Shown here: positions 1 through 64,000 of the stretch, one piece after another
How the letters are laid out: each line of letters begins with the position of its first letter
How positions within the stretch are numbered: the stretch's first letter is position 1
Assembly: GCA_903873905.1 (NCBI GenBank)
Contig: CAIQQJ010000131.1
Location: forward strand, 22,729-86,728
From: an uncultured Flavobacteriales bacterium
GTDB taxonomy: Bacteria; Bacteroidota; Bacteroidia; Palsa-965
Length of the DNA stretch: 64,000 nucleotides
Direction of reading: 5' to 3'
Made by a program: the position numbers and the translations under genes
Notes under the pieces: generated by a model
Database searches by the model: none
Seen by the model: the letters and a program-made list of their open reading frames with translations, nothing else
What the model was told of the DNA's origin: nothing

Positions 1-185
1 CTACGGTAACAGAATTTGCAGTTGTATCCGTATTGGTAATATAGGTGTCACCAAGGCGTGGAAGATCAGCAGAAGTAATTGTGATTTGCGCTTCCAATGC
101 GGAAGCAAAAAAAACGGCGCAGAAAAGAAAAAATATATTTCTCATTATTTTTTTACTTAAATCACAATTTAAATCTTCTATTCTA

Positions 186-1025
186 TCAAACAGCAACAGC
201 TTTTTTCTCTTGGAGTTTCAAATGTCTAAAACCACCCCATAAAGCAGCTCCAATTGCTCCAGAATAAATTGCATCAGGATGAGTTTTTATTACAAAAGTT
301 TTTCCTGTTTCATCAAGTTGTTCTTGGATTGCCTGCATCATTCCTTTGTTCAAAGCCATTCCACCTGTAAGAATAATTGGTGACTCTGCTTTCAATGAAC
401 TTAGAAGTTTGATAATCCTTCCAGCAATTGACAAGTGAATTCCTTTGATAATATTTGGAGTAGAAATTCCACGCGATACCATGTTGATTACATCCGTTTC
501 AGCAAGTACAGCACAAATTCCAGAAGATATTTCTGGTTCGGCAGCTTGCAAAGAAACTTCACCAACTTCCTCAATAGATAAACCAAGATATCTGGAAATA
601 TTTTCAACAAATTGTCCAGAACCAGATGCACATTGTCCTGTCATTTTATAATCCTGAACACGCGCACCTTCTGCAATTTTGATGGCACGCACATAAAGTG
701 CTCCCATATCTACAACACTTTTTGCATCTGGGAAAAAGTAATTTGCGCCTTTTGCATGCGTGGTCATTCCATAAAAATGTCCGCGTTTGCGTCTTACAAG
801 ATCGCCTTCACCAGTAGAGGCAAGATACGCTACGTCCTCATACTTCAAATTATGTTTAGCAAGCATAGCCACAATCAAATCATCGGCAAGCGTTGTCGGA
901 TTTCTTTTGCGGATTTTTTCCGTTTGCTTATCAATAATTTTTGGATTTGATGAATAGTCAACAAGGACTAACTTGATGAAATTACTTCCAACATCAATTC
1001 CCATTGTAAAAAAAGAATTTTCCAT
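186..1025 (-). CDS. BadF/BadG/BcrA/BcrD-family ASKHA ATPase (small ATP-binding/activator subunit, BcrD/HgdC-like)
   Basis: 279-aa ORF. N-terminal GIDVGS phosphate-1 motif. Paired cluster-bridging Cys motifs (QCASGSGQF and ICAVLAETD) equivalent to HgdC Cys127/Cys166. Size matches BcrD (about 280 aa). Confidence 0.8.
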   Translation of the reverse strand: MENSFFTMGIDVGSNFIKLVLVDYSSNPKIIDKQTEKIRKRNPTTLADDLIVAMLAKHNLKYEDVAYLASTGEGDLVRRKRGHFYGMTTHAKGANYFFPDAKSVVDMGALYVRAIKIAEGARVQDYKMTGQCASGSGQFVENISRYLGLSIEEVGEVSLQAAEPEISSGICAVLAETDVINMVSRGISTPNIIKGIHLSIAGRIIKLLSSLKAESPIILTGGMALNKGMMQAIQEQLDETGKTFVIKTHPDAIYSGAIGAALWGGFRHLKLQEKKAVAV

Positions 1026-1029
1026 AGTT

Positions 1030-2175
1030 TTATTTATTTGTCAGCTCAGGTTTATTTATTGATACAATTTCCTTTTTATAAATTACATTTTTTTTCGCCA
1101 GATAATTCACAACAAACTCAAAACACTTCTCCTCCTCACCAATGAATTCAGGAGGACAAATACCTTTCCTCCAAAACATTCCATCCAAAACCAAATGGGC
1201 GGCGGCAGTGCATGTATAACCAGTGGTGCGCGCCATTGAAGAGGTTTGCGTTTCATCATCAAAACTATCATACAGTGTGTAGGTGATTTTCTGTTCGTTG
1301 TCTTCTACTACAACTCGCATGATGGTAAAATCCTTTTCACCGGGTTTCATTTTCCACTTCGGAAAAAGCAATTTGCTGGTAAGTTCGAGTGGAGTAACAT
1401 TCTGTCCATTTATGACAATTGGTTCTTTACTGAAAAGTCCAGTTTCGCGAAAAATTTTCATCAATTCCACATGACCTGGAAAACGCAAAGTTTTTTCCTT
1501 CATGTTTTTCACATCAGGCATGGTGTGTGCCAATGATCGCAGTCCGTCTGAATTGAAAGACTCCAATTCTCCAGTTTCTGGGAATGAAATTTTCACACAA
1601 TCAGATAAAGCTTCTTTGGTAACTAGTTTTCCATCTTCCACATATCGTGCAGGACGAACATATTCCTCAATGACATCTGCAGGAGAAAAAACCGCTTTGT
1701 ATTCGAAAGGCCATTCACGAACAACAGGAAGTCCTCCTACGAGACATTCGTAACCTGTCAATTTCATTTGTTTGTTATGATATCCTGCAATGATATTACA
1801 CATTCCAGGTGCCACACCACAATCAACAACAACAGTTACATTATTTTTTATCGCAAGTTCATTGAGTAAAAAAGGATCTTCAGGAAAAAAAGAAATGTCG
1901 ACGACATTTTTTCCACATGAAATAATATTTTTCAAAACTTCGAATCCCATAAATCCAGGCACTGCACCAATTACCAAATCAAAGGGTGCAACAAGTTTTT
2001 CCAATTCAACTTTATCAAGAAAATTAATTGGAACAACCTTGATTGGAAATCGTGAAGACAGTTCAGAAAGTGAACTCAAATTCATATCCGCACAAGTAAC
2101 TTCAAACGCTTTGCTTAAATCAATTGCAATAGTTTTTCCAATCAAGCCCGCACCCAAGACAAGCACCTTTTTCAT
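1030..2175 (-). CDS. saccharopine dehydrogenase-family NAD(P)-dependent oxidoreductase
   Basis: 381-aa ORF. N-terminal Rossmann motif VLVLGAGLIGK. Overall saccharopine/carboxynorspermidine-dehydrogenase-like length and layout. A 4-nt gap to the downstream BcrD-like gene implies an operon. Confidence 0.6.
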   Translation of the reverse strand: MKKVLVLGAGLIGKTIAIDLSKAFEVTCADMNLSSLSELSSRFPIKVVPINFLDKVELEKLVAPFDLVIGAVPGFMGFEVLKNIISCGKNVVDISFFPEDPFLLNELAIKNNVTVVVDCGVAPGMCNIIAGYHNKQMKLTGYECLVGGLPVVREWPFEYKAVFSPADVIEEYVRPARYVEDGKLVTKEALSDCVKISFPETGELESFNSDGLRSLAHTMPDVKNMKEKTLRFPGHVELMKIFRETGLFSKEPIVINGQNVTPLELTSKLLFPKWKMKPGEKDFTIMRVVVEDNEQKITYTLYDSFDDETQTSSMARTTGYTCTAAAHLVLDGMFWRKGICPPEFIGEEEKCFEFVVNYLAKKNVIYKKEIVSINKPELTNK

Positions 2176-2358
2176 CTTTTGTCATGTTTTTTCCTGTACC
2201 AAAGTAACACTCAAAGACACTCTCTTCTTATGATCACCGTCATATTTCACATTGAAAAATTTAGAATTCCAGATTAATTTTTAATCGATAAAAAATCCAG
2301 CTTTTCATGGGAGATTTTTTGGAAAAATTCATAAAATAGGCTGATTTTTCGATTGGAA

Positions 2359-3105
2359 TTATTGCTTTTCAACCAAGGGGCCATTTATTGCCAATCTGAC
2401 TTCTTCTTCAAGTTGAGTATGGTCTTCCTTTTTCAAGCCAATTGTCATGATTGGTTTGTGAATAATCACTTCGCTGAAGCCAGGACCCGCTTTTCCTTTG
2501 AACATTCCACCAATTCCAAGACGTTTCCAATTACTCACAAACGTAATGGGAAGAATCGGGATTTGTTTTTGAATGGCAATTGCAAATGCGCCAGGCTTGA
2601 ATGGTCCAAGATTCGGTGGATCTTTTGGTCGGGTGCCTTCTGCAAATATCATGAGTGGAATTCCATTATCAATTTCCTGCGACATTCTTTTGATTGCTTT
2701 GAAAGAACCCGCTGTGCTACTTCTATCGACCATGATATTCATTCCAGATGTATAAAAAATATGGAAGAGTGGCCATTTTTCAATTTCCTTTTTTCCCACA
2801 AAAACAAAATATCTGTTGAACAATCGGTAGAGGCAAAATGCATCCATGAAAGAAGTGTGGTTCGGGCAAATGATAAATGATCCTGTTGCGGGAATATTTT
2901 CTTTTCCTTTTACTTTCATGATTATTCCAGCAAAAGCCACCAACAAAAATGCATGGAATTTCATCACGCTAAAGGCTGTCGGAAAACGTTTTGGATTTCG
3001 GAATAAATAAAAGTAGAGCGGAAACATTACCAGCATTACGATTGAAAAAAACAGCAGGTAATAAATTTTGAATATTATCCGAAATGGCGCAAGTAAATAA
3101 TCCAT
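2359..3105 (-). CDS. lysophospholipid (1-acyl-sn-glycerol-3-phosphate) acyltransferase, PlsC family
   Basis: 248-aa ORF. N-terminal TM segment. HX4D block PNHTSFMDAF and FAEGTR block are the diagnostic PlsC motifs. Confidence 0.8.
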   Translation of the reverse strand: MDYLLAPFRIIFKIYYLLFFSIVMLVMFPLYFYLFRNPKRFPTAFSVMKFHAFLLVAFAGIIMKVKGKENIPATGSFIICPNHTSFMDAFCLYRLFNRYFVFVGKKEIEKWPLFHIFYTSGMNIMVDRSSTAGSFKAIKRMSQEIDNGIPLMIFAEGTRPKDPPNLGPFKPGAFAIAIQKQIPILPITFVSNWKRLGIGGMFKGKAGPGFSEVIIHKPIMTIGLKKEDHTQLEEEVRLAINGPLVEKQ

Positions 3106-3160
3106 GACAATCAGGTTCCCTCAATTTTTGACAGCAAAAAAAATGGCAAATAAATAATTA

Positions 3161-4024
3161 TTAAAAAACACTTTTACCATTTTTCATTCCATAAACATGC
3201 TCTTTCACTTTTTGTGCCCACTGCTGGTCGGTATTTTCCTTCGTGAATTTCTCGTATGAAATTGGTGATCCAACAGTTATTTTTATTGCTTTACCTTTTT
3301 GTTTGTACGTTTCATTCACGAGGTAAAACATTTCAATGTTTGCTTTAATCCCCATTGTTTTCCTGAATCGCGCCAGGTTATAAAAAAAGCCACTGTTCTG
3401 CGCATCGATATATACTGGAATTACATCGTGTTTATATTTTATTGCTTTGGTCACAAAACTTTTCTTCCATTCAAGATCTTCGATTTTTCCATTTTGCTTT
3501 CTTGAAACCAAACCTGCTGGAAAAACAATTGTGCAACCTTCAGAAGCATACGATTGGTCTATTTGCGCAATACTCACAGCTGCATTCTTTCCATGCTTGT
3601 TCACAGGAATCATCAGGCTCGCCATGTTTTCAAGATTCATCAAAATGTCATTGACGATTGCCTTCTGATCTGTTCTCCTCTTCCCTACTTCACACATCAG
3701 TGCAATTCCATCGATACCACCAAGAGGATGATTTGCAACAATGATCAGTCCACCTTCTTTCGGAATATTTTCTAAGCCTTCGCTGATCAACACTACTCCA
3801 AAATCTAGAATAGCTGCATCAATGAATTTGTGGTCCATTACATCCTTTGTACGTAACAGAAAATCATTGAATTCATCTTGATGAACAATGCGCTTCATGT
3901 ATGACAATAGGAAACGCGGTAGCCATTTCAGAAGACGCGGATTTTTTCCTCTGATTACTTTTTCAAGATCAATTTGTATTACTTCCCTCGATTTGCTCAC
4001 TTGAAGAATATCATTTTTTTGCAA
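3161..4024 (-). CDS. acyltransferase, divergent PlsC-like lysophospholipid acyltransferase family
   Basis: 287-aa ORF. VANHPLGGIDG block resembles the HX4-5D acyltransferase motif. Later FPAG block. Sits directly upstream of, and co-oriented with, the PlsC gene, like olsB-olsA / glsB-glsA aminolipid pairs. Confidence 0.55.
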   Translation of the reverse strand: MQKNDILQVSKSREVIQIDLEKVIRGKNPRLLKWLPRFLLSYMKRIVHQDEFNDFLLRTKDVMDHKFIDAAILDFGVVLISEGLENIPKEGGLIIVANHPLGGIDGIALMCEVGKRRTDQKAIVNDILMNLENMASLMIPVNKHGKNAAVSIAQIDQSYASEGCTIVFPAGLVSRKQNGKIEDLEWKKSFVTKAIKYKHDVIPVYIDAQNSGFFYNLARFRKTMGIKANIEMFYLVNETYKQKGKAIKITVGSPISYEKFTKENTDQQWAQKVKEHVYGMKNGKSVF

Positions 4025-4098
4025 AAATATTATATCTCCAATAGTAATTGAAGTCTATTGAAAAAACTATGAGGAAATGGAGTGCCTGGATTTTAAGT

Positions 4099-5517
4099 TC
4101 AGGCTACTTCCTTATTCTTCTTCGCCGAAGGTAGATCAACTTTGATATTTCTTCTGGCAAACATTGCTCCACCTAAAGCGCCCATGAAAATGGAATCGGT
4201 ATGGATATTGATTTTTATTCCGTCTCCATAATTTTCCTTCACAAGTTGTCCGAGGTATTTGATAACTGCTGGATTACGAGCAACACCACCTGTGAAAGTA
4301 AATTCGTTGAACACACCACCTGAACGAGCGATTAATGACATAGCCCGCATGATGATCGCTTTGTGCAAACCACCTAAAATATCTTCTCTCTTTTCTCCAA
4401 GGTTTGTCAATTCGCGCAATTCGGCACCAGCAAAAACTGTACAAGTAGAACAGATTGTAACCTCTTTTTCTGCTTGCATCGCCATTGGTCCAAGTTCATT
4501 GAGTGAAATACTCATTTCATCAGCGATGTAACCAAGATATCTTCCGCAACCGGCAGCACAACGATCATTCATTTGGAAACTGGTAACAAGACCATATTTA
4601 TCCACTTGAATTGCTTTGGTGTCTTGTCCGCCAATGTCAAGAACAGTTCTTGTATCAGGGAAAACAGCGTGTGCACCGAAAGCGTGACACAGAATTTCGG
4701 AACGAATGCAATCTTCAGGGAAAGGAAGAAGAGCGCGACCATATCCTGTTCCAGTCATGTTGGTAATATTGAAATCCATCATTGCAACATCATCAATGTG
4801 TTGACGAAGTGAATCTGAAATATTTTCAACTTTTCCTTTCAATAAATTTATTTCTGCATCAAAGTTTACGCTAACATTTTCTGCTGCGGTCTCTGTAAGC
4901 GTATTGTATTTTTCTTTCAAACGATCCATTGATTTATGAATCAATTCAATGAAATCAAAATCAACAGAAATGTTTTCAGCAGGGGTGATACTTTTATCCC
5001 ACACGGTCATCAACGACTCGAATAATTCAGGCCCCAATTTCGCAACTTCTTCATTGTATTTTTCAGAAACAATATCGCGGAAGAATTGATTTTTGCTTCC
5101 AAGATTACCAAACAGATATTCATTCTTAATCCTTGGCTTCATTGATTTACGAATGGCGCGCAAAGCTTCCAAAATAGTATCCTGCATTTCAGGTTTGATA
5201 TAACTCTTGGTAGTTTTTAAAAGCTCCTCACCAAGTTTGTCAATACGAATTCTGAATTGCTCGTATTGAAAAGCATTTTCCAAATCAGAAATATATTTTC
5301 TGTATTCAGGATTAGCTTCCATTTCCTTTTCAAGATTCCTCTTTAGAATGGAAAAGCGTGCATTGTAAACGGCTTCAGCACGAGCAATATCAGCAGCGAC
5401 AGCGTAATTCGCTCTGGTATTTGTAATTCCACGGCCGATGATTTCATCATTCTCATTGATGATTACCGCCTTCGAAGTTGTTGATCCAAGGTCAACACCT
5501 AAATAATATTTATGCAT
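4099..5517 (-). CDS. BadF/BadG/BcrA/BcrD-family ASKHA ATPase (large ATP-binding subunit, BcrA/BadF-like)
   Basis: 472-aa ORF. LGVDLGSTTSK phosphate-1 motif, DIGGQDTK phosphate-2 motif. Cluster-bridging Cys motifs RCAAGCGRYLG and CSTCTVFAGAE. Long inserted helical domain as in BcrA. Confidence 0.8.
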   Translation of the reverse strand: MHKYYLGVDLGSTTSKAVIINENDEIIGRGITNTRANYAVAADIARAEAVYNARFSILKRNLEKEMEANPEYRKYISDLENAFQYEQFRIRIDKLGEELLKTTKSYIKPEMQDTILEALRAIRKSMKPRIKNEYLFGNLGSKNQFFRDIVSEKYNEEVAKLGPELFESLMTVWDKSITPAENISVDFDFIELIHKSMDRLKEKYNTLTETAAENVSVNFDAEINLLKGKVENISDSLRQHIDDVAMMDFNITNMTGTGYGRALLPFPEDCIRSEILCHAFGAHAVFPDTRTVLDIGGQDTKAIQVDKYGLVTSFQMNDRCAAGCGRYLGYIADEMSISLNELGPMAMQAEKEVTICSTCTVFAGAELRELTNLGEKREDILGGLHKAIIMRAMSLIARSGGVFNEFTFTGGVARNPAVIKYLGQLVKENYGDGIKINIHTDSIFMGALGGAMFARRNIKVDLPSAKKNKEVA

Positions 5518-5536
5518 GTTGTTTACTTTTCAAATA

Positions 5537-6841
5537 TTAAACTGTAGCACCTTCTTCTTGTGACATGATGATTTTTCTTTGTTCCAACATTTGGAAATAA
5601 GACTCCAAACGATTCTTGATATTCGCATAGGAGAAATAACGCGGATCAACAAGATCAGATTCTACGAATCCAACTGGCACACCTGAACGCTGTTCAATTT
5701 CTCGCATGATCATCAATTGACCTGCCGAGAATGAATTGCAACTCTTGATTGAATTGATCAAAAAACCATCTGCTTTATATTCTTTTACATAATCAGCCAA
5801 AAGATTTACACGTTGTGGAAGATTCAAATTCGTGTAACAGCCCATGCAATATTTTGCAAGACTCTCCAATGGTTGTTTTGGATCGTGACGGAATCCCATA
5901 TCATAAACTCCACCCACTTTTGTGTAAGATGATGCCACAATTACGGCGCCCATGTCATAAAATATTTTCCAGAATTCGCGGAAGTTGGTCCAGTTTGGAG
6001 GTCCTTCAACTACCAAACGGAATTTTTCTTCTTTGATTTCCCCTTCTGGCGTTACAGGGCCAAGACCGAGTCGCATTCTTTCCTGTACCTCTTTCCAAAG
6101 CTCTTCATAATAATCAACCGCTTCTTGTGTACCACGGAATGCGGTGAAAATTGGTCCGATATAATATACACCAGCGAAATAAGCATCGATTGGTGAAGGA
6201 ACATGTTTCGCACTTTCAAGAATTTTCACAAGAAGATCTTCAGCCTTCGCTGAATTTTCCATCATTTTGGAAAGACGAACCTGGTCATATTTTTTACCAG
6301 ATACCATTTCCATTTTCGGAATAACATCCTCGTTCATTTGCTTCACCATGTATTCTATTTGATCCGTTGTAATTTGTCCATCTTCCTGATAAGGAGTATG
6401 AAGCATTGCAACAGGAACACCTGGATACAACCGTTCAAGATTTTCAAACCATTTCAAGAATGTAAAACATCCTGTGTAACTCAACAGCAACAAATCTGGA
6501 GCTGGAAGTTTTTCACCTGTAGGTCCGACGTTGCCATTCAACATCATTCCGATATCACACTTTACATAAGTGCAAACATCTTCAGAGAATCCAATTTTTT
6601 CAGCATCCTTGATATAGGCCGCTGATTTTTTTCTCATACCTGATTGTAGTGCATTGATTTCTGGATATACGGGAAGCATATCGAATGAAAGAATCAATTC
6701 GGTAAGATTACCTGGTACAAAAGTATAAACCACTTTTTTTCCAAGTTCTTTCGCTTTACCTAAATCTTGAAATTGTTTTGCAAGCATGTCCTTCTGAAGG
6801 ACCATACTTTTTTCTTTTATTGCATCTTGCGGATTAGCCAT
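5537..6841 (-). CDS. benzoyl-CoA reductase / 2-hydroxyacyl-CoA dehydratase family subunit (BcrB/HgdA-B-like)
   Basis: 434-aa ORF with the overall profile of the HgdA/HgdB/BcrB/BcrC superfamily (conserved Cys-containing segments). A 20-nt gap to flanking genes implies an operon. Confidence 0.7.
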   Translation of the reverse strand: MANPQDAIKEKSMVLQKDMLAKQFQDLGKAKELGKKVVYTFVPGNLTELILSFDMLPVYPEINALQSGMRKKSAAYIKDAEKIGFSEDVCTYVKCDIGMMLNGNVGPTGEKLPAPDLLLLSYTGCFTFLKWFENLERLYPGVPVAMLHTPYQEDGQITTDQIEYMVKQMNEDVIPKMEMVSGKKYDQVRLSKMMENSAKAEDLLVKILESAKHVPSPIDAYFAGVYYIGPIFTAFRGTQEAVDYYEELWKEVQERMRLGLGPVTPEGEIKEEKFRLVVEGPPNWTNFREFWKIFYDMGAVIVASSYTKVGGVYDMGFRHDPKQPLESLAKYCMGCYTNLNLPQRVNLLADYVKEYKADGFLINSIKSCNSFSAGQLMIMREIEQRSGVPVGFVESDLVDPRYFSYANIKNRLESYFQMLEQRKIIMSQEEGATV

Positions 6842-6861
6842 TGTAAACTATTTTTTTTGGT

Positions 6862-8025
6862 TTAGGCCCAGAGTTTAATTGAATCAGAAAAAGTTCCGGC
6901 TTGTTCCTTGATGACTTTGAATTGTCCGGTATTTTCGTGGAATTGAAAATTGATGTGAGCAAGTCCTGCTGCATCACATTCTTTTTGCATTTCTGGACGA
7001 TCCAACAATGCTGGATCACAGAAACTAGCTGCGCAGAAAATCACTCCGTCGGCATTACACGCTTCTGCAAGTTTCACCAAACGTTTTCCTTTTGGATTGC
7101 CTACATCATAATAAGCCGATGAAAAAGTACTTTGATTAATGTAAGCCAAAGCCAATGTTTCAAGAGGATTAGCAGTTGTATCGTCAATATCGCCTTGAAT
7201 CCAACGTGAGCCAAGCATCAAGTCATCTTCAACGATATAGCAACCTGCCATTTCAATTGATTTTATCATTCCAATTGGCGGTTGTTCACAGAAAGAACCA
7301 GAAATCACAACACGGATATTATCCATCGGTTCTCCACGCTCTATACTGATTACATCAATAACTTGTTGTAGAATTTTATTGTGCTGCTCTACAGGAATTG
7401 CAAGTCCTGCACGAAGAACATAATACGTATCAACTGCAGATAATCTCCAAGGGAATTCCTGTCTGATTTTATAAATCGCTTCGATCAAACGACGGTTAAT
7501 ATTATAAAGTCCGATTGCTTTATTAATTGCATCAACCGTTACTTTCACACCATTGACTTTGAACATATCGTCAATGATTTTTTCCATTTCCTGTTTGTAA
7601 AAAGTTCCGCCAATTTTTGGATCAAAATTTTGCGGATAATCGAAATAGCGTTGGAAGTTCCCTTTTTTAGAAAGTTTGAACATGCCAGAAAGATTTCTAA
7701 CACAATCGCAAATTGCAGGGAAAAGAAAACCATCAAAATCATTCAGGTTTTTATCCAAAGCCATTTCTATGATGCCACGTGGGAGATGGCATATGTAGGA
7801 TTGATAATAGGCATCACCCTTAATGATTTGTTTTCGATCACCGGCTCCCATAATTCCAACCGGTAATGCCTTGGCGGCGTGCATAATTTCCCGTGGTACA
7901 TAGATTGGCAAATAACCAACAATCATACGATCAGGAGAATCAGCTTTCCATTTTTTTGCTACTTCAAAGTTCAGGTCAAAAGCAAGTGCTTCACATTCTT
8001 TCAGCAGCTGATCAAGCTTATCCAT
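6862..8025 (-). CDS. benzoyl-CoA reductase / 2-hydroxyacyl-CoA dehydratase family subunit (BcrC/BadD-like)
   Basis: 387-aa ORF, HgdB/BcrC-like. It is the first gene of the minus-strand operon; the length matches BcrC (about 386 aa). Confidence 0.7.
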   Translation of the reverse strand: MDKLDQLLKECEALAFDLNFEVAKKWKADSPDRMIVGYLPIYVPREIMHAAKALPVGIMGAGDRKQIIKGDAYYQSYICHLPRGIIEMALDKNLNDFDGFLFPAICDCVRNLSGMFKLSKKGNFQRYFDYPQNFDPKIGGTFYKQEMEKIIDDMFKVNGVKVTVDAINKAIGLYNINRRLIEAIYKIRQEFPWRLSAVDTYYVLRAGLAIPVEQHNKILQQVIDVISIERGEPMDNIRVVISGSFCEQPPIGMIKSIEMAGCYIVEDDLMLGSRWIQGDIDDTTANPLETLALAYINQSTFSSAYYDVGNPKGKRLVKLAEACNADGVIFCAASFCDPALLDRPEMQKECDAAGLAHINFQFHENTGQFKVIKEQAGTFSDSIKLWA

Positions 8026-8187
8026 TTTTCAGAGATATTAATTCCTTTTTATCCTTTTATGGTATCTTAAAATACCAAATTCCACTTTTTTGTGTAACAA
8101 AGTAATCTCCAAATGTCATGATCCACTATGACCTACATCATATTTTAATCATTTCGCTGAAATTAGGTTTACCACAGAAAAATTCAA

Positions 8188-8793
8188 ATGAAACAAGCTA
8201 CTAGTGCTGTGGTTCTTGCGGGTGGAAAATCGGAAAGAATGGGATGCCCAAAACCCTATTTGGACTTTCAGGGCAAGACCTTTATCGAAAAAATCATTGA
8301 AACCTATAAATTGGCGGATGTTGAAAATATTACTGTCGTTTTCAACAAAAACTACATACTTCCAATTTGGAAAAAGCTGTTGAACCATCTAAAATCTGAA
8401 GCAAGGATAATTGTCAACGATAATTCAACTGCTGGCAGATTTCATTCGCTCAAACTCGGATTGGACAACATCACTGAAACAGATTATTGTTTCATACAAA
8501 ATGTCGATAATCCGTTTGTCAGTCCGAGTTTAATAAATACCTTATATGAAAATAAAATCCCAGATGCCTACACTGTTCCTGTTCATGAAAATCATGGTGG
8601 GCATCCGATTCTTATTTCCAAATCAATCATCGATCATATTCGTAAAATTGAAAAATCAGAACTTACATTAAGGGAAATCCTTTCAAATTTCAAACGCAAT
8701 GAAGTGGTTGTAAACGATCCGTCTATTTTGTTCAATATTAATACACCAGAAGATTACAAAAAGTATTCTCTTAACAGCGGATTTTTTCTTTGA
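8188..8793 (+). CDS. molybdenum cofactor nucleotidyltransferase (MobA/MocA family; probably a cytidylyltransferase, given the XdhC and MOP-type enzyme nearby)
   Basis: 201-aa ORF. N-terminal LAGGKSERMG NTP-transferase motif typical of MobA/MocA. Confidence 0.7.
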   Translation: MKQATSAVVLAGGKSERMGCPKPYLDFQGKTFIEKIIETYKLADVENITVVFNKNYILPIWKKLLNHLKSEARIIVNDNSTAGRFHSLKLGLDNITETDYCFIQNVDNPFVSPSLINTLYENKIPDAYTVPVHENHGGHPILISKSIIDHIRKIEKSELTLREILSNFKRNEVVVNDPSILFNINTPEDYKKYSLNSGFFL

Positions 8794-8797
8794 AGCC

Positions 8798-9571
8798 ATG
8801 GAAAATATTTATGACGTGTTGTTGGAAATTCAAAAAGGCAGACGAAAGGCTGCTGTGTGCACCATAGTTCAAACAAAAGGATCTGCTCCCGCAAAAACTG
8901 GAAGCAAAATGATTGTTTATGAGGACAGCAAAATCTGGGGGACAATTGGTGGCGGAAGTCTTGAAAAAAAAGTAATTGAAAATGCAATTGCCGTGATGAC
9001 AAGTGGAAAACCAAATCTGTTTCGTCATGATTTATTGCATCAACATAACATGTGCTGTGGTGGCACCGTTGATATTTTTATTGAGCCAATTATGAAAAAA
9101 AACAAACTCTACATTTTTGGCGCGGGTCATACGGGAGTTGCGCTTGCTAAATTTGCACAACATTTCGGTTTTGAAATTGTCATTATTGATGATCGAAAAG
9201 AATATCTGGATGAAATAAAAATTCCAGAAGTAAATAAAATGAATCTTTCGCACCAAGAAGCCTTACGTGTTTTGCCTTTCGATGAACAGACTTATATCTG
9301 TATCATGACTTACAGTCATCCAATTGACAGGGAAATTTTGGCCTATTGTGTCAACAAGCCCTTCGCTTACCTTGGAATGATCGGAAGCGAACGGAAAGTT
9401 GAAATGACAAAAAAAATGTTCAGTGAAGGACTGAATATTTCCGAAGAAAAACTTTTTGCAATTGATATGCCAATGGGAATTGATATTCTTGCAGAAACTC
9501 CAGATGAAATTGCCATTAGCATTCTTTCAAAATTAATTTCAGTCAAAAATAAAGTCACACATGAAAAATAA
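8798..9571 (+). CDS. xdhC: XdhC/CoxI-family molybdenum cofactor insertion chaperone
   Basis: 257-aa ORF. XdhC_CoxI N-domain and a C-terminal Rossmann-like domain (IFGAGHTGVALAKFA). A 5-nt gap from the mocA-like gene. Confidence 0.75.
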   Translation: MENIYDVLLEIQKGRRKAAVCTIVQTKGSAPAKTGSKMIVYEDSKIWGTIGGGSLEKKVIENAIAVMTSGKPNLFRHDLLHQHNMCCGGTVDIFIEPIMKKNKLYIFGAGHTGVALAKFAQHFGFEIVIIDDRKEYLDEIKIPEVNKMNLSHQEALRVLPFDEQTYICIMTYSHPIDREILAYCVNKPFAYLGMIGSERKVEMTKKMFSEGLNISEEKLFAIDMPMGIDILAETPDEIAISILSKLISVKNKVTHEK

Positions 9572-10298
9572 AATCGCATTAGTAACAGGAGCATCAAAGG
9601 GAATTGGAAAAGCCATTGTAGAAAGATTGGTGAATGAAAATTATTTTGTGCTCGCCATTGATATTGACAAGGAAAATGGAGAACGTCTGCAAAATGAAAT
9701 GGGCAATGATAAAATCCGTTTTATTTCAGTTGACATTTGCGACGAAAATAAAACAACCGAATTATTCAAAACCATTTCTTCAGAATATGGACAGCTTGAT
9801 GTTCTTGTCAATAATGCAGGAATCATAAAAGACAACATGATCTGGAAAATGCCTGTGGAAGATTTTGATGCTGTGATCAATGTAAATCTCAAAGGAACTT
9901 GGTTGATGTGCAGAGAAGCTGCGAAAATGATGAAAAATCAGAATAGCGGAAGAATTGTAAACATTGCATCACGCGCGTGGTTGGGCAATCGCGGGCAAAG
10001 TAATTATTCCGCATCCAAAGCTGGCGTAATTGGTCTTACACGTGTGCTTGCGCTTGAATTGGGGAAATATAATGTTTGCGTAAACGCAGTCGCACCAGGA
10101 TTAATTGACACGCCACTTTCGCAAAAATTGGAAAAGGATGTTTTACAAAAACTGATTGACGCACAACCAACAAGAACAATGGGAAAACCTGAGGATGTTG
10201 CCAACGCAGTCGCATTTCTCGCATCAGAAAAAACCCAATTCATTACCGGCCAAACCATTTATGTTGATGGCGGTAAAAGTATAGGTGCGGGGAATTAA
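9561..10298 (+). CDS. short-chain dehydrogenase/reductase, 3-oxoacyl-ACP reductase (FabG)-like
   Basis: 245-aa ORF. TGASKGIGKAI cofactor motif, NNAG, YSASKAG catalytic motif. Overlaps the xdhC stop by 11 nt. Confidence 0.85.
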   Translation: MKNKIALVTGASKGIGKAIVERLVNENYFVLAIDIDKENGERLQNEMGNDKIRFISVDICDENKTTELFKTISSEYGQLDVLVNNAGIIKDNMIWKMPVEDFDAVINVNLKGTWLMCREAAKMMKNQNSGRIVNIASRAWLGNRGQSNYSASKAGVIGLTRVLALELGKYNVCVNAVAPGLIDTPLSQKLEKDVLQKLIDAQPTRTMGKPEDVANAVAFLASEKTQFITGQTIYVDGGKSIGAGN

Positions 10299-12142
10299 TC
10301 TATTACAATTGGAATAGGAACCTGAATATTGCGGATCATATCCTCCAGTCGTTCCAAATCTTTTCCAAATGAGCCAAGTGCATTTTCAGAAAACAATTTC
10401 ATTTCTGGAATAATATTTTTGTAATACTCTACGCCTTTCAAGAGATTCTCCTTGAACGAATCGAAATACCTCGTTTGTTTCGCTGAAATATTTTCGATGT
10501 GCATATTGATTTCTGCCAGAAAATAATCCACATAAAGAACAAGCTCATTCACAAATAAATTTGGCCTGTTCAATTGGTTTAGAATATTCACTTTTCCATA
10601 AATATGATCCACCATTTCCTTCAGTGAAAAAACACCCGAGAAATATGCCAGATTTGGACCAGGACAAATGCTCACAGCAGTTAGGCTATGGGAGAGTGGA
10701 AGATTGTCTTTTATCAATGTAGAAGCGCCAAGACCTTCGCACAAACATTCCTTCTCTGTAATGAAGTTAAATTGTTTTTCAAATTCCTCTTCAGAAAGTT
10801 TTTGCTCTTTTAGCTGATTGATTTTTTTTGCTTGATATTCTCTTGATGCGGTGCAAATAGGATCAGTGGTGAATTCCGTATTGAACCCAAGAAACTTCTT
10901 GTAACACGGGCTTCCTGGTCTTCCTGCATCTATTCTTGCATTGCGTTGAAGAATGGAAGTGCTTCCTGCAAAATTATTGATTGGAATTCCAAGTGGCGAC
11001 GCATGACTAAGAAAATAATCCTCTTTTTTTGCTTTCACCAATTGATCGAGCGTTCCTTCATCCACATTCGTAGCTTCAGGCACGAGCAAAAATGGACTTC
11101 CCCAACCGCAACCATCTAATTCAAAATATTCGCGTAGGAAACAATCTTCAATTGCCGTTCCAATTCCACCTTGCACCGTGATTTTTGTTTTCAACGGCGA
11201 GCCAAAATTATTTTTGGATTTTTGTTTCAATGCTTCATTACACATCATCCACAATTCCTTCTCCAATTCACTTTTTCTGGATTTGAATTCATCCAAAATC
11301 GGACCAAGCAAAAGTCCTTCTGTGGCAAATGCATGCCCACCACAATTCAATCCTGATTCAATTCTATATTCTGAAATCCACAATCCTTTTTTCGCAAGAA
11401 TTTTCCCTTGAATAAAAGCAGATCTGAAATCACTTACTTTAAGAATTATTTTCTTCTTCAAGTTTCCATTTGCATCAGGCAAAAAATCATCAAATGATTC
11501 GCAATAGGCATAAAGCCTAGGATTCATTCCCGCTGAGAAAACAACAGAAGACGACAAGGTGCTTTGCGCAAATCCACGCAAGGCTGCCATTGCATCCGCA
11601 TATTCAGGTGGAAGAACTTCACCATCATCATCATAATTATTGCGGTCGCATTTTGTCATGATATTAACATCAATATCACCGGCTTTAATCTCTTTCCGCA
11701 ATTGCTGTTGCATAGCAGTTTTCTCGACCCCTTCAGTCAACAACATTTTCTCGTACAACATTTTTACACGAGAACTGCTTGGCAACATTTCAAAATATTT
11801 AACAATGTCTGTTCCTGCTTCAAATTTTTCCAATCTGAGCGCCTCAATTTGTCTCGATAAGATCCTGTCCAATAAATTCAGGTAAGAAGTAATTCGTTTA
11901 GCACGGTGATCAACATCGCTGGTTTCAATTGGGATAAAAGCATCTACTTCTTTTTCATAATAATACTTCCGCACCTTCTCCACCAAATGATCTTCAATGA
12001 TCGAAACAACAGATGAAATTCCATATTTCCCGACTTTAACCGGCGTGTCAATGGTATATCCCAAACCCATCACTGGAATATGGAACGTATGTAGTCCTGA
12101 ATTTGACATTATAGTTTCTTTTTTAGGGGAATGAAACAGCAC
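10295..12142 (-). CDS. hypothetical protein, possibly a large TIM-barrel flavin-type oxidoreductase (family not resolved)
   Basis: 615-aa uninterrupted ORF. Motifs GLNCGGHAF and QGGIGTAIED are reminiscent of FMN TIM-barrel enzymes (NPD/enoyl-reductase/glutamate-synthase-like), but no confident family match. An alternative start at MSNSGL (12109) is possible. Confidence 0.5.
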   Translation of the reverse strand: MLFHSPKKETIMSNSGLHTFHIPVMGLGYTIDTPVKVGKYGISSVVSIIEDHLVEKVRKYYYEKEVDAFIPIETSDVDHRAKRITSYLNLLDRILSRQIEALRLEKFEAGTDIVKYFEMLPSSSRVKMLYEKMLLTEGVEKTAMQQQLRKEIKAGDIDVNIMTKCDRNNYDDDGEVLPPEYADAMAALRGFAQSTLSSSVVFSAGMNPRLYAYCESFDDFLPDANGNLKKKIILKVSDFRSAFIQGKILAKKGLWISEYRIESGLNCGGHAFATEGLLLGPILDEFKSRKSELEKELWMMCNEALKQKSKNNFGSPLKTKITVQGGIGTAIEDCFLREYFELDGCGWGSPFLLVPEATNVDEGTLDQLVKAKKEDYFLSHASPLGIPINNFAGSTSILQRNARIDAGRPGSPCYKKFLGFNTEFTTDPICTASREYQAKKINQLKEQKLSEEEFEKQFNFITEKECLCEGLGASTLIKDNLPLSHSLTAVSICPGPNLAYFSGVFSLKEMVDHIYGKVNILNQLNRPNLFVNELVLYVDYFLAEINMHIENISAKQTRYFDSFKENLLKGVEYYKNIIPEMKLFSENALGSFGKDLERLEDMIRNIQVPIPIVID

Positions 12143-12294
12143 AAAATACCATCCACTCCAATGTCAGCTAAGGTCGTTATATATGTTAGCGAGAGATATG
12201 ATATAAATCATGTTTGCTGCTCCTAAATATTGTGAAATTTGAGAAAAAGATACCTCTAAAATTTGAATTTTTGAAGCGGTTCGAAAAAAAATAA

Positions 12295-13539
12295 GTGAAA
12301 GAAAAAACCAAAGTAGAATTACTTGCCCCATGTGGATCATTTGAATCGCTTTCAGCAGCTGTGAAAGTCGGGGCGAATGCTGTTTATTTTGGAATTGAAC
12401 AGTTGAATATGCGCACCCGTTCATCGAACAATTTTGAGATGAAAGATCTTGCAGCGATCAGTAAAATTTGCAAAGAACATCAGGTAAAATCATATCTCAC
12501 ACTCAACACCATTCTCTACAATCACGACATCAATCTGATGAAAAGAATTGTGGATGAAGCAAAGGCAAATAATATTGATGCGATCATCGCTTCAGATCAT
12601 GCGGTTTTCAACTATGCGAAGAAAGTTGGAATTCCATTGCACATTTCCACTCAGGCAAACATTACGAATATCGATACGGTTGAATTTTATTCTACGTATG
12701 CAGATGTAATGGTCATGTCGCGTGAACTGACACTTGATCAGGTTTCGGAAATCACAGAAGAAATAAAAAAGAGAAATGTTCGCGGGCCTTCTGGAGAATT
12801 GGTTCGTGTTGAAATTTTTGCACATGGAGCTTTGTGCATGGCCGTTTCCGGAAAATGCTACATGAGTTTGCATTCCGATTTTGCTTCTGCCAATCGTGGT
12901 GCTTGTGTTCAAAATTGCAGAAGAAGTTATATCGTTACCGACAAAGAATCGGGAACTGAATTTGAAATTCAGAACGAATATATCATGTCAGCGAAAGATC
13001 TTTGTACGATCAGTTTCATTGACAAAATTGTCAATGCAGGAGTTTCTGTTTTGAAAATTGAAGGACGAGCACGTGGTGAAGAATATGTTCACACCGTTAC
13101 CAAATGTTATCACGAAGCAATTGATTCGCTTTCTGATGGAACTTATTCTCCAGCAAAAATTGAAGGTTGGACAAAAGAACTTTCCACTGTATTTAATCGC
13201 GGATTCTGGGATGGTTATTACCTCGGAAGAAAAATGGGAGAATGGAATGATGAATATGGTTCCAAGGCAACAAAAAAGAAAATCTATATTGGAAAAGGCA
13301 TAAAATATTTTGAGAAAATTGGAATTGGTGAATTCAAAATTGAAAGTCAATCCTTGGAAGTTGGCGATGAAATAATGATTTCAGGACCTACAACAGGAAT
13401 CATTCAGACAGCCATAACAGAAATGAGAATCAATGATGTGAAAAGTGAAATTGCAAAACGTGGTGAAACCATTTCCATTCCTATCAACGTTAAAATTCGT
13501 GCTTCCGATAAATTATACAAGATGAAAAGTACAGTATGA
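12295..13539 (+). CDS. peptidase U32-family protein (PrtC/RlhA/TrhP/UbiU-like; probably an Fe-S, O2-independent hydroxylase-type enzyme)
   Basis: 414-aa ORF. U32 N-terminal TIM-barrel region (ELLAPCGSFESLSAAVKVGANAVYFG) and conserved Cys (CMAVSGKCYMS...CVQNCRRSY). Confidence 0.8.
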   Translation: MKEKTKVELLAPCGSFESLSAAVKVGANAVYFGIEQLNMRTRSSNNFEMKDLAAISKICKEHQVKSYLTLNTILYNHDINLMKRIVDEAKANNIDAIIASDHAVFNYAKKVGIPLHISTQANITNIDTVEFYSTYADVMVMSRELTLDQVSEITEEIKKRNVRGPSGELVRVEIFAHGALCMAVSGKCYMSLHSDFASANRGACVQNCRRSYIVTDKESGTEFEIQNEYIMSAKDLCTISFIDKIVNAGVSVLKIEGRARGEEYVHTVTKCYHEAIDSLSDGTYSPAKIEGWTKELSTVFNRGFWDGYYLGRKMGEWNDEYGSKATKKKIYIGKGIKYFEKIGIGEFKIESQSLEVGDEIMISGPTTGIIQTAITEMRINDVKSEIAKRGETISIPINVKIRASDKLYKMKSTV

Positions 13540-13766
13540 TTCGGATTTTTCATCAGCGCAAAAAATGCATTGGTTGTAATGCATGTGTGGAAGTAAATAA
13601 ATCAAGATGGAGAATATCACGTTTGGATGGGAAATCAACTTTGATTGAAGGAATAGAAAAAAAAGGAATTTACATGGCAACTGTTTTTGATGATGAATGG
13701 GAAGCCAATGAACTCGCAGCGAAAAATTGTCCAGTAAAAATCATCCGATTGGAAAAAATAGTATGA
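13536..13766 (+). CDS. small ferredoxin (single-cluster Fe-S protein)
   Basis: 76-aa ORF. CIGCNACVE ... NCP motif (CxxCxxC...CP). Start overlaps the U32 stop (ATGA). Stop overlaps the likely start of the downstream Mo enzyme. Confidence 0.6.
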   Translation: MIRIFHQRKKCIGCNACVEVNKSRWRISRLDGKSTLIEGIEKKGIYMATVFDDEWEANELAAKNCPVKIIRLEKIV

Positions 13767-16561
13767 AACAAATCAACATTAAAATCAACGGAAAAAATTT
13801 CGACCTTCTCGTTGAGGAACACGAAATGCTTTCAAATGTCATTCGTGAAAAGGTTGGCCTTACAGGTACAAAAGTCGGTTGTGAGCAAGGAAGTTGTGGA
13901 GCTTGTACTGTTCTCGTTAACAAGGAACCTGTGCTCAGTTGCATCACTCCTGCTTTGCGTTATGATGGTGCTGAAATTACAACTATCGAAGGCGTTTCCA
14001 AAAATGGAGAACTGCATCGCTTGCAGGAAAAATTTGTGGAGAAAGGTGCGATTCAGTGTGGATTTTGTACTCCAGGAATGATCATCACTTCATTGGATTT
14101 TTTAAGCAAGAATCCGAATCCTACAAAACATGAAATAAAGGAAGCGTTATCAGGAAATGTTTGTCGTTGCACTGGATATAAAAAGATTGTGGAAGCGGTT
14201 GCTGAATACGCCGAAGAAAAGAATTCAGGCAAAATCATCAAAAGAAAAAAAGAAAAAGAAACAGGAACTGTTGGAGTTGGCCGACCATACATTGAGGCAA
14301 CAAAAAAAGTTCAGGGAATTGCTGATTATGCAGACGACTATCAATTCAAAGATGTTTTGCATGTAAAATTTGTAAAAAGTATTTATCCACATGCTCGCAT
14401 TGTAAGTATTGACACTTCTGAAGCTTTGGCAATGGAAGGCGTTCGATATATTGCCACAGGAAAAGAATTGCCAATCACTTTTGGAGTATTGCCTCTTTCA
14501 CAAGATGAAACGGCAATGGCCATTGAAAAAACAAGATATGCTGGAGAAATTGTTGCGGCTGTTGCAGCAGATTCAGAAGAAATTGCAGCACATGCATGCA
14601 AACACATCAAGGTTGTTTACGAACCGCTTAAAGCATTCCTTACCATTGACGATTCCTTGAATGACATTGGTACAGCAGAAAAAATTCACGACACAACAAA
14701 ATTCAATAACAACATTCACAAGAAAGCGGAATTACGCTTTGGTGATCAGCAACAAGGATTGAAAGAAGCTGAAGTTGCATTAAAAATGGATTTTGAAATG
14801 ATTGGCATCAATCATGGTTTTACAGAGCCGCACGCGTCCACAGCATTTTGGGATGAGAATGGTTTGACCATGATTTCTGCAACACAAGTAACACACTACC
14901 TCCATCGCGCACTTGCAAAAACAATGGAAGTTCCATTGAGCAGAGTACGCGTAATCAAACCTGTTCTCGGTGGTGGTTTCGGTGGAAAAAGCGATCCTTT
15001 CGCGCATGAAATTATTGTCGCGCACATTGCAAGAAAAACTGGAAAACCAGTGAAAGTTCGATTGACGCGGGAAGAAGTATTCTTGAACAACCATGGTCGT
15101 CACCCAACAAAAATGACTATCCAATTAGGCGCAAGTAAAGATGGATTTTTGAAAGTGCTTGATGCCGATGTTGCAATTGATGGTGGTGCATACGGAAGTT
15201 TTGGAGTGGTTACATCCTATTACAATGGCGTATTGCTTCAAGCTCCCTACAAGCTGAATAATTTCGGTTTTAAAACCTATCGTGTTTATACCAACAAACC
15301 ACAATGTGGTGCCATGCGCGGACATGGTGCAGTGAATACAAGATTTGCAGTTGAATCGATGATCGATGAAATTGCACATCAAATAAAAATTGATCCTGTC
15401 GAGATGCGAATGAAAAATTTTCTCGATCCGAATTCATTGACAGTTGGTCATTACCGCATCACTTCGAATGGAAGCAGAGAAGCAATTCAAAGAGTGGCAG
15501 AACAATCCGATTGGAAAAACAAACATGGTAAAATGCCGCAAGGTCATGGCTATGGAGTTGCTTGCGGATTTTTCATTAGTGGAAGTGCATTGCCGATCGT
15601 ATGGAATGAATTGCCGCAATCAGTAGTGCATTTGAAAGTTGATTTTGATGGAAGAGTTTTAATTGCTTCTGGCGCGAATGATATTGGACAAGGCAGCGAT
15701 ACCATGCTTGCCATTATTGTTGCAGAGGTACTTGGAATTAGCATGGACAAAACATTTGTAATCGCTGCAGATACATTGATCACACCTGTTGATTTGGGAA
15801 GCTATTCCAGTCGCGTAACATTTATGGCTGGTAATGCAGCAAAAGATGCAGCTGAAAATCTCAAAAAAGAAATTGCAAACTCCATTTCTGTAAAGAAAAA
15901 TATTCCTGTAGAAGAATTGATTTTTTCTGAGAATAGAATTTTCAGCAATGATAAATCGGTCGATCTAAGTTGGGATCAAGCCATTGAAATTTTGACAGCA
16001 AATCGTGGTGCAGTGAATGTGAGTGGAAAATATATTTCTCCAAAATTGGGTGGTGATTTCAAAGGAGCTGGAGCAGGATTAAGTCCATCTTATTCTTTCA
16101 GTTCTTGTGTCGCAGAAGTGAAAGTGGATACAGAAACAGGACATGTGAAAATCATCAATGTTTGGGGTGCTCACGATTGTGGAAAAGCACTAAATCCATT
16201 GGCAGTTGAAGGACAATTGGAAGGCTCTTGGCACATGGGAATCGGGCAAGTGATGACGGAAGAAATGTCATATTACAATGGATTATTGATCAACAATAAT
16301 TTCTTGGATTATAAAATTCCGACAAGTTTGGATACTCCTCCCATTCACACCAACATCATCGAGACGATTGATCCGGAAGGTCCTTTTGGTGCGAAAGAAA
16401 CAGGAGAAGGTGCCATTCATGCAGTATTGCCAGCCATCGCAAATGCAGTCTATGATGCAGTTGGAATTCGAATCACAAAACTTCCAATCAAATCAGAGGA
16501 TGTTTTGAGATTATTGAAAGAAAAAGAAAAAATAAATTCCACTTCAAAAGCTAGTTTATAA
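13763..16561 (+). CDS. xanthine dehydrogenase-family molybdoenzyme with fused N-terminal 2x[2Fe-2S] domain (aldehyde oxidoreductase MOP-like; probably a molybdopterin cytosine dinucleotide (MCD) enzyme)
   Basis: About 930-aa ORF. The ORF track start is 13727; the likely start is MKQINIKINGKNF at 13763. 2Fe-2S motifs CEQGSCGACTV, QCGFCTPGM, CRCTGY. Long aldehyde-oxidase/XDH a/b hammerhead and Mo-binding domains (GGGFGGK, etc.). Architecture as in D. gigas MOP. Confidence 0.85.
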   Translation: MKQINIKINGKNFDLLVEEHEMLSNVIREKVGLTGTKVGCEQGSCGACTVLVNKEPVLSCITPALRYDGAEITTIEGVSKNGELHRLQEKFVEKGAIQCGFCTPGMIITSLDFLSKNPNPTKHEIKEALSGNVCRCTGYKKIVEAVAEYAEEKNSGKIIKRKKEKETGTVGVGRPYIEATKKVQGIADYADDYQFKDVLHVKFVKSIYPHARIVSIDTSEALAMEGVRYIATGKELPITFGVLPLSQDETAMAIEKTRYAGEIVAAVAADSEEIAAHACKHIKVVYEPLKAFLTIDDSLNDIGTAEKIHDTTKFNNNIHKKAELRFGDQQQGLKEAEVALKMDFEMIGINHGFTEPHASTAFWDENGLTMISATQVTHYLHRALAKTMEVPLSRVRVIKPVLGGGFGGKSDPFAHEIIVAHIARKTGKPVKVRLTREEVFLNNHGRHPTKMTIQLGASKDGFLKVLDADVAIDGGAYGSFGVVTSYYNGVLLQAPYKLNNFGFKTYRVYTNKPQCGAMRGHGAVNTRFAVESMIDEIAHQIKIDPVEMRMKNFLDPNSLTVGHYRITSNGSREAIQRVAEQSDWKNKHGKMPQGHGYGVACGFFISGSALPIVWNELPQSVVHLKVDFDGRVLIASGANDIGQGSDTMLAIIVAEVLGISMDKTFVIAADTLITPVDLGSYSSRVTFMAGNAAKDAAENLKKEIANSISVKKNIPVEELIFSENRIFSNDKSVDLSWDQAIEILTANRGAVNVSGKYISPKLGGDFKGAGAGLSPSYSFSSCVAEVKVDTETGHVKIINVWGAHDCGKALNPLAVEGQLEGSWHMGIGQVMTEEMSYYNGLLINNNFLDYKIPTSLDTPPIHTNIIETIDPEGPFGAKETGEGAIHAVLPAIANAVYDAVGIRITKLPIKSEDVLRLLKEKEKINSTSKASL

Positions 16562-17496
16562 TGGTTTCCGAAAAAATTTATGTAAAACCAAAATCTGTTG
16601 AGCAAGCTATAAAAATAGCGAGTCAATACCTTGGTTCATTTCGATACCTCGCAGGTGGAACCGATGTGATCGTGAATAAATATCAGGGAAATGAAGAAGC
16701 GAATTGTTTGATCGATATCACGGAGATCGAAGAATTGAAAAAAGTTTCCATCGATGGTGATTATTTGAAAATTGGATCATTGATAAAATTAGACGATCTG
16801 AAAAAACACGAATCCATTGTCAAATACATTCCCACATTAATTCAAGCGGCTCACGAAGTGGCTTCACCCATATTACGCAAAACGGCTACTATCGGTGGAA
16901 ATATTTTGTGTGAAAACAGATGTTCCTTTTACAATCAAAGTGAATGGTGGAGAGAAGCTGTAGGATATTGTTTGAAATGTGATGGGGAAATCTGCATTGC
17001 AACTGGCGGTAAGAAAAATTGTTTTTCAAAATTTGTTTCCGACACAGCACCTGTGCTCATCGCTTTGAATGCAAGGCTCGAAATTATCGATACCAATGGG
17101 GAATCTACCATTGCGCTTGAAGATATTTATTCAGGCGACGGGATGAATCCAAGAAAGCTAAGTGCAACAGCGTTGATCCGAAATATTCAGATTCCCATTG
17201 GTGAAAAACAGATTTGCATTTTCAAAAAACTCCGTCCACGTGAAGCGGTTGATTTTACATCGCTCACGACAGCTGTTTCACAAAGTGAAATTGGAAGAGT
17301 AAGAATTGTTCTCGGCGGAGTGGATCCTAAACCAATTGTTGTAGAGGGAAAAACAACAGATGATAAAAATGCATTGATCACTTCTGCTGTAAAAAAAGCT
17401 AGAATTGTCGACAATGATGTTTATTCACGTCAATACAGAAAAGAAATGATTTCGGTTTACCTACAAAGAAGTTTCGATGAATTGAAATGGGAATAG
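16561..17496 (+). CDS. FAD-binding subunit of a xanthine dehydrogenase-family enzyme (CoxM/HcrB-like) with a Cys-rich insertion
   Basis: 311-aa ORF. YLAGGTDV and TIGGN FAD-domain motifs. Start overlaps the Mo-subunit stop (ATGG/TAATGG). Six-Cys insert at residues 117-154. Confidence 0.8.
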   Translation: MVSEKIYVKPKSVEQAIKIASQYLGSFRYLAGGTDVIVNKYQGNEEANCLIDITEIEELKKVSIDGDYLKIGSLIKLDDLKKHESIVKYIPTLIQAAHEVASPILRKTATIGGNILCENRCSFYNQSEWWREAVGYCLKCDGEICIATGGKKNCFSKFVSDTAPVLIALNARLEIIDTNGESTIALEDIYSGDGMNPRKLSATALIRNIQIPIGEKQICIFKKLRPREAVDFTSLTTAVSQSEIGRVRIVLGGVDPKPIVVEGKTTDDKNALITSAVKKARIVDNDVYSRQYRKEMISVYLQRSFDELKWE

Positions 17497-17600
17497 TGGT
17501 ATTCCAAATCATAAGACAAGATTGCCTTTGACACAGGTTGCTATTTAACACAACTATATAAATTAATAATAACCATTATATTTTTCTCACACCAATTATC

Positions 17601-18134
17601 ATGAATGACTCAATCAAACTTTTGACCGATGAACATGTTGTAATTTCTACAGCTTGTGAAATTTCAGACCGAATTGCCAAGCTAATTGGGAAAAAGGACA
17701 GTGAATATGAAGATGTTGCTCGCCAATTACTTTCCTTTTTCAGGGAATATGGAGATGCCTACCACCATTTTAAGGAGGAGAAAATATTGTTCCCCGAAAT
17801 GAACAAGAAAAACGAAATGATTGCTGACGGAATCATCAAGGAAATGTTGGAAAATCATGAGGATTTTCGGGAGTTGCTAAGAGGAGTTGAAGATTTCCTG
17901 AATAAAAAAGATTATTTAAGAGCACAACAGCAATTCCACATTTACAAGGAAGTCCTCTTGGATCACATTGCAGTTGAAAATGATGAAGTGTTTCACGTTG
18001 CAGATGCACTCTTTTCTCCAACTGAAAATGAAAATATAAATTTCAGATTTGCCGATTGTGACAATGAACTCGGATTGGAAAAGAAAAAAAATCTTGCTTT
18101 ATTAATTCAAAATTTGGACAATTCGGTGAAATAG
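17601..18134 (+). CDS. hemerythrin-like (HHE cation-binding) domain protein
   Basis: 177-aa ORF. H/E residues spaced as hemerythrin motifs (LTDEHVVI, HHFKEEKILFPEM, HIAVENDEVF). Confidence 0.65.
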   Translation: MNDSIKLLTDEHVVISTACEISDRIAKLIGKKDSEYEDVARQLLSFFREYGDAYHHFKEEKILFPEMNKKNEMIADGIIKEMLENHEDFRELLRGVEDFLNKKDYLRAQQQFHIYKEVLLDHIAVENDEVFHVADALFSPTENENINFRFADCDNELGLEKKKNLALLIQNLDNSVK

Positions 18135-18157
18135 ACTTTTGGGGATATTTTGAAAAT

Positions 18158-18589
18158 ATGGAATCGGCAATTTCTTCGTTTATTAATTCACAAACCAATC
18201 TCACGTATTGCACGTGCATTGGAGATGTTCCACATTGTGCAAATTGTTTTTTTGCTTGGAATGAAGAATTGAATGCACTTATTTTTAAGTCTGACAACAC
18301 CACAAGACACATTCAAGAAGCACTGAAAAACAACCATGTCGCAGGAACCATTCTTCCTGATAAATTGGAAAAAGGAAAAATAAAGGGAATTCAATTTTCG
18401 GGAACCTTCCTAATTCCTACAGCTGAAAACCTAAACATCGCTAAAGAAAGTTATTACAATAAATACCCCTTTGCAAGAGTAATCCCAGGAGAAATCTGGG
18501 CAATTCTCCTCGAAGAAATAAAAATGACAGACAACACACTTGGGTTTGGGAAAAAACTTTTGTGGGAACGAAAAAAAGAAAAATTATGA
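18158..18589 (+). CDS. hypothetical protein, possibly of the pyridoxamine 5'-phosphate oxidase-like FMN-binding family
   Basis: 143-aa ORF. Weak resemblance to the PNPOx split-barrel fold. Stop overlaps the start of the downstream lyase (ATGA). Confidence 0.35.
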   Translation: MESAISSFINSQTNLTYCTCIGDVPHCANCFFAWNEELNALIFKSDNTTRHIQEALKNNHVAGTILPDKLEKGKIKGIQFSGTFLIPTAENLNIAKESYYNKYPFARVIPGEIWAILLEEIKMTDNTLGFGKKLLWERKKEKL

Positions 18590-19968
18590 AAGACTTCAAA
18601 ACAATCATCGAACCATTCAGAATTAAAATGGTTGAACCTTTCCGTTTAACGACAGAAAAAGAAAGAACAAATTATATTAAGGATGCGCACTTCAATCCAT
18701 TCCTGCTTCATTCCGAAACGGTAATGATTGACTTCCTAACGGACAGTGGAACCTCAGCAATGAGCTCTGATCAATGGGCTGGAATTATGTTGGGCGATGA
18801 ATCTTACGCCGGCTCAAAAAGTTGGTTGAAAATGGAAAAAGTAATTCGCAATCTCACCGGATTGCAATACGTTTTTCCAACACACCAAGGAAGAGCGGCC
18901 GAAAGTATTTTATATACTTACCTCGGTGGAAAAGGAAAAGTATTTATCAGCAATACACATTTTGACACCACACGTGCGAACATTGAATTTTCAGGAGCAA
19001 CAGCAATTGATATTCCATCGCCTGATGCAAAAAATCCAGAAGATTATTTTCCTTTCAAAGGGAATATGGATGTGGAGAAACTGGAACAGTTGCTAAAGAA
19101 ATATCCTGCGGAAAAAATCGGCGGTGTAATTCTTACTGTTACCAATAATAGTGGCGGAGGACAACCGGTAAGCATGAAAAATGCGCGTGACGTAAGTAGA
19201 ATTTGCAAAAAACACAAAGTGAATTTCTTTCTTGATTGTTGCAGGATTGCTGAGAATGCCTACTTCATTCAACAGCGTGAAAAGGGATATGAAAAAGTAT
19301 CCTACAAAAAAATTGCACAAGAAATGTTTGCCTTGACAGATGGCGCAGTCATGAGTGCAAAAAAAGATGCGTTGGTAAATATGGGAGGATTCCTTGCATT
19401 GAAAAACAAAGAACTCGCTGAAGCTTGCAAAAATCTTTTGATCATCACAGAAGGTTTCACAACTTACGGTGGACTTTCTGGAAGAGACATGGAAGCAATT
19501 GCCATTGGCCTTGAAGAAGTTTTTGATGCAGATTATTTGGAATACAGAATTAGCAGCACCACTTTTCTCGGAGAGCATTTAAGAAAAATTGGAGTTCCTC
19601 TCATTTGGCCAATTGGTGGTCACGCCGTTTATATTGATGCCAAAGAATTTTACAAACATATTCCTGTCCACGAATATCCAGGACAAGCACTTGCCGTTGA
19701 ACTCTACATCAAGGGAGGAATTCGCACAGTGGAAATTGGTTCGGTTATGTTCGGGAAATATGACAAAAAAGGCAAGCTCATTCCAGCGCCGAAAGAATTA
19801 GTTAGGTTGGCTATTCCAAGAAGAGCTTATACACAAAGTCATATTGAATATGTCATTGAGGTTTTTGAAAAACTAATTGCAAATAAGGAAAATGTAAAAG
19901 GATTTAAAATAACAGAAGAACCCAAATTCCTACGACATTTCACCAGCAAATTTGCGCGTGTGAAATAA
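18586..19968 (+). CDS. beta-eliminating lyase, tyrosine phenol-lyase / tryptophanase family (PLP-dependent)
   Basis: About 461 aa from MKDFKTIIEPFRIKMVEPF (the ORF track starts 8 codons earlier). End-to-end similarity to TnaA/TPL. Several blocks (DSGTSAMSSDQWAG, GGLSGRDMEAIAIGL, GGHAVYIDA) look closer to tyrosine phenol-lyase than to E. coli tryptophanase. Confidence 0.85.
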   Translation: MKDFKTIIEPFRIKMVEPFRLTTEKERTNYIKDAHFNPFLLHSETVMIDFLTDSGTSAMSSDQWAGIMLGDESYAGSKSWLKMEKVIRNLTGLQYVFPTHQGRAAESILYTYLGGKGKVFISNTHFDTTRANIEFSGATAIDIPSPDAKNPEDYFPFKGNMDVEKLEQLLKKYPAEKIGGVILTVTNNSGGGQPVSMKNARDVSRICKKHKVNFFLDCCRIAENAYFIQQREKGYEKVSYKKIAQEMFALTDGAVMSAKKDALVNMGGFLALKNKELAEACKNLLIITEGFTTYGGLSGRDMEAIAIGLEEVFDADYLEYRISSTTFLGEHLRKIGVPLIWPIGGHAVYIDAKEFYKHIPVHEYPGQALAVELYIKGGIRTVEIGSVMFGKYDKKGKLIPAPKELVRLAIPRRAYTQSHIEYVIEVFEKLIANKENVKGFKITEEPKFLRHFTSKFARVK

Positions 19969-19987
19969 AAATAAGTGGCATATTAAT

Positions 19988-20034
19988 AAGAAACCCGAAG
20001 ATTTTTTTCTTCGGGTTTCTTATTATTTTTTTTC
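19988..20034. terminator. bidirectional rho-independent terminator between the convergent lyase and cytochrome c genes
   Basis: AAGAAACCCGAAG-loop-CTTCGGGTTTCTT stem, followed by a T-run (and an A-run on the other side). Confidence 0.75.
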
Positions 20035-20038
20035 TCAA

Positions 20039-20731
20039 TTAAATCCCTTTGGGACATAAACCCAACACTTCCTTTTTATTCCAAGAAGAACACCCAGGGA
20101 ACTTGCTGCATGTTGCGTAAATATCGCAGCTACTTTTTACGCGACTTACTTTCTTGTAGGTAGCTGCAGGAGTAAGATCAAATTTTATCCCTTGCTGTTT
20201 CAAAATGCGTTTCGCATTCCAAACTGAATACGCCACCACTACAATGAAAACAGAAAAAAATATGTACAAGTACAGCAATGGATTTTCAAAAAGCATTGCG
20301 TGTGTTTTGGGCGTGTTTGATTGGGCAATTACAGGAGGAACAGCAAGTTTTGCTTTTTCCTTTTCTGCTGCCACGGCAAGACCTGTATTGGTAATGTAGC
20401 TAAACACTGCTTTCATTTCAGGTTCCGTAAGTTTCTGATCCGGCATTGGAATTTTGAATTGATCAAACAATGCTTTTGCATCTGCATCCCCGCTTGCAAT
20501 GAAAGTGGTAGAACTTTTCACCCATTTCAAAAGCCATGCTTCAGGTCGTTTTGTTGTTACTCCTGAAAGATCTGGCCCGACCAAGCGACCTTTTCCTATT
20601 GTGTGGCAGGATCCACAATTATTTTTGAAAGTGGCTTCACCATCCTGAGCAATACCTGAAAACGGAAAAAGAAACAATAAAGCGATCACAAATGCAACAA
20701 CGTTTTTAGTCAACTTTTTTGAAAAACTCAT
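20039..20731 (-). CDS. membrane-anchored mono-heme c-type cytochrome
   Basis: 230-aa ORF. Signal peptide. CGSCH heme-binding motif. A C-terminal TM helix and a Cys-rich tail. Confidence 0.7.
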   Translation of the reverse strand: MSFSKKLTKNVVAFVIALLFLFPFSGIAQDGEATFKNNCGSCHTIGKGRLVGPDLSGVTTKRPEAWLLKWVKSSTTFIASGDADAKALFDQFKIPMPDQKLTEPEMKAVFSYITNTGLAVAAEKEKAKLAVPPVIAQSNTPKTHAMLFENPLLYLYIFFSVFIVVVAYSVWNAKRILKQQGIKFDLTPAATYKKVSRVKSSCDIYATCSKFPGCSSWNKKEVLGLCPKGI

Positions 20732-20851
20732 TTTGTTTTTTTTTGAATTGTTTTTGGAAAAACTTGAATTTATTTTTTGTGAATCTTAATTATCACCCTA
20801 ACAAATTTCAAAATATGATTTATATCAAACAATGATTCGCCTCATGCTTTT

Positions 20852-20865
20852 ATGATTTAAATCAT
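20852..20865. promoter_or_regulatory. FNR/Crp-type box ATGATTTAAATCAT (TGAT-N4-ATCA core)
   Basis: Perfect 14-bp palindrome, 127 bp upstream of the minus-strand cytochrome c start and 320 bp upstream of the narK-like gene. Confidence 0.6.
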
Positions 20866-21186
20866 TTTCTAAGCTTTACTTGCCCTTGTAAGCCCTACTA
20901 ACGTTAGCATTTCCGTTTCACAGGAAAATCAAAAAAACATTCGAATTCATTTTTTCATATTTGACAAAATAAAAATGTCCCGTTTGGTATAATTGTTTCA
21001 TCCTATCTGATGTTTTTTTCCAAAAAATGGAATTGAAAAAATCTTTGAATTGGATATCAAAACAAAAACAAATTCACAAATTTCATTTTGTTCAAAATTC
21101 CTTTTCGTTTAAAAACACAACATGCCTTCTGTCATACTTTTTCTAGCTTAGGCTTATAGCTTTGTCCTATCATTCAACTCAGCACT

Positions 21187-22671
21187 ATGGAAGTTATTGT
21201 AAGTGGTAAGTCACATCGGATGCTTTTTCTGAATACACTTGCATTTACAGTTTGTTTTGCTGTTTGGTTGTTCAATGGTGTAATGGTTACTTTCCTCGTT
21301 GACAAAGGAGTTTTTAATTGGGGACCAGTTGAAATTGGTTGGCTACTCGGAATTCCCATTCTTACAGGTTCCATTTTTCGTTTGCCGATGGGAATGCTCA
21401 CGGATAAATTTGGCGGAAAATGGGTGTTCGGAATTCTGCTTTTATTTTGTTCGATACCAATGTATTTCTTAGGAAGTGCAAATAGTTTTTGGCAATTCGC
21501 ATTGTTGAGTTTTGGTTATGGAATGGCGGGCACTGCATTTGCCGTTGGAATCGCTTTCACTTCCGTTTGGTATCCAAGAAAATGGCAAGGAACTGCGCTT
21601 GGAATTTTCGGTGCTGGAAATGCAGGAGCTGCCATTACCACTTTGCTTGCTCCAACAATTTTAGCCAAGCTTACGCATAACGGAATTGATATTGACCAAT
21701 GGCGAACACTTCCCAAAATTTACGCCGTGGCATTGCTAAGCATGGCAATTATTTTTCTCCTTTTCGCTGTAAATAAAAAGCCTGAAAATCAGGGGAAAAA
21801 TTTCAAGCAAATGCTCTTGCCTTTAAAAAGCGTTCGCGTTTGGAGATTTGGCTTAGACTACTTTTTAGTGTTCGGATGTTTCGTCGCATTTTCACAATGG
21901 CTCGTTCCTTATTTTGTAAATGTTTATGAAGCCTCACTTGTAACTGCCGGACTCTTCGCCTCCATTTTCAGTTTACCTTCTGGCTTGATTCGTGCCCTGG
22001 GAGGATTTCTGTCCGACAAAATGGGCGCAAGAAGAGTGATGCGAATTGTTTTTATTACGACAATAGCAATCAGCGCACTATTGATAATTCCAAAAATGGA
22101 AATTCAATCGCCAGGAAAAGGAATTCAGGCTGCCAAGAGTGGAACAATAACTTTTTCTTCCGACTCTTTAATCAGGGTCGGCACAAAAGATTATCAGCTT
22201 GAACAAATAAAAACAACTTCAGATAATTTTGAAAAAACATTTTCGATACTTCCTGCAAAGGATAGTTGGCAAACACCCGTGGTAAAAGTTGGTGATAGCG
22301 TAATTAAAAAACAACTTCTTGCTGAAGGCACAACAAGAATTCATTTCCAGGCTAACATGTGGGTTTATGCAATTCTTGTAATGTTCATTGGGATTGCATG
22401 GGGAATTGGAAAAGCTGGAGTTTATAAATTCATTCCTGATTATTTTCCAAATGATATTGGTGTGGTGGGTGGAATGGTTGGTGTTATTGGAGGATTGGGT
22501 GGATTCTTCTGCCCTATCATATTCGGATATTTATTGGAATGGACTGGATTATGGACAAGCTGCTGGATGTTCATTCTATTTCTCGCTCTAATTTGTTTCA
22601 TTTGGAAGAAGCGCGTGGTAAGATCAATTGATCAGGATATTGATCCAATTGTGGTGGATGACATCGATTAG
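21187..22671 (+). CDS. MFS transporter, nitrate/nitrite porter (NarK/NasA)-like
   Basis: 494-aa ORF with 12 predicted TMs and a central hydrophilic insert. GIFGAGNAGAA resembles the NNP-family signature. Confidence 0.55.
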   Translation: MEVIVSGKSHRMLFLNTLAFTVCFAVWLFNGVMVTFLVDKGVFNWGPVEIGWLLGIPILTGSIFRLPMGMLTDKFGGKWVFGILLLFCSIPMYFLGSANSFWQFALLSFGYGMAGTAFAVGIAFTSVWYPRKWQGTALGIFGAGNAGAAITTLLAPTILAKLTHNGIDIDQWRTLPKIYAVALLSMAIIFLLFAVNKKPENQGKNFKQMLLPLKSVRVWRFGLDYFLVFGCFVAFSQWLVPYFVNVYEASLVTAGLFASIFSLPSGLIRALGGFLSDKMGARRVMRIVFITTIAISALLIIPKMEIQSPGKGIQAAKSGTITFSSDSLIRVGTKDYQLEQIKTTSDNFEKTFSILPAKDSWQTPVVKVGDSVIKKQLLAEGTTRIHFQANMWVYAILVMFIGIAWGIGKAGVYKFIPDYFPNDIGVVGGMVGVIGGLGGFFCPIIFGYLLEWTGLWTSCWMFILFLALICFIWKKRVVRSIDQDIDPIVVDDID

Positions 22672-22759
22672 AATAATGGATTTTTTACCTGCAATTTTCA
22701 AGTAGAAAATCTAAAAACCCAAAACAATTTTCGAATTTTCAAAACATGACCATGGTCAC

Positions 22760-22771
22760 TGATTTAAATCA
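22760..22771. promoter_or_regulatory. FNR/Crp-type box TGATTTAAATCA
   Basis: Same palindrome as at 20852 and 33222. Lies in the intergenic region between the narK-like gene and the FeS-subunit gene. Confidence 0.55.
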
Positions 22772-23000
22772 TATTTATGGATAATTCGCGTCATTTATTA
22801 AAAACCCAAAGTGTGTCATTTTTGAATTGACATAAACGTTGATTACGTCAATAAAAAAGCCAATTCTAGTCCGTTTTTCAAAACTTGTCATTGATTATAA
22901 TTTTTACACAGTTTGACAATCTTTGAGTTTTCTGGCCTCCGTTCTTTCAATCCATCATCCTATAAGTAAATTCACCTTTTCCACTCCAAAAGCTTTCCAC

Positions 23001-23090
23001 AAAAATGATTTACATCACTGAGTAAAATCATAATCCCGTCTGATTCGAGTCATAGTTTGAAAATAATAATGTAGGGAAATTTGGTCCGTT
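23001..23090 (+). promoter_or_regulatory. conserved about 90-nt promoter/leader element, copy A
   Basis: Roughly 75-80% identical to 29987-30076: ATGAT.TA.ATCACTGAG.A.AATCAT.ATC.CGTCTG...GAaTCATAGTTTGAAAAT.AT.AT..GT.GGAAATTTG.T.CGGTT. Confidence 0.6.
23006..23017. promoter_or_regulatory. FNR/Crp-type box TGATTTACATCA at the head of conserved leader element A
   Basis: TGAT-N4-ATCA, followed about 35 nt later by CATAGTTTG (Bacteroidota -7-like TAnnTTTG motif). 213 bp upstream of the FeS-subunit gene. Confidence 0.55.
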
Positions 23091-23229
23091 GATGCCGCTC
23101 AAGTGAAAATCCAATCAAAACTCTACAGTCTTTAACAAATCGAATTCAATATTTACGCTCATTAATTATCGCAATTCCATCACCGCATAAAATCAATAAC
23201 GTTTCTACCGAAAAGTAATATTTCTAATT

Positions 23230-24204
23230 ATGGAAGATCAAAACAAAAACAATGAAGACAACAAAACTCCTGAATCGAATGAGTCAGGCAGACGCGACTT
23301 CCTGAAATTTGGAGTGCTTGCGGCTGGGCTAACTGTAGCAGGTGTTGGTCTTCAGAAAGTTTTTTCTGGCGAAAAGAATTCCGACGAAAAAGCTTCTGGT
23401 GAGAAAGTGAAAGTCCTCACCACAGATGGAAAACTCATTGAAGTATATGCTGCGGATGTCAAAAAAGCCGATGCATGTTGTGTTCCTTCAGCGGAAGCGC
23501 GTCAAGGAATACCAGGGAAGAAATTTGTAATGGTGATCGATTTATCACGTTGCAAAGACGCTTTGAAATGTCAAAAATCTTGTGAAAAACATCACCAACT
23601 TCCTGAACAGGATAAATGGTTGAAGGTTTTCAAAATGCAAGAATCAGAAGAAACAGCTCCTTACTGGATGCCAAAACCATGTTTCCATTGTGACCACCCA
23701 CCTTGTGTTAAAGTTTGTCCTGTTGATGCAACTTTTAAAAGAACAGATGGAATAGTTTTAGTTGACAATGAACGTTGCATCGGTTGCAGATTCTGCATGG
23801 CAGCTTGTCCATATTCTGCCCGTGTATTTAACTGGTCAGAACCTGTAACTCCAGCTAGACATGAAAATGACACCTATTCTCCAGAAACAAGCACCCCAAG
23901 AAAAAAAGGTACTGTTGAGAAATGTGACTTCTGTCCAGATGTAATTAGACAAGGTAAACTTCCACATTGCGTTACTGCTTGTCCAAATGGTGTTTATTAT
24001 TTCGGTGATCAAAATGAGGACACCGTTACCAATGGAGACACAACAGTTCGCTTAAGCCAATTGCTAAGAGACAAAGCTGGTTACAGATATTTGGAATCTC
24101 TTGGAACCGAACCTAGCGTTTATTATCTCCCTGCTGCCAATCGAATATTCCCATTCAAAGACAGGGAAATTAAAGATGAAAAGAAGGAAGAATCCAAAAG
24201 CTAA
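23230..24204 (+). CDS. Tat-exported 4x[4Fe-4S] ferredoxin-type subunit (NrfC/PsrB/NosG-like)
   Basis: 324-aa ORF. RRDFLKFG twin-arginine signal. Four Cys clusters (CFHCDHPPCVKVCP, CIGCRFCMAACPY, CDFC...CVTACP, plus one atypical first cluster). Confidence 0.8.
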   Translation: MEDQNKNNEDNKTPESNESGRRDFLKFGVLAAGLTVAGVGLQKVFSGEKNSDEKASGEKVKVLTTDGKLIEVYAADVKKADACCVPSAEARQGIPGKKFVMVIDLSRCKDALKCQKSCEKHHQLPEQDKWLKVFKMQESEETAPYWMPKPCFHCDHPPCVKVCPVDATFKRTDGIVLVDNERCIGCRFCMAACPYSARVFNWSEPVTPARHENDTYSPETSTPRKKGTVEKCDFCPDVIRQGKLPHCVTACPNGVYYFGDQNEDTVTNGDTTVRLSQLLRDKAGYRYLESLGTEPSVYYLPAANRIFPFKDREIKDEKKEESKS

Positions 24205-24259
24205 GGGATTAAGCTGAAGAAAAATTAATTGTCAATTAATAAATGAATAGCTCACAAAT

Positions 24260-25639
24260 ATGAAAGACATAATAAAACCAAAAGATGACGCTGAAGCAAT
24301 ACAAATGTTGCATCAGTTTAACGAGGACTTGCTGCCAAAGAAATTTGGTAAGATTGGTGTGACTTGGACCATATTTCTTTGCCTTGTAATTGCAAATGGA
24401 CTTTTTTGTTATTACAAACAATTAAAATTTGGATTGAGTGTAACTGGTTTGGGAGATCAAGTTTCCTGGGGTATTTACATTTCCAATTTCGTTTTTTTCG
24501 TAGCGGTAAGTTTAGTTGGTTCCTTGATCACAGCTGTACTTTATTTGCTTAATGTAAATTGGCGATCACCATTAACGAGGATTGCAGAAGTAATTGCAGT
24601 GGCTTGTATCGTTTTCGCTGGCCTCATTATCATTGTTGATATGGGTCGTCCTGATCGAATTCTAAATATGTTTATTTATGGTAGAATTCAGTCGCCAATT
24701 GTTTGGGATGTAATAGTTGTAATGACTTATATGACAATAAGCGTTTTACTTCTTTATTTTCCTTTACTTCCTGGAATTGCTTTTTGCAGAGACCATCTCA
24801 AAAATATTCCTAAATGGCAAAAGTGGATGTATAAGTTTCTATCGTTTGGATGGAAATGGAATCCTGAACAATTCAAAATTGTAAAAAGGGCAATTACAAT
24901 TTTATCCGTTCTTATTATTCCTGTTGCGCTTAGTATTCACACCGTTACTTCCTGGTTGTTTGCTACAACATTCCGTCCGGGTTGGGATAGTACAAATTTT
25001 GGAGCCTACTTTGTTGCAGGTGCGTTTATGGTAGGAGCAGGTGCGGTAATTGCAGCCATGTATGTCCTCATAAAATTCTACCCACGTTACGATCAGTATA
25101 TCACAGATAAACATTTTGATCGTATGGGGAAACTTCTTGTACTTCTATCCTTGGTCTATATGTATTTTACCGTTAATGAATACATGATTCCCGGTTATAA
25201 AATGAAGGGTGAAGAAGCTGCCCATCTTACAGAATTATTTGTTGGAAAATATGCGCTAATGTTTTGGTCAGTTCAAATTTTCGGAATGATCATTCCTATT
25301 ATTCTTCTTATGTTCAAAAAATTCAGACGCCCTTTCCCAATGTTTGTCATTGCGATTTGTGTAATTGTTGGAGCGTGGTTTAAACGATTCCTTATTGTTA
25401 TTCCAACATTGCTTCACCCTTTCCTACCAATGCAGGAAATATCTGAATCAGCGAAATCTTATTCTCCAACCTATCCAGAGTGGTCCATCACCTTTGCTTC
25501 ATTGGCTGGCGCATTATTGATAATCACTGTCTTTATCCGCTATTTCCCTATTATTTCAATTTGGGAAGTTGCTGAAGAAAGAGGAATTGAACACGATGTT
25601 ATTTATAAACACTTAAACGAATTAAACGAAAAAGAATGA
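24260..25639 (+). CDS. NrfD/PsrC-family polytopic membrane quinol-interacting subunit
   Basis: 459-aa ORF with about 10 TM helices and an NrfD-like profile. Directly downstream of the FeS subunit. Confidence 0.8.
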   Translation: MKDIIKPKDDAEAIQMLHQFNEDLLPKKFGKIGVTWTIFLCLVIANGLFCYYKQLKFGLSVTGLGDQVSWGIYISNFVFFVAVSLVGSLITAVLYLLNVNWRSPLTRIAEVIAVACIVFAGLIIIVDMGRPDRILNMFIYGRIQSPIVWDVIVVMTYMTISVLLLYFPLLPGIAFCRDHLKNIPKWQKWMYKFLSFGWKWNPEQFKIVKRAITILSVLIIPVALSIHTVTSWLFATTFRPGWDSTNFGAYFVAGAFMVGAGAVIAAMYVLIKFYPRYDQYITDKHFDRMGKLLVLLSLVYMYFTVNEYMIPGYKMKGEEAAHLTELFVGKYALMFWSVQIFGMIIPIILLMFKKFRRPFPMFVIAICVIVGAWFKRFLIVIPTLLHPFLPMQEISESAKSYSPTYPEWSITFASLAGALLIITVFIRYFPIISIWEVAEERGIEHDVIYKHLNELNEKE

Positions 25640-26580
25640 AAAACTATCTAACATTTCAGATGCGGATATCTTCCCTTTTTTATTCGGCATTATCTTTGTT
25701 ATTCATTGGTGTATTCGTGCTAATGAGTAATAATGTAATGGCTCAAGACAAAAAGGATACGACCAAAATGTCTATTTCCATGAACGTGAGTTATAAAATT
25801 TCAGATGGAATAAAACACGTGAAAGTTCAAGCTACGCGAAAAGAAAATAAAAAAAATGTTTCCGTAGATAATGCAACTTCCCCTGTGTCTTTATACCTGA
25901 ATGAAGTAAAAGCTACAGATCCTTCAACTGGAGACGGACTTATCAGCAAACTTTTTCTTAATGAAGAAGGAGAAGTAACCTTTGATCTCCCTGCTAATTT
26001 TAATTCGCTCACATCTGGGTTACATGAATACACTTTCATTGCCCGTATGGAAGCAGATCCAATTTATCAAGAAGCAGAAGAACAAATTACCATTGCAGAT
26101 GCAAAAATCACTGTTGAATATTCCGGCAAGGATTCCATTAAAACGGCTACTGCTACACTAATGGAATGGAAAGACAGTGCGTACGTGCCTGTTCGTGATG
26201 CTGAATTGAAACTTTTCATTAAAAGAACATTCAGTTTATATCCTATTGGCGAAGAAGGAATTACTTCTGATTCACTCGGGCAAATAACATCGGAACTTCC
26301 TTTGGATATTCCTGGTGAGGCTGATGGCACAATAATTATTGTCGGCAGTGTGATCGATCATGAAACCTACGGAACTGTTGAAACAACAAATAAAGTGAAA
26401 TGGGCTGTTCTTCCAAAAGTCAATGCTGACATGGGTCGTACGCTTTGGTCTACAGGAAAAAATGCTCCTGTTCCATTAATTATTGCTTCTTGCACGATTA
26501 TTGCAATCATTTGGGGAACGATTATTTATCTAATTTTACAGCTGTTTAAAATCAGAAAAATCGGAAAACAAAAAGTGTAG
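25636..26580 (+). CDS. hypothetical periplasmic protein with N-terminal signal/anchor and C-terminal TM helix
   Basis: 314-aa ORF. Start overlaps the NrfD stop (ATGA), so translationally coupled. No cofactor motif recognised. Confidence 0.5.
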   Translation: MKNYLTFQMRISSLFYSALSLLFIGVFVLMSNNVMAQDKKDTTKMSISMNVSYKISDGIKHVKVQATRKENKKNVSVDNATSPVSLYLNEVKATDPSTGDGLISKLFLNEEGEVTFDLPANFNSLTSGLHEYTFIARMEADPIYQEAEEQITIADAKITVEYSGKDSIKTATATLMEWKDSAYVPVRDAELKLFIKRTFSLYPIGEEGITSDSLGQITSELPLDIPGEADGTIIIVGSVIDHETYGTVETTNKVKWAVLPKVNADMGRTLWSTGKNAPVPLIIASCTIIAIIWGTIIYLILQLFKIRKIGKQKV

Positions 26581-26617
26581 TAAACAATTTAACCATCAAA
26601 CTAAAAAAAACAAAATC

Positions 26618-27058
26618 ATGAAATCAAATCAAAAATCCGCAAATTTCGCCGCAATTACATCAGTTATTATTCTGTTTGCATTTGTTGGAATGTTAAGCAT
26701 GTCATTCGTTACCATTTCTACTACTGGTGATAAAAAACCATGGGTAGTTCCTGATAAAGATAAGGCAGTGAAAAACCCTGTTGCTTCCGATGCAACATCT
26801 ATTGCAGCTGGAAAAACTTTGTACACAAAACTTTGCAAATCATGTCATGGTGCTACTGGAAAAGGTGATGGTCCAAAATCAAAAGAATTGGAAACACCAA
26901 CAGGAAGCTTTCTGGATGCAACTTTTACTGCACAAACAGATGGAGAAGTTTTCTTCAAAGTAAGAAAAGGCAGAGATGATATGCCTGGTTTCTCTAAAGA
27001 AACAGAAGCTAATGATGTTTGGAATATCATTAACTATGTTCGCTCATTGAAAAAATAA
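26618..27058 (+). CDS. membrane-anchored class I c-type cytochrome (c6/c553-like)
   Basis: 146-aa ORF. N-terminal TM. CKSCHG heme motif. Distal Met region (DDMPGF). Confidence 0.75.
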   Translation: MKSNQKSANFAAITSVIILFAFVGMLSMSFVTISTTGDKKPWVVPDKDKAVKNPVASDATSIAAGKTLYTKLCKSCHGATGKGDGPKSKELETPTGSFLDATFTAQTDGEVFFKVRKGRDDMPGFSKETEANDVWNIINYVRSLKK

Positions 27059-27130
27059 TATTCTTGACTATTTTCCGAAGTGGAAAAATTAGGGAATAAT
27101 TAATTAAAGATTTTTTAACAAACGCTATAT

Positions 27131-28051
27131 ATGAAACTATCATTCTTTAATAGCACATTTAATGCAGCAAAAACATTTTTTGTTTTTGCTGCATTTGTGG
27201 CTACAACCGGTGTCGTACGTGCACAGGACGATTCAACCGCAACAGGCCCAGAACCTGTAACAAGAACTTTTCGCGGTCCTCAATTAATCAATATGCCTAC
27301 GAATGAAATCGTAGATGGTCTGACATTCGGAATTCAACACCGTTTCGGTCAGGTAATTGATAAGGACATTGCGTATGAGTTTTTGGGAATGGATCTTACA
27401 GCAAACATGCGTTTTTCACTTGGCTACCCTATCATTAAGGAAAGATTGATGGTCGAGCTAGGAAGAACCAAATTTGGAAAGAATATGGATCTAGAGGTAA
27501 AATGGCTTGCATTGAGACAGACAACAAAAAATGAAATGCCTATTTCCCTTACGATTTATGTGGATCCATCTTTATCGATGACAAGATTCCCAAAAGTTCC
27601 GAATTATGCATATTTTGGTGATAGCACCACAGTATTTAAATATACTGCTGCTTCTCGAATGGCATATAATTCTCAAATCATTATTTCAAGGAAGTTCAGC
27701 AAGAAATTCTCCTGCGAATTAGCTCCAACTTTTATTTACAGAAATTTGGTAGAGTCTTCAACTATTGATCATTATACAATGGCTTTGCAAGCTGGTGCAC
27801 GTTACAAGTTTTCAAGAGCTGGTTCTATTATGGTAGAATATGGTCATGCATTCAACAACAGAGACACCGCGACCGCCACTAAAACGGTTGATCCTCTTTC
27901 AATAGGAGTTGAATTCGGAACTGTAGCGCACGTATTTCAGATTGTAATGAGCTCTTCCAACAATCTTCTTGCTAGAGACATTTATACAACGAATGGTGTT
28001 GCTTATACCAAAGGACTTTTTGTAGGCTTCAATTTGAAACGTTTCTTTTAA
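27131..28051 (+). CDS. hypothetical outer-membrane beta-barrel protein
   Basis: 306-aa ORF. Signal peptide ending VRAQDD. Alternating amphipathic strands. C-terminal ...LKRFF, typical of OMP barrels. Confidence 0.45.
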   Translation: MKLSFFNSTFNAAKTFFVFAAFVATTGVVRAQDDSTATGPEPVTRTFRGPQLINMPTNEIVDGLTFGIQHRFGQVIDKDIAYEFLGMDLTANMRFSLGYPIIKERLMVELGRTKFGKNMDLEVKWLALRQTTKNEMPISLTIYVDPSLSMTRFPKVPNYAYFGDSTTVFKYTAASRMAYNSQIIISRKFSKKFSCELAPTFIYRNLVESSTIDHYTMALQAGARYKFSRAGSIMVEYGHAFNNRDTATATKTVDPLSIGVEFGTVAHVFQIVMSSSNNLLARDIYTTNGVAYTKGLFVGFNLKRFF

Positions 28052-28114
28052 CCACTAATAAATTCGAATCAATTCGAATTTGTCAATGAAAAAGAACCAA
28101 CTGAATAATGACTA

Positions 28115-28576
28115 ATGAAAATGAATCTCACTATGAAAAAATTAACTTTTAGCCCTATAAAGCTCATTTCTGGAATGACCGTGATCCTTGGATTATTGTT
28201 TGTTAGCTCCTGTAAAAAAGATGTTGGGCCAATTATCATACCTCCTGCAAATGCTCCTCCAGTGAGTTTTGCCTCTGAAATTCAACCAATCTTTACCACA
28301 AATTGTGCTGTAGGTGGTTGTCACGATGGTTCTGCATATGACCCAAATCTATCAGCTGGAGTAGCTTATGTTAATACTGTGAATGTTCCTGCTCCTTCTT
28401 ACGCTCCTTATTTTTTGATAAGACCAAGCAAGGCTGACAGCTCCGTTATTTATCATAAAATGTTGAACGATGATGCAGGTACTTATGGTGGCAAAATGCC
28501 TCCTGCTGGTGTTTTACCAGCAACTCAACTTGATCTATTGAAAACCTGGATCAACCAAGGTGCATTGAATAATTAA
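28115..28576 (+). CDS. lipoprotein with a Cys-X4-Cys-His motif (putative cytochrome-c-like / metal-binding domain)
   Basis: 153-aa ORF. Lipobox LFVSSC. IQPIFTTNCAVGGCHDG resembles planctomycete-cytochrome-C-type domains but with CX4CH spacing. Confidence 0.5.
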   Translation: MKMNLTMKKLTFSPIKLISGMTVILGLLFVSSCKKDVGPIIIPPANAPPVSFASEIQPIFTTNCAVGGCHDGSAYDPNLSAGVAYVNTVNVPAPSYAPYFLIRPSKADSSVIYHKMLNDDAGTYGGKMPPAGVLPATQLDLLKTWINQGALNN

Positions 28577-28584
28577 TTGCCTTC

Positions 28585-28626
28585 ACTACAACATTGATTT
28601 TTTTAATTAAAAATCAATGTTGTAGT
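28585..28626 (+). terminator. long perfect hairpin downstream of the CX4CH lipoprotein gene
   Basis: ACTACAACATTGATTTTT-TTAATT-AAAAATCAATGTTGTAGT: 18-bp perfect arms and no clear U-tract. Could be a terminator or an RNA-processing / regulatory structure. Confidence 0.5.
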
Positions 28627-28713
28627 ATAACACAACTATTTTTGTACCGTTCAGTGATAAATCAAAGTTTGTTTCAAAATTGAAAAAATAAATAAAAACT
28701 AAAAACTAAAAAC

Positions 28714-29490
28714 ATGAGAAAAATTACACTCTTTGCTATTTCGAGTATTATTTTGGTTGTGGCTATGTCCAGTAGCGCTGGAAAAGCTGGTAAGACAGGT
28801 TCTCCAGGTGAAAGCACCTGTATGGGATGCCATGGTGACTTTCCAATAAATACAGGTGGAGGAACTATTGCGATTACCTCTAATATCCCTGGCTCTTATA
28901 TTGCTGGAACCACCTATACAGTCAGCGTTACAGTAAGCCAAACTGCAATGCCTTTGTTTGGTTTCGATTTCGAGGCACTCAATTCGGCAAATGCCAATGC
29001 TGGTACCCTTGCTGCTGGTAGCGACTCGCATATTATGATATCAGGCGGAAAAAATAACATGGTCCATTTGACAGATGGTGGTCTAACCACCGGTACTCAT
29101 ACTTTCACCTTCAACTGGACAGCTCCAAGTGCAGGTGCTGGAACAGTTACATTCTATGCTTCCGGAATTTGTGCAGATAATAGTGGAGATGAAACGGGTG
29201 ACTATGTGCATACTACATCAGTGGCTATTCCTGAAAACCCATTGAGTGTTGCTCAAAATTCTTCTGAGCCAACGCTTAATGTTTACCCAACTGTTTCTAA
29301 CGGAACTTTCACAATTCAGAATAATGTAAATTATGATTTGTCAATTTACAACGTTACTGGAGAAGAAGTTTTCGCAAAAACTGTTGATGCTAATCTTGAA
29401 ACAGTGAATCTGAATGTACCAACAGGAATGTATTTTGTGTACATCAAATCAGAAAACAAAACAACATTGAAGAAAATCATTGTTCAGTAA
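28714..29490 (+). CDS. T9SS-secreted surface protein with N-terminal CxxCH-containing domain and Por_Secre_tail C-terminal sorting domain
   Basis: 258-aa ORF. Signal peptide. CMGCHG motif. C-terminal roughly 75 aa (LNVYPTVSNGTFTI...MYFVYIKSENKTTLKKIIVQ) match the T9SS CTD pattern. Confidence 0.75.
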   Translation: MRKITLFAISSIILVVAMSSSAGKAGKTGSPGESTCMGCHGDFPINTGGGTIAITSNIPGSYIAGTTYTVSVTVSQTAMPLFGFDFEALNSANANAGTLAAGSDSHIMISGGKNNMVHLTDGGLTTGTHTFTFNWTAPSAGAGTVTFYASGICADNSGDETGDYVHTTSVAIPENPLSVAQNSSEPTLNVYPTVSNGTFTIQNNVNYDLSIYNVTGEEVFAKTVDANLETVNLNVPTGMYFVYIKSENKTTLKKIIVQ

Positions 29491-29626
29491 TTCTAAATCT
29501 TCGGTAGGATTAATAAACTATTAAATTATTAAGCAGCCGAGTGCAAAATAAATTCATTAGCATTTAGCGCAAAAAGCTTCTTGCCAAATGAAAACTTAAG
29601 AAGTGCTGATTTAAAAATCAAAAAAA

Positions 29627-29658
29627 AGATTCCGGGGTTTCCGGAATCTTTTTTTTTG
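29627..29658. terminator. rho-independent terminator
   Basis: AGATTCCGG-GGTTT-CCGGAATCT stem plus TTTTTTTTT, with an upstream A-run (bidirectional potential). Confidence 0.7.
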
Positions 29659-29986
29659 TAAGTTTTATCATTAAAAAAATGCCCAAAACAATCGTGGTTC
29701 ATTGGCAAATCGGAGTTGGAAAACGAAAAATGAAAGTCGTTTTAATTTTCGGTTCTTGACAATCAAAATCTAAAAAATCTCTATGTTCCCTTTTTGATTT
29801 TTTTAGCCATTTCCACAAAGAACGTTTAATCAATAAAACACTGGTTTTCCAAGGCGGTTATTCTTCTTGTATAAATCCTATTGCTGTGGAATGCAATTCT
29901 GCAGAACCAAATTCCCCTTGTGGATTTACTCCGCAAAAAAATCATCTGAAAAAGTTCACCCATATTGGGCTCCATTGACCTTTTTG

Positions 29987-30076
29987 CAGTATGATCTATA
30001 TCACTGAGAACAATCATGATCTCGTCTGTACTGAATCATAGTTTGAAAATGATTATCAGTGGAAATTTGTTTCGGT
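29987..30076 (+). promoter_or_regulatory. conserved about 90-nt promoter/leader element, copy B
   Basis: Paralogue of 23001-23090. Directly upstream of the 940-aa T9SS/SprB-repeat protein gene. Confidence 0.6.
29992..30003. promoter_or_regulatory. FNR/Crp-type box TGATCTATATCA at the head of conserved leader element B
   Basis: TGAT-N4-ATCA, followed about 36 nt later by CATAGTTTG. 134 bp upstream of the 940-aa T9SS protein gene. Confidence 0.55.
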
Positions 30077-30136
30077 TATTAATTCAAAAGTCAATCAAAA
30101 TAAATCAAAAATCAATCTGTTTAAACTCTACCAATT

Positions 30137-32959
30137 ATGAAAAAATTAATCGTTGCATCTACAGCTTTTGCAGCTCTTCTGCTGATAGCTTTCGGCTCAA
30201 TGACTCAACAAGCTGATGCGAGAAGTAAAAAAACACCTCCCTCTGGCTATTCTGGCGGTCCTGGAGATGGCCCTGGTGGCAGAACATGTTGGACCGGCTG
30301 TCACAACAACTACAGTCAAGCCTTCAACAAACCTGGTTGGATCACTTCTGATATTCCCGTTACAGGATATGTACCAGGAGCAACTTACAACATCACCATT
30401 CACAGCAATTCTAAAGGATACAGACACGGTTTTGAGGCAAGTTGCCAAACCAATGCTGGTGTATTCCAAGGAACATTAATTGGCAACGATTCCACTCAGG
30501 TAATTGTTGACCCTACTGTTACTAGCAAACAATGGATTGCACAAATGGATTCCATGCGCGCTTTGTCTATGGTACCTCCAGTTTCAACCAGTCTTGGTTA
30601 TCATGGTAATGGAAATGCTTCAGTTACTTTCAACACCAAAGCATGGACATTTAAGTGGGTTGCTCCATCAGCAGGAACAGGCGATGTTACTTTCTACATG
30701 GCGACTGTAGCAACCAACAACAATAATGACGACCATGCAGCTCCTTACCAACAAACATCTTGGGCTGGTGATTCCGTGTTTAGTTCAACTCTTCCTCTCT
30801 TTGAAAATACAACATTAAGCATCGGAAGTGTTACAAAACCATGTAATGGAAATAACGGTTCTGCAACTGTAAATGCTACTTATGGAACTGCACCATATAC
30901 CTATTCTTGGAATTCATCACCTGTGCAAACAACACAAACAGCAACCAACCTTGGAGCTGGAACTTATACAGTTGTTGTAACAGACGCATTGTCATCCGTT
31001 AAAACATTGACTTTTACATTACAAAACAAGATAAAAGCAATTATCAACGACCAAAACATTCCAGTATGTAATAATGGAACAATCACCCATACAGTAGTTC
31101 CAATTGGAACAGGTCCTTTCACTTATTTGTGGGCACCTTCTGGTGGAACAGCTGCTATTTCAACAGCTTTGGCTGCTGGTACATATTCAGTAACAGTAAC
31201 AGATGCGGCTACTTGCGCAACTACATTAACAGTTACCACAACAAACAACCCTCCAATGCACATTTGGTTTTTCGATTGGCAGGACAGTGCTGTAACACGC
31301 AATGGTGGTGCAAATGGTTATGCTAAAATACAACGTGAGTTTGCTCCAAGTGGATCAGTTTACACTTATGCATGGAATCCAGCAATTGGTATTCAAGGAC
31401 AATTCCAAGATAGTTTGACTGCACAAACCTACACTTGCACAGTAACAAACACCCATTCTGTTTGTCCAACACAGGTTGTTGCAGCTACAGTTACAATTAC
31501 ACAACCAACTGTACTTACTGCATCTGTTACTGCTTCAAACAATGGATGCAATAGCGCGAATAGCGGTTCTGCAACAGTCACTGCTGCTGGAGGAACTCCA
31601 CCTTACACTTATCTATGGAGTAATGGTCAAACTTCAGCTACAGCAACAGGTTTAGCTCCTGGAACGTATACTTGTACCATTACACACAGAGGTGTTTATG
31701 CAACATCACAAGATGTACCTGCACTACAACGTGCGGTTTCTGCTGTCGGTTCTTGGTCTATTACTAAAACTGTAACTATTTCTGCTCTTTCTGCAAGTAT
31801 TGCTCCTCCAACAAATCCAACATGTTTTGGTGGAACAGGAAGCGCTACTGTAACTCCAGTAGGCGGAACAGCACCATACACTTACTTGTGGAGTCCTTCA
31901 GGCGGAACAGCTGCAACAGCAACTGGTCTAGCTGCAGGTTCTTACACTTGTACAATCACTGATGCAAATGGATGTGTTGTTTCTGCAAACAGAACTTTGG
32001 TTCAACCAGGAGCACTTCTTGGATCTGCATCAACAGTTAGTCCTTTATGCAATGGAGACAACAACGGATCTGCAACAGTTGTTGCAGGTGGCGGAACTCC
32101 AACATACACTTACCTATGGGCACCTTCAGGAGCAACAACCGCAACTTCAAGCGGACTTGTAGCAGGTTCTTACACTTGCACAATCACTGATGCTTACGGA
32201 TGTACAACAGCTGTAAATACAACTGTGGCTGAACCAGGAGTTCTTGTTGGATCAGGATCAACTGTTAGTCCTTTATGTAATGGTGGAAATGGAACTGCAA
32301 CAGTTTATGCTGGTGGCGGAAATCCTTTGTACACTTACCTATGGGCACCTTCAGGCGGAACAGCTGCAACAACAACTGCAGTTCCTGCAGCAACATACAC
32401 TTGCACAATCACTGATGCAAACGGCTGTACAACTACTGTAAGCAATACAATCAATGAGCCTGCAGCTTTGACAACATTAATGGGAACTACAAGTGAGTAT
32501 TTCGCAGCTAATGGAACTGCAACAGCATATCCTTCAGGTGGAACAGCTCCATATTCATTCTTATGGGCTCCAACAGGTGGAACTGCACAAGTTGCATCAG
32601 GTCTTGTTGCCGGAACATACTCTGTAACAGTTACAGACGTAAATGGTTGCACAGTTACTAATTCAGTAGTTGTTACTTCTGTTGTTGGTGTATCTTCAAT
32701 TGATGCAGACAACTCTATCAATGTATTCCCAAATCCAAACTCTGGTGAATTTGATATGGTTTTGAATGCTACTGAAAATACCAATTACACAATTGTACTT
32801 ACAAACGTACTTGGACAAGTTGTTTACACTGAAACGCTTGAAAACTTCAGCGGAAACTACACCAAACACTTTGATGTAAATTCAAATGGTAAAGGTGTTT
32901 ATCTGATGAGCGTACGCAGTGCAAATCATCAAGTTGTTCGCAAGATTGTTGTTTACTAG
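30137..32959 (+). CDS. large T9SS-secreted adhesin-like protein: N-terminal CX3CH domain, about 8 SprB-type repeats, and Por_Secre_tail CTD
   Basis: 940-aa ORF. Signal peptide. CWTGCH motif. The N-domain is homologous to that of the 28714..29490 product (shared ...W(T/V)APSAG(A/T)G(T/D)VTFY...). Repeats GGT.PYTYLW.PSGGT...GL.AG.YTCTITDANGC. CTD ...VFPNPNSGEF...KIVVY. Confidence 0.85.
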   Translation: MKKLIVASTAFAALLLIAFGSMTQQADARSKKTPPSGYSGGPGDGPGGRTCWTGCHNNYSQAFNKPGWITSDIPVTGYVPGATYNITIHSNSKGYRHGFEASCQTNAGVFQGTLIGNDSTQVIVDPTVTSKQWIAQMDSMRALSMVPPVSTSLGYHGNGNASVTFNTKAWTFKWVAPSAGTGDVTFYMATVATNNNNDDHAAPYQQTSWAGDSVFSSTLPLFENTTLSIGSVTKPCNGNNGSATVNATYGTAPYTYSWNSSPVQTTQTATNLGAGTYTVVVTDALSSVKTLTFTLQNKIKAIINDQNIPVCNNGTITHTVVPIGTGPFTYLWAPSGGTAAISTALAAGTYSVTVTDAATCATTLTVTTTNNPPMHIWFFDWQDSAVTRNGGANGYAKIQREFAPSGSVYTYAWNPAIGIQGQFQDSLTAQTYTCTVTNTHSVCPTQVVAATVTITQPTVLTASVTASNNGCNSANSGSATVTAAGGTPPYTYLWSNGQTSATATGLAPGTYTCTITHRGVYATSQDVPALQRAVSAVGSWSITKTVTISALSASIAPPTNPTCFGGTGSATVTPVGGTAPYTYLWSPSGGTAATATGLAAGSYTCTITDANGCVVSANRTLVQPGALLGSASTVSPLCNGDNNGSATVVAGGGTPTYTYLWAPSGATTATSSGLVAGSYTCTITDAYGCTTAVNTTVAEPGVLVGSGSTVSPLCNGGNGTATVYAGGGNPLYTYLWAPSGGTAATTTAVPAATYTCTITDANGCTTTVSNTINEPAALTTLMGTTSEYFAANGTATAYPSGGTAPYSFLWAPTGGTAQVASGLVAGTYSVTVTDVNGCTVTNSVVVTSVVGVSSIDADNSINVFPNPNSGEFDMVLNATENTNYTIVLTNVLGQVVYTETLENFSGNYTKHFDVNSNGKGVYLMSVRSANHQVVRKIVVY
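30842..32702 (+). repeat. in-frame array of about 8 SprB-type repeats (roughly 80-90 aa each) inside the 940-aa T9SS protein gene
   Basis: Recurring NG.NGSATV.A.GGT.PYTYLW.PSGGT.A...GL.AG.YTCTITDANGC at the protein level, with matching nucleotide periodicity. Confidence 0.75.
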
Positions 32960-33012
32960 AATCATTTTCTGAATACAGAAAAATGAATTTAGATTGAGTT
33001 AGTCAAATTTTA

Positions 33013-33053
33013 AAAGAGGGATGGTTTCAAAATGAAGCCATCCCTCTTTTTTT
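33013..33053 (+). terminator. rho-independent terminator of the 940-aa T9SS protein gene
   Basis: AAGAGGGATGG-loop-CCATCCCTCTT followed by TTTTTTTG. Confidence 0.8.
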
Positions 33054-33221
33054 GTGCTCAATTGTTTTGCAAACCGGCAAAGCGTTTTTCCCTTTCCTCT
33101 TTTTCGGCAATAAAAATTGATTTGCTAAGTTTTGCATCATTACGAATACAAGCAAACACCATCTCAAAGTCATTTCCACCATGAAAAGTCAAAAAATGGG
33201 TGATATTCTGTTGCCCATTGT

Positions 33222-33235
33222 ATGATTTAAATCAT
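33222..33235. promoter_or_regulatory. FNR/Crp-type box ATGATTTAAATCAT
   Basis: Third copy of the identical 14-bp palindrome. Lies between the T9SS gene terminator and the small minus-strand ORF / RIC gene. Confidence 0.5.
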
Positions 33236-33368
33236 TTTTAACGGCTCTATTACAACTGACCTTTATGCGACAAAAGGATGGGAATGTAGCGCATGAAGCA
33301 TTTGGTGAAAATTCTATACAAGAAGATTTATTGAAAATGATTTAGGAAGGAAGAAGAACAGTATGAAA

Positions 33369-33554
33369 TTAATTCATTGATGAAATAATCATACCCAACA
33401 TTGCAATTCCACAGGCAAATGAAACAAGAATAAGAATTAAACCTTTTCGAGTGTTTTCTCGCTCACCTCTCAAACCACGACGAATGAGCAATCCCATTAT
33501 TAGGGCAGCAAATAACCAACCGATACCGAATAACACACATTGAAAAGTATTCAT
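33369..33554 (-). CDS. small two-TM membrane protein (hypothetical)
   Basis: 61-aa ORF from the internal Met of the 83-aa ORF-track ORF. Two hydrophobic helices. Existence uncertain. Confidence 0.3.
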   Translation of the reverse strand: MNTFQCVLFGIGWLFAALIMGLLIRRGLRGERENTRKGLILILVSFACGIAMLGMIISSMN

Positions 33555-33667
33555 AACATCAAATTTGAAAAACAAAAATAATTTTCTCCATTGTCGAAAA
33601 CTATGAGATAAAACACACAATCGATTTTAAACAAAACATTAAAACCAATCACTAATAATTTTACCAC

Positions 33668-34618
33668 ATGAAAACTTTAGATATTCTTGACGTTACAATT
33701 CTTGAACCGAAGCTCAAACACCCAACCATTTTCAAAAAATTCGACACACTTGCAGCAGGTGAATTTTTTGTCATTCATAATGACCATGATCCTAAGCCAC
33801 TCTATTATCAATTGCTGGCAGAGCGTGGAAATATTTTCAATTGGGAATATCTTGAAGCAGGTCCAGAATGGTGGAATGTGAGAATTGGAAAATTGGAGGC
33901 TGGTGCAATAGAACCAACCATCGGTGATTTGGTTACAAAAGATTTTCGCAAGGCGCAAGTCTTCAAAAAATTCGGTCTTGACTTTTGTTGTGGCGGTAAA
34001 AAAACATTGGGAAAAGCATGTGCTGAAAAAGGAATTGACATTGTCCAACTTGAAAAGGAATTGAATGAAGTTGAAAACACAGCTAAATCCTCATCGCAAG
34101 ATTACGCTTCTTGGGATCTTGATTTTCTAGTCGATTACATAGTGAATACACATCACAAATATGTTGTCCGTTCTATGCCTGCGATTGTAGAATACACACA
34201 AAAAGTTGCGCGTGTTCATGGCATGAACCATCCTGAAGCAGTGGTAATCGCAAATGAATTTTTAAAAGTGCAAAGTGATTTAGACAGTCATATGGCGAAG
34301 GAAGAAAACATTCTTTTCCCTTATATCAAACAATTGGTAGAAACACAAAAAAGCAAATCGACATTAGGTGGGTCTGCTTTCGGGTCTATTCAAAGTCCGA
34401 TCAACATGATGGAAATGGAACATGAATTAGTTGGAGGAATCATGGCACACATTCGTGAACTCACAAATAATTTCACTCCACCTGCTGATGCCTGCACCAC
34501 TTACAGATTATCCTATGCATCGCTAAATGAATTTGAAGAAGATCTTCATCAACACATTCATTTGGAAAACAATATTCTTTTCCCAAAAGCAATAAAATTG
34601 GAACAGGAATTACGCTAA
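33668..34618 (+). CDS. iron-sulfur cluster repair di-iron protein (RIC/ScdA/YtfE family) with N-terminal DUF2249-like domain
   Basis: 316-aa ORF. ScdA_N motif FGLDFCCGGKKTLGKAC. Hemerythrin-like His/Glu repeats (HHKYV..., HELVGG..., HQHIHLENNILFP). Confidence 0.75.
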   Translation: MKTLDILDVTILEPKLKHPTIFKKFDTLAAGEFFVIHNDHDPKPLYYQLLAERGNIFNWEYLEAGPEWWNVRIGKLEAGAIEPTIGDLVTKDFRKAQVFKKFGLDFCCGGKKTLGKACAEKGIDIVQLEKELNEVENTAKSSSQDYASWDLDFLVDYIVNTHHKYVVRSMPAIVEYTQKVARVHGMNHPEAVVIANEFLKVQSDLDSHMAKEENILFPYIKQLVETQKSKSTLGGSAFGSIQSPINMMEMEHELVGGIMAHIRELTNNFTPPADACTTYRLSYASLNEFEEDLHQHIHLENNILFPKAIKLEQELR

Positions 34619-34624
34619 GCATAA

Positions 34625-35431
34625 ATGAAAATTTCCGCGTCGACAAAAATATCGGCACTGCTAAAATTCAATCCAGCTTCCCTGGAAGCAATTGTTTCCA
34701 TTAACAAACATTTCGAAAAGCTGAGAAATCCTGTTTTACGAAAAGTTCTTGCGTCGCGCGTCACAATTGCTGAGGCTGCAAAAATTGGAAAATGCAGTAT
34801 TGATATTTTTTTCGATAAACTAAAAGCGATTGGATTTGAAATAGAAAACAATCGTGATAAAATAAATATGAAAATGAATCCTATTCCTGAATTTGTAAAT
34901 ACATCCACTGAATCCAACACAACAGAACTTGATGTTCGAGAGGAAATTCGTAATGGACGCGATCCTTTTCAGATCATCATGAAAGCCATTGATGAGCTTC
35001 CGGAAAATTTTACGTTGTTGCTTATCAATTCCTTCGAGCCTGTTCCGCTGATCAAGATTTTAAACAACAAAGGTTTTTTGCATTTTGTAAAATACCAGGA
35101 GGATGGAGCTGTTTATACTTACCTGAAAAAGCAGGACGCAAATTCTCCTATGAAAATTGAAATTCCCGTAAATGATTCTTCGTCCGAATTCATTTCATTG
35201 TTCAAACAGTATTGCGGTAAACTAAAAACGATTGACGTAAGGAATCTGGAAATGCCATTACCCATGACAACGATTCTTGGAGAACTTGAAAGCCTGCCAA
35301 ATGACATGGCGCTGTTTGTTCATCACAAAAAAGTTCCTCAGTTTTTATTTCCAGAATTACAGGAAAGAAATTTCAAATGGTCAATAGAAGAAAAAACTGC
35401 GGATGAAGTTGATTTATTAATTTACAAATAA
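34625..35431 (+). CDS. DUF1858/DUF2249-type domain protein (NO-response-associated, function unknown)
   Basis: 268-aa ORF. N-terminal ISALLKFNPASLEAIVSINKHFEKLRNPVLRKVL resembles DUF1858. Central VREEIRNGRDPFQIIMKAIDELP resembles DUF2249. Confidence 0.5.
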   Translation: MKISASTKISALLKFNPASLEAIVSINKHFEKLRNPVLRKVLASRVTIAEAAKIGKCSIDIFFDKLKAIGFEIENNRDKINMKMNPIPEFVNTSTESNTTELDVREEIRNGRDPFQIIMKAIDELPENFTLLLINSFEPVPLIKILNNKGFLHFVKYQEDGAVYTYLKKQDANSPMKIEIPVNDSSSEFISLFKQYCGKLKTIDVRNLEMPLPMTTILGELESLPNDMALFVHHKKVPQFLFPELQERNFKWSIEEKTADEVDLLIYK

Positions 35432-36720
35432 TGCAAGGCAAGGGAACAACGAAAGGGCCATCACCGAGTGTTGTTCTCCCCCACTTTATTTTCGGGGCGC
35501 TTTCATTTTTCATTGTGACACTTCTGCTTGTACTTTCACCAGAGATTTTTTCCGGGCATTATTTCCAGCCAAAACTTTTAACAATCACACACATCAGCAT
35601 TTTGGGTTGGGGCGTAATGATCATTTTCGGTTCCATCTATCAGCTGTTGCCTGTGTTGTTGGAAACACCATTGTATAGTGAAGCACTGGCGAAAATCACA
35701 TTCCTCGCGCTAGCAACAGGAATACTATTGATTGCCTATTCCTTTTGGAATTTTTATGTGGGAATTCAACTTGAAATTGCTTCTGGATTTCTCTTGACAT
35801 CCTTCATACTTTTTTCGATCAACATTTTCACTACTGTTCGCAGATCAAAAAAGAATTCCAACGAAAGTGATTTTATTTCCACTGCGGTGATTTGGCTTTT
35901 ATTTACGGGAAGTCTTGGTTTATTAATGGCTTGTAATTTTACACATCCTTTTCTCACCAAATCTCATTTGTTGTTTTTGAAAATCCACGCGCACATGGGA
36001 ATTGCGGGTTGGTTTATTTTATTGATCATGGGAGTGGCTTCAAAATTAATTCCCATGTTTTTACTTTCGCAAAACCTAAATCAGAAAAAACTTACTGCTG
36101 CTTATTATTTTGTCAATGCAGGCCTGATTGGATTTATCGTTGACCAATTCTTTTTTGAAGGAAGTATTATTTCACCGCTATTTGCACTACTAATCATTAG
36201 TGGTGTTTTATGTTTCATTTCATTCACCTTCGAAGCTTACAAAAAAAGAGTTCGAAAGATTCTGGACATTGGATTGAAACACTCCTTCACAGCGATTCTT
36301 GTTTTATTCCTACCCCTTATTCTGGGTGGCATTCTAAGTTTCATTCATTCACCTGACAGCCCATTTCTATTAAGAATTTATCTGATTTACGGAACCTCCA
36401 TTTTTCTTGGATTTATTTCTTCCTTGATTTTGGGACAATCCTTTAAGACGCTTCCCTTTATTGTGTGGTTGCACAAACATGGAAATAATGCGGGAGGTGG
36501 AAAAGCTCCTTTACCGAAAGATTTTTATTCTGAAAAATTAGCACAAGCCCAATTCGTAATTTACCTTGTGGCACTTACAACGCTACTTACCGGAATATTA
36601 TTTGCAATTCCTACAGTGATAAGAATAGGTTCAATACTTTTGCTTGTAACTGCAATGCTCTATAATCTCAATATCTTTAAGATTATTTTCATAAACGCCA
36701 AATCATCAAAATTAATTTAG
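35431..36720 (+). CDS. nnrS: polytopic membrane protein, NnrS-like (NO-responsive heme-copper membrane protein family)
   Basis: 429-aa ORF with about 12 TM helices and conserved His in TMs. Sits among NO-stress genes (RIC, DUF1858, norCB), the usual context for NnrS. The family call rests mainly on topology and context. Confidence 0.45.
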   Translation: MQGKGTTKGPSPSVVLPHFIFGALSFFIVTLLLVLSPEIFSGHYFQPKLLTITHISILGWGVMIIFGSIYQLLPVLLETPLYSEALAKITFLALATGILLIAYSFWNFYVGIQLEIASGFLLTSFILFSINIFTTVRRSKKNSNESDFISTAVIWLLFTGSLGLLMACNFTHPFLTKSHLLFLKIHAHMGIAGWFILLIMGVASKLIPMFLLSQNLNQKKLTAAYYFVNAGLIGFIVDQFFFEGSIISPLFALLIISGVLCFISFTFEAYKKRVRKILDIGLKHSFTAILVLFLPLILGGILSFIHSPDSPFLLRIYLIYGTSIFLGFISSLILGQSFKTLPFIVWLHKHGNNAGGGKAPLPKDFYSEKLAQAQFVIYLVALTTLLTGILFAIPTVIRIGSILLLVTAMLYNLNIFKIIFINAKSSKLI

Positions 36721-37041
36721 ATGGGAATTTTCAACGAAGAGAATGAAATAGAATCAAAAACTTACGATGCTTTGAAAAAAGTTATTGATCCTGAAATTGG
36801 AATCAACATTGTTGACCTCGGACTCGTTTATAAAATCGAATACAAAGTTGAAAGTGGAATAAGCGTTGAGATGACACTTTCCACTCCTGGTTGTCCAATG
36901 GGTGATGCCATAATAGGAAATGCAGAAAGTGAAATAAAAAATGTTTTTCCTGATGAAAAAATAACGGTTGAACTTGTTTGGGAACCTGCTTGGAAAACTG
37001 ACTTTGTATCTGAGGCAGGAAAGAAAGCTTTGGGAATGTAA
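36721..37041 (+). CDS. DUF59/MIP18-family Fe-S cluster assembly protein (SufT-like)
   Basis: 106-aa ORF. ...IVDLGLVY... and conserved Cys in TPGCPMG, typical of DUF59. Confidence 0.7.
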   Translation: MGIFNEENEIESKTYDALKKVIDPEIGINIVDLGLVYKIEYKVESGISVEMTLSTPGCPMGDAIIGNAESEIKNVFPDEKITVELVWEPAWKTDFVSEAGKKALGM

Positions 37042-37049
37042 TCTTAATA

Positions 37050-37529
37050 ATGCACGGAAAAATCATGAAACCAAAATCTAAATCGCCTTCCTTTTCAGAA
37101 ACCATCATGACGGAAGTTGTTTTCCCAAATGACACCAACCCACTTGGATTTCTTCGTGGCGGAAACATGATGCATTGGATGGATATTGCTTCTGCTGTGT
37201 GCGCGCAAACCCATGCGAACATGGATTCCGTAACTGTTGCGGTGGATAAACTTATTTTCAAAAACCCTGTGACGCTCGGAAGCATTGTAACCATCACCGC
37301 GAAAATTACAAGATCATTCAAATCGTCAATGGAAATTTATGTTGAAGTATGGGCAAAAAAAATCCCCGGAAAAGGATCTTATTTGACGAACACTGCTTAT
37401 TACACTTTTGTCGCATTGGATAAAAATGCTCACCCTGCTGAAGTTCCTATTGTCACACCAAAAACCGCTGAAGAAAAAAGACAATACGTGGCAGCATTGA
37501 AACGCAGAAAAGAACGCGTTGTGGCCTGA
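37050..37529 (+). CDS. acyl-CoA thioesterase, hotdog fold (YciA-like)
   Basis: 159-aa ORF. VFPNDTNPLGFLRGGNMMHWMD matches the YciA/acyl-CoA thioester hydrolase N-terminus. Confidence 0.7.
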   Translation: MHGKIMKPKSKSPSFSETIMTEVVFPNDTNPLGFLRGGNMMHWMDIASAVCAQTHANMDSVTVAVDKLIFKNPVTLGSIVTITAKITRSFKSSMEIYVEVWAKKIPGKGSYLTNTAYYTFVALDKNAHPAEVPIVTPKTAEEKRQYVAALKRRKERVVA

Positions 37530-37695
37530 TTAAATTAAATCAATTTAGATTGGCGCTACTCTTGAAAGGAAAATGGGTTAGGTTGAAACAAAACGATTCA
37601 CCAATAACCAAATGCAAAAACGCATGATCATCAATGAGGATCATGCGTTTTTATTGAACTATTTTTGAAATACAAAAAAATCGGATTTTAATCGA

Positions 37696-38415
37696 CTAAC
37701 TTTTTTGACTTGCCAACTCTCTCAATTCAGCTTCTTTCTTGACAAGAATTGTTTTTTTATCTAATTCGATCAGATTCATTTCTTGAAGTTGGAACAAACT
37801 GCGAATAGCTGTTTCATACGTTGTGCCTGCAATATTCGCAATATCTTTTCTACACAAGGTAAAACTCAATTTGGTTTTTTCCGTTTCATGATAACCAAAA
37901 GCATCTACCAACATAATGATGATGTCTGCCACTCTCAATTTCACATCATGGTGAATCATGTTCTTCATCCGCTCTTCTGATTCATGCAACTCCGTAGCGA
38001 AAAAATTAATCATGAACATTCCAAATTCAGGATTTGCTTTTATTAATTTCAGGAAAATCTCAATCGGAATAAATATGGTTGTACATTCCGTCAAAGCCAC
38101 AGCCGAAACCGTAAAGTTGGGATGTGCCATTGCACGATGACCAAGAATTTTGCCCTCTGCCGCCAACCTTAAAATACGTTCATTGTTTTTGTCATACCGT
38201 GAAACAACTTTTGCCTTTCCACTGATCAAAAGGTAAACTCCGTCCATCACATCCCCCTCATTAAAAATTCGCTCACCAACCTTAAAAGACTGATTACGCT
38301 TATATAAATTAATTAACGGAATCCATTCCGATGAACAATATTTTGGAAAAAACAATTCCCAAAAAACAGATTTCTTGCTATTAATGTTTTTCACTCGTTC
38401 GTCTTTAGTATTCAT
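37696..38415 (-). CDS. Crp/Fnr-family transcriptional regulator
   Basis: About 239 aa from the ATG at 38413-38415 (the ORF-track start at 38427 is a TTG). cNMP-binding-like beta-roll (GDVMDGVYLLISGKAKV). C-terminal HTH (RKDIANIAGTTYETAIRSL). Confidence 0.75.
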   Translation of the reverse strand: MNTKDERVKNINSKKSVFWELFFPKYCSSEWIPLINLYKRNQSFKVGERIFNEGDVMDGVYLLISGKAKVVSRYDKNNERILRLAAEGKILGHRAMAHPNFTVSAVALTECTTIFIPIEIFLKLIKANPEFGMFMINFFATELHESEERMKNMIHHDVKLRVADIIIMLVDAFGYHETEKTKLSFTLCRKDIANIAGTTYETAIRSLFQLQEMNLIELDKKTILVKKEAELRELASQKS

Positions 38416-38419
38416 CCTG

Positions 38420-38438
38420 TGTGACAAATTAATTCACA
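38420..38438. promoter_or_regulatory. Crp-like inverted repeat TGTGA-N9-TCACA
   Basis: TGTGACAAATTAATTCACA immediately upstream of (overlapping the TTG alternative start of) the minus-strand Crp-family regulator gene. Candidate autoregulatory operator. Confidence 0.4.
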
Positions 38439-38477
38439 AGATCAAATTTATCGATTCCCGTAAACATAAAAACTGAC

Positions 38478-38504
38478 CTAGATCACACTTTTTGTGCGAT
38501 CTAG
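38478..38504. promoter_or_regulatory. imperfect 11-bp-arm palindrome CTAGATCACAC-N5-GTGCGATCTAG
   Basis: One mismatch between the arms. Located in the divergent intergenic region between two Crp/FNR-family regulator genes. Confidence 0.4.
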
Positions 38505-38905
38505 CTTAGTTAATCGATATTATGATTTTCAAACACCCCCCAATAAATTGAAAAAAACCGAGCTTTATGAAGGACCTAAGATTAGGAATTGGGCATGTTT
38601 TACATAGCTCTAATTGTGCCTTCCTAATTGTCCACTTATTGCCTCGTTTGAAAATTCCGCATTGCTAATTCAGTAATAATTTTGGTAATATAAACGCATA
38701 AGCAACCGACTTAAACATACTGCCTATTCCTGTTTTTCAACTCTCAATTCTAGAAAGGTTTTTTCAATCTTCCAATAGTTTTTTCCAATACATGTGTTGG
38801 CAAAAAACACGTGTCAAATTCATTGTGCCACTCACCCTAAACATGACACAGGTCATACGTAAGTATGATTATTGACCATATTTTTGAAATACCAAAAAAA
38901 TAGCC

Positions 38906-39655
38906 ATGCACAGCAAACTGAAGAAACACGAGGCCCCAAACTGCGAAAATTGTACAGAACGAGGAAGTTCAATTTTTTGCGATTTGCACGCCACGGATTT
39001 GAATAAGCTCTCTGAACACAAGGCTTATAACACTTACAAAAAAGGGCAATCTATTTTTCTTGAAGGAAATCAACCACAAGGCTTATTCTGTATTTATTCG
39101 GGAAAAGTTAAAATTCACAAGTTTGGTGATGATGGAAAAGAGCAGATCGTACGATTTGCCAGAAAAGGAAATGTACTTGGATACCGCGCATTATTGAGTG
39201 GTGGTGCCTATTTCGCAACTGCAACAGCCTTAGAAGAAACAACAGTTTGCTTTTTTCCGAAAGCAATTTATATGCAGGTCCTTTTGGCCAATCCAGACTT
39301 ATGCTTGCAAACTATCAAACTTCTTGCTTCAGATTTGAAAATGGCGGAACATTTGATGACCAACATGGCACAGAAACATGTGAGAGAACGAATTGCAGAA
39401 GCATTGATTTTATTAATAGAATATTACGGTCTAGAAGATGACAATGTGACGATCAATACTATTCTTACTCGGGAAGATATCGGAAATATGGTTGGAACAA
39501 CAACGGAAACTTCCATCCGAGTATTATCGGATTTCAATAAAGAAAAAATTATTCGACTTGCAGGGAAGAGAATTGGAATTCTTAATCTCGAACAACTTGA
39601 AAAGGTTGCGAATGTTTCTTTGAAACCAAATTCTGATCAAAAACCCAATAAATAA
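38906..39655 (+). CDS. FNR-like Crp/Fnr-family regulator with N-terminal Cys cluster
   Basis: 249-aa ORF. N-terminal CENCTERGSSIFC (C-x2-C-x8-C, as in the FNR [4Fe-4S] ligands). cNMP-like domain. HTH (REDIGNMVGTTTETSIRVL). Confidence 0.75.
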   Translation: MHSKLKKHEAPNCENCTERGSSIFCDLHATDLNKLSEHKAYNTYKKGQSIFLEGNQPQGLFCIYSGKVKIHKFGDDGKEQIVRFARKGNVLGYRALLSGGAYFATATALEETTVCFFPKAIYMQVLLANPDLCLQTIKLLASDLKMAEHLMTNMAQKHVRERIAEALILLIEYYGLEDDNVTINTILTREDIGNMVGTTTETSIRVLSDFNKEKIIRLAGKRIGILNLEQLEKVANVSLKPNSDQKPNK

Positions 39656-39671
39656 TTCGAATCACTATTGC

Positions 39672-39683
39672 TGATTCGGATCA
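39672..39683. promoter_or_regulatory. FNR/Crp-type box TGATTCGGATCA
   Basis: TGAT-N4-ATCA centred about 65 bp upstream of the third Crp/FNR regulator gene start (39743). Confidence 0.5.
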
Positions 39684-39742
39684 TTGTTTCCATTTAACAT
39701 CCAATCTATTTTTGGTTTAGTATTAAAAGTATTTGAAATAAA

Positions 39743-40450
39743 ATGGAGAGAAACAATTTACCAAAACTGGGTTGTTCCAATTGTAAAATCCGGAATATTT
39801 CTCTCTTCGCAAACGGATTGTCAGACTCTCATTTTGAATTATTTGCTGAAAAGAAAGAATTGGTTTTCAAAAAAGGAGAAAAACTAATTTCTGATGGAGA
39901 TGAATTCAAAGGCTTTTTTTGCATCCAAAGCGGAACAATAAAAATTTACAAGCCAATCAATAACAAGAATGATTTTATTCTCTGGTTTGCCAAACCTGGT
40001 GAGTCCATTGGTATAGATTCTTTTTTCAATAATGAAAATTATCAATACTCCGCTTCGGCAACAGGTATTGTGAAGGCCTGTTTTTTCAGTGCCCCAAAAA
40101 TAAATGAGCTGATGCAAAATGGATCAGTTACATACATGCGGCTGATGGAATATTTTTGTGAGCGAATTGACTTCATAGAAAAAAGAATTACAAGCATTGC
40201 CCAAAAAAAAACAAAGTCACATTTGGCAGAACTTCTTATTGCCCTACGAAATGATGAAACGGCGGATGAAAAAGAAACAAATATTGATTACAGCATAAAG
40301 GATTTAGCAAACATTATCGGTACAACCCAAAACTATTTATACAAAATTTCCTCTGAACTCATAAAGGAAAAAATCATTTCATTCGAAAGGAAGAAGCTGA
40401 AAATTCTGGATTTGGAAAAATTGTCGATTCTTGCAAAAGGAGCAAAATAA
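39743..40450 (+). CDS. FNR-like Crp/Fnr-family regulator with N-terminal Cys pair
   Basis: 235-aa ORF. N-terminal GCSNCKIRNISLF. cNMP-like domain. HTH (IKDLANIIGTTQNYLYKIS). Confidence 0.7.
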   Translation: MERNNLPKLGCSNCKIRNISLFANGLSDSHFELFAEKKELVFKKGEKLISDGDEFKGFFCIQSGTIKIYKPINNKNDFILWFAKPGESIGIDSFFNNENYQYSASATGIVKACFFSAPKINELMQNGSVTYMRLMEYFCERIDFIEKRITSIAQKKTKSHLAELLIALRNDETADEKETNIDYSIKDLANIIGTTQNYLYKISSELIKEKIISFERKKLKILDLEKLSILAKGAK

Positions 40451-40541
40451 TACTCCTATTTTTGTAATAGACGAAACTGTCACTTTTTATGAAATCATTT
40501 ATTCCATATCTCGTTTTTTAAACCCGACAAATAGGATTTTT

Positions 40542-40964
40542 ATGAGTTTAAAAACGAAGCGTCTTATTTTTGGAATTCTTTTTTCCTTTTTCTTCCTGTA
40601 CACAATTGCAGTAGATACAATCGGAACATCCAAAGACGATGGTGAGCGTTGGCTTACTGAAAAAGCAAAAAAAGGAAAACTGGTTTTTCAGGAATACAAT
40701 TGCACTGCATGTCACCAGATTTATGGACTTGGCGGCTATATGGGGCCTGATCTGACCAACGTAATTTCTACGCCTGGAAAAGGACCGATTTACGCGAAAG
40801 CATTCTTGCAAGCGGGCTCACAACGAATGCCTAATTTCCAATTGTCAGAAGAAAAAATGGAAGAATTGATAGAATTCCTAACTTACATTGACAAAACTGG
40901 CATTTCACCAGTAAAAAAATTCAAGACTAATTTTGACGGAACGATAAGTGAAGCAACAAAATGA
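40542..40964 (+). CDS. norC: nitric oxide reductase subunit C (membrane-anchored mono-heme cytochrome c)
   Basis: About 140 aa from MSLKTKRL (the ORF-track start at 40431 would overlap the upstream regulator). N-terminal TM. CTACH heme motif. Stop overlaps the norB start. Confidence 0.75.
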   Translation: MSLKTKRLIFGILFSFFFLYTIAVDTIGTSKDDGERWLTEKAKKGKLVFQEYNCTACHQIYGLGGYMGPDLTNVISTPGKGPIYAKAFLQAGSQRMPNFQLSEEKMEELIEFLTYIDKTGISPVKKFKTNFDGTISEATK

Positions 40965-42292
40965 AAAAAGAAATAGGAATAGTTTTTATCGGGCTTGCAT
41001 TCATTTCACTTTTGGGCGGACTTTTTTTCGGAAGCCTAAGTTCATTTCAATTTGTCATTCCCGGTTTTCTTGATTCATTCCCATTTGTAAAAAGCAGGCC
41101 ACTTCACGTATCACTTGTTGTGGCGTGGATTTTTCTCAGCGCCATAGGTGGTATTTATTATTTTCTCCCAAAGCATGTCAAACTGGAATTATACTCAGAT
41201 AAACTTGCACGAATTCATTTCTGGATTTTTCTAATTACAGGAGTGCTGATTCTCACTTGTTATTTCATTGGTAAATTTGGTGGAAGAGAATATTGGGAAT
41301 TCCCTCCGATACTTTCCATTCCCATTTTTATTTCATGGATTCTTTTTGGAATAAATTATTTCAAAACCATTGTTGGAAAAATTTACCATTGGCCCATTTA
41401 TTTGTGGATGTGGGCAACTGGAATTTTCTTTTTCTTCTTCACATTTACAGAAGCCTACCTTTGGGTATTCCCATTTTTCAGAGACCATATTGTGCGTGAC
41501 ATTACCACACAATGGAAAGCCTACGGAGCATTAGTCGGTTCATGGAATATGCTTGTTTATGGAACGGCTTTCTTTATCATGGAGCGAATCAGTGGAGATA
41601 AAACAGTTGCAAAATCAAAATTGTCATTTGCAATGTATTTTCTTGGACTAACCAATTTGCTTTTTGGTTGGGCGCACCATATTTACATTGTTCCTTCTGC
41701 AGCATGGATTAGGAACGTTGCTTATTTAGTGAGCATGACCGAATTAATCATTCTTTCAAAAATAATCTGGAACTGGAGAAAATCATTGACAGAATCGGTT
41801 AAAAAATTCCATATCCTACCTTTCCGTTTTCTGGTAGCCTCCGACATTTGGATTTTCATTAACCTCGTTCTCGCACTTGCCATTTCCATTCCTGCTGTAA
41901 ATATTTTCACACATGGAACGCACATAACCGTTGCGCATGCGATGGGAAGTACGATTGGAATCAATACTATGGTTTTGCTCGCATCCTGTTTTTATATTGT
42001 GCAGGACATTACCAAAACCCAGTTCAATTCACTGCAACAAAAAATAGTGAAAGCAGGTTTTTGGATTACCAATGTTTCCCTCCTAACATTCTTCATCAGT
42101 CTGATTTTTGCCGGTGCTGAAAAAGGGCAGATGGTCATCGAGGATAAATTGACCTTTCAGGAAATCATGCAACATATTTCGCCCTACCTCACGGTCTTTG
42201 CGTTTGCAGGAATTGGGATTTTTATTGGACTCCTGATGGTCATCTTTCCTGCATTAAGAGCAATATTCCGATATCTAAGGGGAAATGCATGA
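40961..42292 (+). CDS. norB: nitric oxide reductase large subunit, heme-copper oxidase superfamily (cNOR NorB)
   Basis: 443-aa ORF with 12 TMs. Conserved His ligands (WAHHIY, HGTHITVAHAMG) as in NorB. Confidence 0.8.
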   Translation: MKKEIGIVFIGLAFISLLGGLFFGSLSSFQFVIPGFLDSFPFVKSRPLHVSLVVAWIFLSAIGGIYYFLPKHVKLELYSDKLARIHFWIFLITGVLILTCYFIGKFGGREYWEFPPILSIPIFISWILFGINYFKTIVGKIYHWPIYLWMWATGIFFFFFTFTEAYLWVFPFFRDHIVRDITTQWKAYGALVGSWNMLVYGTAFFIMERISGDKTVAKSKLSFAMYFLGLTNLLFGWAHHIYIVPSAAWIRNVAYLVSMTELIILSKIIWNWRKSLTESVKKFHILPFRFLVASDIWIFINLVLALAISIPAVNIFTHGTHITVAHAMGSTIGINTMVLLASCFYIVQDITKTQFNSLQQKIVKAGFWITNVSLLTFFISLIFAGAEKGQMVIEDKLTFQEIMQHISPYLTVFAFAGIGIFIGLLMVIFPALRAIFRYLRGNA

Positions 42293-42301
42293 TTACGATC
42301 A
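42290..42301. promoter_or_regulatory. FNR/Crp-type box TGATTACGATCA
   Basis: TGAT-N4-ATCA overlapping the norB stop, 164 bp upstream of the proline dehydrogenase gene. Confidence 0.35.
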
Positions 42302-42464
42302 CTTTTAATCAGTGCTTCTTTTTCTAAAGATCTCCAAACAGTTTTTCGCTGAAATTTATTCGCCTTTTTATCTTAGTATCATCCATTTCCATATTACTTT
42401 TGACGTGCTCGGTAATGAGGAAAAATCTCAAAACCAAAAATAAATTGAATTAAAAAAACAGCAA

Positions 42465-43664
42465 ATGCCATTTAAAGAAGTTTCCTTTAGCGACACTGAA
42501 AAAGCATTCTCAGCAAAAGATGACAAGGCTTTAAAAAAATCTACTTGGTTATTTAAGTTGATGGGAAAACCATTACTGGTAAAGATATTTTCAAAACTTA
42601 CTTTATTTTCATTTAAGATTGGATTGCCTATCAAGGGAGCAATCAAAGCAACCATTTTCAATCAATTTTGCGGGGGCGAATCGCTTGATGAAACTCAGAT
42701 TGCAATTAAGAAACTGAAACATTCGCGCGTTGGATCCATTCTTGATTATTCTGTTGAAGGGAAAGATACCGCAGAGGATTTCGACAAAACAAAAAACGAA
42801 ATATTAAAAATCATCGGTCTTGCCAAGGGAAATCCTGCTATTCCTTATACGTGTTTAAAATTGACAGGAATTTTGGCTCATTCCATTCTGGAAAAGATAA
42901 ATGCCAAAGAAAAACTTTCACCGGAAGAACAAACGCAATATGATGCTTCCATAAAAAGGTTGGATGAGATTTTCCAACAAGCTTCCATCTGTAAAATCCC
43001 AGTTTATATTGATGCCGAAGAAACCTGGATTCAAGAAGCCATTGATGGAATTGCGGAGCAGATGATGAAGAAATACAATCATGAAGCCGCAGTGGTGTTG
43101 ACCACCTTACAAATGTATCGTTGGGATCGCTTGGAATATTTGAACCGCTTGATTGAAAATGCACGAAAGGAAAAATATTTCATCGGAATAAAATTGGTAC
43201 GCGGAGCCTATCTTGAAAGGGAAAATTTACGAGCAAAAGAAATGGGCTACAAATCGCCAATGCAAACGTCAAAGGAGAATACCGACATTGATTTTGACAA
43301 AGCCGTTGCCGTTTGTCTGGAAAATGTTGACCTCATTACACTTTGCGCAGGTACACACAATGAAGCCAGTACAATGTATCTCATTGGAAAAATGGAAGAA
43401 CTGAAAATAGACAAGGATAATCCTCACGTCTATTTTTCCCAACTATATGGAATGAGTGATCATATCACTTTTAATCTCGCTGACGCAGGATATAATGTCA
43501 CAAAATACTTACCATACGGTCCTGTGAAATCCGTGGTGCCTTACCTTATACGTAGAGCGCAAGAGAACACTGCCATCTCAGGACAAATGGGACGCGAATT
43601 GAAATTGATCATTGAAGAAAAAAACAGAAGACAACACTCCATGCTTCTCAAAGCTGGCAATTAA
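42465..43664 (+). CDS. proline dehydrogenase (monofunctional PutA-type PRODH)
   Basis: 399-aa ORF. PRODH barrel motifs (LVRGAY, DxxxxYLxRRxxEN-like C-terminus YLIRRAQENT). Confidence 0.75.
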   Translation: MPFKEVSFSDTEKAFSAKDDKALKKSTWLFKLMGKPLLVKIFSKLTLFSFKIGLPIKGAIKATIFNQFCGGESLDETQIAIKKLKHSRVGSILDYSVEGKDTAEDFDKTKNEILKIIGLAKGNPAIPYTCLKLTGILAHSILEKINAKEKLSPEEQTQYDASIKRLDEIFQQASICKIPVYIDAEETWIQEAIDGIAEQMMKKYNHEAAVVLTTLQMYRWDRLEYLNRLIENARKEKYFIGIKLVRGAYLERENLRAKEMGYKSPMQTSKENTDIDFDKAVAVCLENVDLITLCAGTHNEASTMYLIGKMEELKIDKDNPHVYFSQLYGMSDHITFNLADAGYNVTKYLPYGPVKSVVPYLIRRAQENTAISGQMGRELKLIIEEKNRRQHSMLLKAGN

Positions 43665-43680
43665 TTATTTTTTTCCCTGT

Positions 43681-43719
43681 GGGCTAATCTGAAATCTCAG
43701 ATTAGCCCATTTTTTTTTA
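43681..43719 (+). terminator. rho-independent terminator of the proline dehydrogenase gene
   Basis: GGGCTAATCTGA-AATC-TCAGATTAGCCC followed by ATTTTTTTTT. Confidence 0.8.
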
Positions 43720-44073
43720 TAAGAACCGACCCGTTCAATCACCGAAAATTTGCCAAGTTTTTTCGCATTTCATTCTTTCTTTCGCCAATTTGATTTTTCC
43801 TCAAATTTCCCAGCATTTACATAAATAATTTTTTTTCAAGACAGCAAACATTGTTTTGAGTTTTTTTTTGAACATTTTTTTTCAATAAGGTCTGATAAAG
43901 TCGTCAGAAACATGACAAATCGTACTTAGTCAAAAAAGTGTTAACACAGCGTGTTAATAATTCCAAGCAATTGTTCGAAAAGCCTTTCTATGTTTTTTTG
44001 TCCAATTTATACCTTGCATCCACAAAATCGGAAATTTCATACCCCCATATAAAACATATTAATCCATCAACTA

Positions 44074-46659
44074 ATGCTATCAATTGAAATGTCAAAAAAA
44101 ACAGCAAAAGGAAAGGACGCTGTCACTGCCGGATTCTCCTATGAGGAAGTGTTCAAAGCGTGTGTCGAATATTTTAACGGTGATGAAATGGCGGCATCCA
44201 CTTGGATGAATAAGTATGCCATGAAAGATAAGTCTGGTAATTTTCTGGAAACCACTCCTAACGATATGTTCGTGAGAATGGCAAAGGAATTTGCTTCCAA
44301 AGAAAAAGAATATAAAGTCAAATCAAGATTGGACGGAAACAGACGTAACCTATCTAAGTATGGACAAGAACGTGAATTCCTTTCCGAAGAAAAGATTTAT
44401 GAATTATTCAAAGGATTCAAATATGTAATTCCACAAGGAAGTGTCATGTCATCGCTTGGAAATCCAAACGTCATTGCATCACTTTCCAATTGTATCGTAC
44501 TGCCGGAAATTTATGATTCCTATGGCGGAATTTTCTATACCGATCAACAAATGGCGCAACTCTTTAAAAGAAGATGCGGTGTAGGAGTTGATCTTTCTAC
44601 TGTTCGTCCACAAGGCATGAGTGTTTCAAATGCTGCAGGAACAACTACAGGAGCCGTTTCCTTCATGGAACGTTTCTCCAACACTACACGTGAAGTGGCG
44701 CAGAACGGAAGAAGAGGCGCACTCATGATCACATTAGACATCGCGCATCCCGACATTCAAAAATTCATTACCGTTAAACAGGATTTGGCAAAAGTAACTG
44801 GAGCAAATATCTCCGTAAGACTTTCCGATGAATTCATGGAAGCTGTAGTGAAAAATGAAGATTACAACTTGAGATTCCCTATCGACAGCGAAACACCAGA
44901 GTTCACTAAAACGATAAAAGCAAAAGAACTTTGGGATGTCATCATTAAATGTGCACACAACACTGCTGAACCTGGTTTGATTTTCTGGGATCGTCAACAT
45001 AAATATTCCACCTCATCAGTTTATCCTGGATTTAAAAACGTTTCTACCAATCCTTGTTCTGAAATTGCAATGCAAGGTGGTGACAGTTGCCGTTTGATTG
45101 CCTTGAATCTTTACAATTTTGTTGAAGAGCCTTTCTCGGAAAATGCAAAATTCAATTATGAAAAATTCTCTGAAGTAACTTATGAAGCGCAACGCTTGAT
45201 GGATGATTTGGTTGATTTGGAATTGGACGCCATCACTCGCATTCTCGCAAAAGTTGCAAAAGACAAAGAGCCTGATTACATCAAGCAAGTTGAAATTGAC
45301 ACTTGGAAATTACTTTACGATTCCGGAAAAAAAGGAAGACGTACAGGTTTGGGATTCACTGCACTTGCAGATGCAATGGCTGCACTCAATCTGAAATTCG
45401 ATTCTAATGAAGCCATTGAAGAAGTGGAGAAAATCATGCGTGCAAAATGTGCCGCTGAATTCGACAGCTCTATTGACATGGCAATTGAACGCGGAAAATT
45501 CAACAACTTCAATCCAGTTATTGAAAACACGTCTGAATTCATTGGAATGATGCAACATGAATTTCCTGCGATCTACCAACGCATGATGAAATTCGGAAGA
45601 AGAAATATTTCCATCAGCACTGTTGCTCCAACAGGAACATTAAGCATGCTCGCACAATCCTCTTCAGGAATTGAACCTGTTTTCATGCTTTCTTATACAA
45701 GAAGAAGAAAAGTAAATCCACAGGACAAAACAGTCAAAGTTGATTTCGTTGATCCTATGGGCGATTCTTGGCAGGAATTCACAGTTTACCATCATGCCTT
45801 GAAAAATTGGATGAAAGTTACTGGTGAAACGGATATTGCAAAAAGTCCTTATGCCGGTTCTACAGCGCAGGAAATTGATTGGAAACAAAGAGTTGAAATG
45901 CAAGCGGTCGTTCAGAAATATACCACGCACTCCATTTCCAGCACCATCAATTTGTCAAATGATGTAACAGAACAAACAGTAAGTGATATTTATCTTGAAT
46001 CTTGGAAAAAAGGTTTGAAAGGAATTACCGTTTACAGAGATGGTTCTAGAGCTGGCGTTTTGGTTTCTAATGATAAGAAAGAAGTTAAACCAACAAATAA
46101 TATCATTGAATCACAACCACCGAAACGTCCGAAAAAATTGGATGCGGAAGTAATGCGTTTCATGAATGGAAATGAAAAGTGGATTGCTGTTGTTGGTTTG
46201 TTGAATGGTCAACCTTACGAAGTGTTCACAGGAAAAGCGGAAGATTCTATTATGATTCCTTCTTGGGTGGAAAAAGGTTGGGTTATGAAAAACCTCAACG
46301 ACGAAGGAAAAAAACAATACGATTTCCAATTCAAGGATAAAGAAGGTTATCGTGTTACCATTGAAGGATTGTCGAGATCGTTCAATAAGGAATATTGGAA
46401 TTACGCAAAATTAATTTCTGGCGTATTGCGTCACGGAATGCCAATCATTCATGTTGTGGATTTAATTGAGAACATGAATTTGGATAACGTCACCATCAAC
46501 ACATGGAAAACCGGCGTGGAGAGAGCATTGAAAAAATATATTCCAGACGGAACAAAAGCATTGGATCACAAATGTGGTGAGTGCGGAGATCCTGAAGGAT
46601 TAGTGTTTGAGGAAGGCTGTTTGAAATGCAAGAGCTGCGGACATTCCAAGTGCGGGTAA
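44074..46659 (+). CDS. nrdJ: adenosylcobalamin-dependent ribonucleotide reductase (class II, NrdJ)
   Basis: 861-aa ORF. RNR barrel motifs (NPCSEI active-site Cys, GxGxxL...). C-terminal Cys-rich tail CGECGD...CLKCKSCGHSKCG. No beta-subunit gene adjacent. Confidence 0.85.
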   Translation: MLSIEMSKKTAKGKDAVTAGFSYEEVFKACVEYFNGDEMAASTWMNKYAMKDKSGNFLETTPNDMFVRMAKEFASKEKEYKVKSRLDGNRRNLSKYGQEREFLSEEKIYELFKGFKYVIPQGSVMSSLGNPNVIASLSNCIVLPEIYDSYGGIFYTDQQMAQLFKRRCGVGVDLSTVRPQGMSVSNAAGTTTGAVSFMERFSNTTREVAQNGRRGALMITLDIAHPDIQKFITVKQDLAKVTGANISVRLSDEFMEAVVKNEDYNLRFPIDSETPEFTKTIKAKELWDVIIKCAHNTAEPGLIFWDRQHKYSTSSVYPGFKNVSTNPCSEIAMQGGDSCRLIALNLYNFVEEPFSENAKFNYEKFSEVTYEAQRLMDDLVDLELDAITRILAKVAKDKEPDYIKQVEIDTWKLLYDSGKKGRRTGLGFTALADAMAALNLKFDSNEAIEEVEKIMRAKCAAEFDSSIDMAIERGKFNNFNPVIENTSEFIGMMQHEFPAIYQRMMKFGRRNISISTVAPTGTLSMLAQSSSGIEPVFMLSYTRRRKVNPQDKTVKVDFVDPMGDSWQEFTVYHHALKNWMKVTGETDIAKSPYAGSTAQEIDWKQRVEMQAVVQKYTTHSISSTINLSNDVTEQTVSDIYLESWKKGLKGITVYRDGSRAGVLVSNDKKEVKPTNNIIESQPPKRPKKLDAEVMRFMNGNEKWIAVVGLLNGQPYEVFTGKAEDSIMIPSWVEKGWVMKNLNDEGKKQYDFQFKDKEGYRVTIEGLSRSFNKEYWNYAKLISGVLRHGMPIIHVVDLIENMNLDNVTINTWKTGVERALKKYIPDGTKALDHKCGECGDPEGLVFEEGCLKCKSCGHSKCG

Positions 46660-46687
46660 TTTGTAAATGATTTTGGAATTTATTTTG

Positions 46688-46718
46688 AAGGCTGTTCTTA
46701 ATTGGACAGCCTTTTTTT
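46688..46718 (+). terminator. rho-independent terminator of nrdJ
   Basis: AAGGCTGTTC-TTAATT-GGACAGCCTT followed by TTTTTTT. Confidence 0.8.
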
Positions 46719-46791
46719 GATTGCACTAAATCCCACGATGCTAAGTGAAACGTCGGGGCTTTTGGGAATTTTTATCAATTAATTTAAAAAC

Positions 46792-46826
46792 AAAAAAAGC
46801 ATCCCATTTCTGAGATGCTTTTCTTA
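46792..46826. terminator. bidirectional hairpin terminator adjacent to the tRNA-Phe 3' end
   Basis: AAAAAAAGCATC-CCATTTCTGA-GATGCTTTTCTT: GCATC/GATGC stem flanked by an A-run and a T-run. Confidence 0.6.
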
Positions 46827-46830
46827 ATGA

Positions 46831-46906
46831 TGGTGGTTCGGGGCGGAATTGAACCGTCGACACATAGATTTTCAGTCTATTGCTCTACCAACTGAGCTAC
46901 CGAACC
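46831..46906 (-). tRNA. tRNA-Phe (anticodon GAA)
   Basis: Reverse complement reads GGTTCGGTAGCTCAGTTGGTAGAGC-A-ATAGA-CTGAAAA-TCTAT-GTGTC-GACGG-TTCAATT-CCGCC-CCGAACC-A-CCA. Cloverleaf with a 7-bp acceptor stem, GAA anticodon and encoded CCA. Confidence 0.9.
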
Positions 46907-47052
46907 AACATTTTGTAGAACCAAACTTTCTTGGCTCTTCCCGAAAAAACGTCCTCTGAAAAATTTGAATCAGCTCAATCGGGCGGCAAATCTACTGATT
47001 AATTTAAAAAGGAGAAATATTTCCTCATCATTCTCCCTAGCTTTGCTGTCAA

Positions 47053-47793
47053 ATGGAATATCGACTCGTCCTCGATTTTGGCAATACGGCCCTGAAAGCC
47101 ACTATTTACCGCGATGGTGAAGTATTTGCACAAACAAATTTGGATGCACCAACTACCGAAGAAATTCTTGCATTTTCCACCAGCAAGCCCATAAAGTGTG
47201 CAATTCTCGGTTCTGTGGTCAACCATTCTCCCAATATTATTGCAGAATTGGCTCCTTTATTCCCCTTAATTATTCTCGGACCTACCACACCTCTTCCCAT
47301 TACCAATAAATATTCCACTGAAGATACCCTCGGTTATGACCGAATTGCGGCTGCGGTTCAGGCTTGGCAACTTTTTCCCAATACACCCGTCTTGGCCATA
47401 GTGGCTGGAACTTGCATTACTTATAACGTTGTGGATGGAAATGGAAATTTCCTTGGAGGTGCCATTTCTCCTGGCCTTCACATGCGTATTGAGGCAATGC
47501 ATGAGAAAACCCAAAAACTCCCTCTTATTAAGCTCAAGGGCGAACATCCATTGACAGGAACCACAACTGAGACTTCATTGCGCTCAGGCGTTTACAATGG
47601 AACTGTGGCCGAATTGGAAGGAATGATTTACCATTATCTCAAACAATATCCCGGACTGAATACAGTTATTGGCGGTGGAGATGCCACACTTTTGGCAGAA
47701 GCCCTGAAAAATGTCATCTTTGCACGCCCAAATCTTGTAGCTCAAGGGCTTTATAGCATTCTAGAATACCATGTCGCAAACCACCTGCTTTAA
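47053..47793 (+). CDS. coaX: type III pantothenate kinase
   Basis: 246-aa ORF. N-terminal LVLDFGNTALK motif. Internal GGGDA. Confidence 0.85.
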   Translation: MEYRLVLDFGNTALKATIYRDGEVFAQTNLDAPTTEEILAFSTSKPIKCAILGSVVNHSPNIIAELAPLFPLIILGPTTPLPITNKYSTEDTLGYDRIAAAVQAWQLFPNTPVLAIVAGTCITYNVVDGNGNFLGGAISPGLHMRIEAMHEKTQKLPLIKLKGEHPLTGTTTETSLRSGVYNGTVAELEGMIYHYLKQYPGLNTVIGGGDATLLAEALKNVIFARPNLVAQGLYSILEYHVANHLL

Positions 47794-49333
47794 ATCTGTT
47801 TTGAAATTTGTGTTGATCGGTGGATGTTGTCTGAATTTATTTTCAGATTTACATGCGCAGAATCCCGCTGTTCTTCAAACTGTTTCTCCTTATTCTCGAT
47901 TTGGAATCGGGGAATTTCAAATGAACGGTGCGATGATAAATTCCGGAATGGGCGGAGGTGGAATTGGAATTCGAAATGATTCATTGATTCCACAATATTT
48001 CAATTTCTCAAATCCTTCTTCACTGACTTCAAATAGTTTTGTGTCGTATGAGATTTCCCTTTTGAGTAATACAGTTCAACTTAGCAATACAACTCAAAAA
48101 GGAACATTCAACAGAACCACACTTGGTAATTTTTCACTTGCATTTCCCGTAACAAAATGGTGGGGCGCTGGATTCGGACTTGTTCCTTATTCTTCCGTTG
48201 GATATAATGTTTCAACTCCTGACACTGTTGCTGGCGTTGGACCTGTTACTTACAAATACGAAGGATCAGGTGGTGTGAATGAGGTTTTTTTATCAAATGG
48301 ATTTCGTCCTTTTGCAGGAGCTCCACGTCATTATTTGCTTTCTACCAAATATGAAAACTTGAGAGCGGCAGGTGATACTTCAAGAATAAAAAAACAAACT
48401 CGTTGCAGAAATAATCTTGCAAATATTTCCATTGGTGTTCAAACTTCTTATTTATTCGGAACACTGAATAATGTTCGAAGAGATGTTTTCCCAACCGATT
48501 CACTTTTGTTCAATACAAAAATCACCAAGCGCACTGTTTTCCACGATGCATATTTGAATTATGGAATTCAGTATTCTTTTCGTTTCCGCAAATCATTAAA
48601 TCCGCTTTATGTGAATATGGCAGATTCAAGTGTTACAAGCAGAAAGTTTTTCCACAATCAATTTACTTATCTGCAAAATCACAAATCAGACACTGCAAAA
48701 ATATTTATTCATTATCCTGGCATTCGTGTTTCTTTTGGAATGGTATTTTCCTTGCCAACACAAATCAGTGTTGCAAATGATTGGTTGGGACAAACCTATA
48801 AGCAGATTGGAACAATCGAGCAATTCCGAGATACTGTTTTGAACAAAAGTGAAATTCCTTCTCAAGTTACAATACCTGCCATGTATGGTTTGGGATTTGC
48901 ACTTAAGAAAGATTACAAATGGATGTTCCAAGCGGACTACATGACACAAATGTGGAGTCAAGCAAGTGCTGGAAATGTAAATTACGGATTGAAAAATTCA
49001 CAACGCATTACCGCAGGATTCCAATTGCAGCCAAAACAAAATGGACGTGGTAAATACATGAGTGCAGTACAATATCGTTTGGGAGTGCGTTATTACCAAA
49101 CTTCATTGGAATTACACAACACACGCCTCACTGAAAACTCTGTGAATTTCGGAATGTCTTTCCCTGTTCCATACCGCACAAAATTGAGTGAACCTGTTTC
49201 GCGCGCAACTGTCAATTTTGAATACGGATTTCGCGGAACAACACAACAAGACCTTATTCGTGAAGATTTTTTCCGTGTGACTGTCGGCTTTACAATTAAT
49301 GACCGCTGGTTCTCACATTACAAGTACGACTAA
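47771..49333 (+). CDS. hypothetical secreted/outer-membrane protein
   Basis: 520-aa ORF with a signal peptide. Beta-rich, ends ...RWFSHYKYD. No family recognised. Overlaps the coaX stop by 23 nt. Confidence 0.5.
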   Translation: MSQTTCFKSVLKFVLIGGCCLNLFSDLHAQNPAVLQTVSPYSRFGIGEFQMNGAMINSGMGGGGIGIRNDSLIPQYFNFSNPSSLTSNSFVSYEISLLSNTVQLSNTTQKGTFNRTTLGNFSLAFPVTKWWGAGFGLVPYSSVGYNVSTPDTVAGVGPVTYKYEGSGGVNEVFLSNGFRPFAGAPRHYLLSTKYENLRAAGDTSRIKKQTRCRNNLANISIGVQTSYLFGTLNNVRRDVFPTDSLLFNTKITKRTVFHDAYLNYGIQYSFRFRKSLNPLYVNMADSSVTSRKFFHNQFTYLQNHKSDTAKIFIHYPGIRVSFGMVFSLPTQISVANDWLGQTYKQIGTIEQFRDTVLNKSEIPSQVTIPAMYGLGFALKKDYKWMFQADYMTQMWSQASAGNVNYGLKNSQRITAGFQLQPKQNGRGKYMSAVQYRLGVRYYQTSLELHNTRLTENSVNFGMSFPVPYRTKLSEPVSRATVNFEYGFRGTTQQDLIREDFFRVTVGFTINDRWFSHYKYD

Positions 49334-49346
49334 GCGCAAAGGCGCA

Positions 49347-49904
49347 ATGCTTCATACAAAACATTTTCTTTTTTTCGCTTCAGTTTTATTGCTGATGAGT
49401 GCTGCTTGTGTAAACGATCCGGCCAAGGTGAATTCTATTACCAAAAAAGAAAATCTCCCGCTGCTCACAGAGCACAATGTGGATGCGATCTATTCCGATT
49501 CCGCCAAAATAAAATTTCACATTACCGCTCCCGAATTGAATGAATTCGAGGGCCCGAGTCCATACGAGGAAATGCCGAAAGGAATTAAGGTGGAATTTTA
49601 TAACGACTCTGGAAAAATCGATGGATATCTTTCTTCCAATTATGCCGTCTACAAAAAAACTGAGCAGATTATGGAGGCAAAAGGCAAGGTCGTTTTTGTC
49701 AATACAAAAGGTGAAAAGCTGGAAACAGAACATCTCATTTGGGAACAAGCCAAAAAAAGAATTCATACCGATGCTTATGTTACAATAACGACTGGCAGCC
49801 AGATCATTTATGGCGATGGTCTTGAATCGGATGAGCTATTTGAAGATTATACAATTACCCACCCAAGGGGCATCATTGCCTTACCCGATGTGGATAAAAA
49901 ATAA
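49347..49904 (+). CDS. lptC: LPS export system protein LptC-like lipoprotein
   Basis: About 185 aa from MLHTKHF. Signal/lipobox (LMSAAC). LptC-like beta-jellyroll profile. Position after coaX is conserved in many Bacteroidota. Confidence 0.55.
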   Translation: MLHTKHFLFFASVLLLMSAACVNDPAKVNSITKKENLPLLTEHNVDAIYSDSAKIKFHITAPELNEFEGPSPYEEMPKGIKVEFYNDSGKIDGYLSSNYAVYKKTEQIMEAKGKVVFVNTKGEKLETEHLIWEQAKKRIHTDAYVTITTGSQIIYGDGLESDELFEDYTITHPRGIIALPDVDKK

Positions 49905-49910
49905 GGAAAA

Positions 49911-50135
49911 ATGAAACGTTATCTGCGATTAACCGAATACATCTGGATGATTCTTGCCATTCTTTGTGCAGGGGTGACAGCCTATTTCTTCATAATGAAA
50001 AACGAGGATAATGGCACTTTTGCAATGATGGTAACCTTATTTGCAGGCATCATGTACAGCCTTCGCCGCCGTTTCAATCGCCATGTGGAAAGAAAGCTTC
50101 AAGAGCAGGAAAAAATGGATGGGAATGGAAAGTGA
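49911..50135 (+). CDS. small membrane protein (hypothetical)
   Basis: 74-aa ORF with one or two TM helices. A 7-nt gap from the lptC-like gene. Confidence 0.35.
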   Translation: MKRYLRLTEYIWMILAILCAGVTAYFFIMKNEDNGTFAMMVTLFAGIMYSLRRRFNRHVERKLQEQEKMDGNGK

Positions 50136-50159
50136 TTAGGTTAATTGAGGTTATTTAGG

Positions 50160-50265
50160 GTGGATGGTTCGAAAATGAATTTTCCCAAATTACCCCAGTT
50201 CCCCCAGTTAGCCCAATTACCCAATCACCTAATTACCCAATTACCTAATTTCCTCAATCAAATAT
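50160..50265. repeat. short tandem repeat array of the CCCAAT(T/C)AC / GTGATTGGG family
   Basis: TTACCCCAGTTCCCCCAGTTAGCCCAATTACCCAATCACCTAATTACCCAATTACCTAATTTCC, upstream of the ppiD-like gene. It is the reverse complement of the units at 57281-57380. Confidence 0.7.
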
Positions 50266-50322
50266 TCCCTGTTTTCCCCATAAATCGTATCTTCGCCACC
50301 CTATTCTATTAAATATACAATC

Positions 50323-52482
50323 ATGACCATTCTTTCATCAATTCGGAGTCGCGTCGGCCTTTTGGTCGGAATTATTTTTCTTGCGCTCCTTTCATTCGTT
50401 TTAACTGATTTGTTCAATTCGCAACGTGGCCTTTTCGGCGGCAGTGGCGGTGACAATAGTGTCGGAGTCATTAACGGCCACACTATAACTATCAATGAAT
50501 ACCGCGCAAAACTGGATGAATACAGTGCCGGAAAAACATTGACTGAACAAGAGCAAAGTCAATTGTCAGATGGTATTTGGCAAGAGATGATTGACAAATA
50601 TATTTTTGAGCCGCAATACTCAACACTTGGCATCACTGTTACTGATGATGAACTTGCTGAACAGATGTACGGTGATCATCCTTCTTCCTACATGAATCAG
50701 TTTTTTCAGGATCGTCAAACAGGACAAGTGAATCCACAATTTGCGGGAGCGGATGGAACACTCAGCGGACAAAAAATTCGTGATTTTGTAAAAAAGATGC
50801 CAGCGGAAACAGAAGTTCAGTGGGCACAAATTGAGCGTGACATGCGCAAATATCTTTTGCATGAAAAATACAACACACTTCTACGCAAAGGATTTTACGT
50901 TACCTCTTCAGAAGCAAAACATGAATATGCTGATGAAAACACAAAATACAATTTCAAGTTCATCGTAAAAAAATTCAGTGAAATTGGCGATTCAACCATT
51001 AAATGTACAGATGCTGAATTGACTGATTATTACAATGCAAATCAAGTGAAATTCAAGCAAGCCGATAACATGCGCAGCATGGAGTATGTGGCATTTGATG
51101 TTTTCCCTTCCGCAGATGACATCGCAAGTCAACGCAAGGACATGGAAAATCTTGTTACTGAATTCAAATCCAAAAAAGCTGTTGAAGATTCTGCTTATGT
51201 TGTTGCAATGAATGAATCGGGAACTTATGCAAAAACATATTTACATCCTGGTCAATTCCCTGCAGGTTCTGATAGCTCTTTTCTTAAAGCATCCATTGGA
51301 GATGTACTAGGACCATTTAGCACAGGAGAAAATATTTCCTTGTACAAAGTACTTGGACAAAAAACATCCGTTGATTCTTGTAAAGTTCGTCACATCTTAA
51401 TTACCTATAAAGGAGGTGAACGCGCAGCACCAGAAATCACACGTTCTAAAATACAAGCGAAAGCTAAAGCAGATAGTATTCTTCGTGTTGTAAAATCTGG
51501 TAGAACCAAAATGGAAGACATCGTTGAAAAACTGACTGATGATCCAGGTTCCAAATCAGGCAACAAAGGAGATTATGGATGGTTCACTCCAGAAAGCGGA
51601 TTCGTAAAAGAATTCAAAGATGCTGGTTTCAATAATGCAAAAGGAGCAACAGTTGTAGTTGAAACTTCTTTTGGTTATCACGTTATTCAAGTCATTGACA
51701 AATCTGAAGCAAGTGCGAAAGTGCAGGTTGTTGCCATTGACAAAAAAGTAGAACCTTCCGAATCAACAATCAGATCGGTCTATAATAAAGCATCAGAATT
51801 TGCCGGTAGAAATATTACTGGAGAAGCTTTTGACGCTGCTGTCAAAAAAGATAACATGCAAGTTTTGAAAGCTGATCAGGTTTTGGAAAACACAAAATCA
51901 ATTAGTGGAATTGATAATCCAAAAGAAATTACGCGTTGGATGTACGATAATAAAACTATAGTTGGAACGGTTTCTCAACCCTTCCAAAGCACCAATCGTT
52001 ATTTGGTTTGTAACCTTACAAAAATTCTCAATAAAGGATTCAAACCTTTCAATGATGAATCGGTACAGGAAATTTGTTTGCTTGAAGTTCGCAAACAGAA
52101 AAAAGCGCAACAATTTATTGATGAACTCAACAAACAAAAAGGAACTTCTATTGATCAGTGGGGTGCCAATGCAAAAATCCCAGTTCAACCTGGCGCTAAC
52201 GTAACATTTGCTGCACCATACATGCAAGGAGCAGGTTATGAAGGAGCTGTTGTTGGAACACTTGCAACACTTGCACCTGGAAAACTTTCTGCACCAATTA
52301 AAGGCACAATGGGAGTTTATGTAGTTCAATTGGAAAGCGTTCAAAAACCTGCTCCAATAACGGATTTGAAATCCAAACAAATTCAATTGATTCAAGGCAT
52401 GGCCTCTAGAGCCGATCAAACTGCCGCTGATATTTTGAAAGACAAAGCAGACGTAACAGATAATCGCGCTAAACATTTTTAG
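50323..52482 (+). CDS. periplasmic chaperone / peptidyl-prolyl cis-trans isomerase, PpiD/SurA family (membrane-anchored)
   Basis: 719-aa ORF. N-terminal TM. Parvulin PPIase domain (VRHILITY...GDYGWFTPESGFVKEF...GYHVIQV). Confidence 0.8.
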   Translation: MTILSSIRSRVGLLVGIIFLALLSFVLTDLFNSQRGLFGGSGGDNSVGVINGHTITINEYRAKLDEYSAGKTLTEQEQSQLSDGIWQEMIDKYIFEPQYSTLGITVTDDELAEQMYGDHPSSYMNQFFQDRQTGQVNPQFAGADGTLSGQKIRDFVKKMPAETEVQWAQIERDMRKYLLHEKYNTLLRKGFYVTSSEAKHEYADENTKYNFKFIVKKFSEIGDSTIKCTDAELTDYYNANQVKFKQADNMRSMEYVAFDVFPSADDIASQRKDMENLVTEFKSKKAVEDSAYVVAMNESGTYAKTYLHPGQFPAGSDSSFLKASIGDVLGPFSTGENISLYKVLGQKTSVDSCKVRHILITYKGGERAAPEITRSKIQAKAKADSILRVVKSGRTKMEDIVEKLTDDPGSKSGNKGDYGWFTPESGFVKEFKDAGFNNAKGATVVVETSFGYHVIQVIDKSEASAKVQVVAIDKKVEPSESTIRSVYNKASEFAGRNITGEAFDAAVKKDNMQVLKADQVLENTKSISGIDNPKEITRWMYDNKTIVGTVSQPFQSTNRYLVCNLTKILNKGFKPFNDESVQEICLLEVRKQKKAQQFIDELNKQKGTSIDQWGANAKIPVQPGANVTFAAPYMQGAGYEGAVVGTLATLAPGKLSAPIKGTMGVYVVQLESVQKPAPITDLKSKQIQLIQGMASRADQTAADILKDKADVTDNRAKHF

Positions 52483-52492
52483 GCACCTCACC

Positions 52493-52525
52493 CAAAGTCC
52501 CTCTCCGAAAAGGAGAGGGACTTTG
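52493..52525 (+). terminator. hairpin terminator of the ppiD-like gene
   Basis: CAAAGTCCCTCTCC-GAAA-AGGAGAGGGACTTTG with a 14-bp perfect stem. A second weaker hairpin with a T-run at 52551-52581. Confidence 0.7.
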
Positions 52526-52664
52526 AAAATTTCAATCTTACTTTTTTTGAAAAGTCTCCTCCGAAATGGGGAGATTTTTTTGTCAGCTTCGATACATTTT
52601 CCCTTTTTGTCAGACAAGATTTCTATTGCAGATGAAAACATTTCTGTTGACAAAAATGAAAAAC

Positions 52665-52772
52665 ACTCAGTCTGACAAATAATATCAGACTGGGCACCTC
52701 AACCGATAGCCATCAGTCGGACAAAACAACCTTGTCAGACTGAGTGCCTCAACCGATAGCCATCGGTTGAGG
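52665..52772. repeat. composite direct and inverted repeat between the convergent ppiD-like and rodA genes
   Basis: Two roughly 30-bp direct copies of CAGACTG(G/A)G(C/T)GCCTCAACCGATAGCCATC. The second forms the perfect hairpin CCTCAACCGAT-AGCC-ATCGGTTGAGG. Flanking CACTCAGTCTGACA / TGTCAGACTGAGTG inverted arms. Confidence 0.65.
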
Positions 52773-52782
52773 TGTATCGAAG

Positions 52783-54069
52783 TCATCTCAGCACCAACAA
52801 TCTTTGAGAATCAAGTTTTACAAAAATGAAAAGTAAAATTGTAAAACTGATTAACGAAGATCCTCCATAACTGAAAAATGGAAGTGGAATTCCGATTACA
52901 GGGAGTAAGCCTATTGTCATTCCAATATTCACAACAAGGTGAATAAAAAAAACAGCCGCTACACCATAGCCATATATCCGCGTGAAGTCGGAACGTTGTC
53001 GCTCCGACATTATTATGAGCCTCATGATAAGTACGAGGTAGAGAATGATCACAACAGAAGTTCCTACAAAGCCCCACTCCTCTCCTACTGTGCAAAAAAT
53101 AAAATCAGTTTCCTGTTCTGGTACAAAACGAAATTTGGTTTGTGTTCCCTGTAAATATCCTTTTCCAGACCATCCACCTGAGCCAATTGCAATCATTGAC
53201 TGTTTTGTATTGTACCCAAAACGATCTTCCATTTGACGTGACACAGGAAGCCCCAACCACGATTTGATTCTACCTGTTTGATGTTCCGGCAATTTTTCCA
53301 TCACTTTTCCTGAGACGAGATACATGCTGGAAAAAACCGCAACAATTCCAAAAGTGAATAATATTTGTTTTGTCGTTCTACGCACCAACAATAACCTAAT
53401 TCCACCAATGACGAGTAAGATCAATGAAAAGATGGCAAGATGATTGGGATACTTCAATCCAACGACAACAGCAATAGCAACTAGAATACCGAACACCAAG
53501 ATTATTCCAGGAATAATTCCTTCACGATACATGACAACAATGAAAGCTGCAAAAACCAAAGCACAACCAGTTTCATTCTGCAACACGACAATAACAAAAA
53601 CCGGTAATGCAATGAACCCAAGAGTTACTGCTAATTTTGTAAGCCAATCCTGTTTTCCTACACCGCTCAAATATTTAGCAATTGCGAGACCTGTGGCCCA
53701 TTTGGCGAATTCAGCAGGTTGTAAACTAAGAGAACCGAATTTGAACCAAGAATGTGAGCCTCTAATATCAGTCCCTAAAAATCTGACAGCAATATTGAGA
53801 AGTATAATTCCTGAAAATAATATATATGCTGTTGCCGTAAAAAATGATGCATCGATTACAAGAATTGAAAATGCCAAAGCCATGGAAACAAAAATGAAAA
53901 TCATCTGTTTGCTTTCCAGTCGACTGAGATCAAAAATATTACTCTTGACATCATCATAAACGGCGGAATAAATATTCATCCATCCCATGATGATCAGCAC
54001 AAGATATATCCCAACTGTGAACCAGTCGACATTATAAAATATGCTGTCGCTTTTTTCTCTCATTCCCAA
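52783..54069 (-). CDS. rodA: rod shape-determining protein RodA (SEDS family peptidoglycan glycosyltransferase)
   Basis: 428-aa ORF with about 10 TMs and the FtsW/RodA/SpoVE profile. In the mreBCD-mrdA-rodA order. Confidence 0.85.
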   Translation of the reverse strand: MGMREKSDSIFYNVDWFTVGIYLVLIIMGWMNIYSAVYDDVKSNIFDLSRLESKQMIFIFVSMALAFSILVIDASFFTATAYILFSGIILLNIAVRFLGTDIRGSHSWFKFGSLSLQPAEFAKWATGLAIAKYLSGVGKQDWLTKLAVTLGFIALPVFVIVVLQNETGCALVFAAFIVVMYREGIIPGIILVFGILVAIAVVVGLKYPNHLAIFSLILLVIGGIRLLLVRRTTKQILFTFGIVAVFSSMYLVSGKVMEKLPEHQTGRIKSWLGLPVSRQMEDRFGYNTKQSMIAIGSGGWSGKGYLQGTQTKFRFVPEQETDFIFCTVGEEWGFVGTSVVIILYLVLIMRLIIMSERQRSDFTRIYGYGVAAVFFIHLVVNIGMTIGLLPVIGIPLPFFSYGGSSLISFTILLFIFVKLDSQRLLVLR

Positions 54070-55934
54070 AAAGCAGGATTAGTCTTTTTTATTTTAGGAT
54101 CCATGTGGATCAAATCACTTTCCTCCATTCGTTTTTCAATTATCAAACGAGAAGGATCGGTAATCTTTCCTTTCAAATATTGTTCGACCAACAAGGTTGC
54201 AATTGGGGCACCCCACCAAGCACCCTGCCCCGCATTTTCAACAAGCACCGCAACGCAAATTTTTGGATTAACACGAGGAGCAAAACATACGAATACAGAG
54301 TGATTGTCGCCATGCGGATTTTGGGCTGTCCCTGTTTTTCCACAAATATCAATTCCTTGAACCGCCGAAGCACGCGCTGTTCCCGTAATCAAAACATTTG
54401 CCATACCCGAAATTACACTTTCATAATATTCGCGATTGGTAACAAGTGTATAATGCTTCAAATCCCATTTTTCCAAAGGATTTCCATTTCCTACTTTTCG
54501 AATAACATGTGGCGTATAAAAATATCCTCGATTGGCAATTGAACACACTACGTTGCACATTTGCAAAGGAGTCAAGCCTAGTTCAGCTTGACCTATTCCA
54601 AGTGAAATAACGTTCATTGTGTGCCAGCCTTTTCCGAAAATTCCATTATAGGTTTCTACAGTTGGAATATTTCCCTTCATTTCAAAGGGAAGATCAGATC
54701 CCAATTTTTGTCCTGCACCAAAACTCAAAATATATTTTCTCCAATTTTCGAAAGCAGCTTGTGTATTGCCATGAAACTTTGGATTGTCCATAATGGTTTT
54801 GAACACCCACGAAAAATAGGAATTGCAGGATTGAGAAATTGCACCATCAAGATTCAATGGACTGCCATGCGCGTGACAACCGGGCATTCCCTTATTCAAA
54901 GTAAAACCTGAATGACAAGGATATAAAGTGGTAGGTGTAAGAACGCCTTCTTGCTGCCCGATTAAAGCATCCATCAATTTAAATGTTGACCCGGGAGGAT
55001 AATAGGATTGTGATGCGCGATTAAGCAATGGAATTCCAATCGAATCATCATGAAGAATTGTATAGTTTTTCGAAAAATCACGTCCAACAAATAAATTCGG
55101 ATCATATGTAGGACTTGTAATGAGTGCTAAAATTTCTCCAGTAGAAGGATCGATTGCTGCAATGCCCCCTTTTTTATTTTGCATTAATTTTTCTCCCAAC
55201 AATTGCAATTCGGCATCAAGCGTACACACTAAATCCGATCCACGAACAGAAGCTGTATCATACAAGCCATTTTTATAACTGCCCTTGATGTTGTTGTGAA
55301 CATCGCGCATTTTTATTTGTACACCTTTTTTTCCTCGCAAGGCTTCTTCATAACTCTTTTCAATTCCACTTTTGCCAATATAATCGCCCGATTTGTAATA
55401 GGAGGAAGTATCTACAATTCCCTGACTCACCTCACCAACATAACCCAATAAATGCGCGGCAACTGGATAATTATATTTTCTAACCGTACGCGCTTGAACA
55501 TAAAATCCCGTGAACTTATAAAGTCGTTCCTGTATTCGCGCATTTAGTTCCGGCAACATTTGTCCTTCGAAAATATACGTACGATAATCTTTTGAAGCTT
55601 CTTTTAAACTTCCTGAGAATTTAATAAGCTTGGCATCAAAATCAGCTCTGGTAATATTCAGAATCTTGCACAAACCAACCGTATCGCAACCCTTCATGTC
55701 GCGCGGCACCACCATCAAATCATAAGCAACCTGATTGATAACAAGCAGTTTTCCATTGCGATCAAAAACATTTCCACGCGGAGGATAATCGGTTACGTAA
55801 AGGAAGGCCTGATTTTGTGCGGAGAGTTTGTATTGATCATCAACAACTTGTACATAAAAAAGTCGGAGGATGTATAATAAGGCAACTATCCCGGCAAAGG
55901 CAATAAGGATGTAACGACGTGCTCCCGGATTCAT
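54060..55934 (-). CDS. mrdA: penicillin-binding protein 2 (peptidoglycan D,D-transpeptidase MrdA)
   Basis: 624-aa ORF. N-terminal TM. Transpeptidase motifs (STFK, SxN, KTGT). Confidence 0.85.
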   Translation of the reverse strand: MNPGARRYILIAFAGIVALLYILRLFYVQVVDDQYKLSAQNQAFLYVTDYPPRGNVFDRNGKLLVINQVAYDLMVVPRDMKGCDTVGLCKILNITRADFDAKLIKFSGSLKEASKDYRTYIFEGQMLPELNARIQERLYKFTGFYVQARTVRKYNYPVAAHLLGYVGEVSQGIVDTSSYYKSGDYIGKSGIEKSYEEALRGKKGVQIKMRDVHNNIKGSYKNGLYDTASVRGSDLVCTLDAELQLLGEKLMQNKKGGIAAIDPSTGEILALITSPTYDPNLFVGRDFSKNYTILHDDSIGIPLLNRASQSYYPPGSTFKLMDALIGQQEGVLTPTTLYPCHSGFTLNKGMPGCHAHGSPLNLDGAISQSCNSYFSWVFKTIMDNPKFHGNTQAAFENWRKYILSFGAGQKLGSDLPFEMKGNIPTVETYNGIFGKGWHTMNVISLGIGQAELGLTPLQMCNVVCSIANRGYFYTPHVIRKVGNGNPLEKWDLKHYTLVTNREYYESVISGMANVLITGTARASAVQGIDICGKTGTAQNPHGDNHSVFVCFAPRVNPKICVAVLVENAGQGAWWGAPIATLLVEQYLKGKITDPSRLIIEKRMEESDLIHMDPKIKKTNPAFWE

Positions 55935-56449
55935 GTTGTTTGTTTGGTACGATAAAAAAGGAATTGCGTTACAAAAACAAGCAGCAAAGTAGCCGCGGAA
56001 CTTATTATTACGCGGAGTAAGGTGGAAAAGAAATCACGGAAACTGAACATTTCAAGATAGAACAAAATGAAATGATGAATCACAATAATAATTATGGCAT
56101 ACGTGAGAAACCATGCACGTCCCATATCCTGCATCGTGGGTTGTGATCCGAATTCATAACCATCGCGCGGCGCCATGAAACTCAAAATTTTCGGTCGCAA
56201 AAATCCAATTAGCGTACATGTTGCCATGTGCATTCCTAGAGTTCCATAAAAAAGATCAACAAAAAATCCGAGAAGAAAAGAAATTACTAATGTTACCCAA
56301 GGTGGTGTTTCGAATGGTAATTGAATTAAAAATAAAATATACAAGAACGGATTGATGAAAAGCCCAGGCTCCACATTTTTTAGAATAAGCCCCTGCGCTC
56401 CCACAAGAAGAATGAAACGCATGATATGTCTTACAAGATCATTTACCAT
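55931..56449 (-). CDS. mreD: rod shape-determining protein MreD
   Basis: 172-aa hydrophobic ORF between mreC and mrdA, overlapping both by 4-11 nt. Confidence 0.75.
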   Translation of the reverse strand: MVNDLVRHIMRFILLVGAQGLILKNVEPGLFINPFLYILFLIQLPFETPPWVTLVISFLLGFFVDLFYGTLGMHMATCTLIGFLRPKILSFMAPRDGYEFGSQPTMQDMGRAWFLTYAIIIIVIHHFILFYLEMFSFRDFFSTLLRVIISSAATLLLVFVTQFLFYRTKQTT

Positions 56450-57278
56450 TTTCCACCCCCGCTTTTTTGCGCAACTCGTCTAGTTCCACTCGCATCAAAC
56501 TTTTTACAATAAAGGCATGTCGCAATTTCCTGAAATCAGTTCCTAATTTTACTTCTACAGAATATGTTTTTTCACCTGGCTTGAATTCAAAAGATTTTAC
56601 AACTCCAACTGGAACTCCTTCCGGAAATGCATCCCCAAGTCCGCTGGAAATCAAAGTATCTCCTTTTGCTATTTTCGAAAAATCTGGAAGGTCCGCAAGT
56701 GTTGCATATTGGTAACTTCCACCATCCCAGGTTAATTTTCCAAAACTTCCATCCTTTTTCAGACTAGCAGAAATTTTTGTGTCGCTGTGTAAAATTGACA
56801 TGACCACACAATAATTATCGGAAACCTCACGCACAATTCCAACCACTCCTTGCCCGCACACAACACCCATATCAGGCAAAACACCTTGCAATTTTCCGCG
56901 ATTTAAAATGATGTAGTTGTTTCTCAATGTGACCGTGTTGTCAATTACTTCAGCAGGCAAATATTCATAACGCTGTTTGTAGATCGTGTCGTTATAAATA
57001 GTTCCATGAGCGGAATAAAACATCCAAGAAGAATTTTGTTTTGACAATTGATCAGCCAATTTCGTTGATAGAATTTTATTTTGTTCTTTCAAATCGAGAT
57101 ATTCTGAAAAATCTGTTCTTGCTTGATAAATCGAACCTGTAAACCAATTTGCCGCGGAAACAGCACTAGTGTGTTGGAAATAATTCCTTTGAACAATAAA
57201 ATAGACTGAAAGGATTTCCAGAAAAAGGAAAAGCAGAAAGAAATAATTACGTATTACAAAAACCGCAAGATTGCGCAT
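56439..57278 (-). CDS. mreC: rod shape-determining protein MreC
   Basis: 279-aa ORF. N-terminal TM, coiled-coil, then beta domain. Position downstream of mreB. Confidence 0.8.
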   Translation of the reverse strand: MRNLAVFVIRNYFFLLFLFLEILSVYFIVQRNYFQHTSAVSAANWFTGSIYQARTDFSEYLDLKEQNKILSTKLADQLSKQNSSWMFYSAHGTIYNDTIYKQRYEYLPAEVIDNTVTLRNNYIILNRGKLQGVLPDMGVVCGQGVVGIVREVSDNYCVVMSILHSDTKISASLKKDGSFGKLTWDGGSYQYATLADLPDFSKIAKGDTLISSGLGDAFPEGVPVGVVKSFEFKPGEKTYSVEVKLGTDFRKLRHAFIVKSLMRVELDELRKKAGVENGK

Positions 57279-57280
57279 TT

Positions 57281-57470
57281 ACTTTGGGTGATTGGGTGAT
57301 TGGGTAATTAAGTGATTGGGTGATGAAGTGATTGGGTGATGAAGTGACTGGGTGATGAAGTAATTAAGTGATTAGGTTTGTTTTTGATGTTTAATGATTC
57401 TGCTAAATACTTTTCTTAACAAATTTCAAAACCCCCAATCACATCATCACTTAATTACTTCATCACTTTT
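57281..57470. repeat. tandem 8/16-mer repeat array (GTGATTGG / GTGATTGGGTGATGAA) plus an inverted copy forming a long imperfect hairpin
   Basis: GGGTGATTGGGTGATTGGGTAATTAAGTGATTGGGTGATGAAGTGATTGGGTGATGAAGTGACTGGGTGATGAAGTAATTAAGTGATTAGG, then about 50 nt later CCCCCAATCACATCATCACTTAATTACTTCATCAC (reverse complement of the units). Lies between mreB and mreC. Confidence 0.75.
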
Positions 57471-57473
57471 CCG

Positions 57474-58496
57474 CTATTTAATAAGGAAAGGAAACTTGTC
57501 GATATTTTTCAGCGCAATGCCTGTACCACGAGCAACTGCGCGCAATGGATCTTCCGCGACGTGAACCGGCAATTTCGTTTTAAGTGAAATCCGTTTGTCG
57601 AGACCGCGAAGCAGTGAACCTCCACCAGCAAGATAAATTCCGGTGCGGTAGATGTCGGCCGAAAGTTCCGGCGGTGTCATCTCGAGTGCGTTGAGGATAG
57701 CTTCCTCAATTTTTGAAATTGATTTATCAAGAGCATGAGCGATTTCCACATAAGAAACGTAAATCTCTTTTGGAATACCTGTCATCAAATCTCTTCCATG
57801 TACTGGATAATCCGGTGGTGGATTTTCAATCTCCGCCATTGCAGCACCCACTTCAATTTTAATTCGCTCTGCTGTTCTTTCTCCAATGAGAATGTTGTGT
57901 TGACGACGCATGTATTCTTCAATGCTTCCTGTGAATTCATCACCTGCAATACGAATGGATTTATCACAAACAATTCCACCCAAAGCAATGACCGCAATTT
58001 CAGAAGTACCACCTCCAATATCGATGATCATGTTTCCCATTGGCTCTTCAACGTCAATGCCAATACCAATTGCAGCAGCCATTGGTTCATGAATCAGATA
58101 AACTTCTTTTGCTCCTGCGTGTTCTGCAGAATCTCTTACCGCTCGTTTTTCAACTTCGGTAATTCCAGAAGGAATACAAATTACCATTCGCAGAGAAGGC
58201 GAAAATAATTTTCTTCCTGGATTAATCATTTTTATCATGCCGCGAATCATGTGTTCTGCGGCATGAAAATCTGCAATTACTCCATCTTTTAATGGGCGAA
58301 TTGTTTTTATGTTTTCGTGCGTTTTACCATGCATCAACATCGCTTGCTTTCCAACCGCGATAATTCTTCCTGAAGCGCGATCAATTGCAACAATTGAAGG
58401 TTCATCCACAACAACTTTGTCATTGTGAATGATGATGGTATTAGCAGTTCCTAAATCGATTGCTATTTCCTGCGTGAAGAGACTAAATATTCCCAT
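57474..58496 (-). CDS. mreB: rod shape-determining protein MreB (actin homologue)
   Basis: About 340 aa from MGIFSLFTQEIAIDLGTANT (the ORF track starts 15 codons earlier). Actin-fold phosphate motifs (DLGTANT, DIGGGTSE). Confidence 0.9.
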   Translation of the reverse strand: MGIFSLFTQEIAIDLGTANTIIIHNDKVVVDEPSIVAIDRASGRIIAVGKQAMLMHGKTHENIKTIRPLKDGVIADFHAAEHMIRGMIKMINPGRKLFSPSLRMVICIPSGITEVEKRAVRDSAEHAGAKEVYLIHEPMAAAIGIGIDVEEPMGNMIIDIGGGTSEIAVIALGGIVCDKSIRIAGDEFTGSIEEYMRRQHNILIGERTAERIKIEVGAAMAEIENPPPDYPVHGRDLMTGIPKEIYVSYVEIAHALDKSISKIEEAILNALEMTPPELSADIYRTGIYLAGGGSLLRGLDKRISLKTKLPVHVAEDPLRAVARGTGIALKNIDKFPFLIK

Positions 58497-58540
58497 AATA
58501 TTAAAAAAGTCAAAAAAATAAATCACAAATTCCAAATTCA

Positions 58541-58681
58541 AAAAACAAATTCCAAAATTGTGATTCGGAGTTTGTGATTCATAAACTACTTGCTATTTGG
58601 ATGATGTCATTTGTATTTTGAATTCTGTTTTTTGTGATTTGTGATTTATATTTATTGGAATTTGAAATTTGAAATTTTTTA
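58541..58681. repeat. intergenic element with AAATTC(C/A)AA heptamer repeats as inverted arms
   Basis: Left: AAATCACAAATTCCAAATTCAAAAAACAAATTCCAAAATTGTGATT. Right: TTGTGATTTGTGATTT...GGAATTTGAAATTTGAAATTT. The arms are reverse-complementary. Lies between mreB and purH. Confidence 0.65.
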
Positions 58682-60208
58682 TTAATGTTTGAAATGTCTG
58701 TTTCCTGTGAAAACCATTGCCATATTGTGTGCGTCACAATACGCGATGGAATCTTTGTCTTTGATTGATCCGCCTGGTTGAATGACTGCGTGTATTCCAA
58801 CTTTATCCGCAATTTCCACACAATCTGGAAAAGGAAAAAACGCGTCGGAAGCCATTACTGCACCATGAAGATCAAAACCAAAAGCTTTCGTTTTATCAAT
58901 GGCTTGTCGCAATGCATCAACACGTGATGTTTGTCCAGTGCCACTTGCGAGAAGCTGGCGATTTTTTGCAAAGACAATTGTATTTGATTTTGTATGCTTG
59001 ACAAGTTTATTTGCGAAAACCAAATCATCATATTCAGCAGCAGTAGGAACAGCTTTTGTAGCTGGCTTCATATCGGCAGTTGATTCTGTTCGCAGATCTT
59101 TGTCTTGAGTAATTACGCCATTGAGTAAAGAGCGAAATTGCGTTTTCGGAAGACTCACTTGTTTTTGTACAAGTATGATTCTGTTTTGTTTTTGCTTAAG
59201 GATTTCCAATGCAGCTGGATCGAATGAAGGAGCGATAATCACTTCGAAGAAAATTTTTGTGATCTCCAAGGCGGCAACGGAATCAATATTTCTGTTGCAA
59301 ACTAAAATTCCTCCGAAGGCAGAAACAGGATCGGCAGCTAATGCGGCGTTCCAAGCATCTACTACCGAATCGCGAGAAGCCAAACCGCAGGCATTATTGT
59401 GCTTGATAATTGCAAATGTGCATTCGTTGAAATCGGCAATAAGATTTACGGCAGCATCAACATCAAGCAAATTATTGTAGGAAAGTTCCTTTCCTGAAAT
59501 CTGTTCGAACATGCCATTCAGATCGCCGAAAAATTTTGCTTGTTGATGCGGATTTTCTCCGTAGCGCAATGCTTTTCCACCATTCTCAGCTTGACGGAAA
59601 ACCAATTCACTTTCATCGGCATTGAACCAATTGAAAATGGCGGTATCGTAATTGGAAGAAATAGCGAAAGCTTTTGTTGCGAATTTTTTTCTGTCGGATA
59701 AATCTGAATTTCCGTTTTTGTCGTTGAGTAATTCCAACAAGGAAGGATAATCATCGCGGGAAGAAACAATGATAACATCTGCGAAATTTTTTGCTGCAGC
59801 GCGGATCAATGAAATTCCACCGATGTCAATTTTTTCGATGATGTCCTGTTCGGCAGCACCTGAGGAAACGGTTTGTTCGAAAGGATACAAATCAACAATC
59901 ACCAAATCGATTTCAGGAATTTTATATTCTTCCAGTTGATCAATATCAGATTGTAATTCGCGACGACTTAAGATTCCACCGAAAATTTTTGGATGAAGTG
60001 TTTTTACTCTTCCACCGAGAATGGAAGGATAGGAGGTGAGCGTTTCAACAGGTGTAACAGGAATTCCAAGCTTCTCAATAAAAGCTTGTGTGCCTCCTGT
60101 GCTATAAAGTCCAACACCCAGTTCATTCAGTTTACGAATGACGGGTTCAAGATTATCCTTGTAAAAGACAGAAATCAGTGCGTTTTTTATTTTCTTTTGG
60201 CCGCTCAT
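58682..60208 (-). CDS. purH: bifunctional AICAR transformylase / IMP cyclohydrolase
   Basis: About 509 aa from MSGQKKIKNALISVFYK (the ORF track starts 26 codons earlier). MGS-like and AICARFT domains (KTLHPKI..., GGT.A). Confidence 0.9.
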   Translation of the reverse strand: MSGQKKIKNALISVFYKDNLEPVIRKLNELGVGLYSTGGTQAFIEKLGIPVTPVETLTSYPSILGGRVKTLHPKIFGGILSRRELQSDIDQLEEYKIPEIDLVIVDLYPFEQTVSSGAAEQDIIEKIDIGGISLIRAAAKNFADVIIVSSRDDYPSLLELLNDKNGNSDLSDRKKFATKAFAISSNYDTAIFNWFNADESELVFRQAENGGKALRYGENPHQQAKFFGDLNGMFEQISGKELSYNNLLDVDAAVNLIADFNECTFAIIKHNNACGLASRDSVVDAWNAALAADPVSAFGGILVCNRNIDSVAALEITKIFFEVIIAPSFDPAALEILKQKQNRIILVQKQVSLPKTQFRSLLNGVITQDKDLRTESTADMKPATKAVPTAAEYDDLVFANKLVKHTKSNTIVFAKNRQLLASGTGQTSRVDALRQAIDKTKAFGFDLHGAVMASDAFFPFPDCVEIADKVGIHAVIQPGGSIKDKDSIAYCDAHNMAMVFTGNRHFKH

Positions 60209-60680
60209 AATATTTATCGGGAAATAGTAGCCAAAGCTAAGAGTTTTAGCGGGGTGAAAAACGATGAAATCCCCAATTTTCCCCAATGTTAAAAAAAACT
60301 TTTCTTGTTGATAAACTTCGATTTTCGGAGTTTAATTTCCTTCACCAAAAATCGTTTTTCAATGCGAATTAAAATTTGAAAACGGACAAGTGTTCGAGGA
60401 TTTCTATTTCATCAATACAATTCCCCTATATGTGTTTTTGAGAAGAGAATTTACTGTGCCGAATGCGTTGATTTCATAGCCCCGGCTGTAGCGGCACCCC
60501 GCAGTTGCGCTGGATTGCGCATGGAACGAGGAGTATAGCGGAAGACGGGACCAAACGGAAATTTGATGCCGCAGGTGGTGCGCTCCCAAATTACCCCCAA
60601 TGGCGCAATGTTCGCAAAGATTTATTAGAATATTTTGATCTCCCAACTCCTAACTCCCTACTCCTAGCTAACTTTACCGC

Positions 60681-61931
60681 ATGTTATTCCTAACACTACT
60701 CAAAGAAAGTGTGCTATTTGCATTTCATGCCTTGCGGGTAAACCGTTTGCGGACCATGTTGTCGCTTTTGGGAATTACGATTGGCATTTTTGCAATTATC
60801 GCTGTGTTTACGGCGGTTGATTCGATGGCCAATAAGATCAGAAGCAGTGTGAAATCGCTTGGCGATAATGTGGTTTTTGTTCAGAAATGGCCTTGGGTTC
60901 CAGAAGGCGGTGGTGAATATGCTTGGTGGAAATACTTGAATCGGCCAGTTCCAAAAATTGCAGAAAGTGATGAAGTTCGAAGAAGGTTGTTGACTGCTGA
61001 GGCGGTTGTTTACAATGCCAATTCGAGAGCGACTGTTTATTACAAAACCTCCTTTATCGAAAATGCTTCATTGGTAGGAACAACCTTTGAGTACAATAAA
61101 GTAAAGACTTTTGATCTTTCAGCAGGCCGATATTTTACACAGCAGGAATGTGGTGTTGGAAGTTCTGTTGCCATCATAGGAAGCAGTATTGCTGCCGGAG
61201 TTTTTCATGATGAAGATCCGATTGGCAAACAAATAAAAATACTTGGAAGAAAGGTTACTGTCATTGGCGTTTTCAAAGAGGAAGGCGAAAGCATGATGGG
61301 AAACAGCAACGACAATAATGTTTTGATTCCGCTGAATTTCGCACGCACAGTAATGGAAGTTGAAAAGGATGAAGTGGATCCTTTCATTATGGTGAAGGTG
61401 AAAGAAAATGTGAGTACAGCGGATTTGAAAGATGAATTGACTGGCGTGATGCGTAGTTTGCGACGATTAAAACCAGGAGAAGAAAATAATTTTTCATTGA
61501 ATGAAGTGAGTGTTTTGTCGGGACCGATGGAATCTGTGTTTGGTGTGATTGGAACGGTGGGTTGGATCATTGGAGCATTCTCCATTCTAGTTGGAGGATT
61601 TGGAATTGCGAATATCATGTTTGTCTCGGTGCGTGAACGGACTAGTCAGATTGGAATTCAGAAATCGCTTGGAGCGAAAAGTTGGTTTATTCTGATGCAA
61701 TTTTTGGCGGAATCAGTTGTTTTATGTTTGTTCGGAGGAATAATTGGATTGTTGTTGGATTGGGTATTGGTATTAATTGCGAATAGATTCATTGATTTCG
61801 GATTTGTTCTTTCCTTCAACAACATTTCATTGGGATTAACGATTTCAATTTTGATTGGGATAATTTCTGGATTTATTCCTGCCTATTCCGCAGCACAATT
61901 GGATCCGGTAGAAGCGATTCGAAGCAACTAA
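60681..61931 (+). CDS. ABC transporter permease, FtsX/MacB-type
   Basis: 416-aa ORF. N-terminal TM. Large periplasmic MacB_PCD-like domain. Three to four C-terminal TMs (FtsX-like). Confidence 0.8.
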   Translation: MLFLTLLKESVLFAFHALRVNRLRTMLSLLGITIGIFAIIAVFTAVDSMANKIRSSVKSLGDNVVFVQKWPWVPEGGGEYAWWKYLNRPVPKIAESDEVRRRLLTAEAVVYNANSRATVYYKTSFIENASLVGTTFEYNKVKTFDLSAGRYFTQQECGVGSSVAIIGSSIAAGVFHDEDPIGKQIKILGRKVTVIGVFKEEGESMMGNSNDNNVLIPLNFARTVMEVEKDEVDPFIMVKVKENVSTADLKDELTGVMRSLRRLKPGEENNFSLNEVSVLSGPMESVFGVIGTVGWIIGAFSILVGGFGIANIMFVSVRERTSQIGIQKSLGAKSWFILMQFLAESVVLCLFGGIIGLLLDWVLVLIANRFIDFGFVLSFNNISLGLTISILIGIISGFIPAYSAAQLDPVEAIRSN

Positions 61932-61988
61932 AATAAAAAGCCAAATTCCAAAAAACAAAATTCAAAATTCAAAATTCAAAATTTTTCA
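61926..61988. repeat. AAATTCA heptamer tandem repeat (same family as 58541-58681)
   Basis: CCAAATTCCAAAAAACAAAATTCAAAATTCAAAATTCAAAATTT, downstream of the ABC permease gene. Confidence 0.65.
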
Positions 61989-62342
61989 ATGGCCCACGTA
62001 ATCAGAAAACGTCCTCGAATCATTTCAATACTTGGTGTTGTTGGATTTATTGTTTCCGCAGGACAGATCATTGCCATTTCCGCTCCCAGCATTCGTGACG
62101 TGGCGAGTTGGTATCCGATTGTTTATGGGATGATCATTTCACTTCGTTTCATTTCGATTGTTGGTGTGTGGCACATGAAAAAATGGGGGGCAGAATTATT
62201 TACATATGTCACCATTATAAAAATCTTGGCGCAAACACTACTGAATGATTTTGGAATGGTTTCCAGAGGAGATGCAATCATTTCCATCGTCTTCTCCATT
62301 GTGTTGATGAGTTTTTATAAGCGGATGGATAGAGGATTGTGA
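61989..62342 (+). CDS. small membrane protein (hypothetical)
   Basis: 117-aa ORF with 3-4 hydrophobic helices. Confidence 0.35.
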   Translation: MAHVIRKRPRIISILGVVGFIVSAGQIIAISAPSIRDVASWYPIVYGMIISLRFISIVGVWHMKKWGAELFTYVTIIKILAQTLLNDFGMVSRGDAIISIVFSIVLMSFYKRMDRGL

Positions 62343-62523
62343 AAGAATTTTTGATTGTAGTTGTGGATTGTTGATTGAAATTTTTTCCATAATAAAATAA
62401 TTCTTTCACAGCGAATCTCAGCGCCACAGTGCCTCCGCGTTGGAAGATTTGAAATGATGGCCTTTCTTTGAATTGATTTTTTAACGCGGAGAGGCAAAAT
62501 GGCGCGGAGAAACGCGGAGATTA

Positions 62524-64000
62524 TTAAATTACAATAGGATTTAATTTTCCAATTGCATCTTTCACTGATTTCACATTCTCAAAGCTCAAGGTCAATTTAT
62601 TATTTACCTCTTTCATTTTCGATGCGCGTGGATTGGATTGTATGAACTTCAACACTTTTGTAAATGCTTCTGATTGGTAATAAGAAGAATTTTTATTCTG
62701 AATAAAATATCCCGTCATCTTTCCATTTTTCAAAACCAACCGTTCCAAACCGATATCCATTCCCAACCAACGCAAGCGAATGGTGTCAATCAATTCGATT
62801 ACCTGTTCTGGAATTGGACCAAAACGATCACGCAAATTCGATTCGAATCTTCCGAGATCATCTTCTGTTTCTGTATCATCAAGTTGACGGTACAGCGAAA
62901 GCCGCTCTGTGATGTTGTCAATGTATCCGTCAGGAATTAATATTTCAAGATCCGTGTCGATTTGTGTGTCGCGAACATATACACCAATGTGTTTAGCAGA
63001 TTTGTCATCTTTGCGTAATTCGCGCAACTCCTCTTCTTCCTTGAATAATTCCTTGAATTCCGTTTCTTTCAATTCACGAATCGCCTCATCCAAAATCTTC
63101 TGGTACATATCGTAACCGATGTCGGAAATAAATCCGCTTTGTTCTCCACCCAACAAATTTCCTGCGCCACGAATATCCAAATCGCGTAAAGCAATGTGAA
63201 ATCCGCTTCCGAGATCGGAAAACTCCTCGATGGCCTTCAATCTCCGCTGCGCTTCGGAAGTGAGCAAATACATTGGTTGTGTTAAAAGATAACAGAAGGC
63301 TTTTTTGTTTGAACGCCCAACCCTTCCACGCATTTGATGCAAATCGCTCAAACCAAACAAATGCGCATCGTTGATGATGATGGTATTTGCATTACTGATA
63401 TCCAAACCTGATTCAATAATTGTTGTGGAAACCAACACATCAAGATTTCCCTCAATAAAATCTACCATCACATTTTCCAATTTGTGCGCATCCATTTGTC
63501 CATGTCCCACACCCACGCGCACATCTGGACAAAGACGTTGAATCATTCCTGCCACTTCAAGAATATTCGCAACACGATTGTGTACATAAAATACCTGTCC
63601 GCCCCTTTGAATTTCAAACATCACCGCATCACGAACCAATTCTTCGCTCATGGTGTGTAACTCCGTTTGAACAGGAAAACGATTGGGTGGTGGTGTATTG
63701 ATAATACTGAGATCACGCGCGCTCATAAGGGAAAACTGCAATGTTCTTGGAATTGGTGTGGCGGTTAGTGTGAGTGTGTCGACATTTGTTTTGAGTAATT
63801 TTAATTTGTCCTTCACTCCTACTCCGAATTTTTGTTCTTCATCCACCACGAGTAAACCAAGATCCTTGAACTTCACTTCTTTCCCTACAATTCCATGTGT
63901 CCCAATGAGAATATCAATTTCTCCTCTTCCTAATTTTGCGAGAATTTCTTTTTTCTCTTTTGCAGAACGAAAACGATTGATGTAATCGATTTTCACTGGA
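62524..64000 (-). CDS. mfd: transcription-repair coupling factor Mfd, C-terminal part (the gene runs past the window end)
   Basis: ORF open to the window edge. Helicase C-terminal motifs and the TRCF C-terminal domain (…LVVDEEQKFGV…, QMRGRVGR…). Confidence 0.85.
   Translation of the reverse strand, partial: PVKIDYINRFRSAKEKKEILAKLGRGEIDILIGTHGIVGKEVKFKDLGLLVVDEEQKFGVGVKDKLKLLKTNVDTLTLTATPIPRTLQFSLMSARDLSIINTPPPNRFPVQTELHTMSEELVRDAVMFEIQRGGQVFYVHNRVANILEVAGMIQRLCPDVRVGVGHGQMDAHKLENVMVDFIEGNLDVLVSTTIIESGLDISNANTIIINDAHLFGLSDLHQMRGRVGRSNKKAFCYLLTQPMYLLTSEAQRRLKAIEEFSDLGSGFHIALRDLDIRGAGNLLGGEQSGFISDIGYDMYQKILDEAIRELKETEFKELFKEEEELRELRKDDKSAKHIGVYVRDTQIDTDLEILIPDGYIDNITERLSLYRQLDDTETEDDLGRFESNLRDRFGPIPEQVIELIDTIRLRWLGMDIGLERLVLKNGKMTGYFIQNKNSSYYQSEAFTKVLKFIQSNPRASKMKEVNNKLTLSFENVKSVKDAIGKLNPIVI

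Follow-up and report, generated by a model that had tools for sequence, protein, structure and literature searches.

Positions 186-8025 of the 64,000-nt stretch of DNA analyzed here (referred to as the window), which derives from an uncultured freshwater Bacteroidota bacterium, contain genes for a four-subunit, ATP-dependent enzyme together with two acyltransferase genes and a dehydrogenase gene. The locus raises two questions: whether this enzyme is a reductase of the benzoyl-CoA reductase (BCR) type or a 2-hydroxyacyl-CoA dehydratase, and whether the embedded genes participate in its reaction. On the basis of sequence comparisons, we assigned a probability of about 0.8 to a Thauera-type class I benzoyl-CoA reductase, BcrCBAD, from a facultatively anaerobic host.

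Gene order and subunits of the reductase

The ORF listing of the 64,000-nt window confirmed seven intact minus-strand ORFs, separated by short gaps and arranged in the order C-B-A-(glsA-plsC-SDH)-D, in which SDH denotes a gene of the saccharopine dehydrogenase family; the coordinates, sizes, cysteine motifs, and C-B-A...D order given in the preliminary description were all reproduced in the ORFs and their translations. Pfam assigned two HGD-D proteins, BcrC (6862..8025; 387 aa; PF06050) and BcrB (5537..6841; 434 aa), and two different BcrAD_BadFG ATPases, BcrA (4099..5517; 472 aa) and BcrD (186..1025; 279 aa), which together make up a four-subunit set.

When the NCBIfam equivalog cut-offs were applied, BcrB reached 686.1 bits against TIGR02260 (cut-off, 486.55 bits) and BcrC reached 449.3 bits against TIGR02263 (benz_CoA_red_C; 421.15 bits), while BcrD was only marginally (4 bits) above the cut-off of TIGR02261: 316.8 and 312.85 bits, respectively. 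On the other hand, BcrA, with 447.2 bits against TIGR02259, was under the cut-off of 578 bits and did not qualify as an equivalog, but was aligned with the model from end to end (residues 4-454 with positions 3-432 of 432); BcrA from a related locus (L105) was likewise under this cut-off (413.9 bits).

Each ATPase contains two cysteine motifs, RCAAGCG and CSTCTVFAG in BcrA and QCASGSG and ICAVLAE in BcrD, that align with the corresponding cysteine residues of MbdQ and form a putative inter-subunit [4Fe-4S] site. The identity between BcrA and BcrD was only 28%, they matched different equivalog models, and the larger one possesses an insertion of ~195 aa that is typical of the Thauera type: MbdQ matched BcrA at residues 3-55 and 250-464 only, and MbdQ, HgdC, and HadI all matched at 3-55 and about 240-464 only, the insertion being absent from all three. 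These features argue against a duplicated activator.

BcrB is the likely catalytic subunit, and is predicted to bind the substrate and a [4Fe-4S] cluster. Cys90, Cys125, and Cys368 align with Cys95, Cys128, and Cys380 of BzdO, the cluster ligands, and Tyr92 aligns with the thioester-binding Tyr97 (the roles in BzdO are taken from PMC11971306). Phe128 is located at the position of His131 of BzdO, which belongs with Glu65 to the acid-base pair of the BZD type; since MbdO also has Phe at this position, the substitution marks BcrB as non-BZD type rather than non-BCR. BcrC, the closest solved structure to which was MbdN (9g87_B; 200 bits), is the HGD-D partner of BcrB in the reductase dimer, with no catalytic role.

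MBR-type MbdONQP (PDB 9g87/9gai) and BZD-type BzdNOPQ (PDB 8s02) share the family, the architecture, and the three cysteine ligands with the present enzyme, but both of their ATPases are small (269 and 273 aa), in contrast to BcrA. As a calibration, MbdO scored 219.7 bits on the BcrB model, versus 686 bits for BcrB here. Membership of the BZD type was also considered, and was rejected with 92 bits for the BzdO model, TIGR03191 (cut-off, 448.6 bits), and 77 bits for the BzdN model, TIGR03190 (453.8 bits), in addition to Phe128. The similarities with BcrCBAD from Thauera aromatica and BadDEFG from Rhodopseudomonas palustris comprise the gene order C-B-A-D, subunit sizes near those of the BCR equivalog models (432, 413, 380, and 262 positions in length), two ATPases of unequal size (BcrA, with its insertion, being the larger), each with a cysteine pair for the bridging cluster, scores of B, C, and D above the cut-offs of models made for the Thauera type, and linkage to had, oah, and dch-like genes and a 2-oxoacid:ferredoxin oxidoreductase (in part from the loci of relatives). 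They differ in their hosts (Bacteroidota/Ignavibacteria here, versus Proteobacteria), and the present system also deviates by the sub-cut-off BcrA, a ferredoxin gene that is not adjacent, CoA ligases of other families, an extra HGD-D/ApbA/activase module, and three unrelated genes inserted between bcrA and bcrD in this genome.

Pathway context and substrate

The preliminary description had pointed out that there were no CoA ligase, had, or oah genes. Although this is literally true of the window, it does not hold as an absence of catabolic genes; the window stops 185 bp past bcrD, so that the lack of ligase and had genes is an effect of its boundary. On this side, there is room only for the first part of a gene encoding a secreted protein that carries a type IX secretion tail (1..145, minus strand); this part reads as a signal peptide and is cut at the window edge. 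Contig L081, which is 99.8-99.95% identical to positions 1-11102 and belongs to the same genome, continues past bcrD with genes for a Por_Secre_tail protein, an AMP-forming ligase, an ADP-forming ligase, HGD-D, ApbA, and activase proteins, a thiolase, and a Zn-ADH. The two CoA ligases are outside the benzoate-CoA ligase family and resemble long-chain/FadD-type or ADP-forming ligases, and the HGD-D/ApbA/activase genes constitute an additional, dehydratase-like module.

The first 265 residues of the Zn-ADH scored 324 bits against TIGR03201 (dearomat_had; cut-off, 338.65 bits), with the flank ending inside had, and a full-length relative scored 426 bits. In relatives, Had is followed by Oah (600 and 583 bits against TIGR03200; cut-off, 464.45 bits), and then by a Dch-like hydratase, for which TIGR03189 was the top match at 221 bits, under its cut-off of 292.5 bits, a FadB-like protein, and the α- and β-subunits of a 2-oxoacid:acceptor oxidoreductase. 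Evidence for oah and the dch-like gene comes from the loci of relatives, and that for the ligases and had from this genome. In locus L141, the BcrD of which is 91% identical, the order is SDH-bcrD-ligase-HGD-D-ApbA::activase-thiolase-had-oah-dch. A CoA ligase gene is found downstream of bcrD in 69 related loci, and PFOR adjoins the cluster in 5. No ferredoxin gene was seen within the 64,000-nt window. A gene of the tryptophanase/tyrosine-phenol-lyase family was observed near the cluster.

On the opposite side of the operon, genes for a MocA-like cytidylyltransferase, an XdhC-like maturation factor, and a FabG-like SDR (assigned from domain matches) are located at 8188..10298 on the plus strand, divergent from bcr; in 38 related loci, the gene that immediately precedes bcrC is that for MocA. 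A 4-hydroxybenzoyl-CoA reductase (4-HBCR)-like molybdenum enzyme is also encoded inside the window (13727..17496, plus strand), and its closest solved relatives were the subunits of Thauera 4-HBCR: 1rm6_A with 595 bits (next match, 344 bits) and 1rm6_B with 141 bits. This enzyme differs from HcrABC of T. aromatica (1rm6) in the fusion of the γ- and α-subunits into a protein of 944 aa and in equivalog scores below both cut-offs: 804.6 bits for the α-part against TIGR03194 (994.55 bits) and 220.1 bits for the β-subunit against TIGR03195 (404.55 bits). The FAD-containing β-subunit (311 aa), on the other hand, aligns through the Thauera insertion, in which all four cysteine residues were matched (Cys121, Cys137, Cys145, and Cys154 with Cys122, Cys138, Cys146, and Cys155); we take these four residues of the Thauera β-subunit to be the ligands of the extra [4Fe-4S] cluster. 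By its gene content, the bcr operon is part of a larger cluster that is predicted to function in oxygen-independent aromatic ring breakdown.

It is conceivable that the natural substrate is a substituted benzoyl-CoA. A class I reductase proper, but one for a substituted or related aroyl-CoA, such as 3-hydroxy-, 4-hydroxy-, amino-, or methyl-benzoyl-CoA from aromatic amino acids, instead of benzoyl-CoA, would be consistent with the scores of BcrA and BcrD, with the families of the CoA ligases and the extra module in the cluster, and with the lyase-family gene close by. We nevertheless consider this to be unlikely because the substrate-binding BcrB was well above its cut-off, while the methylbenzoyl-CoA enzyme scored 220 bits on the same model, the Had and Oah equivalog cut-offs were passed (by relatives), and the 4-HBCR-like enzyme would first convert 4-hydroxybenzoyl-CoA into benzoyl-CoA. 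Benzoyl-CoA is the substrate that we infer for the reductase.

Genes inserted between bcrA and bcrD

The 287-aa protein encoded at 3161..4024 (minus strand; Pfam Acyltransferase) exceeded the cut-off of NF053697 (GlsA, glycine-lipid O-acyltransferase) with 357.7 against 260 bits, and was assigned as an equivalog of this enzyme, which acylates lyso-glycine lipids; on a near-identical contig, the glsA call begins at the equivalent of window position 4000. The next gene (2359..3105, minus strand; 248 aa; Pfam Acyltransferase) encodes a PlsC-like 1-acylglycerol-3-phosphate acyltransferase (108.6 bits against TIGR00530; cut-off, 102.95 bits), and the third (1030..2175, minus strand; 381 aa; PF16653 and PF03435, Sacchrp_dh) a saccharopine dehydrogenase-family NAD(P) oxidoreductase. 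The preliminary description had regarded these genes as a hint of a lipid-related or biosynthetic role, and the corresponding alternative is that the BCR-like reductase, the acyltransferases, and the dehydrogenase make or tailor a lipid or pigment containing an aryl or cyclohexyl group. Such a role would fit with the presence of seven genes on one strand with short gaps, with a plsC-like gene inside the cluster at differing positions in a few lineages (L058, L010, and L115), with the recurrence of the dehydrogenase-family gene at the bcrA-bcrD spot in ~10 related loci, including those of Ignavibacteria, and with the capacity of BCR/HAD-family enzymes for lipid chemistry, as in the plasmalogen synthase PlsAR (PMC10191378). 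PlsAR, compared here by its description only, consists of a multidomain PlsA, in which an ATPase and HGD-D are fused, and PlsR (PMC10191378); the present enzyme is encoded by four separate genes that match the Bcr equivalog models.

The synteny comparison, which had been suggested as a check, did not support the lipid reading: 62 related loci have bcrA directly next to bcrD, and other loci carry unrelated genes at this spot, such as those for a histidine kinase and a 615-aa hypothetical protein. Among the related loci compared, the GlsA and PlsC pair was found in this genome and otherwise only in a few of its closest relatives. L081 (the same genome) and L009 are the only loci with glsA in the bcrA-bcrD interval; in L001, from a close relative, glsA comes after bcrA, but this locus stops short of bcrD. 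Few loci (L001, L009, L010, L058, and L115) have the plsC-like gene within the cluster. GlsA is an ordinary glycine-lipid enzyme by its equivalog assignment. Homologues of the dehydrogenase with an equal level of identity (59-63%) are also found in unrelated contexts, and its copy in the NCBI assembly, one assembly of the population, has lost the start codon and Rossmann motif by a 77-bp deletion. Furthermore, the remainder of the cluster, pieced together from this genome and relatives, is a complete catabolic route. glsA is a lineage-specific insertion separate from the reductase; glsA and plsC are housekeeping genes inserted in a variable bcrA-bcrD spot and have no part in the reaction, and the saccharopine dehydrogenase-family gene is probably another such insert. 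A function in lipid or pigment synthesis is thus very improbable.

HadBC and HadI (2-hydroxyisocaproyl-CoA dehydratase; PDB 3o3m and 4eht) share the BCR/HAD radical superfamily, the fold families, and ATP-driven electron injection with the present enzyme, but have one homodimeric activator and catalyze a dehydration. A 2-hydroxyacyl-CoA dehydratase (HadBC/HgdAB) with a duplicated activator, to which the common Pfam families (PF06050 and PF01869) and the detectable relationship with HadB and HadC might point, may practically be dismissed because not only were these equivalog models widely missed (199.5 against 750 bits for HadB and 155.5 against 700 bits for HadC), but also the two ATPases are distinct, one has the large insertion, and the context is one of ring-cleavage genes. 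The original assignment of a BCR-type reductase rather than a dehydratase was upheld.

Proposed reaction, host, and distribution

In the scheme for the Thauera-type benzoyl-CoA reductase that we infer from knowledge of class I BCRs (PMC11971306), aromatic acids would be activated by the CoA ligases, and a para-hydroxyl group would probably be removed by the adjacent 4-HBCR-like molybdenum enzyme. BcrA and BcrD would form a heterodimeric ATPase with a bridging [4Fe-4S] cluster, which may accept an electron from reduced ferredoxin, and ATP hydrolysis would lower its potential before the electron is passed to BcrBC. Benzoyl-CoA would sit beside the three-cysteine [4Fe-4S] cluster of BcrB and be reduced there to cyclohexa-1,5-diene-1-carbonyl-CoA. 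The subsequent ring opening may proceed via the Dch-like, Had, and Oah enzymes and be followed by β-oxidation by the FadB-like enzyme and thiolase, while 2-oxoacid:ferredoxin oxidoreductases would restore the reduced ferredoxin.

The gene content of the host includes type IX secretion and SprB proteins, a heme-copper oxidase/NorB-like protein, ScdA, three Crp/Fnr regulators, and a B12-type ribonucleotide reductase. The host had previously been considered unusual for this enzyme, a view that we do not share, since facultative anaerobes are the typical hosts of class I BCRs (PMC11971306), and a Flavobacteriales MAG has been reported to express genes for anaerobic benzoyl-CoA degradation (PMC8099898). 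The kind of enzyme is already known, namely the standard ATP-driven benzoyl-CoA reductase; what deserves attention is how broadly it occurs in Bacteroidota and Ignavibacteria, together with the unexplained dehydratase-like module in its cluster.

Type and layout of the reductase genes

Seven intact ORFs were found on the minus strand at the left edge of the window: bcrC (6862-8025, 387 aa), bcrB (5537-6841, 434 aa), bcrA (4099-5517, 472 aa), glsA (3161-4024, 287 aa), plsC (2359-3105), a saccharopine-dehydrogenase-family gene (1030-2175, 381 aa; referred to as the dehydrogenase-family gene), and bcrD (186-1025, 279 aa). The successive gaps were 20 bp (bcrC-bcrB), 19 bp (bcrB-bcrA), 74 bp (bcrA-glsA), 55 bp (glsA-plsC), 183 bp (plsC-dehydrogenase-family gene), and 4 bp (dehydrogenase-family gene-bcrD). 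Coordinates and lengths matched the preliminary description exactly, and all the Cys motifs quoted there were found in the window translations, confirming its reading of the sequence. The GC content of the seven-gene stretch (36-38%) matched that of the remaining window, so base composition did not point to recently imported genes.

By Pfam family, BcrB and BcrC fall in HGD-D, and the two ATPases, BcrA and BcrD, in BcrAD_BadFG. Three subunits passed their NCBIfam equivalog models: BcrB (TIGR02260; 686.1 bits, cut-off 486.55), BcrC (TIGR02263; 449.3 bits, cut-off 421.15) and, marginally, BcrD (TIGR02261; 316.8 bits, cut-off 312.85). BcrA failed (TIGR02259; 447.2 bits, cut-off 578), yet the alignment was end to end. 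The window proteins remained far below the cut-offs of the dehydratase models (HadB: 199.5 bits against 750; HadC: 155.5 bits against 700). The initial assignment to a BCR-type enzyme was correct, and a HAD-type dehydratase was rejected on HMM scores and synteny. BZD-type models gave just 92 and 77 bits. The BcrB model was calibrated with the solved 3-methylbenzoyl-CoA reductase, whose catalytic subunit, MbdO, scored only 219.7 bits on it. The far higher score of BcrB on this model indicated the canonical BCR type, neither MBR nor BZD, an assignment based on the HMM equivalogs and the MbdO calibration.

The large ATPase, BcrA, aligned with the compact activases MbdQ, HgdC, and HadI at residues 3-55 and ~250-464 only, and thus carries an insertion of ~195 aa, which is spanned by the full-length BcrA model. 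BcrA and BcrD were 28% identical and, therefore, are old paralogues; they did not arise by recent duplication of a single activator. In BcrB, Cys90, Cys125, and Cys368 aligned with Cys95, Cys128, and Cys380 of BzdO, and Tyr92 with Tyr97; these BzdO residues are [4Fe-4S] ligands and thioester-binding, respectively (PMC11971306). The acid/base residue His131 of BzdO was replaced by Phe, as is also the case in MbdO.

BCR subunit names have already been given to these proteins by NCBI and JGI. A tblastn search of a plasmid collection for reference sequences yielded only distant HAD-family genes (≤28% identity), and a 50%-identity representative library contained two full-length neighbours (60-62% identity). 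Judging from sequence comparisons, the locus is a member of a known enzyme type, itself uncharacterised, inside a recognisable Thauera-like pathway.

Distribution and pathway genes beyond bcrD

Scanning a single genome for each species revealed a close BcrB relative in 402 genomes. The best 80 of these 402 loci came mostly from MAGs of Bacteroidota and Ignavibacteria, for many of which the source was groundwater, lakes, peat, or wastewater; together with metagenome loci, they formed the set used for synteny. Across these 80 (L001-L080), BcrB was unusually well conserved (79-90% identity), far more so than BcrA (70-82%), BcrC (67-81%), and the neighbouring MocA-like protein (32-47%), and Ignavibacteria copies were as similar as Bacteroidia ones. 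This suggests strong constraint, cluster transfer between lineages, or both.

The window stops 185 bp past bcrD, within an ORF bearing a signal peptide. An exact-sequence look-up of BcrD led to the NCBI contig JAPLDD010000046.1 (assembly GCA_026391895.1; L081), which was 99.8-99.95% identical to window positions 1-11102 and continued past bcrD with, in order, a Por_Secre_tail protein, an AMP-forming CoA ligase, an ADP-forming acyl-CoA ligase, a third HGD-D protein, an ApbA/PanE-type reductase, a third activase, a thiolase, and a Zn-dependent dehydrogenase. On TIGR03201 (cut-off 338.65), the model for 6-hydroxycyclohex-1-ene-1-carbonyl-CoA dehydrogenase (Had), the last protein reached 324 bits with its first 265 residues alone, and a full-length relative gave 426 bits. 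In metagenome loci of relatives centred on the Had gene, had was followed by Oah (TIGR03200; 600 and 583 bits, cut-off 464.45), a Dch-like hydratase (top match TIGR03189; 221 bits, below the cut-off of 292.5), a FadB-like protein, and either the alpha and beta subunits of a 2-oxoacid:acceptor oxidoreductase or a glutaryl-CoA-dehydrogenase-like protein; pyruvate:ferredoxin oxidoreductase adjoined the cluster in five loci. One related locus (L141), the BcrD of which was 91% identical to that of the window, had the order dehydrogenase-family gene, bcrD, ligase, HGD-D, ApbA::activase fusion, thiolase, had, oah, and dch. A CoA ligase directly followed bcrD in 69 loci of the synteny set. A search inside the window for the downstream module (HGD-D2, activase fusion, thiolase, and ligases) found none. 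The lack of catabolic genes, initially regarded as a special feature, was an effect of the window edge, the genes being located just outside it. In loci that carry the ADP-forming ligase, L003, L007, and L027 among them, a small ORF (~150 aa) between the HGD-D and ApbA::activase genes shared homology with the C terminus of the AMP-forming ligase of other loci, and looks like a remnant from an exchange of ligase type.

Genes between bcrA and bcrD

In the synteny set, bcrA directly adjoined bcrD in 62 loci. In seven more by automated count, which missed a further two or three, the only gene separating them was the dehydrogenase-family one; GlsA and PlsC together lay between them only in L081, from the same genome as the window, and in L009. 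A close relative (L001) carried GlsA and PlsC after bcrA, in a locus that stops short of bcrD. Other occupants, each in a single locus, were a PlsC-like gene, a histidine kinase, a 615-aa hypothetical (L047), and other genes. By gene order, the bcrA-bcrD junction is a variable insertion point, and the lipid link previously drawn from the embedded genes reflects a lineage-specific insertion. The 287-aa protein passed the equivalog of the ordinary glycine-lipid O-acyltransferase GlsA. The dehydrogenase-family gene belongs to a large family within Bacteroidota: one homologue (65% identical) occupied the same position in a bcr cluster, and those at 59-63% identity had unrelated genes as neighbours. 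A lipid-tailoring role was rejected on HMM scores and synteny, and functional coupling of glsA, plsC, and the dehydrogenase-family gene with the reductase is unsupported, the recurrence of the last gene leaving a small doubt.

The window's population is also represented by an NCBI assembly, in which 77 bp were missing (L081 ~8917; window 2108-2184), and with them the start codon and the GAGLIG Rossmann motif of the dehydrogenase-family gene; the window and a further contig (L083) retained them. Either the population varies at this site or the assembly is in error. In the promoter and terminator scans, the numbers of sigma-70-like and terminator-like sites stayed within ~1-1.5 sd of shuffle means, and the Bacteroidetes TAnnTTTG motif was not enriched; one copy, ~22 nt ahead of the probable start of glsA, hints weakly at a separate promoter for this gene.

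Extra ORFs of 306-386 aa also split the bcrCBA core at the bcrB/bcrA or bcrC/bcrB junction in L001, L010, and L070, one of them resembling a methyltransferase; the operon therefore tolerates insertion at more than one junction.

Genomic setting and the additional HGD-D module

The genome is marked as a Bacteroidota one by SprB repeats and by tails for type IX secretion. The host genes included a heme-copper oxidase/NorB-like protein, ScdA and hemerythrin proteins, three Crp/Fnr regulators, cytochrome c, an NrfD/4Fe-4S pair, and a B12-type ribonucleotide reductase, a set that fits a facultative or microaerobic lifestyle. Such a lifestyle is the usual setting of ATP-dependent class I reductases (PMC11971306), and the host is not, as proposed before, unusual for this enzyme class. 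At 33668-42292, ScdA, hemerythrin, DUF2249, and DUF1858 proteins cluster with three Crp/Fnr-type regulators and a pair of heme-copper oxidase/NorB-like proteins, in what looks like an island for handling nitric oxide or related to denitrification.

Divergent from bcrC were genes for a MocA-like cytidylyltransferase, an XdhC-like maturation factor, and a FabG-like SDR. A 4-hydroxybenzoyl-CoA-reductase-like molybdenum enzyme (13727-17496, plus strand) consisted of a fused gamma-alpha subunit (944 aa) and an FAD (beta) subunit, the best matches of which were the Thauera 4-hydroxybenzoyl-CoA reductase chains 1rm6_A (595 bits; next 344) and 1rm6_B (141 bits), respectively; both were below the curated equivalog cut-offs. 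The beta subunit spans the Thauera insertion, and Cys121, Cys137, Cys145, and Cys154 matched all four Thauera cysteines (122, 138, 146, and 155), which bind an extra [4Fe-4S] cluster in the Thauera enzyme. Para-hydroxyl removal ahead of ring reduction would fit this enzyme. The 615-aa conserved hypothetical (10295-12142, minus strand), found near the bcr cluster in about eight loci and across Bacteroidota, including Runella rosea, had no sequence match in Pfam, NCBIfam, or PDB; its AlphaFold model (pLDDT 76.9, pTM 0.80) showed a weak likeness to PfaD, DfnA-ER, and MlnA-ER, which are enoyl reductases dependent on FMN (Foldseek E-values 8e-6 to 8e-5, TM-scores 0.29-0.47). A U32-family protein (12295-13539, plus strand), nearest to TrhP and UbiU, two O2-independent hydroxylases whose cut-offs it did not reach, also occurred near the bcr cluster in about eight related loci. 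Close to the aromatic cluster is a gene of the tryptophanase/tyrosine-phenol-lyase family (18562-19968, plus strand; NF009709, 673 bits), and such a gene adjoined the cluster in the relatives L015, L058, and L096.

The third HGD-D protein (407 aa) was 28% identical to BcrB, retained the three cluster Cys residues, and scored nearly equally on the HadB and BcrB models. Its gene adjoins those of the ApbA/PanE-type reductase and third activase (fused in most relatives; ~615 aa), and the module contained no second HGD-D partner. This module is located at 15823-18756 of L081, just left of the window, and also occurs in L014, L027, L044, and others; it followed bcrD and a CoA ligase, beside the thiolase, in 48 of the 52 loci reaching far enough past bcrD, and was retained where the BCR is MBR-like (L134 and L135). 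We consider it doubtful, at roughly one chance in five, that the module is an undescribed single-subunit aryl-lactyl-CoA dehydratase system channelling phenylalanine and tyrosine into benzoyl-CoA and 4-hydroxybenzoyl-CoA. Such a route would run through arylpyruvate, aryl-lactate, aryl-lactyl-CoA, and cinnamoyl-CoA, the beta-oxidation of which would give benzoyl-CoA and 4-hydroxybenzoyl-CoA, ending at this reductase.

Work on class I benzoyl-CoA reductases has centred on denitrifying members of the Proteobacteria, Thauera and Aromatoleum among them (PMC11971306). In a benzene-degrading nitrate-reducing culture, the dominant Flavobacteriales MAG expresses anaerobic benzoyl-CoA degradation enzymes together with peptidases and peptide uptake systems (PMC8099898), and bcrABCD has been reported in Krumholzibacteriota of the same superphylum (PMC10936416). 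We found no literature dedicated to a Bacteroidota benzoyl-CoA reductase beyond passing mentions in the latter two papers, and none on the MBR structure 9g87. The value of the present analysis is mostly corrective: the lipid link was a local gene insertion, and the lack of pathway genes a window edge. What stands out is a near-complete, highly conserved Thauera-type benzoyl-CoA pathway, counted by a close BcrB relative in at least 402 species-level genomes and, among the best 80 loci, mostly in Bacteroidota and Ignavibacteria, and the conserved extra HGD-D/ApbA/activase module. If the proposed function of this module is true, peptide-degrading members of both groups would have a new anaerobic aromatic amino acid route ending at this reductase. 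Organisms commonly seen as polymer and peptide degraders may contribute to anoxic aromatic-ring breakdown, including that of aromatic amino acids and lignin-derived acids.

Follow-up and report, generated by a model that had tools for sequence, protein, structure and literature searches.

In the window (the whole 64-kb stretch of DNA that was analyzed), two adjacent acyltransferase genes are probably membrane-lipid O-acylation genes lodged between bcrA and bcrD, in a variable slot of a BCR-like reductase cluster, taking part neither in the reductase chemistry nor in a self-sufficient aminolipid synthase; we set the probability of this reading at about 0.6. The reading draws on the family assignments of the two proteins, invariant motifs, purifying selection, the distribution of gene orders, and the occurrence of orthologues away from the reductase. 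The placement of the pair within the reductase cluster is unusual yet real, and it is confined to one uncultured Bacteroidota lineage. The enzymes themselves are most likely ordinary lipid O-acyltransferases.

The window opens with seven minus-strand genes that run in the same direction, all within its first 8 kb. A bcrC-like gene (6862-8025, minus strand; NCBIfam TIGR02263, 449 bits against a cut-off of 421), a bcrB-like gene (5537-6841, minus strand; TIGR02260, 686 bits against 487), and a bcrA-like gene (4099-5517, minus strand; TIGR02259, 447 bits, below the cut-off of 578) are followed by the acyltransferase pair. The first gene of the pair (3161-4024, minus strand, TTG start) encodes a GlsA-type (PF19576, Acyltransf_2) lyso-aminolipid O-acyltransferase of 287 aa, and the second (2359-3105, minus strand, ATG start) encodes a PlsC-type (PF01553) acyltransferase of 248 aa. 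Downstream of the pair lie a saccharopine-dehydrogenase-like gene (1030-2175, minus strand; Pfam Sacchrp_dh_C and Sacchrp_dh_NADP) and a bcrD-like ATPase gene (186-1025, minus strand; Pfam BcrAD_BadFG; TIGR02261, 316.8 bits against 312.85). From bcrC to bcrD, successive genes are separated by 20, 19, 74, 55, 183, and 4 nt. The first-pass annotation had described two co-directional acyltransferase genes, with the motifs given below, inside a BCR-like cluster, and this arrangement is confirmed. BcrB, BcrC, and BcrD of the window exceed the cut-offs of the Thauera-type NCBIfam equivalogs, and BcrA falls under its own. A flexirubin/aryl-polyene or plasmalogen-synthase (PlsA/PlsR-like) context was dropped because BcrB, BcrC, and BcrD pass these Thauera-type cut-offs, and it is also disfavored by the absence of polyketide-type genes nearby. 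The divergent neighbor of the reductase operon is a MobA-XdhC-Mo-hydroxylase-FAD-hemerythrin module; elsewhere, the window carries type IX secretion tails and SprB repeats, along with Crp/Fnr regulators and respiratory genes. A literature search found no paper on this Bacteroidota reductase cluster or on any acyltransferase link to it.

Gene calls of the same lengths as the acyltransferase pair occur on 17 public contigs, and other public contigs encode exact copies of both proteins next to the same neighbors. Homologues number in the thousands for the 287-aa protein (AT2) and in the hundreds for the 248-aa PlsC. Together with low dN/dS against L007, the nearest relative of the window locus, the public gene calls and the many homologues indicate that both ORFs are real genes and not chance ORFs. 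Between the window and L007, dN/dS is 0.096 for the GlsA-type gene and 0.110 for the PlsC-type gene, values near 0.1 that point to purifying selection on two functional genes. The corresponding values are 0.075 for the saccharopine-dehydrogenase-like gene, 0.057 for bcrD, and 0.016 for bcrA, while dS is 0.7-1.5 for all five genes and about 1.4 for the acyltransferase genes. Identity to L007 drops from 98% in BcrA to 79% in the acyltransferases. A separate history for the bcr genes, which this drop might suggest, was rejected because dS is high for all genes; with dS at 0.7-1.5 throughout, the difference in identity reflects constraint and not recent transfer. These comparisons indicate that the five genes share one history and that the reductase is under much stronger constraint.

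Profile comparisons identify the 287-aa protein as a GlsA-type O-acyltransferase, not an N-acyltransferase. The protein carries the motifs VANHPLGGIDG and IVFPAGLVSRK and matches Pfam PF19576 over its full length (217 bits, residues 23-283), with 42.6 bits on PF01553. On the NCBIfam GlsA equivalog NF053697 it scores 357.7 bits, above the cut-off of 260; the GlsB-paired homologue L109 and a third homologue, L094, score 367.7 and 362.3 bits on the GlsA model. The motifs NHPLGGxDG, FPAGLVSR, and NKH are invariant across 13 PlsC-paired and 54 GlsB-paired sequences. No membrane helix is predicted in the 287-aa protein. GlsA (ChoB, BT_3458) of Bacteroides, which O-acylates lyso-glycine lipid in the glsA-glsB glycine lipid/flavolipin pathway, shares with it the PF19576 family and the NHPLGGxDG and FPAG motifs, and in both cases the gene is the first of a two-gene acyltransferase locus. 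The window locus differs in that a PlsC-type gene (PF01553), not glsB, comes second, and in that it lies within a BCR-like cluster in a 64-kb window without glsB. The 287-aa protein is also homologous to the N-terminal O-acyltransferase domain of OlsF, which in Flavobacterium and Serratia is a bifunctional ornithine lipid synthase, but lacks the C-terminal N-acyltransferase domain. Against the OlsF profile (NF052615) it scores 205.8 bits, where the cut-off is 620, and the alignment covers positions 2-270 only, which correspond to the O-acyltransferase half.

The first-pass annotation had instead taken the 287-aa protein for an OlsB/GlsB-like N-acyltransferase preceding an O-acyltransferase. 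The GlsB, OlsB, and Acetyltransf_5 models match neither the 287-aa nor the 248-aa protein at E <= 0.01, and with the OlsF alignment confined to positions 2-270, the profile comparison came out against an N-acyltransferase. The genuine GlsB proteins of related loci reach about 500 bits on NF053696, and their OlsF alignment spans positions 277-569. The supposed gene order is likewise reversed, since glsA lies upstream of glsB in Bacteroidales and in 54 metagenome loci. A tblastn search with three genuine GlsB proteins (E <= 1e-3) gave no match in the 64-kb window, in the reductase loci examined, or anywhere among loci L001-L095; of the 76 metagenome loci at a greater distance (L096-L171), 66 gave a GlsB homologue. 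No Acetyltransf_5 domain turned up when the remaining large ORFs of the window were scanned with Pfam. The PF01553 group includes OlsA, PlsC, and SalA, the PF19576 group includes GlsA and the OlsF N-terminus, and both groups carry out the second, O-acylating step (PMC11631085). With both genes in O-acyltransferase families and no GlsB found, the locus lacks the initial N-acylation. The proposed link to aminolipids holds insofar as the 287-aa protein belongs to the GlsA aminolipid family, and fails insofar as that protein is not an N-acyltransferase and the locus has no N-acylation step. We therefore give next to no credence to de novo aminolipid synthesis by an N- plus O-acyltransferase pair such as OlsB-OlsA or GlsB-GlsA: the GlsA-type gene does come from the glycine-lipid pathway family, but neither protein matches GlsB, OlsB, or Acetyltransf_5, the 287-aa protein covers only the O-acyltransferase half of OlsF, and the GlsB search is empty for the window and the reductase loci alike.

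The 248-aa protein is a membrane-anchored PlsC-type enzyme and probably a 1-acyl-sn-glycerol-3-phosphate acyltransferase. It carries the motifs CPNHTSFMDAF (HX4D) and MIFAEGTRPKD (EGTR), scores 92.9 bits on PF01553, and passes TIGR00530 marginally (108.6 bits against a cut-off of 102.95). Its score on the E. coli PlsC equivalog, 52 bits, is far under the cut-off of 501. The N-terminus is strongly hydrophobic, with a Kyte-Doolittle maximum of 2.39 in a 19-residue window from residue 10. The protein resembles the Thermotoga PlsC structure 5KYM along its full length (residues 17-231, E 5e-19), and Thermotoga maritima PlsC shares the PF01553 domain, the HX4D and EGTR motifs, and the N-terminal anchor. 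The OlsB-OlsA systems for ornithine lipids in Sinorhizobium and Pseudomonas are also two-gene acyltransferase loci with a PF01553 O-acyltransferase, but the window pair has no OlsB-type gene, and its PF01553 protein falls far below the OlsA cut-off (49.4 and 42.5 bits on the equivalogs NF052552 and NF052553, cut-off 300).

Both enzymes are predicted to add a second acyl chain to lipid intermediates. By family, the GlsA-type enzyme would form an ester on the 3-hydroxyl group of lyso-glycine lipid, an N-(3-hydroxyacyl) amino acid, and the PlsC-type enzyme would convert lysophosphatidate to phosphatidate. Neither predicted step would be coupled biochemically to the reductase.

The pairing of glsA with a plsC-type gene is a trait of the lineage. 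In Bacteroidales, glsB lies directly downstream of glsA (bioRxiv 10.1101/371807; PMC12971839). A metagenome scan with the 287-aa protein as query returned 80 loci. Among GlsA homologues at 48-56% identity, a gene of about 310 aa comes next in 54 loci, and three representatives of this downstream gene are confirmed as GlsB (about 500 bits, NF053696). Among homologues of at least 57% identity, a PlsC-type gene comes next in 21 of 23 loci (before de-duplication). In a neighbor-joining tree, the GlsA proteins paired with PlsC make up a single clade that arises within those paired with GlsB. At least 23 of the best matches to the two window proteins are on contigs of matching length, which suggests that the glsA-plsC pair is common in the clade of the window. 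The pair is lineage-specific, with a plsC-type gene in the usual place of glsB just downstream of glsA.

The acyltransferase genes are not a core part of the Bacteroidota BCR-like operon. A BcrA scan of species-representative genomes returned 80 loci, all from Bacteroidota-type MAGs with 75-84% BcrA identity. The bcrD gene is adjacent to bcrA in 50 of these loci, the saccharopine-dehydrogenase-like gene alone precedes bcrD in 10, and a GlsA-type and/or PlsC-type gene follows bcrA in 9; in the remaining loci, bcrA is followed by other genes of the same neighborhood or by unrelated ones. Elsewhere the slot holds, among others, a 615-aa protein that Pfam does not match, hemerythrin with a 143-aa ORF, or a molybdenum hydroxylase. 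Only the window and L007 combine the acyltransferase pair with the dehydrogenase. In five other examined acyltransferase-bearing loci that retain bcrD on the contig (L018, L021, L028, L039, and L085), bcrD is 3-9.6 kb away, past LuxR-type regulators on the opposite strand, TonB-type receptors, and further unrelated genes; this displacement marks the bcrA-bcrD junction as a rearrangement hot spot. At L047, by contrast, the PlsC-type gene starts 3 nt after bcrA and fits tightly before bcrD, with bcrA and bcrD 917 nt apart.

The position next to bcrA is more persistent than the rest of the layout. The adjacency of bcrA and an acyltransferase gene is kept across a clade with 59-67% GlsA identity, while genes further downstream are scrambled. 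Of eight clade loci found without a reductase query, four adjoin bcrA and one adjoins the MobA-XdhC-Mo-hydroxylase-FAD-hemerythrin module. A concatenated BcrCBA tree puts the acyltransferase loci at three or more separate positions, represented by the L085 group, the window, and L047, which hints at a repeated association of acyltransferases with the reductase. One ancestral placement with later losses would fit equally well, as the neighbor-joining trees are poorly resolved for proteins that are about 80% identical.

The spacers around the pair are consistent with transcription from the reductase operon. The 74-nt spacer between bcrA and the 287-aa gene (4025-4098, minus strand) contains a sigma-70-like TAGACT-17-TATAAT match and a stretch similar to the L007 spacer, but no Bacteroidota-type TAnnTTTG box. 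The sigma-70-like match is not above shuffle expectation (29 matches in the consensus scan against 24.9 expected) and is no evidence of an internal promoter upstream of the 287-aa gene. Across 16 loci, the bcrA-AT2 and AT2-PlsC spacers have no TAnnTTTG box near a start codon; only four scattered matches occur, about 90-125 nt upstream. The two acyltransferase genes are separated by a 55-nt spacer (3106-3160, minus strand), and the minus-strand spacers of the window, including 4025-4098 and 3106-3160, hold no terminator-like hairpins. Spacers between bcrA and the acyltransferase gene in related loci are 0-216 nt long. Short spacers without terminator-like hairpins fit read-through, and we infer that the pair is probably co-transcribed with bcrCBA from the bcr promoter. 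In the 183-nt spacer between the PlsC-type gene and the dehydrogenase gene (2176-2358, minus strand), the approximately 80 nt nearest the start of the dehydrogenase gene are about 90% identical to L007 despite synonymous divergence near 1, which suggests a separate regulatory element for the dehydrogenase gene and bcrD. The fold of this spacer is not more stable than that of shuffled sequences (z = 0.15), and window positions 1-9000 have no Rfam match.

Orthologues of the pair also occur away from reductase genes. The whole pair is present without a nearby reductase in L008/L009 and L010/L011, following an NsrR-NirK-NirV-SenC cluster in L008 and standing in a neutral context in L010. The GlsA-type gene occurs alone in L094, and PlsC orthologues lie in a neutral context in L173 and between nadAB and mdh (nadA-nadB-plsC-mdh) in L175. 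Members of the pair are also found beside anaerobic modules: a GlsA-type orthologue directly upstream of a MobA-XdhC-Mo-hydroxylase-FAD-hemerythrin module in L176, and a PlsC orthologue within a narGHI/narK/hemerythrin/molybdenum-cofactor cluster in L172. That the same orthologues are found without a reductase nearby counts against the idea that the acyltransferases transfer alicyclic or aromatic acyl groups from the CoA thioesters of the reductase pathway onto a lipid or small-molecule acceptor. The sole support for this highly improbable reading is the embedding of the pair in a cluster that metabolizes CoA thioesters; downstream of bcrD, related loci also have an acyl-CoA synthetase of the NDP-forming type and another HGD-D/activase set. 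The pair is absent from most reductase operons, its motifs are all unchanged, and its family scores are ordinary: the window GlsA reaches 357.7 bits, and two homologues reach 362-368 bits.

The plain lipid-acylation reading meets its main counterargument in the persistence of the bcrA adjacency, the several tree positions, and the anaerobic-module neighbors of the orthologues, and the pair may have a specialized paralogue role. A tentative and somewhat unlikely alternative is that the genes are co-regulated in an anoxia-induced regulon, encoding isozymes that remodel the acyl chains of membrane aminolipids and phospholipids while the oxygen-sensitive reductase and anaerobic respiratory modules are active, and that selection has kept their placement. 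The conservation of the bcrA adjacency over a divergent clade despite downstream scrambling would agree with this, as would the three positions in the BcrCBA tree, including the 3-nt bcrA-PlsC gap of L047. Orthologues do reside in nar (L172), nirK (L008), and Mo-hydroxylase/hemerythrin (L176) modules; the other genes of the bcrA-bcrD slot (the 615-aa protein, hemerythrin, and the Mo-hydroxylase) usually come from the same neighborhood; and the window has Crp/Fnr regulators and respiratory genes of its own. On the other side, 71 of the 80 reductase-bearing species have no acyltransferase gene after bcrA, several orthologues stand in neutral or housekeeping contexts (L010, L094, L173, and L175), and a single ancestral placement followed by losses explains the data equally well. 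A stronger version, in which the pair lost its glsB neighbor and became a selected member of an anoxia-induced aryl-CoA-reductase regulon, seems to us distinctly doubtful. Were it true, cells would switch the acylation of membrane aminolipids and phospholipids along with their oxygen-sensitive aromatic metabolism, or this acylation might even draw on acyl-CoA donors from the pathway.

On the preferred reading as lipid O-acylation genes, the annotation of the locus as an aminolipid synthase cassette is corrected, and under NCBI-style naming the two products would be GlsA and a PlsC-family acyltransferase. The pair represents a clade-specific variant of the canonical Bacteroidota glsA-glsB locus, which bears on the prediction of glycine-lipid capacity from genomes. 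The bcrA-bcrD junction, within an otherwise very conserved Bacteroidota reductase operon, appears as a slot that gathers other genes. Should the ties to anaerobic modules prove regulatory, membrane-lipid acylation and anoxic metabolism would be connected in environmental Bacteroidota.

The benzoyl-CoA-reductase-like (BCR-like) operon is a member of a highly conserved family that occurs in no fewer than 80 Bacteroidota-type species (loci L012-L091), with BcrA identity of 75-84%. Between the window and its nearest relative, L007, bcrA has a dN/dS of 0.016. A literature search for this BCR-like Bacteroidota gene cluster found no descriptive paper.

The saccharopine-dehydrogenase-like gene (1030-2175, minus strand) appears to be an accessory to the reductase and not to the lipid genes, since bcrA and bcrD tightly flank it in 10 other species, all of which lack the acyltransferases. 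Its product matches no NCBIfam equivalog. Ahead of its start codon, a stretch of about 80 nt (window ~2176-2255, minus strand; L007 ~3760-3840) retains ~90% identity between the two loci despite near-saturated synonymous sites, and is probably a promoter or operator serving the dehydrogenase-bcrD pair. Several reductase loci also keep a 615-aa ORF (10295-12142, minus strand, in the window) at 49-66% identity, placed in L037 between bcrA and bcrD; this ORF has no Pfam match.

Orthologues of both acyltransferases repeatedly adjoin anaerobic modules. The PlsC orthologue lies within a narGHI/narK/hemerythrin/Moco-biosynthesis cluster (L172, 7001-7774), the pair follows NsrR-NirK-NirV-SenC (L008, 10001-11598), and the GlsA-type gene sits immediately upstream of MobA-XdhC-Mo-hydroxylase-hemerythrin (L176, 8001-8840). 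In some related loci, short spacers flanking the acyltransferase genes, 3' of bcrA and of the GlsA-type gene, are made up of small repeat units such as aaagttt/aaacttt runs and gagatatgag-like repeats (L039, ~11423-11540, and spacers in L049 and L060), which fits repeat-rich, recombination-prone junctions.

When the operon and its neighbourhood (186-8025, minus strand, and 8188-19968) are compared with loci L012-L091, the recurrent neighbours are MobA, XdhC, an SDR, a U32 peptidase-like protein, hemerythrin, Beta_elim_lyase, and a fused 2Fe-2S/molybdenum hydroxylase with an FAD subunit. Other loci carry, 3' of bcrD, an NDP-forming acyl-CoA synthetase, a second HGD-D protein and an ApbA-BcrAD fusion. 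The window's region at 20039-43664 is densely packed with genes for respiration and redox stress, which encode cytochromes c, a 4Fe-4S/NrfD pair, two heme-copper-oxidase-family proteins, DUF2249/ScdA/hemerythrin proteins, and three Crp/Fnr-type regulators. Its content suggests a denitrification or NO-stress island adjoining the reductase cluster. The BCR-like operon with its recurrent neighbours looks like an anaerobic aryl-CoA route of the 4-hydroxybenzoyl-CoA-reductase-like plus ring-reductase kind.

Follow-up and report, generated by a model that had tools for sequence, protein, structure and literature searches.

The closest known systems to the locus described here are the 4-hydroxybenzoyl-CoA reductases (4-HBCR) HcrCAB of Thauera aromatica (PDB 1RM6/1SB3) and HbaBCD of Rhodopseudomonas palustris. 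Desulfovibrio gigas MOP (PDB 1SIJ/1VLB), an enzyme dependent on molybdopterin cytosine dinucleotide (MCD), combines an N-terminal 2x[2Fe-2S] module and C-terminal Mo domains in one polypeptide chain; it oxidises aldehydes and has no FAD subunit. A fused FeS::Mo protein together with a separate FAD protein is found in the families TIGR03313 and TIGR03312, of the E. coli XdhD/YgfM type. In E. coli PaoABC (PDB 5G5G), a periplasmic and oxidative enzyme of three separate subunits, an insert of the FAD subunit PaoB carries a [4Fe-4S] cluster (PMC3958847). Finally, the Ucd and Uxd enzymes of gut Enterocloster belong to the xanthine-oxidase family and reductively strip phenolic hydroxyls, UxdC having a 4Fe-4S-binding domain (PMC12658268, PMC12771579).

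The window, a stretch of 64,000 nucleotides from an uncultured freshwater Bacteroidota genome to whose positions all gene coordinates refer, probably encodes a 4-HBCR-like enzyme with fused gamma and alpha subunits, located in an anaerobic benzoyl-CoA pathway island. As this Mo enzyme adjoins a ring-reducing benzoyl-CoA reductase (BCR), it most likely serves the oxygen-free breakdown of phenolic compounds and does not represent a new kind of aldehyde oxidoreductase. All genes listed in a preliminary description of the locus were recovered at the same coordinates. Genes for a MocA-like NTP transferase (8188..8793; PF12804), XdhC (8798..9571; PF02625 and PF13478) and a FabG-like SDR (9561..10298; adh_short_C2, 219 bits) all lie on the plus strand, as had been proposed, with xdhC and the SDR gene overlapping by 11 nt. 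Further along the same strand are encoded a U32-family protein (12295..13539; PF01136, 219 bits), a 76-aa ferredoxin (13536..13766; Fer4_15), the fused HcrC::HcrA-like subunit of 932 aa (13763..16561; Pfam, NCBIfam and PDB matches), an HcrB-like FAD subunit of 311 aa (16561..17496) and a hemerythrin-domain protein (17601..18134; PF01814, 56.7 bits). The SDR gene is separated from the U32 gene by an oppositely oriented ORF of 615 aa (10295-12142), so that the maturation genes form one transcription unit and the U32-to-FAD series another. ATGA overlaps had been reported throughout the U32-to-FAD series; all three junctions do overlap, and the U32/ferredoxin and ferredoxin/Mo junctions are indeed ATGA, but the Mo/FAD junction reads TAATG, an overlap of 1 nt.

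The fused protein begins with a 2x[2Fe-2S] module of about 150 aa, which a Lys-rich linker joins to an a/b-hammerhead and two Mo-cofactor-binding domains, with Pfam matches to Fer2, Fer2_2, Ald_Xan_dh_C, MoCoBD_1 and MoCoBD_2. The eight cysteines expected for the two [2Fe-2S] clusters are present (C40/45/48/60 and C99/102/134/136), in agreement with the N-terminal fusion described earlier, and no signal peptide was evident on inspection of the protein by eye. Its top NCBIfam model is TIGR03194, the 4-HBCR alpha subunit (805 bits, cut-off 995), followed by XdhA (538 bits, cut-off 780). Likewise, in the PDB comparison the Mo part matches 1RM6_A best, with 595 bits and 40% identity, as against 344 bits for MOP (1SIJ), about 279 for XDH and 191 for PaoC. 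As in HcrCAB, both [2Fe-2S] sites and the catalytic Glu, aligned to Glu726, are kept, together with a clade-specific loop near 1RM6_A residues 448-460 and 17 of 18 clade-signature positions, a test that is partly circular. In a neighbour-joining tree of 99 sequences, the only phylogeny computed, the Bacteroidota clade is nested in the 4-HBCR-like clade with 1RM6_A (bootstrap 79-86; inner nodes 98-100).

These data bear on the earlier assignment of the protein as a MOP-type enzyme, and more generally on an oxidative role, either as a MOP-type aldehyde oxidoreductase or as an ordinary purine/xanthine dehydrogenase passing electrons out via FAD. We consider such a role highly improbable. The single FeS::Mo polypeptide is indeed shared with MOP, and substantial partial scores of 486-538 bits are obtained with the models for XdhA and selenium-dependent XDH; XdhA nevertheless stays below its cut-off, the aldehyde-oxidoreductase model NF045668 reaches just 489 bits where 1100 are required, and MOP lacks a FAD subunit. 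Moreover, as read from the alignment, the window protein has Ser, and the Thauera enzyme Thr, at the GGGFGGKE-motif position of bovine XDH Glu802. Both the tree position and a neighbourhood of benzoyl-CoA pathway rather than purine catabolism genes speak against oxidation, the Mo part falling outside the purine and aldehyde hydroxylases. Nor is the architecture as unusual as it had appeared: a stand-alone FAD subunit does directly follow the fusion, as noted before, but FeS::Mo fusions account for 66 of the 150 nearest representatives at 50% identity, and the paired families TIGR03313 and TIGR03312 already combine the two proteins. The window proteins are distant from that pair, with 364 bits against a cut-off of 1102 and 66 against 242, the FAD model of the pair being short (257 positions).

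The FAD subunit, previously called CoxM-like, has HcrB as its best match. Specifically, TIGR03195 is its top NCBIfam model (220 bits, cut-off 405), and 1RM6_B scores 141 bits (31% identity), whereas PaoB reaches 66 and CoxM/CutM about 24-40. Because residues 7-212 cover only 168 profile positions of Pfam FAD_binding_5, the subunit contains an insert of about 40 residues. This insert corresponds to the cysteine-rich loop of HcrB, a predicted [4Fe-4S] site, and the four cysteines that align with C122, C138, C146 and C155 occur without exception in the 21 Bacteroidota FAD subunits compared (the window protein and 20 orthologues), whose loop differs from that of HcrCAB in having one more invariant Cys. 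A [4Fe-4S] loop is also present in the FAD subunit of the oxidative PaoABC, so that such a loop by itself is no proof of reductive catalysis.

The genes upstream of, and divergent from, the mocA side encode a Thauera-type class I BCR, again a neighbour shared with HcrCAB. On the minus strand lie bcrC (6862..8025; TIGR02263, 449 bits, cut-off 421), bcrB (5537..6841; TIGR02260, 686 bits, cut-off 487), the ATPase gene bcrA (4099..5517; TIGR02259, 447 bits, cut-off 578; PF01869) and the second ATPase gene bcrD (186..1025; TIGR02261, 317 bits, cut-off 313), so that BcrB, BcrC and BcrD pass their equivalog cut-offs. Three unrelated genes part bcrD from bcrA in this genome, whereas the two abut in loci L009, L011, L013 and L017. 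Among related loci bcrC is syntenic in 12, BCR is adjacent in 12 lineages, and BCR or Had/Oah adjoin the enzyme in at least 13. In addition, AMP-forming and ADP-forming CoA ligases, a thiolase and a Had (324 bits, a truncated fragment) are encoded just left of the window in the same genome, and a 76%-identical orthologue directly adjoins Had (462 bits, cut-off 339), Oah (584 bits, cut-off 464) and a Dch-like hydratase.

The three modules of the enzyme all miss the NCBIfam equivalog cut-offs (177 versus 258 in addition to the alpha and beta scores given above) and thus form a distinct 4-HBCR-like branch. With identities of only 40% (alpha) and 31% (beta) to HcrCAB, the substrate of the characterised enzyme is therefore not assured. 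Accordingly, the Bacteroidota clade might comprise HcrA paralogues rather than orthologues, that is, ferredoxin-driven reductive dehydroxylases of the 4-HBCR-like superclade acting on another phenolic CoA ester, a non-CoA phenolic or an N-oxide, which we hold to be possible though rather doubtful. Consistent with a different substrate, among the closest representatives scanned only that of the Thauera cluster, P0256, passes TIGR03194 (1302 bits), P0241-P0249 scoring 773-960, and the CoA ligase near the locus is of a generic type and is not a benzoate- or 4-hydroxybenzoate-CoA ligase. No BCR was found within 10 kb in two lineages, L012/L029 and the abundant P0086, whose enzyme has as neighbours two NarK genes, a Crp/Fnr gene, MoaA and pyruvate:ferredoxin oxidoreductase (PFOR). 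Reductive dehydroxylases of non-CoA compounds are also known in the xanthine-oxidase family, such as those of urolithins (PMC12771579, PMC12658268); by description, Ucd/Uxd resemble the window enzyme in this chemistry but act on free polyphenols instead of CoA esters, with other subunit layouts and no benzoyl-CoA pathway context. Against a changed substrate stand the recurrent BCR or Had/Oah neighbours and the 17 of 18 signature positions held in common with the Thauera-containing clade, which are kept even in the P0086 protein that lacks a BCR neighbour.

For a 4-HBCR-like enzyme, electrons would run backwards with respect to the enzyme family. By analogy with the Thauera enzyme, reduced low-potential ferredoxin would donate electrons to the [4Fe-4S] cluster of the beta subunit, from which they would pass to its FAD, to the two [2Fe-2S] clusters and then to Mo, the latter two stages being housed in one 932-aa protein instead of two as in HcrCAB. 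An aromatic acyl-CoA would then lose its para-hydroxyl as water at the Mo site, 4-hydroxybenzoyl-CoA most likely being converted to benzoyl-CoA. The ATP-dependent class I BcrCBAD would subsequently dearomatise the ring, whose opening and degradation may be carried out by the nearby-encoded Had, Oah, Dch-like hydratase and thiolase.

The low-potential ferredoxin route of the preliminary description is plausible as input, being known 4-HBCR logic, and PFOR adjoins in six related lineages (after the hcrB or hemerythrin gene in L003, L004, L009, L013 and L025-27, and near in L007). Thauera employs 2-oxoglutarate:ferredoxin oxidoreductase in place of PFOR. The part of the claim that fails is that the small ferredoxin is dedicated to the Mo enzyme. 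Its motif, CxxCxxC...CP (CIGCNAC...NCP), indicates one [4Fe-4S]-type cluster, and no gene for a 2x[4Fe-4S] ferredoxin of the Thauera type was found nearby. One could envisage the U32, ferredoxin, Mo and FAD proteins as a single functional unit, with the ferredoxin as dedicated donor and U32 as an associated anaerobic hydroxylase. The four co-oriented, overlapping genes would fit this proposal, as would the 6 lineages in which the U32-ferredoxin pair immediately precedes hcrCA and the lack of a second small ferredoxin gene nearby; still, we judge it improbable. In related loci the ferredoxin gene invariably accompanies U32, and the pair persists with overlapping codons away from any nearby hcr genes in Arcticibacter (L031) and another Bacteroidota genome (L032), so the ferredoxin is probably no dedicated partner of the Mo enzyme. 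The pair is missing from the majority of hcr loci, DUF302-like and outer-membrane-like genes filling the same slot, and while the stop codon of the ferredoxin gene overlaps the start codon of hcrCA here, the gap in relatives ranges from 2 to ~430 nt. The U32 protein, with the cysteine motif C181-x6-C188-x15-C204-x3-C208, scores below the cut-offs of TrhP (194 bits) and UbiU (161 bits), and its orthologues, 68-70% identical in Arcticibacter and Flavobacteriales, are widespread in the phylum. This TrhP/UbiU-like Fe-S protein probably belongs to a separate housekeeping module.

MCD-type maturation genes adjoin the enzyme, as already pointed out and as in HcrCAB, and MocA and XdhC may mature its cofactor. 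The nucleotidyltransferase stays below all NCBIfam cut-offs (MocA/YgfJ 114 bits, DVU_1551 family 119, MobA models 57-63), its match to the DVU_1551-family model recalling MOP, and most of the related loci keep its gene upstream of hcrCA; it likely converts the Mo cofactor to the cytosine dinucleotide form, which the alpha domain would probably bind. XdhC belongs to the family of Mo-cofactor insertion chaperones (XdhC_rel_AOR 211 bits, TIGR02964 146 bits) and is syntenic across many related loci. In sum, the observation underlying the preliminary description is confirmed and its interpretation partly supported.

Beyond its phylum, the locus is also set apart from HcrCAB by two conserved partners. 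In 14 related loci, xdhC and hcrCA flank the SDR gene, and a hemerythrin gene follows hcrB in L005, L006, L010, L012-L015, L019, L020, L025-L029 and the P0099 locus. The hemerythrin protein, with weak similarity to RIC/YtfE, might possibly protect or repair Fe-S clusters, or sense O2 or NO. The window also encodes NarK-like, NO-reductase-like, RIC/ScdA and Crp/Fnr proteins, which fit a facultative anaerobe that would use an ATP-dependent class I reductase.

[quoted passage not shown] The G+C content of the window is about 37%. All genes that the preliminary description had placed at 8188-17496 are present as listed: a MocA-like nucleotidyltransferase (8188-8793), XdhC (8798-9571) and a FabG-like SDR (9561-10298), followed by a U32-family protein (12295-13539), a 76-aa ferredoxin (13536-13766), the 932-aa FeS::Mo protein (hcrCA, 13763-16561) and a 311-aa FAD subunit (hcrB, 16561-17496), all on the plus strand. 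The gene order given there omits a minus-strand ORF of 615 aa (10295-12142), so that the interval holds two transcription units. The three junctions thought to be coupled by ATGA do all overlap, with ATGA at U32/ferredoxin and ferredoxin/Mo, whereas the Mo/FAD junction reads TAATG. The start codon of hcrCA is the ATG at 13763 rather than an upstream TTG, in agreement with the N-termini of the orthologues. Transcription units are assignable from gene orientation alone, and promoter and terminator scans add nothing: in 8000-18700, neither sigma-70 promoters (34 vs 31.8 in shuffled sequence) nor intrinsic terminators (9 vs 7.6) rise above the shuffled counts, and the Bacteroidetes -7 motif TAnnTTTG occurs in none of three intergenic regions checked.

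Among xanthine-oxidase-family enzymes, the top match of the Mo part is HcrA, the alpha subunit of Thauera aromatica 4-HBCR (PDB 1RM6_A), with 595 bits (next 344) and 40% identity across 763 residues in BLASTP; mammalian XDH/AOX score about 270-280 bits. Moreover, the 4-HBCR alpha model TIGR03194 is the top NCBIfam model for this part (805 bits; second XdhA, 538), although the 4-HBCR equivalog cut-offs are missed for alpha (805 vs 994.55), beta (220 vs 404.55) and gamma (177 vs 257.8). The fused N-terminal domain is matched by the gamma subunit 1RM6_C with 150 bits, and the eight canonical cysteines form two [2Fe-2S] sets (C40/45/48/60 and C99/102/134/136). The catalytic glutamate is also kept, as E882 of the fused protein in the motif ...ETGEG..., and aligns to Glu726 near the Mo of 1RM6_A. 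Thauera-type 4-HBCR is composed of three separate subunits, whereas here gamma and alpha form a single ORF. A FeS::Mo single polypeptide is likewise found in the D. gigas aldehyde oxidoreductase MOP (1SIJ), and a MOP-type enzyme had indeed been proposed. However, MOP has no FAD domain or subunit, whereas here an FAD subunit gene follows and overlaps the stop codon of the Mo gene; HcrA far outscores 1SIJ, which reaches 344 bits with the fused protein, and the MOP model NF045668 gives 489 against a cut-off of 1100. The MOP-type identity was consequently rejected. For the Mo enzyme, an MCD cofactor and the ferredoxin-driven conversion of 4-hydroxybenzoyl-CoA to benzoyl-CoA are predicted, for which the adjacent MocA-like and XdhC genes give only an indirect hint.

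The FAD subunit says more about the identity of the Mo enzyme than the Mo part does. About 40 extra residues lengthen its Pfam match, and HcrB (141 bits, 31% identity) is a better match than PaoB (66 bits) and CoxM/CutM (24-40 bits). The insert and the loop of HcrB can be aligned position by position, and the cysteines aligned to C122, C138, C146 and C155 of the beta subunit 1RM6_B, the reported [4Fe-4S] ligands, are invariant in 21/21 Bacteroidota sequences (the window and 20 extracted orthologues). An extra cysteine (motif LKC, FAD-subunit residues ~115-160) is invariant in all Bacteroidota orthologues and is replaced by tyrosine in Thauera HcrB. A [4Fe-4S] loop is carried by PaoB too, and therefore the loop alone does not fix the catalytic direction. 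In expecting the FAD subunit to be unusual and electrons to enter at low potential, the initial intuition was right, because this is the known design of 4-HBCR.

HMMER, run exhaustively against 1.84 billion cluster representatives (50% identity), returned 6386 matches at E <= 1e-30, the nearest being two fused proteins, P0241 (57% identity) and P0242 (50%), and the unfused P0243 (50%). When the ten closest representatives were scanned, TIGR03194 was passed by one, the Thauera-cluster P0256 (1302 bits); the remaining nine reached 773-960 bits, and 4-HBCR alpha was the top model for every one of them. By neighbour-joining (99 Mo domains, 738 columns, 100 bootstraps), the Bacteroidota clade is supported at 100, its grouping with P0241 at 100, the further inclusion of the unfused P0243 and P0245 at 98, and the 4-HBCR-like clade with 1RM6_A at 79-86. 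The window protein keeps the clade-specific loop and 17/18 clade-signature positions, in a test that is partly circular; the 18 positions distinguish non-Bacteroidota 4-HBCR-like members from 75 other representatives. The fused composition, regarded at the outset as unusual, turned out to be common, being present in 66/150 nearest representatives; within the 4-HBCR-like group it occurs in 6/17, interspersed among unfused ones, and fused forms are found in MAGs labelled Ignavibacteriales, Kiritimatiellia and Acidobacteriota. Two loci of Omnitrophota and Planctomycetales MAGs (L022 and L023, 40% identity) were rejected as fused-type relatives, as they are unfused FAD-FeS-Mo operons; their FAD subunits of 283-284 aa are too short for the ~40-aa insert. 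The homology search retrieved over 120 protein clusters with identities of 74-94%, and the MAG record names of the related loci indicate lakes, groundwater and a palsa (peatland) site. No new class of enzyme emerges from the locus; public annotation pipelines already call some close relatives, including fused forms, 4-hydroxybenzoyl-CoA reductase alpha subunit.

The genes bcrC, bcrB and bcrA of a class I (Thauera-type) benzoyl-CoA reductase (BCR) lie upstream of mocA in divergent orientation, with bcrD three genes beyond. BcrB (686 vs 487), BcrC (449 vs 421) and BcrD (317 vs 313) exceed their equivalog cut-offs; the BCR model is also the top match of BcrA, yet at 447 it stays below the cut-off of 578. 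Three genes (1030-4024, minus strand), one saccharopine-dehydrogenase-like and two for lipid-type acyltransferases, separate bcrA from bcrD, which adjoin directly in the related loci L009, L011, L013 and L017. Comparison of 24 GTDB loci, extended by four further lookups, brought out a recurring unit in which bcrCBA(D) faces mocA-xdhC-SDR-hcrCA-hcrB-hemerythrin. BCR adjoins the hcr genes in 12 lineages, and two lineages are without BCR within 10 kb. Genes to the left of the window, read from the matching contig JAPLDD010000046.1 of the uncultured Bacteroidota MAG GCA_026391895.1 (L033, 12002-20840), comprise an AMP-forming ligase, an ADP-forming acyl-CoA synthetase, HGD-D/ApbA/activase, a thiolase and a 265-aa fragment of Had (324 bits). 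In L028, which holds a 76%-identical orthologue, Had and Oah are adjacent and both above their cut-offs, together with a Dch-like hydratase. The HGD-D/ApbA/activase genes represent a second such set, in which ApbA and the activase are fused as ApbA::BcrAD in L028 and in the P0099 locus. The AMP-forming ligase was rejected as a benzoate- or 4-hydroxybenzoate-CoA ligase, its best matches being generic fatty-acid, oxalate and o-succinylbenzoate ligases. We infer 4-hydroxybenzoyl-CoA as the substrate of the fused enzyme, an assignment that stays putative because the equivalog cut-offs are missed and the CoA ligase is generic.

The 76-aa ferredoxin had been considered dedicated to the Mo enzyme, and this part of the preliminary description did not stand. 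The pair formed by the U32 gene and the ferredoxin gene, at 12295-13766 (plus strand) in the window, precedes hcrCA in six lineages only, and elsewhere unrelated genes occupy the slot. In addition, U32 and a 75-76-aa Fer4_15 ferredoxin are paired, with overlapping codons, in Arcticibacter (L031, 5001-6469) and another complete genome (L032, 5001-6466) with no hcr genes nearby. The ferredoxin therefore belongs with U32, and its tight coupling to hcrCA is specific to this genome. The U32 protein has a U32 domain and the motif C-x6-C-x15-C-x3-C, scores 194 with TrhP (cut-off 534) and 161 with UbiU (cut-off 440), and has orthologues of 68-70% identity throughout Bacteroidota. A U32 Fe-S protein and a single-cluster ferredoxin form a conserved Bacteroidota pair whatever genes adjoin; in E. 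coli, the U32 tRNA hydroxylase YegQ/TrhP depends on the ferredoxin YfhL. The 76-aa ferredoxin may also feed the reductases, as there is no other small ferredoxin gene nearby; a search of the window and of five loci from relatives found no ORF below 200 aa with the CxxCxxCxxxCP motif of the Thauera-type 2x[4Fe-4S] ferredoxin.

Other neighbours are conserved across the loci. A hemerythrin-domain protein (17601-18134, plus strand) with weak RIC/YtfE similarity directly follows hcrB in most lineages, and its gene lies at orthologous positions in L005, L006, L010, L012-L015, L019, L020 and L025-L029. A single-polypeptide pyruvate:ferredoxin oxidoreductase (PFOR) is encoded 3' of the hcr cluster in L003 (15337-18861), L004 (15661-19161), L009 (13828-17349), L013 (14278-17802) and L025-27 (L025 14272-17799, TIGR02176, 1728 bits) and nearby in L007 (6-3353); PFOR adjoins the hcr genes in six lineages, with none in the 64-kb window. 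The Bacteroidota loci repeat the logic of the Thauera arrangement, which combines BCR, 4-HBCR and a 2-oxoacid:ferredoxin oxidoreductase. These conserved neighbours suggest how the enzyme obtains electrons and protection, with the hemerythrin as a dedicated O2/NO-sensing or Fe-S-repair partner of the reductase.

In the lineage of cluster P0086, which is very widespread (more than 130 contigs), no BCR gene lies within 10 kb, and hcrB is followed by the hemerythrin gene and then PFOR. Two NarK nitrate/nitrite transporters, a Crp/Fnr regulator and MoaA stand there directly before mocA-xdhC-hcrCA-hcrB (L025-L027, 4527-8458). The fused protein might not be a 4-HBCR, working instead as a PFOR/ferredoxin-driven 'reverse' xanthine-oxidase-family reductase of some other oxygen-bearing substrate, with the hemerythrin as dedicated partner; in the most extreme version, drawn from this lineage, the substrate there could be a small N-oxide or an oxyanion. 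We regard this as unlikely. The nitrate/nitrite link drawn from the NarK neighbours was set aside because adjacency to BCR and PFOR is general, whereas that to NarK is confined to one lineage and weak in the window.

If the 4-HBCR-like assignment is right, many uncultured Bacteroidota would strip phenolic hydroxyls and dearomatise benzoyl-CoA without oxygen, and complete ATP-dependent anaerobic aromatic-ring degradation may exist in many uncultured members of the phylum from freshwater, groundwater and permafrost. Bacteroidota genomes of such habitats are usually read as those of polymer and sugar degraders, and no description of a Bacteroidota system or anaerobic aromatic-ring pathway of this kind was found in the literature searched. 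Models of carbon cycling in anoxic freshwater and peat would then gain a sink for lignin- and amino-acid-derived phenolics. To our knowledge, 4-HBCR is the sole structurally characterised xanthine-oxidase-family enzyme with 'inverted electron flow', of which the locus would provide a naturally fused gamma-alpha version.

Further genes of the window deserve mention. Here, and likewise in L006, L007 and L012, the cluster is followed by genes for a YhbP-like protein and a beta-eliminating lyase (18158-19968, plus strand). With 673 bits (cut-off 285) the lyase passes PRK13238, the tryptophanase subfamily model, and no equivalog model, so that tryptophanase and tyrosine phenol-lyase are not distinguished; in the latter case phenol would be released. 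The first genes of the interval 20039-28051 code for a cytochrome c, recognised by Pfam, and an MFS transporter that is NarK-like; from 23230 onward, judged by eye from translations only, comes an Fe-S/NrfD-like membrane complex. A RIC/ScdA-hemerythrin, DUF2249, two COX1-family (NO-reductase-like) and three Crp/Fnr proteins are recognised by Pfam in 33668-42292. The two intervals look like an anaerobic, denitrification-style neighbourhood. The NarK-like, NO-reductase-like, RIC/ScdA and Crp/Fnr genes, after which housekeeping genes follow, fit a facultative anaerobe as host.

Finally, the 604/615-aa protein encoded at 10295-12142 (minus strand) was rejected as part of the hcr system, since it is phylum-wide and its Runella rosea copy has neither U32 nor hcr genes within 6 kb. 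It matches no Pfam, NCBIfam or PDB sequence and has thousands of homologues in Bacteroidota, for example in Runella rosea. Its AlphaFold model (pLDDT 85.9) adopts an FMN TIM-barrel fold (Foldseek E = 4e-9) with matches to FabX, PfaD, FabK and 2-nitropropane dioxygenase and, on the basis of this predicted structure, the protein looks like a member of an unannotated, phylum-wide enzyme family that is not hcr-specific.

Follow-up and report, generated by a model that had tools for sequence, protein, structure and literature searches.

The window analysed here, a stretch of DNA 64 kb in length, encodes a 311-residue HcrB-like FAD subunit at 16561..17496 (forward strand). This is a FAD_binding_5 protein carrying the FAD motifs AGGTD and TIGGN, and its sole Pfam match, PF00941, covers residues 7-212, the profile itself being only 170 positions long. 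Directly after T110-I-G-G-N114 the chain reads IL-C117-ENR-C121, followed by 15 residues, C137-LK-C140-DGEI-C145, eight further residues and C154. This cysteine core lies at 16909..17023 (forward strand; delimited by the translation, the alignment to HcrB and conservation), nt 16909 being the first base of the C117 codon and nt 17022 the last base of the C154 codon. The translation thus agrees with the first-pass annotation, which had described six cysteines within 38 residues right after TIGGN, and the coordinates given there were exact. Compared to canonical CoxM/XdhB-type FAD subunits the full insertion comprises residues 116-157 (16906..17031, forward strand), as defined by alignments of the family profile to chains in the PDB. 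By itself the cysteine density is only mildly unusual: cysteine makes up 1.4% of the long reading frames of the window, about 0.27 six-cysteine windows of 38 residues are expected by chance, and two more segments are equally dense, one in a genuine protein (a 4Fe-4S dicluster protein near 23680) and one in a non-coding shadow frame. With a chance expectation of 0.27 per window, density was dropped as evidence for the loop.

Immediately upstream, at 13763..16561 (forward strand), is a 932-residue protein in which an HcrC-like subunit with two [2Fe-2S] clusters is fused to an HcrA-like molybdopterin subunit (hereafter HcrCA); its start codon would be the ATG at 13763. Assignment rests on Pfam (Fer2, Fer2_2, Ald_Xan_dh_C and MoCoBD_1/2), on the structure 1rm6_A (HcrA; E 2e-177, 41% identity) and on TIGR03194. 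The molybdenum part scores 595 bits against HcrA, 344 bits against the next match and 191 bits against PaoC, and the protein carries both [2Fe-2S] motifs together with the molybdenum-site motifs GGGFGG and FGAKE. Of the NCBIfam models, TIGR03194 (alpha) is the best-scoring family at 805 bits (cut-off 995), whereas TIGR03193 (gamma) reaches 177 bits on the N-terminal part (cut-off 258) and is beaten there by the models for glyceraldehyde dehydrogenase gamma (193.2 bits) and XdhC (179 bits). For the FAD subunit the best NCBIfam family is TIGR03195 (beta), at 220 bits with a cut-off of 405, so that all three Hcr parts fall below their equivalog cut-offs. Public pipelines already label homologues of this FAD subunit "4-hydroxybenzoyl-CoA reductase subunit beta". 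Here and in 74 of 80 loci a single reading frame codes for both gamma and alpha, which are separate in three-subunit Hcr.

The two enzyme genes close a string of four, U32-Fdx-HcrCA-HcrB, joined by stop/start overlaps. The first gene encodes a U32-family protein resembling TrhP/UbiU (12295..13539, forward strand), and its stop overlaps the start of a gene for a 76-residue single-cluster ferredoxin (13536..13766, forward strand; Fer4_15, CxxCxxC...CP), the stop of which overlaps the start of HcrCA. The ferredoxin is therefore predicted to be translationally coupled to HcrCA. No small ferredoxin of the Thauera 2[4Fe-4S] type was found in the 64-kb window, whose sole CxxCxxCxxxCP motif belongs to a 324-residue dicluster protein at 23230-24204. 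The U32 gene and adjacent ferredoxin form an optional module, present at 8 of the 80 loci with the ferredoxin always accompanying U32. Searches of the PDB with the U32 protein and with a 615-residue protein of unknown function returned no match. Further upstream, all on the forward strand and all assigned by Pfam, lie a MocA-like cytidylyltransferase (8188-8793), an XdhC chaperone (8798-9571) and an SDR (9561-10298). Among the 60 loci with sufficient upstream flank, these partners accompany HcrCA-HcrB in 37 (MocA), 31 (XdhC) and 42 (SDR) cases. Just 3' of the FAD subunit is a gene for a hemerythrin-domain protein (17601..18134, forward strand; Pfam) with weak similarity to the Fe-S repair protein RIC/YtfE, found at 28 of 60 loci.

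Divergent from these genes are those of a Thauera-type class I benzoyl-CoA reductase (BCR; 186..8025, reverse strand; Pfam and NCBIfam). BcrC (6862-8025; 449 bits, cut-off 421), BcrB (5537-6841; 686 against 487) and BcrD (186-1025; 317 against 313) lie above their NCBIfam equivalog cut-offs and BcrA (4099-5517; 447 against 578) below, all on the reverse strand. Two acyltransferases and a saccharopine dehydrogenase are encoded between bcrA and bcrD. The acyltransferases in the operon raised the idea that the BCR-like genes might serve biosynthesis, of flexirubin, lipids or other products; this was rejected given that BcrB, BcrC and BcrD pass the equivalog cut-offs and that Had and Oah were found. 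Had (324 bits, partial gene) is on the same contig beyond the window, a 65%-identical homologous locus has a Dch-like gene and Oah (376 bits, partial) beside it, and a third locus has PFOR (1729 bits) in divergent orientation. Where at least 9 kb of upstream sequence was available (n=49), BCR genes lie inside the fetched flank at only 19 loci. Also in the window are genes for cytochromes c and for haem-copper-oxidase-like proteins, and the organism is thus no strict fermenter.

The closest solved structure to the FAD subunit is HcrB of Thauera aromatica (1rm6_B; E 3e-40 with the single sequence, 5e-50 with the profile). The two sequences align with no gaps anywhere in residues 116-157, which puts the insertion at the position of the HcrB loop, and C121, C137, C145 and C154 fall on HcrB C122, C138, C146 and C155, so that the spacing C-x15-C-x7-C-x8-C is identical. 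Identity to HcrB is 45% within the loop and 27% in the remaining FAD subunit (29% overall). The four HcrB residues are reportedly the cluster ligands in 1RM6 (Unciuleac et al. 2004, a paper whose title speaks of 'inverted electron flow'); further publications describe the loop in general terms only. Judged by this alignment the stretch is homologous to the loop that HcrB carries in 4-hydroxybenzoyl-CoA reductase, and C121, C137, C145 and C154 are most likely its [4Fe-4S] ligands. An AlphaFold2 model built from a 45-sequence alignment has an overall pLDDT of 79, falling below 50 across residues 119-156, and can therefore be used only for the overall fold match to 1rm6_B, which ranks top in Foldseek, and not for cysteine geometry.

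Conservation, as read from the aligned homologues, is the decisive evidence that the loop is real. All six cysteines are invariant in 45 of 45 aligned homologues (61-85% identity), and their exact spacing recurs in 117 of the 120 closest proteins and at 80 of 80 genome loci. Of the 76 invariant columns in the Bacteroidota family, 25 lie within residues 116-156. The four positions shared with HcrB are retained in 138-139 of 139 distant relatives, which were drawn from 50%-identity representatives (317 of them at E<=1e-30). C117 and C140 behave differently: only the Bacteroidota subfamily has them without exception (80/80 loci), and outside it they occur in just 9 and 14 of the 139 relatives, respectively (the latter summed from a table of patterns). 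The first-pass annotation had singled out this loop as reminiscent of HcrB and proposed comparing positions, cysteine spacing and conservation among orthologues. Position and conservation bear it out, as do the four cysteines that match exactly; C117 and C140 are without an HcrB counterpart. HcrB had also been presented as the best-known exception among FAD subunits, and the equivalent loop is indeed there, but it is not the sole exception, since PaoB (5g5g_B) and 5y6q_B also contain an insertion. That canonical FAD subunits lack one is correct: against nicotinate dehydrogenase and CO-dehydrogenase FAD subunits (3hrd_C, 1ffv_C) the alignment of the family profile stops at 115 and restarts at 158-164, a gap across which the canonical chains advance just 5-11 residues.

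What is observed at this locus is homology, the position of the loop, its cysteine spacing and conservation, a full complement of cofactor motifs and the pathway context. What, then, would the loop do? It probably binds a [4Fe-4S] cluster that takes electrons from ferredoxin for the reductive dehydroxylation of a phenolic aryl-CoA, and we infer cluster binding, the direction of electron flow, the donor and the substrate as follows. The 42-residue insertion after TIGGN would coordinate one [4Fe-4S] cluster through C121, C137, C145 and C154, in an enzyme composed of the HcrC-HcrA fusion and the FAD subunit and using a molybdopterin-cytosine-dinucleotide cofactor that the adjacent MocA would synthesize and XdhC would insert. 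The loop cluster would be the entry site for low-potential electrons from reduced ferredoxin, the candidate donors being the 76-residue ferredoxin encoded next to HcrCA or one that PFOR reduces. From the loop cluster electrons could then pass to FAD, on to the two [2Fe-2S] clusters and finally to the molybdenum centre, where 4-hydroxybenzoyl-CoA or a close analog would be reductively dehydroxylated to benzoyl-CoA, which the neighboring ATP-dependent benzoyl-CoA reductase may in turn dearomatize. With the Hcr parts under their equivalog cut-offs and the FAD subunit only 29% identical to HcrB, the substrate is put forward conditionally and may differ. Low-potential reductive chemistry on aryl-CoA-type substrates had been suggested in the initial annotation from the loop together with a small ferredoxin and a BCR-type cluster nearby. 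The ferredoxin and the BCR-type cluster are real, and homology to HcrB and the BCR context support the suggestion; its substrate is a conditional part, and the ferredoxin accompanies only 8 of 80 loci.

An oxidative enzyme with the same cluster is unlikely although it has some points in its favor. Here the loop would bind [4Fe-4S] in a hydroxylase or a PaoABC-like aldehyde oxidoreductase, and the cluster would serve as the exit to ferredoxin or another acceptor. [quoted passage not shown] The loop alone cannot fix a reductive direction because the PaoB insertion presumably binds [4Fe-4S] in an enzyme that is periplasmic and oxidative. Other parts of the locus do separate the two directions: the molybdenum subunit is much nearer to HcrA than to PaoC, the cysteine spacing is that of HcrB and not of PaoB, which has no equivalent of C145, and the iron-sulfur part lacks an N-terminal extension, PaoA matching only from its residue 62. 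The benzoyl-CoA pathway context, with BCR, Had, Oah and PFOR, argues for reduction as well.

A broader reading takes the Bacteroidota proteins, with their gamma-alpha fusion, six invariant cysteines, SDR and hemerythrin-domain protein, as a distinct subfamily in which C117 and C140 form an oxygen or redox switch or alter the ligation, the substrate is another phenolic CoA ester, and the product feeds an ATP-dependent benzoyl-CoA pathway, not described before, of uncultured Bacteroidota that are widespread in freshwater. This combination we regard as improbable. Its narrower component, in which C117 and C140 act as a cluster-adjacent redox dithiol/disulfide or as alternative ligands that modulate or gate the entry of electrons, as might serve to protect against oxygen, is likewise improbable. 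The pair is invariant in the subfamily and rare elsewhere, it lies four (C117 from C121) and three (C140 from C137) residues from putative ligands, which would bring it close to the cluster, and the hemerythrin-domain protein encoded downstream is conserved. Against this, 68 of the 139 relatives (HcrB among them) have a cysteine at query position 116, so a fifth cysteine close to the first ligand is common and may be merely structural; moreover, among the representatives either member of the C117/C140 pair can be present without the other (patterns VCCCCC, QCCCCC and CCCACC), and the low-confidence loop of the AlphaFold2 model offers no cysteine geometry. It is very improbable that the cysteine-rich stretch instead arose by chance or serves structurally, as a zinc site or a disulfide knot, without any redox role: its density is not strongly improbable in 64 kb and no confident fold is predicted for it, but it is homologous to the HcrB loop position by position, the four HcrB cysteine positions are near-universally kept, and a Pfam search of the region returned PF00941 only and neither a zinc ribbon nor any other family.

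We therefore adopt the reading of an Hcr-type reductase, encoded by an uncultured freshwater Bacteroidota within a gene cluster for the anaerobic breakdown of aromatic rings, and as such it is nothing new in kind. The loop itself is textbook 4-hydroxybenzoyl-CoA reductase biology and the finding chiefly validates existing annotation. What it adds, modestly, is context: hundreds of uncultured Bacteroidota genomes combine a Thauera-type BCR with Had, Oah/Dch and an Hcr-like dehydroxylase. The source habitats of these genomes are freshwater, groundwater and peat. Literature searches found no report of anaerobic benzoyl-CoA aromatic-ring degradation in Bacteroidota, and nothing specific on 4-hydroxybenzoyl-CoA reductase or class I BCR in Bacteroidetes/Bacteroidota. 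If the genes are active, such Bacteroidota could help to turn over phenolic and humic carbon where lake water is anoxic, and the subfamily-specific C117/C140 pair offers a small, testable lead to the tuning of the entry cluster.

How does this enzyme compare to known systems? It is most like HcrCAB of Thauera aromatica (PDB 1RM6/1SB3), with which it shares the fold, the insertion point after GGN, the spacing of four cysteines, a 41%-identical molybdenum subunit with both [2Fe-2S] motifs and the linkage to class I benzoyl-CoA reductase and the benzoyl-CoA pathway, as well as an MCD-type cofactor, here implied by the adjacent MocA. It differs in the fusion of gamma and alpha into one 932-residue protein, in the two extra invariant cysteines (C117 and C140) and the leucine at the position of HcrB C117, in its host, an uncultured Bacteroidota bacterium, and in the conserved SDR and hemerythrin genes at its flanks. 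We know of no counterpart of the upstream SDR in the Thauera hcr operon. The ferredoxin adjoining the present genes has one cluster, whereas that of Thauera is presumably of the 2[4Fe-4S] type. PaoABC of E. coli (5G5G) and the Methylobacillus aldehyde oxidase (5Y6Q) resemble it in the site of the FAD-subunit insertion and in the cysteines at the C121, C137 and C154 positions, but not in the length and sequence of that insertion (49 residues in PaoB, 42 here) or in C145, the equivalent of which is absent. PaoA, in addition, has an N-terminal extension while the iron-sulfur part here begins directly at the Fer2 domain, and PaoC is a far more distant relative of the molybdenum subunit (191 bits). 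The CoxM/CutM, XdhB and NdhF-type subunits (1FFV_C, 1N5W_C, 3HRD_C) have the FAD_binding_5 fold, the AGGTD and GGN motifs and a Foldseek TM of ~0.7, but residues 116-157 are absent and their FAD subunit holds no Fe-S cluster. Finally, UcdCFO of Enterocloster, a urolithin C dehydroxylase whose activity is supported by NADH, acts on a substrate that is no CoA ester and has a FAD subunit without the 4Fe-4S loop, yet it resembles the present enzyme, as predicted here, in the reductive dehydroxylation of a phenol by a three-cofactor member of the xanthine oxidase family (PMC11760930).

The FAD subunit (HcrB-like; 16561-17496, + strand) is a 311-residue member of the FAD_binding_5 family (PF00941, E 2e-36). 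After T110-I-G-G-N114 its translation continues with ILC117ENRC121SFYNQSEWWREAVGYC137LKC140DGEIC145IATGGKKNC154; nt 16909 is the first base of the C117 codon and nt 17022 the last of the C154 codon. The count and coordinates in the first-pass annotation, six cysteines at 16909-17023, are exact in the translated ORF. By itself such cysteine density is weak evidence. Cysteine makes up 1.4% of the window's long reading frames, a level at which chance would produce about 0.27 stretches of 38 residues with at least six Cys, and equal density is seen at two other places in the window: a genuine Fe-S protein near 23680 and a non-coding shadow frame. A Cys-rich 251-residue ORF (51898-52653, - strand), antisense to a SurA-like peptidyl-prolyl isomerase gene (50323-52482), is most likely such a shadow frame, so density alone is a poor signal. 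The loop is a real feature, as its homology to known loops and its conservation show.

Compared by phmmer with every chain in the PDB, the subunit has as its top match 1rm6_B, the beta subunit (HcrB) of Thauera aromatica 4-hydroxybenzoyl-CoA reductase (4-HBCR; E 3e-40). Next, each at about 1e-17, were E. coli PaoB (5g5g_B) and the medium subunit of a Methylobacillus aldehyde oxidase (5y6q_B), and then the canonical FAD subunits, whose matches cover residues 7-116 only. Across the Cys-rich stretch the alignment of the FAD subunit with HcrB is free of gaps (CENRCSFYNQSEWWREAVGYCLKCDGEICIATGGKKNC against QDTRCTFYNQSEWWRSGNGYCLKYKGDKCHVIVKSDRC). The insertion is therefore positionally equivalent, with C121, C137, C145 and C154 on HcrB C122, C138, C146 and C155; C117 and C140 stand opposite Q118 and Y141. 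The same correspondence is obtained with a profile built from 45 homologues (HcrB E 5e-50). Identity to HcrB is 45% in the loop, 27% in the rest of the subunit and 29% overall, making the loop the best conserved part. The AlphaFold2 model (pLDDT 79, pTM 0.83) also has 1rm6_B as its top PDB match in Foldseek (E 2e-22, TM 0.75), and loop residues 119-156 fall below pLDDT 50, as expected of a cofactor-dependent loop.

PaoB carries an insertion at the same site, and we take it to be the FAD subunit of an oxidative enzyme with a [4Fe-4S] loop; the loop alone thus leaves the direction of electron flow unfixed. A PaoB-type identity is ruled out, since the Cys pattern of PaoB differs, the iron-sulfur part encoded here has no export extension and the Mo subunit is distant. 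A canonical CoxM/XdhB identity is rejected: against 3hrd_C (nicotinate dehydrogenase) and 1ffv_C (CO dehydrogenase), which have no such insert, as the first-pass annotation said of canonical subunits, the profile match ends at 115 and restarts at 158-164 while the chains advance by just 5-11 residues, so that residues 116-157 are genuinely inserted, at the place where HcrB has its loop.

In a collection of 5.8 billion proteins, 3,474 are related to the FAD subunit at E<=1e-10. Identity to it runs from 62 to 100% in the top 120, and those of them with names are Bacteroidetes/Bacteroidia MAG proteins or bear the JGI label "4-hydroxybenzoyl-CoA reductase subunit beta". All six cysteines are invariant among 45 aligned relatives, with 25 of the 76 invariant columns in residues 116-156, and their exact spacing recurs in 117 of the 120 closest proteins and all 80 species-representative genome loci. 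Among 1.84 billion representatives at 50% identity, 317 matched at E<=1e-30; 136 full-length representatives were aligned in MAFFT with the query, HcrB and PaoB (n=139). Here C121, C137 and C154 are kept throughout and C145 in 138, PaoB being the sole exception. Cysteine occupies the C117 position in just 9 sequences and the C140 position in 14 (summed from the pattern table), and residue 116, one before C117, in 68, HcrB among them. The four HcrB-type cysteines are thus the hallmark of a large family, and the six-Cys version marks the Bacteroidota subfamily together with the representatives closest to it (42-50% identity).

The partner gene HcrCA (13763-16561, + strand) most likely starts at the ATG at 13763 and encodes a 932-residue fusion of an HcrC-like part with two [2Fe-2S] clusters and an HcrA-like molybdopterin part. 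The mechanical ORF start, TTG at 13727, is probably wrong; the ATG fits the start of the Fer2 domain. HcrA is the best solved relative (E 2e-177, 595 bits, 41% identity over 754 columns); D. gigas aldehyde oxidoreductase is the next hit (344 bits), PaoC scores 191 bits, and cofactor motifs are complete. Of the NCBIfam models, those for 4-HBCR alpha and beta come first on their respective parts, but all three Hcr parts are under the equivalog cut-offs (805 against 995, 220 against 405, 177 against 258).

Overlapping stop/start codons (ATGA, TAATG) link a U32-family gene, a 76-residue ferredoxin, HcrCA and the FAD subunit, at 13536-13539, 13763-13766 and 16558-16563. The ferredoxin carries one CxxCxxC...CP cluster motif. 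With the U32 protein, a relative of the prephenate-dependent O2-independent hydroxylases TrhP/UbiU, and a 615-residue protein (- strand) with no match in Pfam, NCBIfam or PDB, it forms a module (10295-13766) that in the window is translationally coupled to HcrCA; 7-8 of 80 loci have all three genes, as a rule adjoining Hcr-like genes. Genes for a MocA-like cytidylyltransferase, XdhC and a FabG-like SDR (9561-10298, + strand) are found upstream. We know of no counterpart of this SDR in the Thauera hcr operon, and it may be a sign that the substrate differs or that the pathway has an additional step. Immediately downstream, a hemerythrin-domain protein (17601-18134, + strand), weakly similar to the Fe-S repair protein RIC/YtfE, may sense oxygen or help to repair the clusters of the Fe-S enzymes. 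Two genes downstream, beside an MFS transporter, is a tryptophanase/tyrosine-phenol-lyase-family enzyme (18562-19968, + strand; PRK13238, 673 bits), found near Hcr-like genes in few loci only, which could supply phenol or indole. Respiratory and nitrosative-stress genes (23230-27058 and 33668-42292) encode a Fer4 dicluster protein, an NrfD-like membrane protein, cytochromes c, ScdA/hemerythrin/DUF2249 proteins, three Crp/Fnr-type regulators and two haem-copper-oxidase-like proteins, one weak. This set suggests that the organism is facultative or microaerobic, and possibly handles NO, rather than being a strict anaerobe.

Divergent from the Hcr-like genes is a complete Thauera-type ATP-dependent class I benzoyl-CoA reductase (BCR; bcrC, bcrB, bcrA, bcrD; 186-8025, - strand). 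BcrB (686 against 487), BcrC (449 against 421) and BcrD (317 against 313) pass their NCBIfam equivalog cut-offs and BcrA (447 against 578) falls short. The small ferredoxin and BCR-type cluster described in the first-pass annotation are both present. Between bcrA and bcrD lie two lipid-type acyltransferases (PF01553, PF19576) and a saccharopine dehydrogenase (1030-4024, - strand), recurring whole or in part in a few further loci (L003, L059, L063, L080). On the same contig past the window's left edge (Bacteroidota MAG assembly GCA_026391895.1) are a CoA ligase, an ADP-forming acyl-CoA synthetase, another dehydratase-like pair, a thiolase and a match to Had (6-hydroxycyclohex-1-ene-1-carbonyl-CoA dehydrogenase; 324 bits on a truncated product). 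Together with the BCR genes they are placed at 186-8025 of the window and L081:10881-20840.

FAD-subunit relatives occur in 241 of 185,579 species genomes scanned; the best 80 are without exception MAGs of uncultured Bacteroidota, sampled from lakes, groundwater, peat and sludge. With the window's proteins as tblastn queries, the recurrent layout is bcrD-bcrA-bcrB-bcrC divergent from MocA-XdhC-SDR-(U32-Fdx)-HcrCA-HcrB-hemerythrin. HcrCA is found with HcrB in 74 of 80 loci; among 60 with sufficient flank, SDR, directly upstream, is the commonest neighbour (42), followed by MocA (37), XdhC (31) and hemerythrin (28), and U32-Fdx was found in only 8 loci. Of 49 loci having at least 9 kb upstream, 19 have BCR genes inside the stretch that was fetched. 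Two more loci were looked at closely. In the first, whose FAD subunit is 65% identical, MocA-XdhC-SDR-HcrCA-HcrB is closely preceded by Oah (376 bits, partial product) and a Dch-like hydratase; in the second, pyruvate:ferredoxin oxidoreductase (1729 bits) diverges from HcrCA-HcrB, and CoA-ester enzymes of the beta-oxidation type come next. The family's surroundings are therefore consistently genes of CoA-ester metabolism, the benzoyl-CoA pathway and ferredoxin reduction.

What, then, would the loop do? The first-pass annotation likened it to the HcrB loop and found it, with the nearby genes, in keeping with low-potential reductive chemistry on aryl-CoA-type substrates, a reading that homology, insertion position, four-Cys spacing, conservation and pathway context support; judged from sequence, the loop should also work like that of HcrB. 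The title of the 4-HBCR structure paper speaks of an "inverted electron flow", and Breese and Fuchs are said to have described ferredoxin as the electron donor in 1998. We infer cluster binding, direction, donor and substrate by homology: C121, C137, C145 and C154 would hold a cubane that takes electrons from reduced ferredoxin and hands them on, by way of FAD and the two [2Fe-2S] clusters, to the Mo-MCD centre. At this centre a phenolic aryl-CoA would lose its hydroxyl group, giving benzoyl-CoA as substrate for the neighbouring BCR. Caution over 4-HBCR function is warranted by the missed equivalog cut-offs, the conserved SDR and a ferredoxin of another type that is only occasionally adjacent.

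These proteins already carry HcrB-based names in public pipelines, and the core finding is therefore known in kind. A literature search found no published account of a benzoyl-CoA pathway in Bacteroidota, nor of an Hcr-like enzyme with Thauera-type BCR, Had and Oah in uncultured members; this occurrence, in many of them, is new. That the extra Cys pair switches or tunes the cluster, that the substrate is a different phenolic CoA ester and that the Bacteroidota pathway is an undescribed one is, taken jointly, improbable. Also new at subfamily level are the gamma-alpha fusion, two extra invariant cysteines near the putative cluster, and the conserved SDR and hemerythrin. The enzyme matches the 4-HBCR family in structure and context and departs from it in scoring below equivalog thresholds and in its fused gamma and alpha parts, unlike 4-HBCR with its three separate subunits.
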